DNA of 64,000 nt from Eledone cirrhosa (taxonomy: Eukaryota), in assembly GCA_964016885.1 (NCBI GenBank), contig CAXHJY010001471.1:1-64000 (forward strand). The letters run 5' to 3'. Below, in pieces: positions 1 through 64,000 of this stretch. The notes beneath the pieces are model-generated. The model had not been told where the DNA came from, ran no database searches, and was given only the letters and a program-made list of their open reading frames with translations. Each line of letters starts with the position of its first letter. Positions within the stretch are counted from its first letter, which is position 1. The translations under genes were made by a program, and so were the position numbers.

Positions 1-1357
1 ACATCATCAAACAATAATATTTGTGTTTTCATCAGATAAAACAGGAGAACATGATATGAAGGCTAAAAAAACACTTGTTGATAGTGCAGTTTTAAATCAA
101 CATATGAAAAGTGGTTTTAGATTGATGTGTGATATTGGGAAAAATATTTTATTTAGAGAGGGGGGGAGAGAAAAGGATGAAAAGGGAAGGAGATGAGAGG
201 GAGAGATGGGTGATAGAGAGAAAGAGATAGTTTTTATAACAGAGAGGAGATATATTTTATATAGAGGGGTTGAAAACCGTTGGAAGATACTGTATAAATT
301 AAAAATTTTGAAAATTAACGAAGGGAGGATATGTGCGAGGAAAAAATATATTATATTTAGGGAGGGGTGGGGGTGGAAAGGATGAAAAAAAGGGGAGGAG
401 ATGAGAGTGAAGGTGGAAAGGGAGAGATGGGTGATAGAGAGAAAGAGATAGTTTTTATAACTGAGAAAAAGATATAATGTTTTAATATAGAGAGGTTGGG
501 AACCGTTGGAAGATAATGTATAAATTAAAGGAATTTGAAAATTAACGAAGGGAAATTATGTATGGAGATAGAGAGAAAAAAATAACGAAGGGAGATTATG
601 TATGGAGATAGAGAGAAAAAAATAATTGTGGGTGAATATTCAAAAGGAGAAATGTAGGAATCTTAAAATTAGCAAAGAGAATTTGCTAATTTTAAGATTC
701 CTACATTTCTCCTTTTGAATATTCACCCACAATTATTTTTTTCTCTCTATCTCCATACATAATCTCCCTTCGTTATTTTTTTCTCTCTATCTCCATACAT
801 AATTTCCCTTCGTTAATTTTCAAATTCCTTTAATTTATACATTATCTTCCAACGGTTCCCAACCTCTCTATATTAAAACATTATATCTTTTTCTCAGTTA
901 TAAAAACTATCTCTTTCTCTCTATCACCCATCTCTCCCTTTCCACCTTCACTCTCATCTCCTCCCCTTTTTTTCATCCTTTCCACCCCCACCCCTCCCTA
1001 AATATAATATATTTTTTCCTCGCACATATCCTCCCTTCGTTAATTTTCAAAATTTTTAATTTATACAGTATCTTCCAACGGTTTTCAACCCCTCTATATA
1101 AAATATATCTCCTCTCTGTTATAAAAACTATCTCTTTCTCTCTATCACCCATCTCTCCCTCTCATCTCCTTCCCTTTTCATCCTTTTCTCTCCCCCCCTC
1201 TCTAAATAAAATATTTTTCCCAATATCACACATCAATCTAAAACCACTTTTCATATGTTGATTTAAAACTGCACTATCAACAAGTGTTTTTTTAGCCTTC
1301 ATATCATGTTCTCCTGTTTTATCTGATGAAAACACAAATATTATTGTTTGATGATGT
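1..1357. repeat. Long palindrome (676-bp arms within the window, 5-nt loop GAGAA at 677-681); Penelope-like fold-back remnant
   Basis: Position i pairs with 1358-i wherever spot-checked (1 ACATCATCAA vs TTGATGATGT ending 1357). The right arm runs on to (TA)n at ~1420; the left arm is cut by the window edge. Confidence 0.9.
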
Positions 1358-1384
1358 TTGTTTTTGAAATGCGCATAATAAAAT
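1316..1384 (+). ncRNA. Minimal type I hammerhead ribozyme motif
   Basis: Stem I GTTTTAT/ATAAAAT; core CTGATGA 1323-1329; long G-U-rich stem II; GAAA 1366-1369; palindromic TGCGCA stem III loop; UA cleavage site at 1376-1377. Confidence 0.8.
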
Positions 1385-1420
1385 ATATTGAACTCCTTTA
1401 ACCATCTTTTGATCTTATAT

Positions 1421-1506
<86 letters not shown>

Positions 1507-1802
1507 GTATTAATTATACTATTTATGGTTATGTAAATACAAAAACCTTTTGCAGTTATATATACTTTTATACAAACCCTAAATAGTGGTAGGCCGTAAT
1601 ATATTACTACCTTATTACCAGTAAGTTAAGTAGCTCAATGTAAAAACATCAGATGATTGTATCTTTTAATATGAATGTAATCTCTAAGTGTGTGCTGCCA
1701 CTCTAAATGCTGTAATGAGTGTTGACCCACAATATTTGCATATGTATCTGTATGTTTCTTGGGTGAAAAGGAGGTCATATAAGTGTTCATTCATTAATAA
1801 AT

Positions 1803-1849
1803 TGCTCCGAAGAATCCAAACCTCGGTTTGGAGGAAACAGTTGTAAGCA
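1803..1849 (+). ncRNA. Hammerhead-like motif with variant core (CCGAAGA)
   Basis: Stem I TGCT/AGCA; stem II TCCAAAC-CTCG-GTTTGGA; GAA-ACAGTTGT-A (GUA site). Lies in a non-repetitive block (1505-1890) between (TA)n tracts. Confidence 0.6.
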
Positions 1850-1902
1850 TAAAAATGTTTTGAACAGTTCTTTGATTATTATATTTCATATACATATATA
1901 TA

Positions 1903-2024
1903 TATTTATTAAAATAACAGATTAAAGTTTAAGCAAAGAATCGCTGCTTTCACCCTTAACGGGATCTTCTGAAACTAACCTTATCGAGCCCTCTTTGGAT
2001 TTTAGTCTTCAAATTTATTATTAT

Positions 2025-2029
<5 letters not shown>
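1903..2029. mobile_element. Short inverted-junction repeat, same family as 54450-54790
   Basis: 1903-1979 is the reverse complement of ~54628-54705 and 1980-2029 matches ~54742-54791 directly. Flanked by (TA)n. Confidence 0.7.
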
Positions 2030-2103
<74 letters not shown>

Positions 2104-2286
2104 TGAACAACACAAAGTTTAATTACTCCATTACCAAAGGTTTCTGGATCACAGACGATAGTAAAATACGTATGTGTCGGTCGTCAGACAAAGGTGTTAC
2201 CTGTAGCTCTGTTCTATACATAGGACACTGTTTTTTCCTTTGCGTTTTCCTTCGGAATTATCTAACAAACACCCCCCCCCCCTCCC

Positions 2287-2332
<46 letters not shown>

Positions 2333-2347
2333 GATAGATATAGATAT

Positions 2348-2673
2348 GTTTCTTTATTAGCCACAGGGGCACAAAAGAAGGGGACAAATAGAAAGGGGGA
2401 AGTTTACATACAATAAAAACGTGTAAAATATTATCACAAATGCAATTTAAAAAATTAGTCGATTTTCCCCAATAGAGGGAGACAGTTTATATGGGTAACA
2501 CATACCCCCCGAAAAAATGTGCAACCCTCATCTCCAGGAGTACGAAGAGTTTGTACTCCTTTCCTCTCCTCCTCCTTTTCCTCAACCTACAGGCTGATAT
2601 AGAGAGAAGGCCCATTCACTCGGACCATTCTCGCCATTTTCACCCACCTTTCATAAAACTTGCTGGGGTACAG
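2348..2673 (-). mobile_element. 5'-truncated 3' fragment of Tx1-type family B
   Basis: Near-identical to 36157-36480. Follows TAGATAGATA; candidate TSD TAGATAT at 2341-2347 and 2674-2680. Confidence 0.9.
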
Positions 2674-2683
2674 TAGATATTAT

Positions 2684-2689
<6 letters not shown>

Positions 2690-2745
<56 letters not shown>

Positions 2746-2875
2746 CATATATGTCTATATATATATGTGTTTCTATGTGTGCATTAGCTTAACTGAGTGT
2801 GTGTATGAGTGTGTGCTTGTTTGCATGATTGCGTCTGCTTGTGTGTATGTGTGCGTGTTTGCATGTGTGCGTCTG

Positions 2876-2919
<44 letters not shown>

Positions 2920-3201
2920 CGTGCGTCTGCTTGTGTGTATGTGAGTGTGTTTGTATGCGTGCGTCTGCGTGTGTGTGTGTGTGTATGAATGTACGCGTGT
3001 GTTTGCTTGTGTGTATGTGTGTGTGTATGTGTGTATGTGTATGCGTGCGTCTGCTTGTGTGTATGTGTGCGTCTTTGCACGCGTGCGTCTCCCTGTGTGT
3101 GTGTATGCGTACGTCTACGTGTGTGTATGCGTGCGTGTTTGTACGCATACATCAGCTTGTGTGTATGTGTATGTGTGCGTGTGTATGCGTGCGTTTGCTT
3201 A

Positions 3202-3232
<31 letters not shown>

Positions 3233-3270
3233 ACGTGTGTGTGTGTGTGTGTGTATGTATATATGTGTGT
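2690..3270. repeat. Compound (TA)n/(TG)n microsatellite with GCGTCTGCTTGTGTGTAT higher-order units
   Basis: Read directly from the sequence. Confidence 0.9.
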
Positions 3271-3729
3271 AGCACATGTTCCACAACATTAGACAATATC
3301 TAGATGTCTAGTTACAAGTCAATATGACGCCACATGTACTTTTACACCACCACTTCTAATGTTTTTCATTTGAACTTCATTCGTCACTGCAATCGTCTTT
3401 TTGATCAACCTATTACGCTTTCCAATTTGACTCGCCGCAAGCAGTGAAAGTAATGAAGCGTTTACGGTGTTTAATGCATTGCTGCGTTCTTGTATACAGA
3501 GTGTAAGAGTTAGAAGATTATCCATGATTTTAATGAACAACATCAGAATGTATTATACTATTATATTTAAGTAAAAGAAAAAAAAATTAGGTATATTAAA
3601 AAACTAAAATGAGCTAGACCAGACGCCAAGATTGTGGCATGATTGTTAAAAAGTAGTTATTTATTTCTATGGCTAATTTATCTAGTATACCTGGTAAAGA
3701 CCAAATACTGTTAAAATTCGAAATATATA

Positions 3730-3904
<175 letters not shown>

Positions 3905-4257
3905 AGTCTTGTGCTTATCGACCTTACCGGATATAAACGTAAACGGACAGGTGTACAAGCACACACGTACACACAGATTGCATGAATTGATTAGAGAATT
4001 ATATATTCGCTATTACCAGAACAGTAGATCTTTGTGACAAGTCATGAAGTTCGACTAGGTTTAATGTTGTGATTCCTAATACCGACCATTTTCGTTGTTA
4101 TTGCGCCGAAATTATTGTTTGTTAAGGGCCGAAATTCTTGTTTGATAGGCTGGTTCTTCTCTGAAGACCTTCTGCTGTCCAACTCTTCTTAAAGTTTCTT
4201 ACCACTTATTATTTTGTTACGATTGCTTATTCAAACTATTTTCGTTGTTATTATTAC

Positions 4258-5017
4258 GGATTGGCAGTATCGGTAGAGGGTCGGACGCCATGTTTACAAC
4301 ATAGAGTTACGGTCCTTTACAGTCTGAGTTCAAATCCCGCCGAGGTTAACTTTGCCTTTCATCCTTACGGGGTCGATAAAATAAAGCACCAGTAACGTAC
4401 TGGGGTCGATTTAATCGATTTTCCCCTCCCCCAAAATTGCTGGCATTGTGCCTATATAAGAAACCATTATTACGGATTGGCAGTATCGGTAGAGGGTCGG
4501 ACGCCATGCTTGCAGCAAAAGAATTACGGCCCTTTGTGGTCTGAGTTCAAATCCCGTTGAGGTTAACTTTGCCTTTCATCTTTACGGGGTCGATAAAATA
4601 AGGTACCAGTAATACACTGGGATAATTGCTGGCCTTGTGCCAACGTGGAAACAATTATTACAGGAGTTGTTAGGGCGGTGGATTGGCAGTATCGGTAGCG
4701 AGTCGGACACCATGATTTGCAGTATAGAGTTATGGTCCTTTACGGTCTGAGTTCAAATCCCGCCGATGTTAACTTTACCTTTCATCCTTACGGGTTCGAT
4801 AAAATAAAGTACCAGTAACGTACTGGGATCAATTTAATCGACTTCCCCTCCCCCCAAATTACTGGCCTTGCGCCTATACTAGAAATCATTATGGGCAGTA
4901 TTGGTAGAGAGTCGGACGCCATGCTTTGCCTTTCATCCTAACGGGGTCTATAAAATAAAGTACCAGTAATGTAGTGGATAATTGCTGGCCTTGTGTCAAA
5001 AGTAGAAACAATTATTA
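4258..5017 (+). mobile_element. Four tandem tRNA-derived SINE copies (last one internally deleted)
   Basis: A-box-like TGGCAGTATCGG, B-box GAGTTCAAATCC, central GCCTTTCATCCTTACGGGGTCGATAAAATAAAGTACCAG and (ATT)n tails. Copies start at ~4258, 4474, 4673 and 4893. Confidence 0.9.
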
Positions 5018-5509
5018 CAGGTGTACTATTATTGGTGTTGTTGCTATTTTGTTGTGATTGCTTATACGAGCCTTTTCCTTGCTCTTGATACTGTTCCCTT
5101 TGTAGAGTTACTGGTTCTTCTTCCGATTGTTAATTCCACGGCGACGTTGCTATTGCTACTGTAGTCGTTCTGTTCTTGTATTGTGGCGATTGCGAATTTT
5201 CTTTGTTGTGGAGATTGTAATTCCGAAATTGTCCTTTCTGATATTGCTATTCATGTCACTGTTTTGTTACAGCGGTTACTGTTGTTACAGTTGTTGATGA
5301 AAACGGGAAAATAAGAGAGAAAACAAGCCATAGACGGGATGTAAAAGAAGGTGAGGTAGCAGAAGTGAAGTTGTTTCTAATGCGGCCTTGTTGAAAGACA
5401 ATGGAGGACAAAATAGTTTACACAAACCTCTCTCTTTTCCTTCTCTCTTTCTCTATTTCTCCCCTCTACCTAACTGTCGATCTATCAATCTTTTATCTAG
5501 TGACCTATA

Positions 5510-6960
<1,451 letters not shown>

Positions 6961-7314
6961 ATGCATACTGTTATTATTGAAGTTGTCGTTTTTGATGACT
7001 GCTTTTTTTTTTCTTTAGGTTTTGTGGTTTTGACTTTTTTTTATTCTATTTTTTTTAATATTTAATACTTTGTTTTGTTTTGTTTTATTTCATTTATTAT
7101 TCTTTTTTTTTCTTGTCTGTTGTTGTTTTTGTTTTTGACTGTATTCAATATAGTGACAATGCGTCGCGTTCTAGCTTAATCACTTGTGAAAAATAGAAGA
7201 AAATGAATTGAGCAGGAAAGAATTACTTCAATATTGAGACTACACAGCAAATAACATAAATTCGATTCCTTGCTTCAAAGGAAACACTGATGTCTATATT
7301 ATCTGGAAATTTCA

Positions 7315-7510
7315 CATCTCTCTCTCTCTCTCTCTCCCTCTCTATCTATCTATCTATCTATCTATCTCTCTCTCTCTCTCGCTCGCACTCTCTTCGTTCT
7401 CTCTCTCTCTCTCGCTCGTTCTCTCCTCATCTCCTCCTCTCTCTCTCTCTCTCTCCATCTCTCTCTCTCTCGCTCTCTCGCTCTCCCTCGCTCTTTCTCG
7501 CTCTCTCTCG

Positions 7511-7554
<44 letters not shown>

Positions 7555-7629
7555 ATACATATATATATATTTATATATATATATCTTTCTTCCTCATTCT
7601 CCATCCGTCTCTCTTTCTCTTGCATACAC

Positions 7630-7683
<54 letters not shown>

Positions 7684-7818
7684 CTTTTTTCGCTTTCTCG
7701 CTGTTGTCTGTTTAACTCTTTTATCTGTTTAGTGCAGATTTGTGTATGTACGTAGTAAACATTCATTTGAGTACATCATATGTGTGTATATATATATATT
7801 TGTGGGTGTGTATGTGTG

Positions 7819-7855
<37 letters not shown>

Positions 7856-7883
7856 GTATATATGTATACATATGTATATATGT

Positions 7884-7922
<39 letters not shown>

Positions 7923-8001
7923 TATATGTACATAAATAAATATATATATATATATATGCATATATATGTATATATATATATGTGTGTGTGTGTGTGTATA
8001 C

Positions 8002-8095
<94 letters not shown>

Positions 8096-8110
8096 GTATA
8101 TATGTATTAT
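7315..8110. repeat. (TC)n, (TG)n and (TA)n microsatellites
   Basis: Read directly from the sequence. Confidence 0.95.
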
Positions 8111-8229
8111 ACAGATTTATTATTTTATTATAGAAATTACTTTTACGGGACTAGAATTATTTCCAACCTCCTCTATAAAGGGATCTCCCCTGGAGCCACG
8201 ACAAAAGAGCCCACTCTGAACTATATGCT

Positions 8230-8520
8230 CATGAAGGTTTCACGACAAAAAACACCCAGTCCTCGCTGTAAAGTGGTCGTGTAAGCGACATGGCAAAAAT
8301 CACGCCAGTGATTGGTGTTAGGAAGGGCATTCAGTGATAGAAACCAAGCCAAAATCAGTTCTATGTGAGTGAATCAGGGTTCCACGACATGATCCCTCAC
8401 AAAAGGACAGCTCGTCCTACCAATGCTAACGTGGAAGATGGACATCAAATGATGATGATGAAGATGATGATGAAGTTGATGATGATGATGATGATGATGT
8501 TGATGATGATGATAATGATA
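8230..8520 (+). mobile_element. Decayed SINE/RTE-related 3' end with (GAT)n tail
   Basis: GGTGTTAGGAAGGGCATTCAG motif and TGGACATCAAAT(GAT)n tail resemble RTE-partnered SINE 3' ends. Confidence 0.45.
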
Positions 8521-8694
8521 AATATGTTAAGCTAAACAATATATTGTAATATTTCGGGTTGGCCATTTTGCGAATTTTGCCAATAAAAACACATGTACTA
8601 TTTGATTTTCACTGCATCTTTATTATTAGTTATTAATTAGTTCATCAAAGCTCTTTCATCACACATTCTGTGACCTTATCAAAGACATTTGTAG

Positions 8695-8905
8695 AAGGAG
8701 AAGGACTACTGTAGAGGGCGAGGACTGTAGAGGGAGAAGACCTACTGTAGAGGGGGAGGACTGTAGAGGGAGGAAGACTACTGTAAAGAAGAAGAAGAAG
8801 AAGAAGAAGAAGAAGAAGAAGAAGAAGAAGAAGAAGAAGAAGAAGAAGAAGAAGAAGAAGAAGAAGAAGAAGAAGAAGAAGAGGAGGAGGAGGAGAAGAA
8901 GAAAG
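8695..8905. repeat. Short minisatellite (GACTACTGTAGAGGG units) followed by a long (GAA)n
   Basis: Read directly from the sequence. Confidence 0.9.
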
Positions 8906-8927
8906 ATGAGGAGGGGAGGAGAAGGAG

Positions 8928-9303
8928 TGTTATGACCTATAGGAACTAACACTCTCCCATCCCCTCTGGCTTTCGGCTGACTGCCACAGTCGGGATGGGT
9001 AGCAGTAAACTGTGGTACGAGCCATTGTGTGGCTGAGAGGGTGACCTGACTAAGCGTGAAATCTGCGGTAGCTAATGGTCAACTTCCTTCGGACATGCGC
9101 ATGCGCAGACCAGTGGGGATTAATTGGTACTCACGGGGGAACGGGTGAGAAAGCCAAAAGCACGCATTTCATCCGTTCCCATGTCGATTCAATTTGGATT
9201 GCCTCGGAAACATAACCTTATTATGTAACAAGCTGTCTGATGATGTCACGACACTCGCACACAGAACAGTGTGGCCAGTATCGCCATTGAAATATATATC
9301 ACA
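8928..9303 (+). mobile_element. Possible LTR (TG...CA) preceded by a polypurine tract
   Basis: GAGGAGGGGAGGAGAAGGAG|TGTTAT ... ATCACA. No partner LTR in the window. Confidence 0.35.
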
Positions 9304-9323
9304 GCATTATTATTAAAGGACTT

Positions 9324-9517
9324 AGGCGGTGGATTGGCAGTATCGGTAGAGGGTCGGACGCCATGCTTTCCAGCATAGTTACGTCCCTTTACGATCCGAG
9401 TTCAAATCCCGCCGAGGTTAACTTTGCCTTTCATCCTTACGGGGTCGATAAAATAAAGTACCAGTAATGCACTGGGTAATTGCTGGCCTTGTGCCTAAAG
9501 TAGAAACAATTATTATT
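9324..9517 (+). mobile_element. Full-length tRNA-derived SINE with 18-bp TSD
   Basis: Same family as 4258-5017. ATTATTATTAAAGGACTT at 9306-9323 and 9509-9526. Confidence 0.92.
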
Positions 9518-9638
9518 AAAGGACTTGAACATCTGAAACTACTTCGCTTTTCCTTATTCGATATTTAGTCCGTCACTCCTATGTGGAAAAAGTACGTTGA
9601 ATTGTGCTTGAATTGAATTGCATCAATGTTTACCCTAA

Positions 9639-9677
<39 letters not shown>

Positions 9678-9830
9678 TGTAATATAATATAATATATATA
9701 TAAGCAAAGGGATATTTAATTTGTTGGTAATTCAACAAATATATATATTTATAACTGATTCAAAGCACTCGACATGTTTTCTGGAGTATAATATCAATGA
9801 AATGGAAACTATATTTATAAAACCCTATTT

Positions 9831-9889
9831 ATTCTATTATGTATATTTCAAGGGTACCAAAACTTTGGTACGCTCTCCTCAGATAAAAT
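9831..9889 (-). ncRNA. Minimal type I hammerhead motif (CTGAGGA core)
   Basis: Reverse strand: ATTTTAT CTGAGGA GAGC-GTACCAAA-GT-TTTGGTAC-CCTT GAAA TATACA TA ATAGAAT. Confidence 0.7.
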
Positions 9890-10027
9890 ACAAAGTTTGT
9901 TTTATAAATATTGACATATTCAGGAACGAGATCTTAACGGTTCAAGTTTTACTTGACTATCCGGGTAAAATTTGAACCGTTAAGATCTCGTTCCTGGATA
10001 TGTCAATATTTATAAAACAAACTTTGT

Positions 10028-10086
10028 ATTTTATCTGATGAGGGCGTACCAAAGTTTTCGTACCCTTGAAATATATATAATAGAAT
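10028..10086 (+). ncRNA. Minimal type I hammerhead motif
   Basis: ATTTTAT CTGATGA stem II GAAA TATATA TA ATAGAAT; stem I 7 bp with one G-U. Confidence 0.75.
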
Positions 10087-10129
10087 AAATAGGGTTTTAT
10101 AAATATAGTTTCCATTTATTAATATCATT

Positions 10130-10178
<49 letters not shown>

Positions 10179-10271
10179 CAATTATATTATATTACAATAT
10201 ATATATATATATATGCGCGTGTGTGTGTGTATATATGTATGTATATATATATTTATATATTTATATATATG

Positions 10272-10316
<45 letters not shown>

Positions 10317-10339
10317 TGATAATATGTAACCCAGTACAA

Positions 10340-10800
10340 CCTGTCACATGGTCGAGTCGTCGGCGACTAAACCGGCAACTCCGCCAAGTTTGCTTGGAGA
10401 GGAGGGTGATATTTGGACACGTCACGGGATGAAATACAAGACCAGGCAAAGGGCGGAAGAACTCAGAAAAGTCAATGGCCATCCAGATAGTACTTTTTTC
10501 TTACCTGGATGTGAAAGGCCCCTAGTTGTTATCACCACACCTTTCTAGGAGATGGAAACTCTGAAAAAAATCTGCGGCTTCAGAAGCATCCGATGATGTT
10601 CACCAGTTCTCCTTTTCGGCTAGTGTTTTCGATGCTCAGAGAGTGGGATTGGTCGCGTGCAAGGCATTTCTCCACTTAAAAAAAACTTCAAAGCACAGGC
10701 ATTGTTTGTTCAGGATATGTTAGAGGTTTGTGTGGTTGGCCGTAGCCTAAAAGTGCACCAAACTCTTATCTGACAACCGATTGCAGTACTCTTTGCAGAG
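10340..10800 (+). mobile_element. Diverged repeat related to 61210-61770 (RTE-like 5' region or SINE)
   Basis: Shared GGCGACTAAACCGGCAAC, GTCAATGGCCATCCA and CTAGGAGA..GAAACTCTGA motifs. Confidence 0.6.
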
Positions 10801-10829
10801 TATACATATATATATAGACATGCATTTAG

Positions 10830-10955
10830 TGAAGGCGTGTGGCTGAGTGGTTAGAGAATTGGATTCGCAAGCGTAAGGTTGTGAGTTCAATTCCTCGACC
10901 AGGCGATGCGTTATGTCCTTGAGCAAGACACTTTATTTCACGTTGCTCCTTCTAC
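10830..10955 (+). mobile_element. Second tRNA-derived SINE family (head and central domain)
   Basis: A-box TGGCTGAGTGG, B-box GAGTTCAATTCC, then GTCCTTGAGCAAGACACTT. Confidence 0.7.
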
Positions 10956-11419
10956 CTGGAGTTGCGACCGATAGATAGTATTAGCAATTGGAAAGACCAA
11001 CGGAAACATTGTTCCCTCGGTCCGATTTGACGAAAGTCGATCGTCTTCTATAGACATGCATATGCATACATATATTTATACATATATATGCACCTACATA
11101 TATATATGTATATACGCAGAAATACATGTTTTTAAGTACGTCTGCTTAAATGTATATATAAATGTGTGTGTGTGAGAGAGAGAAAAAGAGAGAGAGAGAG
11201 GGGGGAAGAGAGAGAGACTGAGTAAGTGTGTGTGTATTTGTGTGAATTATACAAAATAACTGTCAAGCTTAAACCATTTCTTGTACACTTGATACATATT
11301 GCATACATTAGTTTAAACTCTTGTGATCATGTGTGGGCGTATATTATTTTTTGTATAGATGATATAACTTATATATAACTATGTATACCTACTTGCGTGT
11401 GTACACATTCTTTTCTGAG

Positions 11420-11463
<44 letters not shown>

Positions 11464-11664
11464 TGTTTAAATGTGCTCATGCATCTACATATATTTCTGT
11501 TCTTACATATATATTTTGCATATTCGTGTATCAGTCCATGTGGTGTACATGTGTATATATGAGTATATAAGGTGAACGTGTGTACGTGTAATGTGTATAA
11601 GTTCGGGATAGGATACATATAGATATGAATCATATATATATATGTATATATATATATATATGTG

Positions 11665-11696
<32 letters not shown>

Positions 11697-11798
11697 AACT
11701 GAAGAAGTTCAGTATGAACCACCTTAGAGTATCTCCTGACCAAGATTGAACCCCAGACCAGAACCTCCACCATCTCTGTTATCTCCCACCAGACCACC

Positions 11799-11850
11799 AT
11801 GATGATTTCTCAAGAATGAAACAGCTCTAGTCCTGTAGAATCTCATCTCT
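11799..11850 (+). mobile_element. Truncated hammerhead-bearing repeat (family of 15692-15870 and 53655-53840)
   Basis: ATGATGATTTCTCAAGAATGAAACAGCTCTAGTCCTGTAGAATCTCATC followed by (TA)n. Confidence 0.75.
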
Positions 11851-11854
11851 CTCT

Positions 11855-13800
<1,946 letters not shown>

Positions 13801-13979
13801 TATATATATATATATATATATAGTCCAAAAATAGCCGTCGAAACGGCTTGAGCTCTGCCGTCGGGGTCATACCTTTCTCTATTTCCCACTCTACTACCCT
13901 AAGTATTGAGTACTCTGGTGCGTTATGGTCCATCTGGTTCCTTACCACATCTCCTTCGTTATATATATTTACATATTTA

Positions 13980-14497
13980 TATATATATATATATGGTGTG
14001 TGTGTGTATGTGTGTGTGTGTGTGTGTGTGTATGTGTGTGTGTTGTATGTGTGTGTGTGTTGTCTGTGTGTGTGTTGAGTGTGTGTGTGTTGTATGTGTG
14101 TGTTGTATGTGTGTGTTTGTGTCTGTGTGTGTTGTATGTGTGTGTTTGAGTGTGTGTGTGTGTTGTAGGTGTGTGTTTGAGTGTGTGTGTTGTATGTGTG
14201 TGTGTGTGTGTGTGTGTGTTTTATGTGTGTGTTTGTGTGTGTGTGTGTTGTATGTGTTGTATGTGTGTGTGTGTTATATGTGTGTGTTTCAGTGTGTGTG
14301 TTGTATGTGTATGTTTGAGGATGTGTGTGTGTGTGTGTGTTGTATATGTGTATTTGTGTGTGTTGTATATGTGTATTTGTGTGTGTGAATAGTGTAGTTT
14401 TATACATGCTAGTATCAATATAATAAACATCATGTCAAGCTGTTTAAATTATATGGAAAGGACATGTTTTTCATAATATTCATTCATTCATACATCA

Positions 14498-14528
<31 letters not shown>

Positions 14529-14704
14529 TACACACACACACACACTCACATATACTCACACACACACATATTCACACACACACACACACTCACACACACA
14601 CATACTCACACACATACACACTCACACACACACATACTCACACACACATGTACATACTCTCACACACACACTCACACACACGCACACAAACACAGACACA
14701 CACT

Positions 14705-14740
<36 letters not shown>
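13980..14740. repeat. Degenerate (TG)n with TTGTATG units, then a (CA)n field
   Basis: Read directly from the sequence. Confidence 0.9.
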
Positions 14741-14742
<2 letters not shown>

Positions 14743-15660
14743 AACTACCGTCATTTTACACTATCTATTTTACCTTTTAATCTAAGATTAAAGTACTTCA
14801 TTATACTTAAATGTATTTGCCTTGATACACTTTTTAAATATTTCTTTGTTTTTTATCTTTGACTCACTCACAGCCAACTAGAAATATATTATGCATAGAA
14901 GAAAGAATGTGAGAAATTCAATGGAAAAAACATTTTTTTTTTCTTTTTGACCTCTCAATGTAATTTCATTTGTTGATCGAAAATATGTTTCATGACATTA
15001 GTAAAATGAAAAAATAAATGTCTTCAAAAATATATGTTCAATCAGTTATTGATCAACCGAAAATTTTTCGACCTAGTGTAATATTTTCCACATGCTTTTC
15101 TTAACATGGCGGAATATTTCCCTGAGAAATTTCATAAAATAAACCAGATGTTCAGCTAAATACTCGGCAATTTTCGTTTACTTTTTATCAATGCCTTTAT
15201 AAAACTGCAGTTATACTGAAGTATTTAGACATTTTTTTTTTCAAAAAAATATTATTTATATTCAATATAGAATATTTTGTATTTCCAGATTTTGTTTAAA
15301 TTCCATTTCTGTTATTGATGGAAAATTTTGTTTGCTTGTTTTTGTTTGTTTGGGGTTTTTTGGGGGGTGGGGTGTTACATTTATAAAAATGAAATAGGAA
15401 ATTGCTTTTCTACATGTGCGACATTTTGAGAATTGTCGACCCAATAGAAACATTTCTTAGGCAATGGTTCTCTCCAAAATTTTCAAAATAATCCGAATGG
15501 CCTGTAAAATATTTACTATTCTGTCTCAAAAAATAAATGTATACTGACGAAAGTAATAGCTAGAAAATAATTTACTACTTCATATATTGTGTGGGTGTTC
15601 GAGTGGAGAGCTAAATAATGAATATAAATGAAGACTCTATTTGAAGTATGTATGCATCTG

Positions 15661-15691
<31 letters not shown>

Positions 15692-15693
<2 letters not shown>

Positions 15694-15866
15694 TACGTTT
15701 TTCCGGGTTGAATCGGAGGTAACCACAGTAAGTAAGGTACTCAATACATAGCAGAGTATAACAGTTTTAATATAGAAGAGCTTCTACAGGACTAGAACTG
15801 TTTCATTCGTGAGAAATCATTAGGATGATTTCTCACGAATGAAACCGTTCTAGACCTGTAGAAGCT

Positions 15867-15870
<4 letters not shown>
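15692..15870. mobile_element. Asymmetric fold-back of a hammerhead-bearing repeat in (TA)n
   Basis: Arms ~15776-15820 and 15825-15869; tail 15692-15775 is the reverse complement of 53760-53840. Confidence 0.85.
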
Positions 15871-15930
<60 letters not shown>

Positions 15931-16259
15931 AGTGAAGTTAATACGAAGCATTGTGAGATATGTAATATAGGTCCACTTACTAAATCTATTTTAAAAACCG
16001 GTACAATGCGTTTGTTTTGTCTTGGACTGTTTCAGCTTCGTTCCTGAAAAGAGGGCAATGTCATTGAAATATCATACTATAAAATATACTGGGTAAAACA
16101 TTACTTTGTTTTGTTTTGTTTCATTTATCATCGCTTTCCCTTCGTATATTTCTACTGTATTGTACCGGTTTTAAAACAGAAATTATCGGTTTTTTGTAAT
16201 AATCTCACACATACACACACTCTCCTATAGGGAGTTGACTGTATAACAGTACCTTGTGT

Positions 16260-16560
16260 ATGCGCCCCTCAGTCATCTGTAGGTCATGAACAGCCCATCT
16301 GATTTGGGATTGCATCATAAACGATGTTACACCTAGTGAAGAGATCAGCATCAAAGATTCTGTCAATAAATGCTTAACCACAGATAGAGCGGAAGATATC
16401 AAGCTTTATAAATGTTGGTGCGATAAAGTGTCCATGACTCCGAGCCGTATAAGAGTGTTGCCAGAATCCGTGCATGATAAATTAAGGACTACGGCTGGGT
16501 TTTTTAGGAATCGTTTGAGCGCTTTGACGTATCACACAAGCTTATGCTAGTACATTGTAC
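16260..16560 (-). pseudogene. RTE-clade LINE reverse transcriptase C-terminal fragment
   Basis: Reverse-strand translation gives ILATLLYGSESWTLY and QIRWAVH, matching the RTE thumb region (LLYGSETW...QLRWAGH). Confidence 0.65.
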
Positions 16561-17479
16561 TTTGGCGCAACTCGGTAATGGATTTAATCGACCAAATATT
16601 TTATTAGTTCTTAATTTTATTGACTCGGGATAGATGAAAGGCAATGTTCAATTGGAAAGGATTTGAACACAAAACGTAAAAGTTTGGAATAAATGTGACA
16701 AGTGATTTTGTCGATCGCTCTAACTCTGCCGACAGTCCAACGTTGGGGTGTTTGTGTGTGTTGTACTTTGTATGTCTAGGAATGTGTATAAATCTAATAA
16801 ACAACAGGATATTAATAATTGGATTGTATAAGTCATATAGGAAGACCTCTGAAAATATTGACATTTTTCATAACATTCATACATAATATTATTTGTGTTT
16901 TACATGCCCTGCTTTTAACTAACGTATAGTTCATCTACACCATTTCTTTTTTTAATGTAAGAATAAAGTACTTAATTATATTTAAAGTAATCTGCCTTGC
17001 TATGCTTTTCAAGTATCGCTTTGCTTTTTATTAACGCTCCCCTCACAGAAATTTAATCTAGGAGTTTATTATAGATAGCAGAATCAATGTTAGAAATTCA
17101 ATGGGGGTTTCTTCCGTTTCGTTTGTTTTTTCACGTCTCAATTTACTTTCATTTGTTCATCGAATATTGATTTCGTGGCATTAGCAAGATGAAAAAATAT
17201 ATATGTAAAAAGATGTGTGGAATGTATATCCAGGGTCGTACATTAAGATAAACGTAGACAATATATCTTTAAATACAATATATTTATTTTATACTATACA
17301 TTTCCTTTTGCGCGTTGGAAATATGTGTATAAAGTTGTATGAACACTCTTCGCCTTCATTACTACGTCATAGAATGACTCATATGAAAACATTGACACAA
17401 GATTAAAATGCCATTGCTATTCAATTCAAGCTATTTTTATATATTAATATATACTATTGCTCTAAAGTTTGAATTTTCC

Positions 17480-18057
17480 ATTCGAACGAGCTCTGTTGCC
17501 GAATGGCAGGATAACCACTTGGTTCTATCAAGTGTTCAAAGATGCCATCCGAGCAAAGAAGGTTTACAAAGCTTGGCTTGAAAATAAGTCCATCTTCTTG
17601 CATTTGAAGTACAAGTAGGCACGAAAATTCGCAGCAGAATCATTAAAGGCATCCAAATTTAAGACATGGGAGGACTTGCTGGTTAAGCTGGAATTCGACC
17701 AGATCATCAGCCGCCTTTGTAATAAGAAGTCGACCTCCATGCCTGCTATCCGGAATACGTCTGAGGTCCTCCTCTCTTCGGATAAATGCATCCTCACAAG
17801 ATGGAGAAAATACTTTACTGATCTTCTAAATACGGCCACCACAGCATCTTCTGGTGTACACGGGGTGCATCTGGGAGCGTTGGGGGTGTGAGGTCATAAG
17901 AGCAATTAAAGACTTCAAATGTGGCAAGGTCGATGGGGAGGGTGGAATTCAACCTGAAATGGAATTCAACAAATTGGAGATGGTTGCTTCTGATAGGACC
18001 CGCTGTAAGGTGTGCTTAAGGACTCTGTCCCTATGACACTCCCAAGAAGAAGAAGAC
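17480..18057 (+). pseudogene. Deleted RTE-like LINE remnant with (GAA)n tail
   Basis: ILTRWRKYFTDLLN and EVIRAIKDFKCGKVDGEGGIQPEM motifs; 3' end ASDRTRC..L followed by GAAGAAGAAGA. Confidence 0.65.
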
Positions 18058-18939
18058 CGAGCATTTTGATAAACCTTTTCGCAGAGCAATATTCTAGTAA
18101 TTTCTATGAAATTTATGTTTCTGTGTGTGTTTTGTATGTGTGTATGTGTACATATATAATACATACAACATACATATATGGTGGGTGACGGTATGAATGC
18201 GAAAAGTAAACGGAAACCAAGAAAGCAAACGATACAGTACAATAACGATATATGTTATTTTAACGTTTGATGTAGCCTTAACGCATCGGACGCTTGTCCT
18301 TCAATAGTAGATAAAATGGAAAATAAAACAAGAAATAGAAAGGGAGCGAAAGGAAGATGAAGAAGAAACGGAAAAGTTGTTGTTGTTGTTGTCGTTTTTT
18401 TTTTTTTTTTTTTTTGTTGTTGATTTTTGTTTCGTTTTGTTTTTGGTGGGGGCAGTTACTAAACCAATAAATTATTTTCCAATATTTTCGTGAATTATAA
18501 AGAGTGACACGATACTGCAACTATTAGAGCCCTGATTATTCTAGACTGATGTTCATGCCATTAATAATTTCTATATTCAGTTGTCTTTTAATGAGATATA
18601 TGTTTGTTTTGTTGTTGTTGTCATCTTTTGTTTTATAACATGCATATTGCTTTGATTTTCACATCTCCAATGTCTGTCCAATGCGTAAGGGAAATGTTAT
18701 CTTCTCAAAGCTAAATATCTATTTTCTGACACAGGACTCTTGCAGTAGTCAAGCCACCGACTTAGTTGTTAGTGAATGTTTCGAAGGAGTTAATGGAAAA
18801 TAGGTGTTGGTTGGCAGAATATAATACCTGTCAAGTTTGGAAGGGATCAGACGATATAGAATTTCATTTTAATGTCCCCGCTAAATCTTTGAATAGATTG
18901 TATGGGATTCCAGTTGCTTGTCATATTCTGCATATTCTG

Positions 18940-18984
<45 letters not shown>

Positions 18985-19091
18985 CAACATAGGGAGATGA
19001 CTTATCTTACGCCTTTGTCTATCATCTGATTCAAAAGAGTAGTTTACACTCAAGCAAACAGCTGGTGTTTGTGTCCATGGGGTATAAAAGA

Positions 19092-19278
19092 TAATAATTG
19101 TTTCTACTTTTGGCACAAGGCCAGCAATTACCCAGTGCATAACTGGTACTTTATTCTATCGACCCCGTAAGGATGAAAGGCAAAGTTAACCTCGGCGGGA
19201 TTTGAACTCAGAATGGCAAGAGCCGTAACTCTATGCGTCAAAGCATGGCGTCCAATCCACCGCCAATCCATCGCCCTA
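19092..19278 (-). mobile_element. tRNA-derived SINE
   Basis: Reverse complement of the 9324 family. Confidence 0.88.
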
Positions 19279-19301
19279 TAAAAGATAATAACAACAACAA
19301 C

Positions 19302-19870
19302 GGCATAGAGTTACGGCCCTTTATGATCTGAGTTCAAATACCGCCGAGGTTAACTTTGCCTTTCAACCTTACGGGGTCGATAAAATAAAGTACCAGTAAT
19401 GCACTGGGGTCGTTTTAATCGACTTTCCCCTCCCCATACTAGAAATCATTAGGCGGTGGATTGGCAGTATCGGTAGAGGGTCGGACGCCATGCTTTGAAG
19501 CATAGAGTTACCTCCCTTTATGATCTGAGTTCAAATCCCGCCGAGGTTAACTTTGCCTTTCATCCTTACGGGGTCGATAAAAGAAAGTACCAGTAATGCA
19601 CTGGATAATTGCTGGCCTTGTGCCAAAAGTAGAAACAATTATTATTATTATTATTATTATTATTAAGGGCGGTGGATTGGCAGTATCGGTAGAGGGTCGG
19701 ACGCCATGCTTTGAAGCATAGAGTTACGTCTCTTTACGATCTGAGTTCAAATCCCACCGAGGTCGACTTTGCCTTTCATCCTTACGGGGTCGATAAAATA
19801 AGTACCAGTAATGTACTGGGTAATTACTGGCCTTGTGCCAAAAGTAGAAACAATTATGATTATTATTAGT
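19302..19870 (+). mobile_element. Three tandem tRNA-derived SINE copies
   Basis: Copies start at ~19302 (5'-truncated), 19451 and 19667; (ATT)n spacers. Confidence 0.9.
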
Positions 19871-20712
19871 AGTAGTAGTAGTAGTATATGAACATTTTTA
19901 TTTGTAGGGCTAGATCTGACATCATCTTTTTGTTTCAGTTTGATAATCTCCTTACTATGTAACTTTACATGAAACAACTGTCAGATTAGCGTCCTTGTAT
20001 TCAAACATCTTAATCATAAGATGATGATTTGGCTGAGAAGTTAGAGAAGGAGTGGGAAACCTGCAGTTTTAAGGACACATAAGGCCTTCTGCAAAAAGCA
20101 CATAGTTCGAAGGCAAAACTTCATGCTTGAGTGTATTCTTGCTGATTTCATTTTATTTAAAGTTTAACTTTTCAGTTAATTATGACTCGTAGAAAAACCT
20201 TTCTTTGTTTACGTTTTTTTTTAGCAATATTTCGTAAAATAATTTCTAGTATGCGAAAATGTTAACAAAAGCTGATTCAGCAGTCAGCTTGACAGCCGAA
20301 ATACGTAGCACCAACAATTATCACTACCATTACGACAGCAACAGTGACAATAACAACGACCCCCGCATCTTCGGTGAAAGAAGGCATTCGACCCCCAGCA
20401 ACCAGCCTTGCAGCCGAAATAGGTATCGGTATCAACTACCACTACCATTAACAAGAAGAAACCAACTCCAGCATCAGTGACAATAACAACCTTTGGGTCA
20501 TTCCGCTGTCAATAAACCCCTGTTTTATTTTTGTACATTCATCCATTCATTCATTTATTTATTTGCTAACTTTCTACATTCGTGTGTGTGTCCCTCCATG
20601 CACCCCCCCCCCTCCCTTCTCTTTTATCTTGTCTTCTGTCACCTCCATATCTGATGTAGGTGAGCTATGAGGCCTCACTCATACCAACACTTTCCCTTCC
20701 ACCCACGTACAG

Positions 20713-23325
20713 TTGTGCCTAGCACCTAGGCTGGTCACAACCAGCCACTCACCCCTAATGCCGTTTAGTGCCCCATGTCCCCGGCTCCACGTCCCATCCT
20801 CCATCCCACCAGTCGGCATCTGCAGCACTTGCAGCACCACGAACAGACGGAAGAGGGGCCGGAACTGTTCGGGCTGCGGCTGCTTCCACCACCTCACCTG
20901 TGTTGGCTTGACGCATCGAGCTTCCAGTGCCCTCGCAGCGTGGAGATGCAGAAACTGTCTCTTCCCCTCGTCTGCCCAGCCACGGCCGTCTGGCACTCCA
21001 CCAGATGAGACAGCGAGTTTGCCTGATGCCCAAGCCTCGCTGGTCAACATCGCTCGGCTCAGGCGGCTCCGGAAGATTCCGCTCAGGATCCCGAGGGCGG
21101 CCCGGGTACCGGTAGCCGATGCCCTCGCTTCCTCAATCAAGAGTGCTCTGGACTCCAATCGAGCCAGCGACTGGGAGCGCCTCTTCTATTTCGCCGCACT
21201 CACCCTCGGCCTCCTCAGCTCTGGCGCTGACCGAAGCGGCCTGTCGACAGCAACCTTTGTCAAGACCAATGTTTCGTCCTTTGGGCAAGCGCCCATTCCA
21301 AGCTGCCGAAGGAAGCCACAACACCTGCTCTTGGGTGCCTCCAATCCCCCACCCCTGAGGCCAGCGCTAAGCGTTTACGTGACCACGTAAACGCTAAACT
21401 TATCATGGGTGATGTCTCGGCCGCAGTCAGAGTGGTTGCCTGAGAGGACACTGTCCTCCAACCCACCGAGAAGGTCCTGGCTGCCCTATGACTCAAGAAC
21501 CATGATCCACCCGCTGAACACCGACCAATACTCCCACCCGATCCCCACCTGCTCCTTGTGGTTTCCGACGCAGACATCATGTCGGCCATCAAGTCCTTTC
21601 TAGCTAGCAGCAGCAGAGGCGCTGAGGGTCTCCGACCAGGCCACCCCCGGGAGTTGCTATCCCCTCCCCACTCCGCTGAGGCCGGGCGCCGCCTTCTGAG
21701 TGCAATTGTGGCACTCACCAATAGGCTTATCCATAACACCCTGGATCCTCATGCCCGTGGCCTCTTTTTTTCGGCTAGCCTAACCGCTCTCAGGATGAAA
21801 GAGGGTGGCATACGCCCCATCGCTGTGGGCAATGTCTTCCGGAGGCTGGCTGCTAAGATGGTCTGCAGGTCCATAACACTTGAACTGGGTGAGGATTTCA
21901 GTCCGGTGCAAATGGGTGTCGGCGTGTTCGGTGGATGTGAGGGGGCCGCACATACAACCAGGCAGTTCTTCTTCAACAGCTGCCCACCGGAACCGCCACC
22001 CAGGAACTCCAGGCACCTCATTGTCAAGCTTGACATGAGGAATGCCTTTAACTGCATACGCCGGAACCATCTGCTCGATGCCTGTCTCAGCCGAGCCCCC
22101 TCCACCTACCCGCTGGCCTACTTGTCATATGGATCCCCGAGCATGTTCCTTGCTGCTGATGCGGTCCTACCTTCGGCCACTGGGGTTCAAGAGGGTGACC
22201 CTATGCGCCCCCTCTTGTTTGCCTTGGTATAGACCATATTGCCCGGAGTATCACGGACCCTCTCCACGCTTGGTACCTGGATGATGCTACGCTGGGCGAG
22301 CCCATGGAGACTGTCTGCCCTGACCTTCAATCGGTGGTTCCTGCCCTGGCGGGAATCGGCCTCCAGGTCAACTCGTCCAAATCAGAGGTGGTGAATGTCA
22401 GCCATGATGCTGAGAGCTTTGCAGCCTCGGTCTCGGACGGCCCTCCTCCTTCTCCCACTGCTGATGTCAAGTCCCCCCTCCCCCAAGCATATGGGATGCC
22501 ATCCAGTGCAGCCTGGCCTCAGACAGGCTCACGCGCCAGTTCGACCAGCACCGCCTTGCTTGTTTTCGCGCGGCCTCCAAACCCCACAGTGGTGCCTGGC
22601 TTCATGCCTTGCCTTGCTTCTCCACTGGCACGCAGCTGGATAACGATAGCCTGTGCATCGGCGTTTCCTTGAGGCTTGTACTCCGGATCTGCGAGCCACA
22701 TAAATGTCGCTGTGGATCCACCGTGGACTCTTTCGGCCTCCATCCGCTTTCCTGTCGCCACAGTGCCGGCCGCCTTCCACGCCATGTTGTCCTTAACGAG
22801 GTCATAAAGCATGGCTTGAATGCTGCAGGCTTCCCCGCCCAGCTCGAGCCAGTGGGGCTGGACCAAGGGGACGGCAAAAGGCCAGACGGTATGACCATCT
22901 TCCCGCTCCGTGGTGGCAAATTCCTCGTCTGGGATGCCATTTGCAGCGACACTTTCTCCAGCCGCAACCTGATGCAGTCTGCGACTAACCAGGTACTGCT
23001 GCACGTCGGGCTGAGGAGGCCCAACTCTCCAAGTACCGGTCGCTCTCCGACAGGTTCGCGGTCGTGCCCTTGGCAGTGGAGACTTCTGGTGTCCTTTGCC
23101 CTAGGGCTACCTCCCTATTCACCACCATAGGCGCTTAGCTGGCGAGTCGCAGGTGTGAACCTCGCGATTTGGAATGGCTCTTCCAGCGCATCTCCCTAAC
23201 CATCCTCCGAGGAAACGCCTTCTCCATCCTGTCCACCGGGGCATTGCTTAGGCCAGCACGTGGGACCCCATTTGCTCACCATACGTATTAATAGGCAAAG
23301 TTATAAACTATTGTAAATAAACCTA
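20713..23325 (+). mobile_element. CRE-like (R2-group) non-LTR retrotransposon, decayed: PHD-like finger + RT + zinc knuckle + restriction-like endonuclease
   Basis: C..C..C..C...H..C...W.C..C N-terminus; GIRPIAVGNVFRRL, QMGVG, KLDMRNAFN, GVQEGDP, YLDD; CRCG..H..SC, RH, KRPDG, WD; ILRGNA near the end; AATAAA at ~23316. Frameshifts, stops and an internal deletion near 22437. Confidence 0.85.
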
Positions 23326-23339
23326 CTTCGTGAATTTAA

Positions 23340-23520
23340 AAACAAAGCCAGCAATTTGTTGAGTGACGAAAGTCGATAATATCGGCCCCAGTACTTACTG
23401 GTACTTTATTTTATCAAGCTCATAAGGATAAAATGCCAAGTTGACCTTGGCGGGATTTGAACTAAATAAACACCCCCAAAGCATTTTGTCCTATGCTATA
23501 GCGATTCTACCAGAAGTTTT
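23340..23520 (-). mobile_element. Diverged tRNA-derived SINE
   Basis: GGTACTTTATTTTATC and GGCGGGATTTGAACT motifs. Confidence 0.7.
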
Positions 23521-24108
23521 GGAAAATCATATTTTTTTCCAAATGTTGCCTCAGTGTCTACTTTGTCTTTCATTCTTTCGAGGTTAATAAAAAAAAAATG
23601 AGATGCTCCTCCCGGTGGTTTTGGTTGTGGGCTAATGAACGTAAGATCATCGGTTCGATTCTACGACTTGTTTTCTCCTTGGGCAAGTCACTTCATTCCA
23701 TGTAGTTCCAGTGGACTCAGCAGCAGTTTGGAGTTAACTCTGCCACAGGCTTGTTTTCTTAGTCAGTTAATGCCGATGAAACAAGTATAAGCTCGGAGCT
23801 AATGAGTCTCGAGATTTCAGAGAGAGTTTGGCTTTAATCGGTACTGAGAAGATATCTTCTCTTTCTGTTTTCTCTCTTTCTTTCATTCTCTCTCAATCAG
23901 TCTCTTTCTTTCATTCTCTCTCAATCAGTCTCTTTCTCTCTCTATCTCACCATTCCTCTCAAACTCTCGCTCTATCTTTTTTTTTCTAATAAAAATGTAT
24001 TCTCCTTCTCTCTCTCTCTCTCACTCTCTATCTCTTTCTCTCTCTCTCTCATACATACATACATACATACATACATACATACATACATACATACATACAT
24101 ACATACAA

Positions 24109-24153
<45 letters not shown>

Positions 24154-24308
24154 CTACATTGATTGTTTAGATCATTGTCTTCATCTGTGTGCTCGATATA
24201 ACATTATCTTATTTCATATATGTTATAGAAGAAATAGCATACAATACATGTGGAGCCAACCAATCTTTATGTAAACACCATCTTATCTGCTCAAAGAACA
24301 ATAACATA

Positions 24309-25170
24309 TGAAGTGTGTCAGAAAAGTTCCAGGACTGATGTCACAAAAGATTTATTTAAAACCCAAACTTCACACTAAGAGTTTTCTCCTTCAAAGTAAT
24401 CCCCCATCCTGTTCTGCCACGCTTGCATGCACTCCTGGAAGGATTCTTCCGGGATCCTCCGCAGTTCCGTCGTCAGGGCCTTTTTGATGTCGTCCACGTC
24501 TTCAAAACGGGTCCCCTCCGGGTCGTACTCGAAGATCCATGACTCATCACCGGTGATGATTGTCCTTAGTAAGTCTGGTTCGGTTTCAAGACGCTCGAGG
24601 ATGTCCTGGTACACTTGCATGCGTCGACCATTAGGTCATCGTTGAAGTTTTGGCACCATCTTCGCGCAGACTTTCCGCATGTCCAAATCTTCAGTGAGAA
24701 TCTTCCAGACGTTGTCCCGATTCATGCCCAGCTCATTTGCCATCAATCGAACAGTCAGCCGACGATCGCTACGCACCATCTGCCTGACGCGCTCAACGTT
24801 GACCTCAGTCCTGGTTGTTGAGGGCCTTCTGCTCCTGGGGTCATCTTGCACCACTCAAAAACACGTGAGCGTGACATCATCTCATCTCCATACACTTGCT
24901 GCAGCAATCCCAGTGTTTCTGATGGAGTTTTCCCCAACCGTACCAGAAACTTCAAGTTTGTTCGTTGCTCTGTACTCATTGCTTGACGACCTGAAACAGA
25001 GGACATGTATATAAAATTATGAAGAAAAAAGTTTGATCGCTCCAGAGAGCTAAGATTACAGATACATACTCCAGGGGTATTACTTTGAAGGAGAAAACTC
25101 TTAGTGTGAAGTTTGGGTTTGAAATAAATCTTTTGTGACATCAGTCCTGGAACCTTTCTGACACACCTTG
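24309..25170 (-). mobile_element. Internally deleted mariner DNA transposon with ~96-bp TIRs and TA TSD
   Basis: TIRs 24309-24404 and 25074-25170; TA at 24307-24308 and 25171-25172. Transposase fragments EQRTNLKFLVRLGK, RVFEW, DDPRS.RPST, MVPKL, ITGDESWIFEYDPE, GDYFEG; most of the catalytic domain is missing. Confidence 0.92.
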
Positions 25171-25199
25171 TATATATTTAAGCAAAATGTATGATCACG

Positions 25200-28100
25200 C
25201 ATTTATTCAACAGCCAATGAACCCACGGCAGCATCAAAATTGAACTGGTAGACATGCAATCTCAAGATTCTTTACTCAATCAAGGGCACGCTGATCTGAA
25301 TGGAGATTTGAAAGGGAGTAGAGTGGAAGCTTTCATTTGTTAATAACAAGTGCATCCACTGCTCATCCACATCACACTACTACAGAAACTGACCTGTAAA
25401 AAATGACACTACTAAGACAAAATGCCACAAGTGCAATGAAGCCCAACTCTATAACAAACACTATTTAAATAATAACAACATAACAATCACCACATCACCA
25501 GAAAACCAGTCCAAACAACAATGTACCCATTAATAACCAAGAGAGCTCAAAACAAAAGGCTTAAAATATTAGCTCAAAAACAACTGGAAAAGTCAACAAT
25601 AATAATAATAATTGTTTCCACTTTTGGCACAAGGCCAGCAATTATCCCTGTGCATTACGGGTACTTTATTTTATCGACCCCGTAAGGATGAAAAGCAAAG
25701 TTAAGCTCGATGGGATTTGAACTCAGACCGTAAAGAGCTGTAACTCAATAATAATAATTGTTTTTACTTTTGGCACAAGGCCAGCAATTACCCAGTTCAT
25801 TACTGGTTCTTTATTTTATCGACCCGGTAAGGATGAAAGGCAAAGTTAACCTCGACGGGATTTGAACTCAGACCGTAAAGGGACGTAACTATGCTGGAAA
25901 GCATAGCGTTCGACCCTCTACCGATACTGCCAATTCACCGCTGTAACTCAATAATAATAATTGTTTCTACTTTTAGGCACAAGGCCAGCAATTACTCCAG
26001 CGCATTACTGGTACTTTATTTTATCGACCCCGTAAGGATGAAAGGCAAAGTTAACCTCGGCGGGATTTGAACTCAGAATGACAAGGGCAGTAACTCTATG
26101 CGTCAAAGCATGGCGACCGACCCTCTACCGATACTGCCAATCCACCGCCCTTAACTCAATAATAATAATTAACCAAATTAAGATATGCAACCTAAACCAA
26201 CAACGTGAACTATTGGGACTGTATTTAAAACTTTATGGCTCAACATTTGACATATTCCTCTTTCAAGAACCCCTGCTACATGACTTGAACCTGTACAAAA
26301 GGGAATTCACAGAATTCTCTTATTTATATCAAATATATGCTATGATGGAGCATCAAGGTACCTTCTTGCGGTGATTAGATCAGAACTAATCTCTAGTGAG
26401 TGTAACTCCATAGATAGTGTGTGTATGTACATCAAGAAGCTAGACTTTCATGTTTTATGTAGTAAATATTTATAAACACCTTCCCCCCCCCCCCCCCCCC
26501 AAAAAAAAAAGCACAGAGACAATTTAAAAAAGTTGGAGCTTTCCTAGATACATCTAATCCACAAAGCAAAACGCTAATTTCAGGGGACTTCAACGCACAC
26601 CATCCATACTGGAATACTAACACCAGGAAAAACAGTATAAAAGAAGAATATCTTTTTGAGGTTATGATTAAACACAACTTTATTCTACATATAATACCAG
26701 ACTCCGCTACCTACAGACATTTTAATAATAGAAACTCAACACTAGACCACTTGTGGTCTTCTCTCCCCGCCTTCTCAGAAAACTGGGAATTAAAACACAA
26801 TATTGATCTAGGGTCGGATCACGCCACCAACACTTTTAATATTGCAATTCCTATAACCAATGAAAACCTGAGCTATTGTCAAACACGCCAAATAAAGCCT
26901 AAAGTAAGAAAATATCAATTTCATAAAACTGACTGGATTAAGTTTACTAATTACTTAGAAGCAGAATTATCACCCAACAACAAAGTTTGCAATGTAAAAT
27001 AAGCTGAAGAGCTAAAAGCAAGTCTACAAATATTTATCGACAAAATACAGGATACAATCGCTGAGAAAGTTCCTTTTACGTATTCCGTTCCAAATGAAAA
27101 TAACAGCAATAGTGATAACAACTACAATAAGGAATGATGGAGTGAATAACTAAAGCAACTAAGAAGGGAAATGACTCAGTTATTAAACAAATGAAAATGC
27201 CATTCTACAGATTCCAATTATGAAAAATACAAAGGACAAAAGAAAAAGTTTAAAAGGCAAATAAAACAAGCTAAAATTTTCTGGGTTAGCAAAGCTAACC
27301 TGGAGTCCATGGGCGATATATGGAACATATTCAACTCAATGATCCAACTAAAACCCCACAAAACGTATCAAGAGCTATTGATACATGACCACAATGGTGA
27401 GGTAATCTGACACTTCCAAACTCTCTTGGCTATTTCCAGAATCCACTACCTATTACAAAACTTCTGATCCTCTCACTCCAAACATAGATTTCCCTCCTAT
27501 TATTGAACAAGAACTACTAGCAGTTAAGGATAAATTGAAAATGGAAACGGCCACAATCCCTGATGGTATAATAAATTTAATCATGAATGAAATACGAAGT
27601 ATGATACATGAAATAGTGCTAAACTTATATAATAGTATAATTAAATTCCAACACCATCCAGCTATATGGAAATTTACTCATTCGTTAGTAATACCAAAAC
27701 CAAATAAGGATAACTACCACTCTACCAGATCATACCGTCCAATAGCATTACTAAGCAATCTTTATAAAATACTAGAAAACGTTTTAGGCAATAGATTATC
27801 TTACTTAGGAGATTCAATGAACAATTTCCCCAAATTCCCGTTCGGATTTCGAGTGAATAAAAACACTGAGAACTGTGTATATGAAATAACCATAGTCATC
27901 AGAAACTCAAAACTCTTAGAAAAGTCGACCAGCTTGATCTCACTAGACATAAAGGGAGCTTATGACAATGTGGTTCATGATGATCTAGTCAAAAAGTTAC
28001 ACCACTTTGAAATCCCCCAATTATCTTTGTAACTGAATTGGAAGCTTTCTCACTCATCGTAGTACAAGTCTGATTCTTGGAAACGAGTAAAGCAAAAGTA

Positions 28101-30080
28101 TTTACCTTTTAAAGCGTCTCCCACAGGGATTGCCCGTCTCACCCTTTCTCTTTCTATATTACACAACAGAATTGTTTCCATCTCTAAATAAAATTGTAGA
28201 AGTATCAGGTTTTGCAGATGATATCAATTTATATACTTCATCTAGTATCATCAACAACAAAACCAAATTATGCACAGCCCTATCAACTGCAACTGAATGG
28301 GCAAAAGAAAATCGCCAACAATTTGATTCCTCTAAAACAACTGGTTTATTTCCATAATCATGAAACCATCAATTATTAATGCGATGAAATATACTTGATG
28401 AACCAACTACTGATACCACAAAATTCCATCGAGATACTAGGCATTTTGTTACAATCTGACTTGAAATGGAAAACTCATCGCTAATACACTGAAAAAAATG
28501 ACTTCAACATGGCATACAATTAAAGTAATCGCAAAGCAATTCCACTGCCTAACATACTACCACTTGAGACTGTATGGTAAGGGAGTCATCAATGCTCAAT
28601 TGTTGTATGGCAGCTGGGTTTGCGGTCACACAAGTACCAGCTATCTTCAAGCTAGTGATAGATTCCGTACCCAAATTGGAAAAAAACAATACTGGGATGT
28701 CTAAGATCTACTCCCAAGATAGCGATTTTTCATGAAGCAGGGTTAACCCCAACTCACTTGTTGATAGAAGAATCCAGGAAACGTAAATTGCTAACTGCTC
28801 AGTTTAAATGCAAAAGATAACAACATGATACTTGGATTCCTCCATGGTTAGAACAATTAAAATCATTTAAAATAATGATCAAAAACACAAAAGAGGAAGC
28901 AAAAGATCTCCCTAACATTATCACACAGTCAATATCTTTTAACAGCTGGGTCTGCTACACTGACGGGGCACATTCAGACAAGGGAATGGGTTGTGGAGCT
29001 ACTTGGTCTTTCAAAAATAATTATAAAGATATGAACTTAACTTTGCAAAATGGTGGGGTATTACATTATCCATAAATTCAGCTAAGGAATTGCCCTAGAA
29101 AAATGGTTTTCTATTTACTGATAGTCTATCGAACCTAGAACTACTTCAGTCAAGATAAAGGGGTTGGGTTAGAGATATTGAGAATGCTCTGCTAAAATTA
29201 GATAACTACTTCTCAGAAAATAATAATGAAATAACAGTGATTTGTATACCGGGTCATACTGATATTAGAGGAAATAAGAATGCAGACGAATTAGCAAAAT
29301 AGAGTGCACAAAGGGAAATGATAGAGATAGACTACATCCCAAATCTTTCGCAGGTAAAATCATTTAGCAAACAAATTATTAGGAAAACATTTTGGGAAGA
29401 ATCCAGAGATAAGCTCACAAATTTCAATCCACCACTTTCTCAACCAGATATGACAACATTCAAAACTTATCGATCATTGAGTAATGCAAATAAAAAAGAC
29501 TATGCTGGTTTTGAACCCCATTCTATCAAGAACAGGTCATAGAGATTCACCTCCATGTTCTTGTGGTGACTCTTCAGAAACACTTTGGCACTATTTGTTC
29601 CAATGTAGAAACTATCAGTCTGAGAGAGAGCCCATGTTGAAACCAATCTTTAAAAAACTACCAAGATTGGAAGTTCAATATATGATTACAGGTCTGCTAA
29701 ATATAAACAAAATCTTTGAGTACATGGAAGCTGCGAAAAGATTCAACAAGAGAAACTTGTAGCTTCCGTTGTTTCCTCTTTTCCTTTTCCTTTTCTTATG
29801 CATAATCTGCCTCCCATTGGCCTTCAATATTTGAAATCCTGTTTTTGTTATTTTATTTTTTCCCCTTTCTCTTCCTTCTTTTTTTATTTTTATTTTAGTT
29901 TTTATTTGTTGTTTTTTGTTGTTGTTTTTTTCTTTTCTTTTTTTCTTTTTCTTTCTTTTTATTGTCTCACTAGCTCTTTTTGATTAACAACTGTAAGGAG
30001 CACTCGATATTTCACCGAGTCTGTCATGGTTTGCTAGCTCTATACGGACGTTGAAATTGAATACATAAATAAATAAATAA
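25200..30080 (+). mobile_element. Decayed I-group LINE (zinc-knuckle ORF1 remnant, APE, RT, RNase H, CCHC) with (TAAA)n tail
   Basis: KCIHC...H and KCHKC remnants at ~25350-25440; FDIFLFQEP, GDFNAHH, GSDH; YRPIALLS, FGFR, LDIKGAYD, FADD; YTDGA, FTDS, PGHTDIRGN..ADELAK; CSCG..ETLWHYLFQC. Many stops. Confidence 0.85.
25598..26168 (-). mobile_element. Three stacked SINE copies inserted in the LINE
   Basis: Reverse-strand copies; TAACTCAATAATAATAATT recurs at 25741, 25944 and 26152. Confidence 0.9.
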
Positions 30081-30349
30081 TGCTGTGAAGGACGGCTAAC
30101 ACCTACAGGCACCCACACAAAATTGTGGTTGTGTTATTGGTTTTTTTTATTTTTGATCCAGGGTAACCCAGATTGCCAAAAAATTTCATTCATGATCAAC
30201 TCATTTTGTTTTTCTAAACATTTTGAACTCCGGGCTCTGATTTCAAATGTGTACTTCCTTTAATTTTTTAAGACGGTAGGTTGTAACATGATGAATATTT
30301 TGGCTGATCTTTCTAACAGATCAAAGTGACCACTTAAACGTTCCCTCAT

Positions 30350-30785
30350 TGGTTTCTATTACTGGCTGTATTGGGGGTGATAGTGAGGGGTGTTTGTTGT
30401 GATACTGGCTCATATTACAGGCTGTAGTGTGTGTGGTATTGAGAAGTATTTCTTCTGATATTGCCTCCTATCTCAGGCTCAATTGTGGCTCGTAGTTGGG
30501 GGGAGGGCTTGGTTTTAGTGTTGGTTCCTATTACAGGCTATATTGTAGGTGGTAAGAAAAGGGGGTGTTTATTAAGGGTTTGGTTCCTTTATTGGCTGTA
30601 TTGTGTGTGATAGTTAGGAAGGGTGGGCTTTTTGTGGTGTTGGCTCCTATCATTTGGCTTTATTGTGTGTGGTAGTGGGGTTATTGGTTGTAGTGGTGAC
30701 TCATATTACAGGCTATTTTGTGGGTAGTAGTAGATATGTTGGTTGTGGTGTTGGCTATACGGGAGATACGCTGGTTGTGGTGCTT
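30350..30785. repeat. Degenerate ~58-bp minisatellite (GGCTCATATTACAGGCTGTATTGTGTGTGGTAG-like), about 7-8 units
   Basis: Recurring TATTACAGGCT / TTGGCTC motifs at ~55-60-bp spacing. Confidence 0.7.
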
Positions 30786-31135
30786 TAGCAGATGAGTGAT
30801 ATTCGGTACAGATTAATCATCGGCTACAACACTATACCAGATGTATAAACTAAGATAAGGAGACTGTTAAGTGTAAGGCCTGACTTTACTAAATTAGTTT
30901 TTGGTTCAAGAAACAGATTCTCACGGCACACAATATGTGCTGAAGATGTTATAACAGTTAAAACAAAACCCGCTTTTTTAATGGTGCAACTGACATTAAC
31001 ACACATCTGCAGACACATAGCCACACATAACACATACATACACATGCTTACACTACAAGTGCATATATATATATATATATATATAAGTGTGTGTGTGTGT
31101 GTGTGCGTGTGTGTCTGTATTCATGTATGAATGAG

Positions 31136-31184
<49 letters not shown>

Positions 31185-31214
31185 TCTGTGTATAGGTATG
31201 TATACATGTATCTA

Positions 31215-31225
31215 GACAGACAGAC

Positions 31226-31294
<69 letters not shown>

Positions 31295-31306
31295 GATAGA
31301 TAGATA
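31215..31306. repeat. (GACA)3(GATA)14 AATA (GATA)5; left boundary of the Tx1 array
   Basis: Units counted directly. Confidence 0.95.
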
Positions 31307-31530
31307 AATTTCTATTTATTTGCCACGAGGGCACAAAAGAAGGGGACAAATACAGTGGGGGAGTTTACATAAATCGAGTAAAGAAAAAAGGAATAACAAT
31401 AATAATATAATAATAAAAAGTCCTCAAAAGGGCGTGTTCGGGATTGCACATACCCCCGAAAAGTGTGCAACCCTTTTCGCGGGGGAAGCCCAGAGAGGAG
31501 GCGCTCCCCCTTTTCTCTTCACTTCTTCAC

Positions 31531-34500
31531 CTACAGAACAATGTAGAGAGAAGGCCCATTTACACGAGCCATTCTCGCTTCTTTCACCCACCTTTCATAA
31601 AACTGTCTGGGGCCAAGCACTTCTCTCTCCATCCTGATCCTTCTTCCGAAGTGGTATCGAAAGAAGTAAACCAGGTGATGGCCGGAGAGAAAGTCACCCG
31701 ACCTCAGACCTTTCAGGCGCGTCCACCACACAACCTCTTTCATCATGGCTATTATGCACAGAAAGACCGCCTCTGCTTCGTTTCTGAAGGGAGGCGGCGG
31801 CTTGATGTTCACCACAGACTCGGCGGTTAATCGAATCGGCGCCACACGCGACAGCAGTCGTTCGACGTAGCCCCACAGATCGGCAACGCCCGGGAAGTGT
31901 ACCAGTGCATGCGCAACGGTTTCCTCGTCGCGCACGCATCTGGGACAGATCTTTTTCGCTGGATCCCTGCCCGGGCGCCCGTGTCTGTAGAGCTTTTCTC
32001 GAACGGGCAGAGCCCCCCGGTAACACTGCCAGGCTAGGGACCTCTGGAAGTTGTCCATGGGTCCCGGGCCGAAAGTTCTACCGAACAGGCTGGCCAGTTC
32101 GTCCTCCTCCATGCCTAGCGACTCTCCAAGGGTGTCGTCGCCCCTGCTAGCCACCAGCCCTCTATAGAATGTCGAGGTGGATTCTCCACTGAAGTCGGGT
32201 CCGCTTGCCAGATAGCCGTGAGCGCCTGGGCACACTCGGTGTGCCAGTTGCCCAGTTTTCTCGGTCTTTGCTTCACCCAGGATTGCAGCTCGGTGAGCGA
32301 GACGAACTGTGGGAAGGCTCGCCTCACAAACGGGGCCCACACCGGCTGACCGGTGAGGAATACCTGTAGATGCCGTAGCCTCAATGCGTGCCTACGCATC
32401 AACATCCACGGCATATCCAGCCCTCCTTTCGAAGGGTGCTGGCAGCAGATGGATCTCCTCACCATGGGAGGCCGCTTCTTCCAGAGGAACTGGAAGAGCA
32501 TGCTTTCCATGATGGTGATCTTTTCCTTGGGGCAAGGCACCACGGTCAGGCGGTAGCAGATGACGACCTTTCAGTGATAGTTTGCACTTGGCCCACTTCT
32601 GGGTCAGCGCAAACACCCTGCTCGTCACCTCGCCCCAATTCTTCTCCACCTGGAGGTCCGGTCCGAACCAGACCCCGAGCAGCTTCACCGGGCCCTCCGT
32701 CCACCGCCCGACGACACCGTCTAACGGCATCGGTTTGCCCCTCCACGTTCCGAGTTGCAAACCGACTGACTTGTCCCGGTTCAGCCTAGCCCCCGTCAGC
32801 CTTTCGTATTCCTCCAGTAGGGTGGCGATCGCCCCGATTTCCGAGGCGTCCGCCACCATTACTGTTACGTCGTCGGCATAGGCCGAGACCGCTTTGTGCA
32901 ATCCCGGTTCCAGGGGTATGCCCCGCAGCAACTCCAACTTCCGCAGCAGTGGCTCGAGAGTCAATACGTACAGAAGGGAGGAGAGGGGGCACCCCTGTCT
33001 GATGGACCGGGTGATTTGAAACGGCTCCGAGAGGTAGCCGTTTACTTTAATCCTAGAGTAGATGTTGCCACTGTGGATGGCAGAAATCCAGCCCCTGAAA
33101 ACGGGTCCGAAGCCCGCCGCCGCTAGCACCGCATCCAGGTAACCATGGTCGACCCTATCGAACGCCTTAGATTGATCCAAGTTGATCAGGGCCCCACCAA
33201 AGCCGGGTTCGTTGCCAACCCTCTCTATGATGTATCGCATGAGGTGGAGGTTGTCGTGAATGGACCTGGACGGGATAGCGCATGTCTGCGCGTCTCCCAC
33301 CAAACCACCCACCACAAGCGCCAACCTCTTCGCCAACACCTTGGCCAAAATCTGTAACTCTGCATTCAGCAGAGTTATGGGCCTAAAGTTACTTAAGTCG
33401 TCCCCCTTGCTCTCGTTCTTCCTCACTAGCGTGACCACGCCCTTGGTCACAGAACAGGGAATTCTCCCGTTCTGTTGCCAGTTGCAATAGACAGCCTCGA
33501 GGAGTTCGGAGAACAAGACCGGCATAGCTAAATAAAGTTCGTATGGTAGACCATCGAGACCCGGAGATTTGCGTCTGCTGCATTGGCTGAGCGCTTCCCC
33601 GATTTCAGTGGCTGTGATTGGCCTTTCGCAGCACTCCGCTTCGCCGCTCGAAAGACGCGGTAGACCGTCGAGGTATGGACCGAAGTCCACATCCCCGTCC
33701 GGCCCCCCGCCCCCTCCGAACAGTCGAGCAAAGTGCCTTTGAAAGGCCTCGCACATCCGCTCAGGTTCAAGGATCACCCGTCCATCCTGGTCTCGCAAAG
33801 ACCGAATGGTGGATTTAATCCCACTCTTGGCTTCTGTCACGCGGGCCCAGCTAACAGCTTTGGTCCCCTCGTTTCCTAAAGCACGTATTTTACTTCGGAC
33901 AACGCAGCCTTCGTGCTTCGCGTCAAAGAACTGGCTCAACGCCGTTCTCGCCGCTAACACTCTGGCTACGTCTCCGCTCCTAATCGCCTCTTCTAGTTTA
34001 TCTGTTAACTCCCTTTCCTTCCTATTTCTATTCGCCGCTAGTTCCTTACTGTAACCTATCGAACTTACTCTAATCTCTCTCTTTAGAGATACCCACCACC
34101 TACTGTTGACGATCGCTCCCGTCAACCGCATCTTAACTAAGCTACTAATCCGGTTCCTGTAATCTTTCTTTGCCGGCAAGGACAAGTTCATCTTCCAGTA
34201 ACCGGGACCCTGTCTATGCGTTCTATCAAGGTTGACCACGCAGGTCACTAATTTGTGATCTGAATAGCCAACCATGATCAATTCTGGACAACTAAATACG
34301 TCCCTATCCTTACTCCTAACCAAAATCCTATCTAGGTACGATCTAGATTGTCCACTGCGGTTTGCCCAGGTCCAGGTTGGCGCAGTTGGACAATCTAGTC
34401 GAAATCTATCGACCAGGTCGAATCGATCGAGTAACCCCTTGAGGCTGCTACACCCCCCTCTATCGGGACATGCCCCTGCATAGTCCCAACGCGCATCTAG

Positions 34501-34940
34501 GATTCCATTCCAGTCCCCCACTAAAAGCAGGGAGCGCGACGTTCCTAGAAAAGTCTCCAGACGCTGGAAGAAGTCGGCTCTTTCAGCCCCGAAGGGGGCA
34601 TAAAGACCGACCAGTCTGAAAGCCCCGCCTTCGCCGCCTCCGACGTCCAGCACCAGTAATCGACCCCCCGGGTCCGAGTGAACAATCTGTACGTCGAGAG
34701 CCAGACGTTTATCCAGCAGTACCGCAACTCCACCCCCCCCCCGCCTCCGGGTTGACAGAGAGATGCGTGCATCTCAAAGTCATCGAAGGCGGGAGCCAGC
34801 TGTCGCACGCTGCTGATCCGACTCTCGCAAACAACCATCACATCTATACTTCGTGACCTGAGGTCACTTAGTAGCTTTGCTTGCTTCCAAGCTGAGCCCA
34901 GGCCACGCGCGTTCAAACAGCCAACTCTCAATTGATCTAT
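31531..34940 (-). pseudogene. ORF2 (APE endonuclease, RT, C-terminal zinc finger) of copy A1, frameshifted
   Basis: LNARG, GDWN, YLDR, SDH, WKMN; KSPGLDGLP, FRPITLLN, LDQSKAFDRV, RQGCPLS, AYADD; KGGL.MP; CPRC..EET..H. This motif set is Tx1/L1-like. Confidence 0.92.
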
Positions 34941-35923
34941 TTTGGTGTTGAAAGTGAAGAAAGAAAAGCACCTACCTCTCCGGGTTGTGTAATTTCCATG
35001 GCGTCAGGTGTGTTGGGTGGAGGGATGTTTTGTGGTGGTGTGGGGGTGCCCGAGTGTGGTTGGGTTGGGGTGTTTGGAGTTGTGTCAGGGAGAGGGGAGG
35101 TTATGGGGAAATCTTTCAAGAGGACGCGATTTAACGGTTTTAAACAGATGCGATCCGGGATTTGTGCTATTCTTTCGGGCCTCATTTGGAGTAGTAGGTC
35201 GAGGCCCATTCCCAGGAACGCATCTCCGGATGCCTTCCCCATTGACAGCACTGTGTCCTCGCCCATGTCTATGAAGCCAGCAATAGCCCACCAGAAGTCC
35301 ATTGTGGGTAGCATTGTTTGTATTTTTACTCTCTGTGTTCTTCTACCCATGTAGGAGGGATAGAAGCTGTATGTTGTCGATGAGAGTGGGCTTAGGGAAA
35401 GCTTCTGCGCCGTTTCCTTGTCTTTTGTTAAGACCGAAATGCTGCCATAGAGTCGGTCCTTTCGTATGAAGAGAATATTCTTCATATAGTCTTTTAGGAC
35501 CAACTCTATCTCCATTTGGCTGGGCTGTGCTGGCTTTCTTGTTTGGTTTAGGATTGTTCTGAAGAGAACTGTGTTCTCTGTTCTCGCTTTCTTGAATTCT
35601 GGGGGGGAGTTAATGGAAAACATTCCATTCTCCCCCAAAACAATGTGTTTCTTTGCTTCGGCCAGTTTTTCTCTGGCGGCAGTTAGGTCTATTGGTGTAT
35701 ATGTTATGGACTGTTTTGTTTTCTGGGCGAAAGTTGCCTTGTTGTTATTTGTATTATTATTTTCTGTTTGTTTGTTTTCCGTTTGCTCATTTTCCGTAAC
35801 ATTTGTTTTTTCATTTTCCTTGTTTGTTTCGTTGTCTAATTTTGTTGTATTTATTTTTTGTTCTTCAGACTTGGGGGGCGTGGCAGAGCTAATGGCAGAC
35901 ATGTCTGCCATCTTTTCCGCCAT
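34937..35923 (-). CDS. ORF1 of copy A1 (~800-bp deletion removes the zinc knuckle; remaining ORF open)
   Basis: 328-aa ORF; compared with A2, the segment equivalent to ~49255-50059 is absent at ~35146. Confidence 0.8.
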   Translation of the reverse strand: MAEKMADMSAISSATPPKSEEQKINTTKLDNETNKENEKTNVTENEQTENKQTENNNTNNNKATFAQKTKQSITYTPIDLTAAREKLAEAKKHIVLGENGMFSINSPPEFKKARTENTVLFRTILNQTRKPAQPSQMEIELVLKDYMKNILFIRKDRLYGSISVLTKDKETAQKLSLSPLSSTTYSFYPSYMGRRTQRVKIQTMLPTMDFWWAIAGFIDMGEDTVLSMGKASGDAFLGMGLDLLLQMRPERIAQIPDRICLKPLNRVLLKDFPITSPLPDTTPNTPTQPHSGTPTPPQNIPPPNTPDAMEITQPGEVGAFLSSLSTPK

Positions 35924-36394
35924 GCTGCCAAGAAAGAAATTTTACAGCAAAATAGATATTTATTTTACCCCCTAAAAAGGGGGTAAATGTAAAAATGTTT
36001 CCCTAAATAACAGGGGTTATTGTTCCAAATGTGTTGCACTGAAAAAGTTATCTGGTACTTACTATAGTAAGGGTTAATTCCGATGGAATAGCGGAGCCGA
36101 TGTGAAGCGTGTCTTACTCTATCTATCTAGATAGATAGATAGATAGATAGATAGATTTCTTTATTAGCCACAGGGGCACAAAAGAAGGGGACAAATACAA
36201 AGGGGGAAGTTTACATACAATAAAAACGTGTAAAATGTTATCACAAATGGAATTTAAAAAGTTAGTCGATTTTCCCCAATAGAGGGAGACAGTTTATATG
36301 GGTAACACATACTCCCGAAAAAAAATGTGCAAACCTCATCTCCAGGAGTACGAAGAGTTTGTACTCCTTTCCTCTCCTCCTCCTTTTCCTCAAC

Positions 36395-39300
36395 CTACAG
36401 GCTAATATAGAGAGAAGGCCCATTCACTCGGGCCTTCTCGCCACTTTCACCCACCTTTCATAAAACTTGCTGGGGTACAGCACCTCTCTCTCCATCCTGA
36501 TTCTTCTTCCAAAGTGGTATTTGAAAAAAAGAATCAGTTGTTGGCCGGAGAGAAAGGTGTCTGACCTCAGCCCTTTCAACCTTGTCCACCATACAACCTC
36601 TTTCGCTATAGCTATCACACAAAGGAAAACCGCCTCTCCTTCATTTTTGAAGGAGGGTCGCGGTTTGATCATGACAATGGACTCGGTGGTCAACTGGATT
36701 GGTCCCACCCGCAACAATAGTCGTTCCACATAGCCCCACAGGTCAGTGACGCCCGGGCAGTGTATGAATGCGTGCGCGACGGTTTCTTCGTCTCGCACGC
36801 ACCTCGGACAGATCTTTTTTCCAGGGTCCTTGACCGGGCGCCCATGTCTGTAGAGCTTGTCTCGAACTGGTAGAGCTCCTCGGTAGCACTGCCAGGCCAG
36901 GGACTTTTGGAAGTTGTCCACCGGTCCCGGGCGGAAGGTCCTACCGAACAGACTGGCCAGTTCATCTTCCTCTACGCCTCGAGTTTCACCGAGCGCGTCG
37001 CCGCACTTGCTGCGGACCAACCCTCTATAGAATGACGAAGTGGAGTCTCCACTGATGGCCGGGTCCGCCTGCCAGAGGGCTGTGAGCGCCTGAGCACATT
37101 CGATGTGCCAGTCGCCCATTTTCCTCGGTCTTTGCTTGACCCAGGACTGCAGCTCGGTCAGCGAGACGAGTCGTGGGAAGGCTCGCCTCACGAACGGGGC
37201 CCACACCGATTGTCCGGTGAGGAATACGTAGAGATGCCGCAGCCTGAGCGCGTGTTTGCGCATCGTCAACCACGGCATCCCCAGCCCTCCGTTAGAAGGG
37301 TGTTGGCAGCAGATGGATCTTCTCACCAGAGGAGCCCGCCTCTTCCAAAGGAATCGGAAGAGCGCGCGCTCCATTTTGGCGAGCATTTTGGCTGGACAAG
37401 GCACGACGGTCAAGCGGTAGTAGATGGCGGACGCTATAAAAGTGTTCGCCACCTCCGCTCGACCTTTCAAGGATAGTTTGCACTCGGCCCACTTCTGGGT
37501 GAGTGCAAACACCTTGGCCGTCACTTCGTTCCAGTTCTTCTCCACCTGGAGGTCCGGACCAAACCAGACCCCGAGCAGCTTTACCGGTCCTTCCGTCCAG
37601 CGTCCGACGACGCCATCGGAAGGCATCGTCTGCCTCTCCACGATCCGAGTTGCAAACCGATGGACTTGTCCCGGTTCAGCTTCGCTCCTGTGAGACTTTC
37701 GTATTCCTTCAGTAAGGTGCCGACTTCCTCGATTTGCGAGGCACTCGACACCATTACTGTCATGTCGTCGGCGTAGGCCGACGCCGCTTTCCGCAGTCCC
37801 GGTTCCAGAGGGATGCCCAGCAATAGCTCCAGCTTCCGCAGTAGTGGCTCAAGAGTCAGTATGTACAGAAGGGAGGAGAGAGGGCATCCCTGTCGAATGG
37901 ATCGCGTAATATGGAACGGCTCCGAGAGGTAGCCGTTCACCTTGACCCTTGAGCAGATGTTGCTGTTGTGTATTGCAGCAATCCAGCCCCTGAACACGGG
38001 TCCGAAGCCTGCCGCCTCGAGCACCGCATCCAGGTAACGATGGTCAACCCTATCGAAAGCCTTAGACTGATCCAAGTTGATCAGGGCCCCACCGAAGCCG
38101 GGTTTACACCCTACCCTCTCTATGGTGTATCGCATGAGGTGGAGGTTGTCGTGTATGGACCTGGTTGCGATTGCGCATGTCTGCGCTTCTCCCACCAGGT
38201 TCTCGACGACAAGCGCCAGCCTCTTTGCCAACACCTTGGCCAAAATCTGTAACTCTGTGTTTAGCAGAGTTATGGGCCGGAAGTTGCCTATGTCATCCCC
38301 CTTATTCTCGTCCTTCCTGATTAGTGTGACCACGCCCCCGGTTACAGAACTGGGAATTCTCCCGTTCTGTTGCCAGTTGCAGTAGACCGCTTCCAGGAGA
38401 CTGGAGAATAAGTCCGGCATTGCTACGTGAAATTCGTAGGGTAGACCGTCGAGACCTGGAGATTTGCGTTTGCCGCATTGGCTCAGCGCATCCCCTATCT
38501 CAGTGGCTGAAATCGGCTTTTCGCAGAACTTTGCCTCGCTGTCCGAGAGTCGCGGTAGGCCGTCGAGGTATGGACCGAAATCCATAGCCTCTCCCGGCGT
38601 GCCGCTCCCCCCGAACATTTGAGCAAAGTGCCGCTGAAAAGCCGCACACATCTGCTTCGGCTCACGTATCACGCGTCCGTTTTGGTCCTTCAAAGACCCA
38701 ATCGTGAACTTGTTGCCACTTTTTGCCTCCGTCACTCGGGCCCAGCTAACAGCTTTGGCTCCCTCGTTTCCCAGAGCACGTATTTTGCTTCTGACAACGC
38801 AGCCCTCGTGATTTGCGTCGAAGAACTGGTCCAAGGCCGTTCTCGTTGCTAGCACGCTGGCTACGTTGCCACTTCTAATTGCATATTCTACTTTATCTAC
38901 CAGTTCCTTCTCGGTTCTATTTCTATCTAACGCTAATTCTTTACTAAAAACTATCGAGTCTAATCTAACTGCCCTCTTGAGAGAGTACCACCATCTGTTG
39001 TTGACAATGGCCCCTGTCAAGAGCTGTTTAACTAAAGTGCTAATCCGTCTACTGTAGGCTTTGCTTGTCGGTAACGACAAGTTCAGCTTCCAGTAGCCGG
39101 GTCCTTGTCTATGGGTTCTATCAAGGTTGGCCATGCAGGTCACTAGTTTGTGATCTGAATAGGCAACCATGAACATTTGTGGACAGCTTAACATGTCCCT
39201 ATCCTTATTTCTAACTAGAACCCTATCTAGGTACGATCTAGATGTTCCGCTACGATTACTCCACGTCCACAGTGTCGCAGTCGGAAAATCTAGTCGATAT

Positions 39301-39829
39301 CTATCGGCCAGGTCAAATCGGTCGATTAACTGTTTGAGGCTGTTACACCCCCTTTATCGAGACATGCTCCCACATAGTCCCAACGTGCATCTAGGATTCC
39401 ATTCCAGTCCCCCACTAAAAGCAAGGAGCGGGACATTCCCAGAAAAGTCTCTAGACGTTTGAAGAAGTCTGGCCGCGGAGTCCCGGATGGGGCATATGCG
39501 GCCACCAGCCTGAAGGCTCCACCTTCACTACCGTCAACGTCTAGGACCACCAGTCGACCCTCCGGGTCCAGATGTACTGTCTGTGTTACGAGGCCCAGGT
39601 GTTTCCGCAGCAAAACGGCAACTCCGCCCCCACCCCCCGGTTGACAGACAGATGCGTAGATCTCAAAGTCATCGAAGATGGGAGCCAGCTGTTGCTCGCC
39701 GTGGATCCTGGACTAGCAAATGGCTACCACATCCATACTGTGCGACCTGAGGTCGTTTAAGAGTTTGCCCTGTTTCCAGGGCATCCCCAGGCCGCGTACG
39801 TTCACACATCCAACTCTTATATTGGCCAT
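36395..39829 (-). pseudogene. ORF2 of family B (ATG at 39829, MANIRVGCVNVRG), with a stop and frameshifts
   Basis: Same APE/RT/zinc-finger motifs, split over the ORFs 39326-39613, 37581-39194 and 36424-37641. Confidence 0.9.
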
Positions 39830-39862
39830 GTTGGTGCTGAAAAGTTAAGAGAGGAAAAGAGA

Positions 39863-41760
39863 TCACTCACCCTTCGCCTCCTGGGGACCAGGCCGCACGA
39901 TTTCCATGGGGGTGTTGGAGGGGTTGTCTGGATGGGTGGTGGTTTCCGGCGGGGTGGGGATGCAGATGTTTGGTGGGGTGGGGTCTGGTGGGATGGGGGT
40001 GTCTGGGGTGGGGAGGCATTTGAGAAGGACGCGGTTGAGTGGTTTCACGCAGGAATTCCCCACATCCTTCTCAAATGTTTCTTTTAGGGACCTATAAGTT
40101 TGTATAGGGACCCTAATCAGTTTTAGGTTCAGTTTTTTGCTATTTTTGATAGAGTGGGCGAAAGTTTTCCCTTCGGGGAAAACCGAAGGTTCGTTCGTGA
40201 TGGTCTCCGTTAGTGTTTTGTTTTCAGTGTTTATGTAAGTGTAAGTGTAATTTTCTTGTGTTGTGTTTGTTTTTGTCTGTAGTTCTTGTGTGTGCTTTCG
40301 TTTTGTTGTAGGTATTTTGTTTTCAGGAGGTGGGGGTTTTGTTTGTGATATTTTTGTTGTTTGTGTTGGTGGTTGTATGTTTGTGGTAGTGTTTGCTGGT
40401 TTTTTGCTTTTGTGATATCTTTTCTTTCTTTTCGAGTGATGGGGTTCTCCCTCGTCTTCACTGGGTGATGGCGAGATAGCCTCATCTGTTGTATCGTCTG
40501 TGTGATTGGGGAGGGGTATGTCTTGGGGAGCTGTTGTGTCTGTATGTGATTTTGCAGTGGTTTTAGGTGGAGTGGGGTTGGGTGGGACTGTGTTTGTTGT
40601 GGTTATTTTTGTGTGTCGGTGGTGTTGTTGTTGTTGTGGTGGTGTTGGTGGTTGTGTTGTTTTGATGGGTGTCGGCAGAAGAGCCTTTTTTTGGTTCATT
40701 AGTTTAGGACAGGAAGCCCTCAGGTGACCCCTGCTAAAGCAATGGTAACATGAAGGCCGCCTACCCTCAACCGAAAGGTTTATGTAGGTGAGTCCGTCCA
40801 GGAGTATACGCTGTGGGATCATAGCTATTCGCTCTGGGCTCATTTGCACCAGAACTTCAATGCTAGTCCCATTGAATACATCTCTGGGGGACTTTCCTAC
40901 TGACAGTATTCTGTCTTCATCAAAATTGATGAAGCCGCACAGTATCCACCATATGTTCACCTTTGGTGTGACACTTGTGATTCTGATCTTTTGTGTCCTT
41001 TTTCCCATGTATGTAGGGAAAAAGGTGTACAGGTTGGATACAATTGGCGACACAGAGTAATTTTGGGCCGTCAATTGATCCTTCATGAGTACCGAAATAC
41101 TCCCAAAAAGTTTGCTTCTTTGAATGAATGCAATATCATTCACTGAATTTTTTAAAACCATTTCAATTTCTTTCTGTGACAATTGGACTGGTTTTCGGGT
41201 AGAATTGGAAACTGTCCTAAAAACTATCGTTTTGAGAGCAGTTTCCTTGCGAATTTCTACCGGAGAATTGATGCTGAAAGCATCATTTTTTTCGAAAGTG
41301 ACATATCTCTTAGCGTCCTTTAAAAGTTGTTCAGCATTTGTTATGTCGAGATATATCAATTCTTCTTTCTTTTGAACTTTCTCTGCAAAGGAGATTTTTG
41401 GTTTCTTTGTGGAATCCGTATTGGTGGTGTTGTCATTATTGTTGTTATTGTTGTTGTTATTCTTGTTGTCACCGATGTTGGTATCATCCGTATTTTCCTT
41501 GGTGTTGTTGTTGGCGTTGTCTTTATTTTTTTCTTTGCTGTTGTTATCATTGTTGCTTTCATCATCATTATTGGTTTTGCTGTTTTTTTGTTGTCATTGA
41601 ACTGTTTGGTGTCATTTGTGTTGTTTGGATATGAATTCGTTTTTTTATTTTCATTTTGTCTTTCCATCTCTATAGTATCTAGTGAAGAAGACGTTGTTGA
41701 CTGCGAGCTTTGTAGTCTTACCGCCTCTCCACCACCATTATCGTTGGACGCAGCGTTCAT
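39863..41760 (-). pseudogene. ORF1 of family B with CCHC zinc knuckle and Pro/Thr-rich linker, frameshifted near the N-terminus
   Basis: CYHCFSRGHLRASC; shares FSINSP, YMG.RTQ, VEGRRP and KPLNRVLLK with family A ORF1. Confidence 0.85.
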
Positions 41761-41978
41761 AACGTAATCAAAATTTTACAATATTTTTTCCAAGATTCGA
41801 TGGAGAAAAATTTTTTCAATGGATATTCCGCCCCTGTAGGGGGCGAAAATGAGTTGGCCCACCACCTGAAGGTCCAGACGGGTGGTCAAGTTACACAATG
41901 ATATAAAATTTAACTAAAAACTCACGTTTTTTTCTTACATAAATTAACGGAAACTTCTCCGCGAAGTGACACACGTCT

Positions 41979-42053
<75 letters not shown>

Positions 42054-45000
42054 TTATTTATTTGCCACAGGGGCGTACAAAAATGGTACATTACAAGACG
42101 TAACGGCGGGGGTTTTACATAAAAATATAACTTTAACATTAAACTATATATAATAAAATGACAATTGAAATCCCCAATAGGGGGGGGGGACGTTACTGCA
42201 GGGTTGTTTTACACCCCGTGGATAGAACAACCCTCAACACCAGGAACACGTTTTGTAGGTGTTCCTGTCTTCCCCCTGTTTATCTTCCTCAACCTACAGG
42301 TTTATATACAGAGAAGGCCCATTCACTCGGGCCATTTTCGTCACATTCACCCACCTTTCAGCGAATTTACAGACCCCTCTCTCTCCACTCTCACTTTCCT
42401 TCTGAAGTGGTACTTAAAGAAGGGGTTAAGTTGTTGTCCGAAGAGAAAGGTGTTTGCCCTTAGTTCTTTTAACCTCGTCCACCATATTACCTCTTTAGCC
42501 ATAGCCACCAGACAGAGGAAAACAGCCTCTGTTTCATTCTTAAATGAAGGCGGCGGGGTGATCCTCACGATGGACTCGGCTGACAACTGGATGCACCCCA
42601 CACGTGACAGTAGCTGTTCGATATAATTCCACAGGTCGGTCACCCCTGGGCACTGAACAATTGCGTGCAGAACGGTTTCGATGTCCTGCTCGCATCTTGG
42701 AAAGTCCTTTTGGCAGGATCTCTGCCAGGACGCCCGTGCCTGTAGATTTTGTCTCGAACTGGTAGATCTCCTCGGTAGCACTGCCAGGCAGAGACCTCTG
42801 GAAGTTATCCATAGGCCTTAGACGGAAAGTCCTCCCTAACAGACTGGTCAGTTCGTCCTCCTCGATGCCTAGAGTTTCCCCGAGAACGTCGTCGCACTTA
42901 TCCTCCACTAATCCCTTATAGAATGTCGAAGTGGAGTCTCCGCTGATTGCCGTTTCCGCTTGGTAGAGGGCTGTGAGCGCCTGAAAGCACTTGAGGTGCC
43001 AGGCACCCATTTTCGGTCTTCGCTTGACCCAGGACTGCAGCTCTGTTAGTGAGACGAGTTGTGGAAGAGCTTGTCTCACAAACGACAGCCACACCAGTTC
43101 ACCGGTCAGGAATACCTGGAGATGGCGTAGCCTCAGCGCGTGTTTGCGCATCATCAGACTCGGCATACGCAGCCCTCCGTTAGAAGGGTGTTGACAGCAG
43201 AAGGATCTCCTCATCAATGGAGCTTGTTTCTTCCAGAGGAACTTGAAGAGTAGGCGTTCCATTTTGGTGAGGTATTCGGGGGACAAGGCACGACTGTCAA
43301 GCGGTAGTAGATGACGGACGCTATGTAAGTGTTCGCCACCTCCGCTCGACCTTTCAGGGAGAGTTTGCGCTCATCCCCCCCCCTCCCCACACACTTCTGG
43401 GTGAGTGCAAATACGTTCGCCGTGACCTCGTTCCAGTTCTTGTCCACCTGGAGGTCTGGACCAAACCAGACCCCGAGCAATTTCACCGGTCCTTCCGTCC
43501 AGCGTCCAACGGCACTGTCGGAAGGCATGGGTTTGCCTCTCCATGTGCCGAGTTGCAAACCGACAGACTTGTTTGGGTTTAGTCTTGCTCCTGTCAACGT
43601 TTCGTATTCCTGTAAAAGGTTGCCGATTAACCTGATTTCCAAGGTTTTCGACACCATTACGGTTATGTCGTCGGCATTGGCTGACGCTACTTTCCGCAGT
43701 CCAGGTTCGATAGGGATGCCTTGCAACAGCTCCAACTTCCGCACTAATGGCTCGAGAGTCAGTACATACAGAATGGAGGAGAGAGGGCACTCCTGACTGA
43801 TGGAACGCATGATTTGGAATGGCTCTGATAGGTAGCCATTCACCTTGACTGTCGAGCAGATGCTGGTGTGCATGGCAGCGATCCAGCCTCTGAAGACGGG
43901 ACCGAAGCCTTGAGAACCGCTTCCAAGTATTGATGGTCGACCCTATCAAATGCCTTAGACTGATCTAAATTGATCAGAGCCCCACCGAAGCGAGGTTTAC
44001 ACCCTACCCTCTTTATGATGTATCGCATGAGGTGGAAGATGTCGTGTATGGACCTGGTCGGTATTGCACACGTTTGCGCTTCCCCTACCATGTTCTCGAT
44101 GACAAGCACCAGCCTCGTTGCTAACACCTTGGCCAAAATCTTTAACTCTGTTTTGAGCAGAGTTATGGGCCTGAAATTGCTTATCTCATCCCCCTTGTTC
44201 TCATCTTTCCTGGTGAGCGTTACTACGCCTCTGCCTACATAACTGAGAATCCTCCCGTTCTGCTGCCAGTTGCAGTAGACCGCTTCGAGGACGCCAGAGA
44301 ACAAGTAGGCCATGCCTATGTAAAACTCATAGGGTAGACCATCTAAACCGAGTGATTTGCGTTTCCCGCAGCGGCCTAGGGCATCTTCTATTTCGCCCGC
44401 TGTGATCGGCCTTTCACAGCTCTCTGCATACCTTCTCGAGAGTCGTGGTACGCCGTCGAGGTAAGAGCTGAAGTCCATCACCTCCCTCGACGTACCGCTT
44501 TGCCCGAACAGTTGTGCAAAATGCTGCTGGAAGGCCGTGCACATCTGCTTGGATTCAAGTAGAATGCGTCCATATTTGTCTTGCAAAGACCGAATTGTGG
44601 ATTTGTTGCCACTTTTCTCCTCTGCCACTCGGGCCCAGCTAACAGCTTTGGCTCCCTCGTTTCTTAGAGCACGTGTTCTACTTCTGACAATACAACCTTC
44701 GTGTTTCACGTTGATAAACTGGTCTAGTGCCGTTCTCGCCGCTAGCACGTCAGCTGCACTGCCATTCCTAAGTGCCTCTTCTACTTAAGCTACCAGTTCT
44801 TTTTCAGTTTTGTTTTTTTTCTAAAGCTACTTCCTTGCTAAATGCTATTGATTCCATTCTAATTGCTCTCTTGAGAGAGCTACACCACCTGTTGTTGACG
44901 ATCGCCGCCGTCAACTGGCACTTAACTAAGGTGTTAATCCGTTTACTGTAGCCCTTACGTGCCGGAAGCGACATGTTTAGCTTCCAGTATCCGGGTCCCT

Positions 45001-45309
45001 GTCTATGTGTTCTATCAAGGTTGACTACGCAGGTGATAATTTGAATAGGCAACCATATGCATTTGTGGACAACGTAATGTTTCCATATCATTCTGTCTAA
45101 TTAAAAATCTATCTAAATACGATCTAGAAGACCCAGTGTGGTTGCTCCACATCCACAGTGGCACACTTTGGAAGTCTAGTCGATATCTATCAGCTAGTTG
45201 GGATTGGCTGATAAGATTTTTGAGGTTATTACACCCCACCCCACCTCCTCTATTATCACAAGCTCCTACATAGTCCCAACGTGCATCTAAGATACCATTC
45301 CAGTCCCCA
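42054..45309 (-). mobile_element. Tx1/L1-type retrotransposon, family C, 5'-truncated within the endonuclease, more decayed
   Basis: ORF2 fragments 42294-45309 with many frameshifts; truncated at GDWN and joined to a GATA/GACA/GGTA tract at 45310-45413. Confidence 0.92.
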
Positions 45310-45348
45310 GATAGGTAGACAGACAGACAGGTAGGTAGGGCGGCAGAC

Positions 45349-45413
<65 letters not shown>

Positions 45414-45414
<1 letters not shown>

Positions 45415-48400
45415 ATTTCTATTTATTTGCCACGAGGGCACAAAGGAAGGGGACAAATACACAGTGGAGGAGTTTACATAAATCGAGTAAAGAAAAAAGG
45501 AATAACAATAATAATATAATAATAAAAAGTCCTCAAAAGGGAGGGGGCGTGTTCAGGATTGCACATACCCCCGAAAAGTGTGCAACCCTTTTCGCGGGGG
45601 AAGCCCAGAGAGGAGGCGCTCCCCCTTTCCTCTTCACTTCTTCACCTACAGAACAATGTAGAGAGAAGGCCCATTTACACGAGCCATTCTCGCTTCTTTC
45701 ACCCACCTTTCATAAAACTGTCTGGGGCCAAGCACTTCTCTCTCCATCCTGATCCTTCTTCCGAAGTGGTATCGGAAGAAGTAAACCAGGTGATGGCCGG
45801 AGAGAAAGTCACCCGACCTCAGACCTTTCAGGCGCGTCCACCACACAACCTCTTTCATCATGGCTATTACGCACAGAAAGACCGCCTCTGCTTCGTTTCT
45901 GAAGGGAGGCGGCGGCTTGATGTTCACCACAGACTCGGCGGTTAATCGAATCGGCGCCACACGTGACAGCAGTCGTTCGACGTAGCCCCACAGATCGGCA
46001 ACGCCCGGGAAGTGTACCAGTGCATGCGCAACGGTTTCCTCGTCGCGCACGCATCTGGGACAGATCTTTTTCGCTGGATCCCTGCCCGGGCGCCCGTGTC
46101 TGTAGAGCTTTTCTCGAACGGGCAGAGCCCCCCGGTAACACTGCCAGGCTAGGGACCTCTGGAAGTTGTCCATGGGTCCCGGGCCGAAAGTTCTACCGAA
46201 CAGGCTGGCCAGTTCGTCCTCCTCCATGACTAGCGACTCTCCAAGGGTGTCGTCGCCCCTGCTAGCCACCAGCCCTCTATAGAATGTCGAGGTGGATTCT
46301 CCACTGACAGTCGGGTCCGCTTGCCAGATAGCCGTGAGCGCCTGGGCACACTCGGTGTGCCAGTTGCCCAGTTTTCTCGGTCTTTGCTTCACCCAGGATT
46401 GCAGCTCGGTGAGCGAGACGAGCTGTGGGAAGGCTCGCCTCACAAACGGGGCCCACACCGGCTGACCGGTGAGGAATACCTGTAGATGCCGTAGCCTCAA
46501 TGCGTGCCTACGCATCAACAGCCACGGCATACCCAGCCCTCCTTTCGAAGGGTGCTGGCAGCAGATGGATCTCCTCACCATGGGAAGCCGCTTCTTCCAG
46601 AGGAACTGGAAGAGCATGCGTTCCATGATGGTGATCTTTTCCTTGGGGCAAGGCACGACGGTCAGGCGGTAGCAGATGACGGACGCTATGTAAGCGTTCG
46701 TCACCTCCGCCCGACCTTTCAGTGATAGTTTGCACTTGGCCCACTTCTGGGTCAGCGCAAACACCCTGCTCGTCACCTCGCCCCAATTCTTCTCCACCTG
46801 GAGGTCCGGTCCGAACCAGACCCCGAGCAGCTTCACCGGGCCCTCCGTCCACCGCCCGACGACACCATCTAACGGCATCGGTTTGCCCCTCCACGTTCCG
46901 AGTTGCAAATCGACTGACTTGTCCCGGTTCAGCCTAGCCCCCGTCAGCCTTTCGTATTCCTCCAGTAGGGTGGCGATCGCCCCGATTTCCGAGGCGTCCG
47001 CCACCATTACTGTTACGTCGTCGGCATAGGCCGAGACCGCTTTGTGCAATCCCGGTTCCAGGGGTATGCCCCGCAGTAACTCCAACTTCCGCAGCAGTGG
47101 CTCGAGAGTCAATACGTACAGAAGGGAGGAGAGGGGGCACCCCAGTCTGATGGACCGGGTGATTTGAAACGGCTCCGAGAGGTAGCCGTTTACTTTAATC
47201 CTAGAGTAGATGTTGCCACTGTGCATGGCAGAAATCCAGCCTCTGAAAACGGGTCCGAAGCCCGCCGCCGCTAGCACCGCATCCAGGTAACCATGGTCGA
47301 CCCTATCGAACGCCTTAGATTGATCCAAGTTGATCAGGGCCCCACCAAAGCCGGGTTCGTTGCCAACCCTCTATATGATGTATCGCATGAGGTGGAGGTT
47401 GTCGTGAATGGACCTGGACGGGATAGCGCATGTCTGCGCGTCTCCCACCAAACCACCCACCACAAGCGCCAACCTCTTCGCCAACACCTTGGCCAAAATC
47501 TGTAACTCTGCATTCAGCAGAGTTATGGGCCTAAAGTTACTTAAGTCGTCCCCCTTGCTCTCGTCCTTCCTCACTAGCGTCACCACGCCCTTGGTCACAG
47601 AACAGGGAATTCTCCCGTTCTGTTGCCAGTTGCAATAGACAGCCTCAAGGAGTTCGGAGAACAAGACCGGCATAGCTAAATAAAGTTCGTATGGTAGACC
47701 ATCGAGACCCGGAGATTTGCGTCTGCTGCATTGGCTGAGCGCTTCCCCGATTTCAGTGGCTGTGATTGGCCTTTCGCAGCACTCCGGTTCGCCGCTCGAA
47801 AGACGCGGTAGACCGTCGAGCAAAGTGCTTTTGAAAGGCCTCGCACATCCGCTCAGGTTCAAGGATCACCCGTCCATCCTGGTCTCGCAAAGACCGAATG
47901 GTGGATTTAATCCCACTCTTGGCTTCTGTCACGCGGGCCCAGCTAACAGCTTTGGTCCCCTCGTTTCCTAAAGCACGTATTTTACTTCGGACAACGCAGC
48001 CTTCGTGCTTCGCGTCAAAGAACTGGCTCAACGCCGTTCTCGCCGCTAACACTCTGGCTACGTCTCCGCTCCTAATCGCCTCTTCTAGTTTATATGTTAA
48101 CTCCCTTTCCTTCCTATTTCTATTCGCCGCTAGTTCCTTACTGTAACCTATCGAACTTACTCTAATCTCTCTCTTTAGAGATACCCACCACCTACTGTTG
48201 ACGATCGCTCCCGTCAGCCGCATCTTAACTAAGCTACTAATCCGGTTCCTGTAATCTTTCTTTGCCGGCAAGGACAAGTTCATCTTCCAGTAACCGGGAC
48301 CCTGTCTATGTGTTCTATCAAGGTTGACCACGCAGGTCACTAATTTGTGATCTGAATAGCCAACCATGATCAATTCTGGACAACTAAATACGTCCCTATC

Positions 48401-51034
48401 CTTACTCCTAACCAAAAACCTATCTAGGTACGATCTAGATTGTCCACTGCGGTTTACCCAGGTCCAGGTTGGCGCAGTTGGACAATCTAGTCGAAATCTA
48501 TCGACCAGGTCGAATCGATCGAGTAACCCCTTGAGGCTGCTACACCCCCCCCCCCCCTCTATCGGGACATGCCCCTGCATAGTCCTAACGCGCATCTAGG
48601 ATTCCATTCCAGTCCCCCACTAAAAGCAGGGAACGCGACGTTCCTAGAAAAGTCTCCAGACGCTGGAAGAAGTCGGCTCTTTCAGCCCCGAAGGGGGCAT
48701 AAAGACCGACCAGTCTGAAAGCCCCGCCTTCACCGCCTCCGACGTCCAGCACCAGTAATCGACCCCCAGGGTCCGAGTGAACAATCTGTACGTCGAGAGC
48801 CAGACGTTTATCCAGCAGTACGGCAACCCCCCCCCCCCCCCCCCCCCCCCACCTCCGGGTTGACAGAGAGATGCGTGCATCTCAAAGTCATCGAAGGCGG
48901 GAGCCAGCTGTCGCACGCTGCTGATCCGACTCTCGCAAACAACCATCACATCTATACTTCGTGACCTGAGGTCACTTAGTGGCTTTGCTTGCTTCCAAGC
49001 TGAGCCCAGGCCACGCGCGTTCAAACAGCCAACTCTCAATTGATCTATTTTGGTGTTGAAAGTGAAGAAAGAAAAGCACTTACCTCTCCGGGTTGTGTAA
49101 TTTCCATGGCGTCAGGTGTGTTGGGTGGAGGGATGTTTTGTGGTGGTGTGGGGGTGCCCGAGTGTGGCTGGGTTGGGGTGTTTGGAGTTGTGTCAGGGAG
49201 AGGGGAGGTTATGGGGAAATCTTTCAAGAAGACGCGATTTAACGGTTTTAAACAGGGGGGGGGCTCACGTCCTGTCTAAATTGTTCTTTTAAGGAACGAT
49301 AAAGGTCCAGAAGGACCTTTATCATTTTTAAATGGGTGAAGTTCTCTGTTGAGATAAAGTTTGGCCCTTCGGTCTGCACCAAAGGGCTATTGTTTATTAA
49401 TTTAAACAGTTTTTTGTTTTCTTTATTTATATATGTGTATTGCAATGTCTTTTTTTGTGATGCTGTCAATGTTTCGGAGAGGGGAGGCGCAGATTTATTT
49501 TTGTTTGTTGAGGGTGGGGTGTTTTTTATTGGAGTTGGTGTTTGTGTGTGGGTTATTTGTGGTGTGCTGGGTGTGTGCTTTCTTTTTTTTCTTTTAACTT
49601 GTCTGAAGGCTTCTCCTCCTTCTTCTTCAGAAGTTGGGGGAAACTCTTCAGCGCTAGGTGGGAGGGACGTCGTGTCTGGTTGTTTTATTTTTGCGGGAGG
49701 GGTAGATTTGTTGCTGTTTTTTCATTATTTGTTTGGAATGCGTTTTGTGGTGGTGGTGGTGCTGTTTGTGTCGTGCTTGTGGTTGGTAATGGTGGTGGTG
49801 CTGTTTGTGTTGGTGATGGTGGTGGTGATGTTTGTGTTGTGCTTGGTGGTGTTTGTATTTTGTTTGCTGTGTGTGGTATTAGTGTATTTTTGGAGGTGGG
49901 TGGTGTTGGTGTACTGTTTGTGGTGGGTGTGGGCAATAGTCCTTTTTGGGGGATACGTTTCGGGCAGTTAGCCTTAACGTGTTCCCTTTCCATGCATAAA
50001 TAGCATGCTGGTCTTCTCCCCTCTACAATTATGTCTATTGGGGTAAGGTCATCCAGCCAGATGCGATCCGGGATTTGTGCTATTCTTTCGGGCCTCATTT
50101 GGACTAGTATGTCGAGGCCCATTCCCAGGAACGCATCTCCAGTTGCCTTCCCAATTGACAGCATTGTGTCTTCGCCCATATCTATGAAGCCAGCAATAGC
50201 CCACCAGAAGTCCATTGTGGGCAGCATTGTTTTTACTTTTACTCTCTGTGTTCTTCTACCCATGTAGGAGGGATAGAAGCTGTATGTTGTCGATGAGAGT
50301 GGGCTTAGGGAAATCTTCTCCGCCGTTTCCTTGTCTTTTGTTAGGACCGAAATGCTGCCATAGAGTCGGTCCTTTCGTATGAAGAGAATATTCTTCATAT
50401 AGTCTTTTAGGACCAACTCTATCTCCATTTGGCTGGGCTGTGCTGGCTTTCTTGTTTGGTTTAGGATTGTTCTGAAGAGAACTGTGTTCTCTGTTCTCGC
50501 TTTCTTGAATTCTGGGAGGGAGTTAATGGAAAACATTCCGTTCTCCCCCAAAACAATGTGTTTCTTTGCTTCGGCCAGTTTTTCTCTGGCGGCAGTTAGG
50601 TCAATTGGTGTGTATGTAATGGATTGTTTTGTTTTCTGGGCGAAAGTTGCCCTGTTGTTATTTGTATTATTTTCTGTTTGTTTGTTTTCCGTTTGCTCAT
50701 TTTCCTTAACATTTATTTTTTCATTTTCTTTGTTTGTTTCGTTGTCTAATTTTGTTGTAATTATTTTTTGTTCTTCAGACTTGGGGGGCGTGGCAGAGCT
50801 AATGGCAGACATGTCTGCCATCTTTTCCGCCATGCTGCCAAGAAAGAAATTTTTCGGCAAAATAGATATTTATTTTACCCCCTAAAAAGGGGGTAAATGC
50901 AAAAATGTTTCCCTAAATAACAGGGGTTAGTGTTCCAAATGTGTTGCACTGAAAAATTTATCCGGTACTTACAATAGTAAGGGTAAATCCCGATGGAATA
51001 GCGGAGCCGATGTGAAGCGTGTCTTACTCTATCA
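45414..51034 (-). mobile_element. Tx1/L1-type retrotransposon, family A copy 2, full length
   Basis: ORF1 49045-50833 (CYLCMEREHVKANC knuckle) and ORF2 45646-49048, with frameshifts mostly at homopolymers plus a short deletion at ~47820. Confidence 0.93.
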
Positions 51035-51035
51035 A

Positions 51036-51056
51036 GATAGATAGATAGGTAGATAG

Positions 51057-51087
<31 letters not shown>

Positions 51088-51103
51088 GATAGATAGATAG
51101 ACA
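51036..51103. repeat. (GATA)3 GGTA (GATA)6 AATA (GATA)5 GACA; right boundary of the array
   Basis: Units counted directly. Confidence 0.95.
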
Positions 51104-51499
51104 CCCGAGCAATAGTAGCCGAAATAACCAAACTAACAAAAATCCTCTTGTTTATAAAAAGAGAAGACATTTTTTCAGACGTGAAGAAAAAGTAGAAAAA
51201 CTAAGGCGGAGAAGAAAGCTATATAGCTGTTGTATGTTTTATTATACGTCAGGCATCAGCAGCTCTAATGATTGGTTTGAAAGTCGACTGATGTCGATAG
51301 CAAAAGGTTTGTCTTCACAAGCAGCTGTTGATTACTACGTTGATAAATAGTTAATTCAGTGCGATCGTACACCTTTGCCCTGTACGTTACCTCATACATA
51401 AACACACACGAACACACACACACACACACACATACACAGGCAATAGTTTTCTCTATGTGTATGTCTCTCTCACATCCTCTCACTCTATCTCTCTTTGAA

Positions 51500-52780
<1,281 letters not shown>

Positions 52781-52933
52781 TTAAGTATCTAGAGAGAGAA
52801 AAAAGGAAAGATAACCGATACATATATTTAGTTGGCAATAACTTGTGCAAATGTGCTCAATACTCGTGCCTACAGGGTTAAATATTAGAAGCGTTAATAT
52901 CTAGCGAGCGAGAAAATAAGCAGAGCAGTTACA

Positions 52934-53258
52934 GAAGAAATGAATACAAAGGAGTATATACCGTTAAAACATGTTTATATAACAATGCATCTACGTACGT
53001 TTCGCCCAGAACGGACTTCTCAAGGGCATGGAAAACAAACAAAAAATGATCAGTACGCGACCCATGAGGGGTTTTAAGGTTAAATTCACATCAGAGTTCA
53101 TTCTTCGCTTAAGTACATGTGTTGTTATTGCCGCAGAGCAGGGGGGAGTAACTCTGGCCGGTGCTCGAATAATCTTGTCCCACTGGGCGAAATGTACGTA
53201 GGTGCATTGTTATATAAACATGTTTTAACGGTATATACTCCTTGTATTCATTTCTTTT
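52934..53258. mobile_element. Fold-back repeat (~75-bp arms) carrying a variant hammerhead
   Basis: 52934-53009 is the reverse complement of ~53183-53257; ends in (TA)n. Confidence 0.75.
52985..53029 (-). ncRNA. Hammerhead-like motif with U3-A8 core (TTGAGAA)
   Basis: Reverse strand: ATGCCC TTGAGAA GTCC-GTTCT-GGGC GAA ACGTACGT A GATGCAT; stem I imperfect. Confidence 0.6.
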
Positions 53259-53280
53259 ATATATATATATATATATATAT

Positions 53281-53618
53281 AAACGAAAAAAATGAAACGA
53301 AATTTCATTTCTCACTCTTAGTACGGCTGTTACTTAAATATAAGTATGTATACGTACATACATATATGTATACAGACGTACAGTAGTATGTATATATATA
53401 TATATATACATCATGCACACATATATATATGTACGTATGGATTCACCGAACATTTATTATAATGCTTGGTGTGTTTGTAAACAAACATCCCGAATTAAGC
53501 CGTACAGTGTCTAGCAACCATCGTTGCTCATTTGTTCAACACTGACAAAGGAACGCTGTACTAGTTTCAAGCTACTACTGTACGTCTGTATACATATATG
53601 TATGTACGTATACATACT

Positions 53619-53620
<2 letters not shown>
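53281..53620. mobile_element. Second copy of the 12772-13800 family, inverted junction inside hammerhead stem II
   Basis: 53281-53573 matches 12771-13056; it then switches to the opposite orientation (matching ~13752-13800). Confidence 0.85.
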
Positions 53621-53654
<34 letters not shown>

Positions 53655-53840
53655 GATGAGATTCTACAGGACTAGAACTGTTTCATTCTTCAGAAATCAT
53701 CAGGAATCTCCTGATGATTTCTGAAGAATGAGACAGTTCTAGTCCTGTAGAATCTCATCTATATTAAAACTTTTATACTCTGCTATGTATTGAGTACCTT
53801 ACTTACTGTGGTTACCTCCGATTCAACCCGGAATAACGTA
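53655..53840. mobile_element. Asymmetric fold-back of a hammerhead-bearing repeat in (TA)n
   Basis: Arms 53655-53705 and 53709-53760; tail to 53840. Confidence 0.88.
53658..53710 (-). ncRNA. Complete type I hammerhead ribozyme motif
   Basis: Reverse strand: GAGATTC CTGATGA T-TTC-TGAA-GAA-T GAA ACAG-TTCTAGTC-CTGT A GAATCTC; 7-bp stem I, 4-bp stem III, GUA site. Confidence 0.85.
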
Positions 53841-53850
53841 TATATATATA

Positions 53851-53945
<95 letters not shown>

Positions 53946-53959
53946 TTGTGTGTGTGTAG

Positions 53960-54430
53960 AAGTTCTATTTAAATTGTTGGGATACAACAAGCAAATATTT
54001 TTTATAACTGATATAAAGCACTCAACAAATTATTGGAGTAAAAATACGATATATTAACTATATTTATAAAACCATATTTATTTCATTATACATATTTCAA
54101 GGACACCAAGTTAAATTATGGTGTGCTTTCATCAGATAAAATATAATATAGAGCAGTTTTATAAGTAAATATTGACATACCCTTAAAGAATGCGACCATT
54201 TCTGTTGGAAGCTCCCGGATAGTATCCGGGATAGTATCCGGTAGCTTCCAACAGAAATGGTCGCATTCTTTAAGGGTATGTCAATATTTACTTATTTATT
54301 TATAAAACTGCTCTATATTATATTTTATCTGATGAAAGCACATCATAATTTAACTTGGTGTCCTTGAAATATGTATAATGAAATAAATATGGTTTTATAA
54401 ATATAGTTTCCATTTGTTAATATATCGTAT
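53960..54430. mobile_element. Asymmetric fold-back element with a hammerhead in each arm (54080-54142 minus, 54322-54384 plus)
   Basis: Arms ~54046-54220 and ~54235-54430; ATTTTAT CTGATGA AAG-C-ACAYCA..TGGTGT-C-CTT GAAA TATGTA TA ATGAAAT. Confidence 0.87.
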
Positions 54431-54449
54431 ATATATATATATATATATA

Positions 54450-54787
54450 TATTTATTAAAATAACAGATTAAAGTTTAAGCAAAGAATCTCCTATTAATG
54501 ACGTATTATTCGTTTTTTCCCGTTCTTTGCCAGCGAACGTTACCACGAACCAAAGTATCGTCTTCCTGTCTTCCTCCGGTTGCAACGTTTTTTGAAATAT
54601 CCAGTTCTGCGTTTACAGATTGACTTTGTTAGTTTCAGAAGATCCCGTTAAGGGTGAAAGCAGCGATTCTTTGCTTAAACTTTAATCTGTTATTTTAATA
54701 AATATTTGCTCTACGGTTCTTATATATTTGATATATATTTTCCTTATCGAGCCCTCTTTGGATTTTAGTCTTCAATTTTATTATTAT

Positions 54788-54791
<4 letters not shown>
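54450..54791. mobile_element. Fold-back repeat with ~41-bp inverted arms and tail, same family as 1903-2029
   Basis: 54450-54489 is the reverse complement of ~54665-54705; flanked by (TA)n. Confidence 0.75.
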
Positions 54792-54854
<63 letters not shown>

Positions 54855-55129
54855 GGAAGAAGCTTTTATTTTCTTTCAACTCCATTTTATTACATATTAA
54901 GCTGCATATGGCTAAGTCTGTGAATGTGCTTCCTTGAATTTCAGTTCAGTTCTTAACATTATCCTTATTATAGACTACAGATGTTTTTCTAGCTAAGGAG
55001 TGATGGATGAAGTGAAGGTTATTGGGCCATCTGCAATAGGGCAGATGGATGGCCATGTGCAGGCCGAGATATATGGGGCTTAGTGCATGTTTGTATCTAT
55101 ACAGCTTACTAAAACTGATACGTAGACAC

Positions 55130-55505
<376 letters not shown>

Positions 55506-55838
55506 TGGAACAACACGTGATTAGAAATCGCTGGTGTAATTTGAAAATTGAATGAATTAGTAAGTTCACCATATTTTTAACTACAGAAAATAGTCTAACA
55601 ACAGAGCATATAATCCCCGAGTACAGGTATAGATATATGACATAGTCGGTTTGTCACGCCGACAGCAACAATTCAAACCGCCCATCGGTCTGCTATTGTC
55701 AATCCAGTTATATATATATATTTTTTTTTTTTTATTTTCCTCTAAAAAAAAAAAGGGGGCTCTCCAGCTCTCCAGAGCGTGAAATTAATAAACATTCGTT
55801 GTACTGCCTCTCTGTTTTGTTCCTGTTCAAATTTTTTC

Positions 55839-55894
<56 letters not shown>

Positions 55895-56168
55895 TTTAAC
55901 AAGCTAGTTCCCGGTACCCAATCGATTATAACAATCTATCGCTGTCATGTCACATACTTATATGTATGTATAGTGGCGGACTGGGTCTAAAAATCTTGGT
56001 TGCCAGGAGATGAATGGGGCCCACCTACATATAGAATGCTATCATTTAATTTTTATAATGAATAAATAATATTTTAAAAGATACATAAGTGGAAACAAAA
56101 CAGTGAAATCAAATTTCTGTGGAAAAATATCTTACCTTCTCCAATAAAAATATTATGTATTTTGCGAA

Positions 56169-56203
<35 letters not shown>

Positions 56204-56204
<1 letters not shown>

Positions 56205-56887
56205 TAGCTGATCCGTCCGGCTGGCGTCCGGCTAGGTATACCGGCATTTTATCTTTTCATGAATCCCCCCTCCACTCCAGTGCAAACATACCGCACGTCC
56301 TCTCAAGTCAGCGCTTGTGGGTAACGTGCTCTGATGTTGGGTTTGAATAGTTTTTAGGATTCCCCAGTTCAGCAGCCAGTACGTTCAAGAAAATTTATTG
56401 TTACAACAATAAAGGCTGAACAGAGAACACATTTTTTAACAAACTTTACAATAATTTGTACAACCATAATGGAAATTCCAAGTAACAGAAAATACATAAA
56501 TTACATTGTTAGAGCCTCAGAGTATACAATATTTTTTGTTCGGCCCTGGGGAGCAAAGATGAAGAGATTGTTTGGCGAGCTCACCTTAGAGCATCCTACA
56601 TACAATTGACCATGGGAGAAGCATGGTGCATGGTTTCCCCACATAAAGGCCAGCCACTTTTAGGGTTTGACCCTGAGCTTTGTTGATGGTAATCGGGAAG
56701 CTTAGTCTCTCTGTTGCTCTAGTAATATTTTTTATTCTGCAAAATCTGATCTTGTGGCGAGGCTGGGACATTTTGGGTGTCATATCGGCAGTAACAATGA
56801 CGATAAGCCGTCTGTGCCTTCGTGAAATAAATACGTTTGTTTATATTTTGTTTTTTGTGGATGCAAAAATATCTGTACACGAATATA

Positions 56888-56958
<71 letters not shown>

Positions 56959-57401
56959 TTGTTGAGAGGGCGTGCTGTATCTTTGCACTGAATTAATTAA
57001 AAGTTGGTTAGAAGCGAAGTCAGTGCAGACAGGCAACCAGACAGACAGATATTATAACCGTGCGACGTTATAGCTATGTATCTAATGCAAACAGCCAGAC
57101 GTACAGACACATATTATAAGGGCGCGACATTATAGCTATGTATCTATCTAAAAAGACAGACTAAGAAAGAGAGAGGAATATCGTATAACCGGAAGTGTTG
57201 ACATTTGAAAATGTTAAAAACGTGAATATTTAAATAAACGATAAAATATCTTTAATCTTTTAACGAAATTCAGAAGACAAAAATACGGTCACTTTTTTAC
57301 TTGGAAATAGTTACATCTATGGTGCAAATTTGGTGCTGTTTGGTCCAGCCGTTTGGCGCAAAGTTTGTTACTTACATACGACCGTCAGCTTTATAGTATA
57401 G

Positions 57402-57402
<1 letters not shown>
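56204..57402 (-). mobile_element. Non-autonomous Helitron with a RepHel (PIF1-like helicase) C-terminal fragment
   Basis: 5' A|TCTATACTATAAAG at 57402; 3' GC-rich hairpin then CTAG|T at 56204; helicase motifs TINKAQGQTL, FSHGQLYVGCSKV and NIVYSEAL at ~56500-56710. Confidence 0.85.
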
Positions 57403-57467
<65 letters not shown>

Positions 57468-57649
57468 TACACAATAATCAAATATATGTTCAAATCATTT
57501 TATTGCTGACACGTTTCTTCCAAACTTTCGTTTGGAATCATCGGAGCACTACCAATGTTTGTACATATAATTAACCTCCTATTCAACTGTACTGACCTTT
57601 CCTGTTTATAGTTGTATTTCGTGTATACATAACTATAAATAATATTGTG

Positions 57650-57832
57650 AGTTGGCAGTATCGGTAGAGTGTCGGACATGCTTTCCAGCATAGTTATGTC
57701 CCTTTACGATCTGAGTTCAAATCCCGCCGAGGTTAACTTTGCCTTTCATCCTTACGGGGTCGATAAAATAAAGTACCAGTAATATACTGGAATAATTGCT
57801 GGCCTTGTGCCAAAAGTAGAAACAATTATTAT
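57650..57832 (+). mobile_element. tRNA-derived SINE
   Basis: Same family as 9324. Confidence 0.88.
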
Positions 57833-57865
57833 TTATATATATTCTTGCGAGTGTGTATATATGTT

Positions 57866-58209
57866 CGTTTTTATGAAAGGTGGGTGAAAGTGGCGAGAAT
57901 GGCCCGTGTGAATGGGCCTTCTTTTTACATAAGCCTGTAGGTGGAAAAGAGGAAGGAACGAGGGAGCACCCCCTCTCTGTGCTCCTGAGGAAAAGGGTTG
58001 CACACTTTTTTCGGGGGTGTGTGCGACCCCCCAAGGCGCCTCCTCTCTATTGAGGATTTTGTTACAAATTTTATTTTTTGTTATATTTTATTTTATTTTA
58101 TTTTTATATTTTGTTATTGCCTCCTCCTTATTGAGGACGCTTTTTTGTGTAAACTACCCCCTTTGTACTTGTCCCACTTTTGATGCCCTGGTGGCAAATA
58201 AAAGAAACA
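57866..58209 (+). mobile_element. 3' fragment of a fourth related Tx1-type family with 10-bp TSD
   Basis: Encodes FYERWVKVARMARVNGPSF; 3' UTR homologous to A/B/C; TATATATGTT at 57856-57865 and 58210-58219. Confidence 0.85.
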
Positions 58210-59475
58210 TATATATGTTTGCATGGATGAATACACTAAGCTTTAGATTTAGTAGTATGTACAACCAGTGGTTCCAGCTATTTGCGCTATCTTATATTGT
58301 GGTTGCTATTAATTCCCTGGGGAATTGGTTGACCAAATGCTTTGCTTAATTGTTTTGTTGTTTTTTTTAATGTTATTCTTTCTCTTAGACTTCAGTTATT
58401 TTTTGAAAGCAAAGCATTGGCCCCTAAAATACTACAGTGGGCCCTGCAATGCTACCGTGGGCTCCTGCAATGCTACCGTGGGCCCCCTGGGGATTACTTG
58501 CCATTGGGCAATCTGGCAATCTGGCAACATGGCCATCCGCACCTGTGTATGTATGTATATTTGTATGAATGCAAGTATGTATGTAAGTATGTATGTATGT
58601 AATTATATATGTATGTATGCATGCATGTATTTATGTGTACATGTATGTAAGCATTAATGTTCGCATGATGCATGCGTGTACTTGTAACTTCTGGTGGAGA
58701 CGTCAAGGCACATTGTGCCCTCTACAGCATGTTTGGGCATTATATGTCTGGAGGTGACTACCCAGTCTCCAGGTCTGAACAAGGCCGATTTCTTACCGAA
58801 AAGGAGAAAGCTGGATAGAAATGATAGAATGATAGAAATGAGGAGATATAGAGAAAGAATCGACCCAGTATTGGACTGGTGCTATTTTTATCCAACCCAG
58901 ATGGATGACAGTTAGAGATGAGCTCAGCAGATTTTGATCACAGCACGCAATGAGCCGGAACGAATATCTGACTCTGCCAATTTGCTGCCAATATAAATAT
59001 ATATAGTACTAATAAACGTGAGACAATGTATTTGACCATACCACTTGTATCCGATACTTTCCCGTGTTTCTAAATCAAATACAAATATGACCGTGTGCCA
59101 AATGAAATAGAATAAGCAATGATATACTGAAATGGATTCCATCGTCTATATTCGGATAAGTATTGGCCTTCTGCTTAAGTGTCATACAGTTTTATAGTTT
59201 TATATATGCTTATAAATAGTTTGGCTAATGATGTTAAACTGCCGACAGTTTGAAGGCCGTGTGTCGGAACTGAGAGTTTATACTTTCTTTTTTAATGAAT
59301 ACCTTGCTGACACAAGAATGATCAGAATATAATACTTAATATTGAATCCTTCAACTCAATGCTCCGATTGTGAATTATAAACGCATCTATATAAGAATAA
59401 TGCAACATTTATGTTTCGGTTACTTGTCTTTTTTCGGAAGTCAGTTGAGAAATGAAATATGGAATAGAAAGATAT

Positions 59476-60232
59476 AGTTTGTATGGCGTTTTAACTTATG
59501 TTTAGCTCTGGTTTTTTAACTATAGAGCGCTTCCCAGCATAACTCTGATTTTGCGTTTCGTTTCGCTTTTTCTACCCGCCGAAATGCGATTCTCGCTGAA
59601 TTCATATTTGTATAAATCTCCCGAGTCTTACAATTAACCTGTTAATAATTCTATTGACAGATTAATAGCATAAGTTTATTTTAAAACTACCCGGTTGAGT
59701 GCTTATTCGATTTGTACTATTTATGCAATTTTTTGCATGATTTACACATACTGAATTCATTTGCCAAAATCTGGGGTTTTTCCCTTGTGATCTACGCATG
59801 TGCTTTTACAAAGCTCTGCGTCATTCACAAAGTTGGCGCAGAACAAAATACCTGTTGATAACGTGATATTCATTGTTCGATCATTATACCAAAAGCTTAT
59901 AGTTTTAAGCAGACAGTATTATTGATTTAGGTGTCATAGAAACCCTGCATTTGGATTTTGCCATCAATTCCAATGGGTCCAGGTCGGTTTTATATGTGTA
60001 TATGTATATATATATATATATATATGATTTTATCATTTATTTTGTTTGACCTGTTTAGCTTGACTTCTTTTTTGGCTTAGGTGGTTAATGCCTTCTTGAC
60101 CACTTTTTCAGTTTGTATGGTGTTTTAACTTATGTTTAGCTCTGGTTTTTAACTATAGAGCGTTTACCAGCATAACTCTGATTTTGCGTTTCGTTTCGCT
60201 TTTTCTACCCGCCGAAATGCGATTCTCGCTGA

Positions 60233-60235
<3 letters not shown>
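59476..60235 (+). repeat. ~126-bp direct repeats (59476-59602 and 60110-60235), the second ending in (TA)n
   Basis: Near-identical GTTTGTATGG...GATTCTCGCTGAATT blocks. Confidence 0.85.
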
Positions 60236-60283
<48 letters not shown>

Positions 60284-60816
60284 AGACAAACCACAACAGA
60301 AACACAAACCCTCCATCTCAATTTTACTTTTGAACATTTCAAGAACTCTGAAAGTAAATAAATAAATATCCTTAAAAGATTCCAGTTGCATTTTCAAATT
60401 CTTTTCCTTTTATATGTATATAGAGACCAATAAAATATGCACACTCCACTTTTCCCTTCCGAGTTCTGTATACACACGCACACCCTTATATTAACATACT
60501 TTTGCTCATAGCTTCGTACTTACAAGCACACACACACACACCCTTTTACTTACATATATTGACACATATCTTCTTAGCTTCGTACAGACGTATAATAACA
60601 CACACGTGCGTATGGCTCTCTATACAAAATGTTTTTTTTTTCCAGGTAGACGCGCTCCATCATCCACTTTTCTAAAAGAATAAATCATACACAAAACGCC
60701 AGCATCAACAGTTTTCCAAGAGATGTCAACATGAATGGACCTGTTATTTTTATCTAAAGACATTTTTTCGAATTCCACCTCGCCCGTCCCTTCAATCTAT
60801 CTTATTTCTCATTCTT

Positions 60817-60852
60817 TCTTCTGATGAAGGACTAGCGTCCGAAAGGTTAAGA
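60817..60852 (+). ncRNA. Penelope-type minimal hammerhead-like motif, degenerate
   Basis: TCTT CTGATGA A GGAC-TAGC-GTCC GAAA GG TT AAGA. Confidence 0.55.
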
Positions 60853-61209
60853 CCCTCTTCCTGCTATTCCAAGCGTTAACCTATAATATCCCTTCCATAT
60901 ACTGTACCGATTGTGTTATTATTTCTGTTTACCTATTACATACTTACATATATATATATGTGTGTGAGTGTGTGTGTACAAATGTGTATACATGCATTAG
61001 TGTGTGTGTCTGTACATACATATTAATACACCCTCCATTGCCTTTAACAACCCATGTCTTTATGTCTCTTCTACTTTATCTTTCACCTTGAACTCCTTTG
61101 CTCATCTTCAAAATCTAAATTTATCAATTTTCTCTCTTTGTATTTTTTTATTATCTCTCTATTACACTCATACGTTTATGTGTGTATGTATATATGTATG
61201 TATGTATGT

Positions 61210-61770
61210 CTCATGGCCGGGTCGTTGGCGACTAAACTGGCAACCCCACCAAGGTTTCTTGGTGAGGAGGGTGACTTTGGACATCCTGCAGGACTAAAAA
61301 CAAAACCTGTCAAAGGGCAAAGGAGCTCTTAAGAGTCAATGGCCATCCAAAATCACCGGGAGAGATGACCACTTAGCCTTTGACAAGGCAGAATTCTAGG
61401 AGAAGGAAAACTCTGATATAACACCTGCAACCCTGATGGTATCCAATGATGTTGACTTGTTCTTCTTTTTGGTAAATATCATCTTGGTTAAGAGAGTGGG
61501 ACTGGCTTTGTGCAGTGCCTTTGCTCACTATAAAAGCTTCACGGCACAGGCATTGCTTTATATCTGGAGATCTCTATGCACTTGTCATCACATGGTACCA
61601 TGGGCCCAGCACTATGTGTCAATAATTGTCACAAGTGTAGTGTTTGTACCAGAGTTTTCAAGTCGCTGGCTGGACTCAAAAGTCACACTCATTCAGCGCA
61701 TCGGTAGGGGTTCTCATACATAGATATAAAGTAGTGGCCGTACTCGAAAACGAGTTGGCAGCCACCATGT
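61210..61770 (+). mobile_element. RTE-related repeat flanked by (ATGT)n
   Basis: Related to 10340-10800; its 3' part (61446-61770) recurs inverted at 63502-63824. Confidence 0.7.
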
Positions 61771-61933
61771 ATGTATATATGTATGTCTGTATGTATGTAT
61801 ATATGTTTGAATGTGAGTATATATGTCTGTATGTGTGGTATTTATACTATGGTGTATTTATAAATGGTAGGTATCGGTATGGTATGTATATATATATATT
61901 ATATATATATATATGTATGTATATATAAATATT

Positions 61934-62019
<86 letters not shown>

Positions 62020-62022
<3 letters not shown>

Positions 62023-62181
62023 GTATATGTGTGTGTGTGTGTGTGTATTCATCTATATATATATATTCATTTATTTATTTATTTATACACACATATATCT
62101 ATATATATATATATATACAGACATTTATATGTGTGGATGTGCATGTGTATATTTCTATATATATGTATGTGTGTATGTTCA

Positions 62182-62277
<96 letters not shown>

Positions 62278-62349
62278 GAGAGAGATGAACATACACACAC
62301 ACATACATATATATAGAAATATACACATGCACATCCACACATATAAATG

Positions 62350-62385
<36 letters not shown>

Positions 62386-62430
62386 TAGATAGATGAACAT
62401 ACACATACACACACATACATATACACACAC
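62020..62430. repeat. Microsatellite-derived palindrome centred on (TA)n
   Basis: ACAGACATTTATATGTGTGGATGTGCATGTG (~62117) is the reverse complement of ~62324-62355; (TC)n and (GA)n mirror each other. Confidence 0.85.
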
Positions 62431-62749
62431 ATTTATATGAGTGTATGTGTATGTGTATATTCCCGTTTGATTTAATCCCGTGTTGCATGCAAATAATTAT
62501 ATATATGTGTGCGTGTGCGTGTGTGTGGTTGTGTGTAAATGTGTGTGTGTGTGTGTGTGTGAGTGTGTGTGTGGGGAGGCATAATGGTATATGTGTATTT
62601 ATGTGTATGGAGTATGTTCGAATATTGCTTTATGAGGAAAGAAGCACACAACAGATGTTGGGGGGTTTGGTCTTTTTTACACTGGATTTTCTTTCTAGCT
62701 ACTCGAGGACTTTAATGACGAGCGAAGTATAAAGAAATACACACGTACA

Positions 62750-63905
62750 TACTAAAACACACACACCACACATACATATATACATACATACATACATACA
62801 CACGTACATACATACATACATGCATACATAAATACGTACATACATACGTACATACATACGTACATTCATACATACATATATACATACATATATACATACA
62901 TTCATACATTCATACATACATGCATGCATGCATACATACATACATACATACATGCATACATACACACGTACATACATACATACATGCATGCATGCATGCA
63001 TGCATACATACATACGTACATACATACATACATGCATGCATGCATACATACATACATTCATACATACATACATACATACATACATACATACATACACATG
63101 TACATACATACATACACACATACATACATACATACATGCATGCATACATACATACATACATACATGCATACATACACACGTACATACATACATACATACA
63201 TACATGCATGCATGCATGCATGCATGCATACATACATACGTACATACATACATACATACATACATGCATACATACATACGTACATACATACATACATGCA
63301 TGCATGCATACATACATACATTCATACATACATACATACATACATACATACATACATACATACATACATACATACATACACACGTACATACATACATGCA
63401 TACATACACACGTACATACATACATACATGCATGCATACATACATACATACATACATACATACATACATACATACATACATACATACATACATGCATACA
63501 TACATGGTGGCTGCCAACTCGTTTTCGAGTACGGCCACTACTTTATATCCATGTAGGAGAACCCCTACCGATGCGCTGAACGAGTGTGACTTTTTAGTCC
63601 AGCCAGCGACTTGAAAACTCTGGTACAAACACTACACCTGACAATTATTGACACATAGTGCTGGGCCCATTGTACCATGTGACGACAAGTGCAGAGAGAT
63701 CTCAAGATATAAAGCAATGCCTGTGCCGTGAAGCTTTTATAGTGAGCAAAGGCACTGCACAAAGCCAGTCCCACTCTCTTAACCAAGATGATATTTACCA
63801 AAAAGAAGAACAAGTCAACATCATACATACATACATACATACATACATACATACATACATACATACATACATACATACATGCATGCATACATACATACAT
63901 ACATG
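62750..63905. repeat. Long (CATA)n/(CATG)n field containing a minus-strand 3' fragment (63502-63824) of the 61210 family
   Basis: Read directly from the sequence. Confidence 0.9.
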
Positions 63906-64000
63906 ATGGCTGCAAGTCGATTTCGAGTAAGGCCATTGCGTGATAATTAAGCATGAGCATCACAGACGTGGCTTTTAGTTCTGCTAGGCACTTGCCTATG

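Follow-up and report, generated by a model that had tools for sequence, protein, structure and literature searches.

A mixed-family array of APE-type LINEs in a GATA microsatellite, and the likely target preference of their lineage

Four LINE copies from three families lie head to tail in one GATA microsatellite within the window, the stretch of 64,000 nt of contig CAXHJY010001471.1 analysed here. The arrangement raises the question of whether such elements seek out this repeat, produce it, or have been multiplied together inside it.

The array and its elements

The array consists of four minus-strand APE-type LINEs (A2, 5′-truncated C, B and A1) joined by (TATC)n tracts. The parts of the array and two solo copies outside it are as follows.

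31213..31306, no strand: (GATA)n tract, A1 3′ flank and outer end of the split microsatellite
31307..36125, minus strand: LINE copy A1, family A, both ends present, ORF2 broken
36126..36153, no strand: short (GATA)n tract from the B 3′ end to the A1 5′ end, with a TAGA turn where A1 begins
36154..41978, minus strand: LINE copy B, full length, ORF1 and broken ORF2
41979..42050, no strand: (GATA)18 tract from the C 3′ end to the B 5′ end
42051..45308, minus strand: LINE copy C, 5′ truncation inside the endonuclease domain, many breaks
45309..45413, no strand: C/A2 spacer of pure (GATA)n (45345-45413) and some 40 bp of degenerate 4-mer repeats
45414..51035, minus strand: LINE copy A2, family A, full length, ORF1 from the ATG at 50833, both ORFs broken
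51036..51101, no strand: (GATA)n tract at the A2 5′ end
2320..2673, minus strand: solo 5′-truncated family B copy outside the array, 3′ end in a TATC/TA mix, 5′ junction ATATCT
57869..58190, plus strand: solo 5′-truncated copy of a related family at a TATATAT site, 10-bp duplication

The four co-oriented elements, three families and five GATA tracts described in the first-pass annotation were all located. Its description of the junctions as purely (GATA)n holds in that a pure tract is present at each, but the C/A2 junction adds the degenerate repeats. As it had also reported, AATAAA leads almost straight into (TATC)n: at the array 3′ ends a short purine run and two bases precede TATC, and poly(A) is absent. 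Repeats of at least three TATC/GATA units make up only 0.106% of arbitrarily chosen genome stretches totalling 200 kb, thus the placement of tracts at the array junctions is not due to chance. Past the outer tract the DNA (51104-51400) is single-copy in the assembly; a search of the assembly with this right flank found no empty or alternate allele of the array.

Nucleotide identity is 96% for A1/A2, 78-79% for A/B, 77% for B/C and 72-74% for A/C. None of the four copies has an unbroken ORF2, and the ORF1 of A1 lacks some 800 bp that are present in A2 (49255-50058). In B, ORF1 is an open frame (39866-41593) with one CCHC knuckle, and the broken ORF2 begins at the ATG at 39829. Elsewhere in the lineage some natural copies have an unbroken ORF2, about 1,145 aa long; examples are L166:532-3975 (minus strand) in family A and L344:5698-9153 in family E.

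Pfam domains RVT_1, Exo_endo_phos and zf-RVT were found in the array copies. An ORF2 combining an N-terminal AP-like endonuclease, a reverse transcriptase (RT) and a C-terminal zinc motif, together with variable 5′ truncation, a fixed 3′ end and duplications, identifies APE-type non-LTR elements of the L1 group. The best match among solved structures is human L1 ORF2p (residues 7-858, E 3e-48), with which the catalytic endonuclease positions align. Amphibian L1-like proteins gave E values of 1e-148 and 1e-177 against 1e-48 for human ORF2p; this weak human match and the lack of a poly(A) run at the 3′ ends speak against the vertebrate L1 clade proper. In a combined endonuclease and RT tree (IQ-TREE, 45 rows), the lineage groups with fish elements and with relatives flanked by U2 or 5S sequence, against vertebrate L1, at 94/94, a value just below the threshold for strong support in a tree built without named Tx1L, Kibi or Koshi sequences. 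On the basis of their flanks these relatives may be called Keno-like and Mutsu-like. The lineage forms its own deep branch. A sister group is 40% identical to it, and Argonauta also has relatives. An RT-only FastTree has a weak backbone and joins the lineage to L1 by long branches. The Tx1 membership proposed earlier is therefore moderately supported and not firm.

Tx1 ORF1 proteins carry RNA-binding domains plus a CCHC knuckle. The pattern C-x2-C-x4-H-x4-C occurs once in each of five ORF1s out of five, with a zf-CCHC score under the curated cut-off, and an Atlas lead pointed to ZCCHC3-type RNA-binding domains at 0.90. The single-sequence fold model of ORF1 (pLDDT 37) was too poor to use, and a search of proteins 341-1,087 aa long gave no ORF1 homologue at E 0.001. 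At 80 loci of metagenome relatives, mostly 24-34% identical and many on contigs that end early, no TATC repeat of at least four units was seen, which says only that the TATC target is not widespread among those relatives.

Target sites at the ends of dispersed copies

A single 3′-end motif has 16,792 matches genome-wide (control 7). The next bases are TATCT in 12,994 of these (77%), TATATAT in 476 (2.8%) and ACTCTAT in 350; in 240 kb of background there are 8,502 TATATAT sites versus 160 for TATCTAT. Flanks were then read in 94 copies of A, B and C, a sample that leans to young copies near the window's own and from which five copies were excluded as recombined. TATCTAT stands at +2 of the 3′ flank in 84 of the 94, TC in two and GATA in none; a position-ordered sample of the A subfamily gave TATCTAT in 28/30.

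Half of the sample (47/94) is 5′-truncated with a fixed 3′ end. The 5′ flanks of these copies carry TATC in 23 of 47 cases, TA and TC in one each and GATA in none, and the background for TATC is 22/20,000 (0.11%). The enrichment is about 440-fold and the strand bias 23 to 0. The remaining 24 copies fall short of the strict TATC cut-off at their 5′ ends, and in about ten both motif and duplication are lacking. The first-pass annotation had held that random 5′ flanks or random orientation would speak against targeting; neither is random, GATA being absent from all 47 5′ flanks and all 94 3′ flanks. An excerpt of PMC4494074 gives a Tx1 target-preference rule of more than 20% of flanks. The shares here, 77% of 3′ ends, 49% of truncated 5′ ends and 30/30 in family E (below), are far above this.

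A subset of copies shows duplications of about 5-21 bp that begin at TATCT or TATAT. Several of these comprise the motif with unique sequence: L021 (20 bp), L192 (21 bp), L063 (15-19 bp), L186, L201, L445 and L462. Two further insertions, L062 of family C and L315 of family B, are at one and the same lone motif, each in a different copy of a dispersed repeat. A lone TATCT[A/G]T-type motif outside microsatellites thus seems to be enough as a target. The nick would lie at +2 or +4 from the element end, as read off a few junctions (L063, L156, L042, L069) that are blurred by microhomology. The GATA specificity suggested earlier is accordingly a strong preference and not a strict one, since single motifs and, at a low rate, (TA)n are also used.

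A sister family, E, is about 80% identical to B at the nucleotide level and sits at a fixed phase of a 72-bp minisatellite (30/30 3′ ends, 20/20 5′ ends). This target has a TCTAT core, as in the TATC families, and E likely uses it by the same mechanism. The E and B endonucleases are 82% identical and share the same predicted hairpin segment; the differences, some 18% of positions, include the loop after a conserved Tyr (YAPFW vs YAPSG). In the tree, E groups with A/F/B (89/99), which favours a switch of E away from the TATC target; a single clade of TATC families without E is not rejected (AU p 0.109).

Full-length copies carry repeat units directly ahead of their 5′ ends. (TATC)3 precedes family A in 30/30 cases, the window's own included, and a TCTC-type variant is common to 14 of 20 B junctions, counted after 10 of 30 B 5′-end loci without a junction-motif match were left out. 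L192 has extra TATC units within its duplication. Although an E copy (L405/L377) lies inside a 43-bp variant of the satellite, the sequence immediately ahead of it consists of about two canonical 72-bp units. TATC at full-length 5′ ends is thus likely to be in part imported with the element as a target-derived leader. Because such a leader travels with the element, full-length 5′ flanks were discarded as a clean test of targeting.

We consider it probable (roughly 0.8), on the basis of these sequence patterns, that an APE-type non-LTR lineage, likely Tx1, nicks the GATA strand before a TCTAT-type motif and that successive insertions built the array. The nick, just ahead of the motif, would prime reverse transcription of an RNA without poly(A), whose last few bases are probably taken from the target (UA, in some cases with a further UAUC) and can pair with the primer. 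Second-strand cleavage some 5-20 bp downstream would duplicate the motif, so that both ends of each insertion become new targets. Transcription would start upstream of the element, within the repeat; full-length cDNA would therefore end in target-like sequence, which could anneal to the tract and give precise full-length joins, mainly in tracts. Microsatellites would be favoured as the densest supply of both motif and pairing partners. Of this picture, the domains, flank enrichment, strand bias, duplications, differing copy ages (below) and foreign repeat units before full-length copies are observed directly.

The flanks, strand bias and duplications support the targeting that had been ascribed to the endonuclease, but not the enzyme as its sole determinant: with the same hairpin in B and E, it may not explain target choice alone. 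A possible, though clearly less probable, alternative is that the endonuclease is loose, accepting any TCTAT/TATAT-like site, and that pairing between the nicked DNA and target-derived RNA ends does most to set the target. New flanks would then allow a family to change target while its enzyme stays the same. The placement of E at one satellite phase with a TCTAT core and a B-like hairpin, the imported leaders and the 2.8% use of (TA)n all fit this proposal. It is opposed by the differences between the E and B endonucleases, including the loop, and by single-motif sites (L021, L062/L315), which offer only a few bases for pairing. From about base 10 the E 3′ flanks also differ from locus to locus, which means that no long 3′ extension of the RNA is copied. 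More tentative still is a combined proposal, an undescribed octopod Tx1-type lineage in which target-derived RNA ends would steer one TCTAT endonuclease core to GATA in A, B and C and to the 72-bp minisatellite in E. In such a lineage, flanking sequence would be the vehicle by which a target is changed and passed on, and a substantial part of the genome's GATA tracts would be both used and produced by the elements.

Growth of the array

Divergence from the column majority of the respective family is 4.04% for C, 1.34% for B, 0.68% for A2 and 0.37% for A1; C is the oldest copy and the core of the array, A1 the youngest. Since the four copies differ in age, the array has most likely grown by successive insertion, and the self-extending array envisaged at first fits these stepwise ages.

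Improbable alternatives are that local duplication produced the array, that its copies were co-mobilised on a single read-through RNA, or that template jumping joined them in one event. An upstream element end is commoner for full-length copies (20/41) than for truncated ones (8/47; Fisher p 0.0025), as such an origin would predict, and a six-copy E array on C1, with two identical spacers and neighbours 99.8% alike, suggests that local duplication made that array. The window's copies, however, represent three families with a tenfold spread of divergence, and A1 and A2 are 0.99% apart, each being nearer to copies elsewhere. An element end already stands immediately before three of nine background GATA tracts. 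A shared 3′ UTR variant considered as a private dimer marker proved to belong to a 428-copy subfamily, whose members mostly have no A copy following them.

Even less likely is that (TATC)n is only an RNA-encoded tail, as in CR1/L2/RTE, with near-random insertion of elements that seed microsatellites. TATC does occur at nearly all 3′ ends, even where the 5′ side has none; some 3′ junctions (L069, L072) have an extra unit before the duplication, and the background tracts behind element ends are also as expected. As the sole cause a tail is already contradicted by the TATC enrichment and strand bias at truncated 5′ ends, by duplications that include the motif and by the 476 copies that pass straight into TATATAT. 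Least likely is that the array reflects long reads wrongly joined at GATA tracts. In favour of this, the array lies on an unplaced contig of 98 kb with a fold-back of 1,357 bp at its beginning; against it, junctions of the same types are found on many chromosome-size contigs, the four copies have distinct sequences and the right flank is single-copy.

Relation to known target-specific LINEs

There are precedents for Tx1 elements that target microsatellites, for tandem arrays in which the target is regenerated and for transcripts that carry target sequence. Keno (U2 snRNA) and 5S rRNA-flanked Tx1-type elements are about 30% identical to the present lineage and belong to other subclades with other targets. 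Kibi, Koshi and crocodilian Tx1 families, in the portions of PMC4494074 and PMC3812793 available, target (TC)n, (TTC)n and (TTCC)n/(TTTC)n. They are likewise APE-type LINEs in microsatellites, but their repeats are pure pyrimidine whereas the target here is TATC/GATA and the host an octopod. The (TC)n or (TTC)n target of Kibi/Koshi is not that of the present families (TC at 2/94 3′ flanks). A search confined to published papers returned no report of a GATA target.

Short tandem repeats are also the targets of SART1/TRAS, Waldo, Mino, Dong and Togen (excerpts of PMC3812793 and PMC4640811), which are of other clades and use other repeats. SART1Bm depends on no fewer than three TTAGG units, according to an extract of PMC7265360; it needs a poly(A) tail, absent here, and the present arrays are dispersed and not telomeric. 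Both the array mechanism and the target-carrying transcripts have a precedent in Drosophila R1, whose tandem arrays form by insertion into the target duplication and whose full-length transcripts include upstream target sequence and undergo annealing at the 5′ junction (PMC2718515). R1 belongs to the R1 clade and uses one 28S rDNA site, in contrast to the tens of thousands of dispersed motifs and the mixed-family arrays described here.

At least 13,000 GATA-linked 3′ ends link the activity of LINEs to this genome's abundant microsatellites. The lineage builds co-oriented arrays of 20-40 kb and could disturb GATA markers, and full-length insertion into a harmless repeat is a possible gene-insertion tool. 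Family E in its minisatellite is comparable to Tx1-Mar/Tx1L and satellite-targeting Tx1 elements, whose target is another repeat family (PMC4494074), and differs in being a very close sister of microsatellite-targeting families. Most known target-specific APE LINEs are few-copy and distant in sequence, which makes target change hard to study. Here young families 72-85% alike, with unbroken natural ORF2s, are split between a GATA microsatellite and a minisatellite, and the roles of endonuclease and RNA ends are thus directly testable by swaps.

The array in the window

The contig is unplaced and 98 kb long, in a 3.0-Gb assembly, and the window covers its first 64 kb. The first-pass annotation had described four co-oriented LINE copies and five GATA tracts; all were located where claimed, with every copy on the minus strand. 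In the element direction, in which GATA reads TATC, the order is tract, A2, spacer, C, tract, B, tract, A1, tract.

Features of the window
A2, minus strand: array element, full length
C, minus strand: array element, 5′-truncated inside the endonuclease
B, minus strand: array element, full length
A1, minus strand: array element, both ends present, deletion in ORF1
26466-28029, plus strand: unrelated APE LINE fragments (Exo_endo_phos_2 and RVT_1)
4250-5017, 9306-9518, 19083-19880, 25595-26170 and 57647-57846, both strands: SINE-like repeat of ~200 bp, clustered and in short tandem series
1-1357: the contig opens with a near-perfect (99.6%) fold-back, which may be an assembly artefact
20600-23150: GC-rich, reading frames interrupted, YLDD motif present; one Atlas cluster, 22% of it with RVT_1, gives an RT-like lead, and a Pfam search gave no match; probably another decayed non-LTR element

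A1 and A2 (family A) are 96% identical, and identities among A, B and C are 72–79%. ORF2 contains endonuclease, RT and zinc motifs. Each 3′ end consists of AATAAA, a purine run, two bases and TATC, so that the reported lack of poly(A), with AATAAA near TATC, holds for all array copies. The junctions had been read as GATA tracts only; the tracts were confirmed, but the spacer between C and A2 includes ~40 bp of degenerate 4-mers. Microsatellites are abundant in this genome, and the association of the array with GATA is real and far above chance.

Tail or target

The closest copies of each family were fetched and both ends mapped for 94 copies beyond the window (42 full-length, 47 truncated, 5 excluded as recombined). 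Two bases past the element 3′ end, TATCTAT is present in 84/94 copies and GATA in 0/94. By themselves these 3′ flanks would fit a tail. The test is provided by the 5′ flanks in truncated copies, as these cannot bring the element's own leader. With TATC called at ≥11 of 12 bases, 23 of the 47 truncated 5′ flanks carry TATC, 1/47 TA and 0/47 GATA, as against 22 of 20,000 background positions passing the same TATC cut-off. The repeat is thus likely a target rather than a mere tail, as had been proposed. The 24/47 truncated copies below the cut-off include some with short motifs or duplications and ~10 with neither. An exact genome-wide count of one 16-base 3′ motif common to several families gave 16,792 matches (reversed control, 7), followed by TATCT in 12,994, TATATAT in 476, ACTCTAT in 350 and other, unclassed sequence in 2,972. 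Since 476 copies run into TATATAT, TATC is no obligatory tail; 240 kb of background holds 8,502 TATATAT sites versus 160 of TATCTAT.

A short motif serves as the target. At several genomic loci a duplication that includes unique sequence starts inside it: L021 (20 bp), L192 (21 bp), L063 (15-19 bp), and L445 and L462 (16-18 bp). L062 (family C) and L315 (family B) are inserted at one and the same lone TATCT[A/G]T motif, each in a different copy of one dispersed repeat. At L063, L156 and L042 a TA precedes TCTAT in the filled site and is absent from the empty site; L069 and L072 have one extra unit at the junction. The nick would fall on the GATA strand directly before TCTAT, and the RNA would terminate with a few target-like bases. 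Among truncated copies, those in tracts are somewhat in excess of motif supply (23/47 versus 46/160 motif sites, p 0.013). Four insertions (L442, L458, L463, L464) sit where the two repeats of a compound microsatellite meet, TATC at the 5′ side and (TA)n at the 3′ side, which suggests that recognition also takes in bases upstream of the nick. Fragments of ~10-20 bases from the 3′ end occur within TATC tracts at L036, L068, L210, L217 and L469, and the 3′ end is repeated at L064; aborted or restarted reverse transcription is the likely origin.

Leaders, array growth and family E

(TATC)3 precedes all 30 family A 5′ ends examined, including the window's own, and 20/20 family B 5′ ends, counting only those located by the junction motif, of which 14/20 share a TCTC-type variant. 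Together with the extra TATC units between duplication and element at L192, these leaders make it likely that full-length copies carry part of the repeat along. Another element's 3′ end lies within 120 bases upstream of 20/41 full-length and 8/47 truncated copies; in the background 3/9 tracts lie behind an element end, a sample too small to show an array excess. Mixed-family arrays also occur on the chromosome-size contigs C1 and C3, and such arrays are common. Divergence from the family's own column majority is 4.04% for C (the most diverged of seven family C copies), 1.34% for B, 0.68% for A2 and 0.37% for A1. A1 and A2 differ from each other by 0.99%, and both have nearer relatives elsewhere. 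The oldest copy, C, lies within the array; the younger ones probably joined it on both sides. Local duplication likely contributes to some arrays.

Family E, 80% identical to B, accounts for 11 of the first 30 motif matches on contig C1, where six copies lie head to tail within a 72-bp minisatellite.

Family E loci
L341-L344, G000:C1:4,223,000-4,259,400: E array
L361-L411: further E loci

Further E 3′ ends fall at one satellite phase (30/30), and 20/20 further fetched copies are full-length and share one 5′ phase. One E copy sits in a 43-bp satellite variant with about two canonical 72-bp units directly ahead of it, the best indication that leaders are imported. In the E target site, TCTAT is as far from the element end as in the TATC families. 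The hairpin of the human L1 endonuclease has a role in specificity; the segment aligned to it is identical in E and B, and the differences between the two endonucleases (82% identity) lie outside it. In trees E falls among the TATC families; a TATC-only clade excluding E was not rejected (AU p 0.109). Family E is very young, with 3′ ends 100% identical across many contigs, and of the 29 C1 copies listed, 28 fall within 31 Mb of the contig start or 12 Mb of its end. L337 (G000:C1:10,269,473-10,272,488) is a copy from another subfamily; it borders a third satellite, a short one likewise containing CTCTATA.

Placement and known systems

The closest named ORF2 relative, from Argonauta hians, is 63% identical, which makes an octopod the likely host. 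Together with an unnamed group of proteins at 40% identity, the lineage makes up a deep branch (support 100/100). Anchored by metagenome relatives with U2 snRNA or 5S rRNA flanks (L231, L232, L236, L243, L244, L246, L251), the EN+RT tree places the lineage with these elements, apart from vertebrate L1-like proteins (94/94); a quick RT-only tree did not resolve this split. In ORF1 there is a single CCHC knuckle, and a further lead points to ZCCHC3-type RNA-binding domains. Tx1 membership is likely. At the position where ORF2 of families B, C, E and F starts with ATG, 25/27 full-length family A copies have an ATA that overlaps the stop codon of ORF1 (window 49050-49040); a non-AUG or coupled start is possible.

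A search by title and abstract start found no Tx1 element targeting GATA/TATC, and the word 'GATA' does not occur in the text of PMC4494074 that was covered. Repbase, Dfam and most subscription papers lie beyond this search, so the family may already be catalogued; within it, the GATA target is apparently unreported. For Octopus vulgaris, 13 recently active L1-Tx1 families are described, with no target named in the first third of the paper (PMC13282606). The Tx1 microsatellite targets given in the portions covered of PMC4494074, PMC3812793, PMC4640811, PMC2718515, PMC13295347, PMC7265360 and PMC13282606 are TC, TTC, TTCC and TTTC. Both the kind of element and the kind of mechanism are already known; this lineage combines them with a very high copy number, mixed-family arrays and an apparent recent target change among close sisters. 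In the portion of PMC2718515 covered, tandem R1 arrays are explained by insertion into a target duplication and, as here, a target-derived leader is inferred on full-length copies of melanogaster-type R1.
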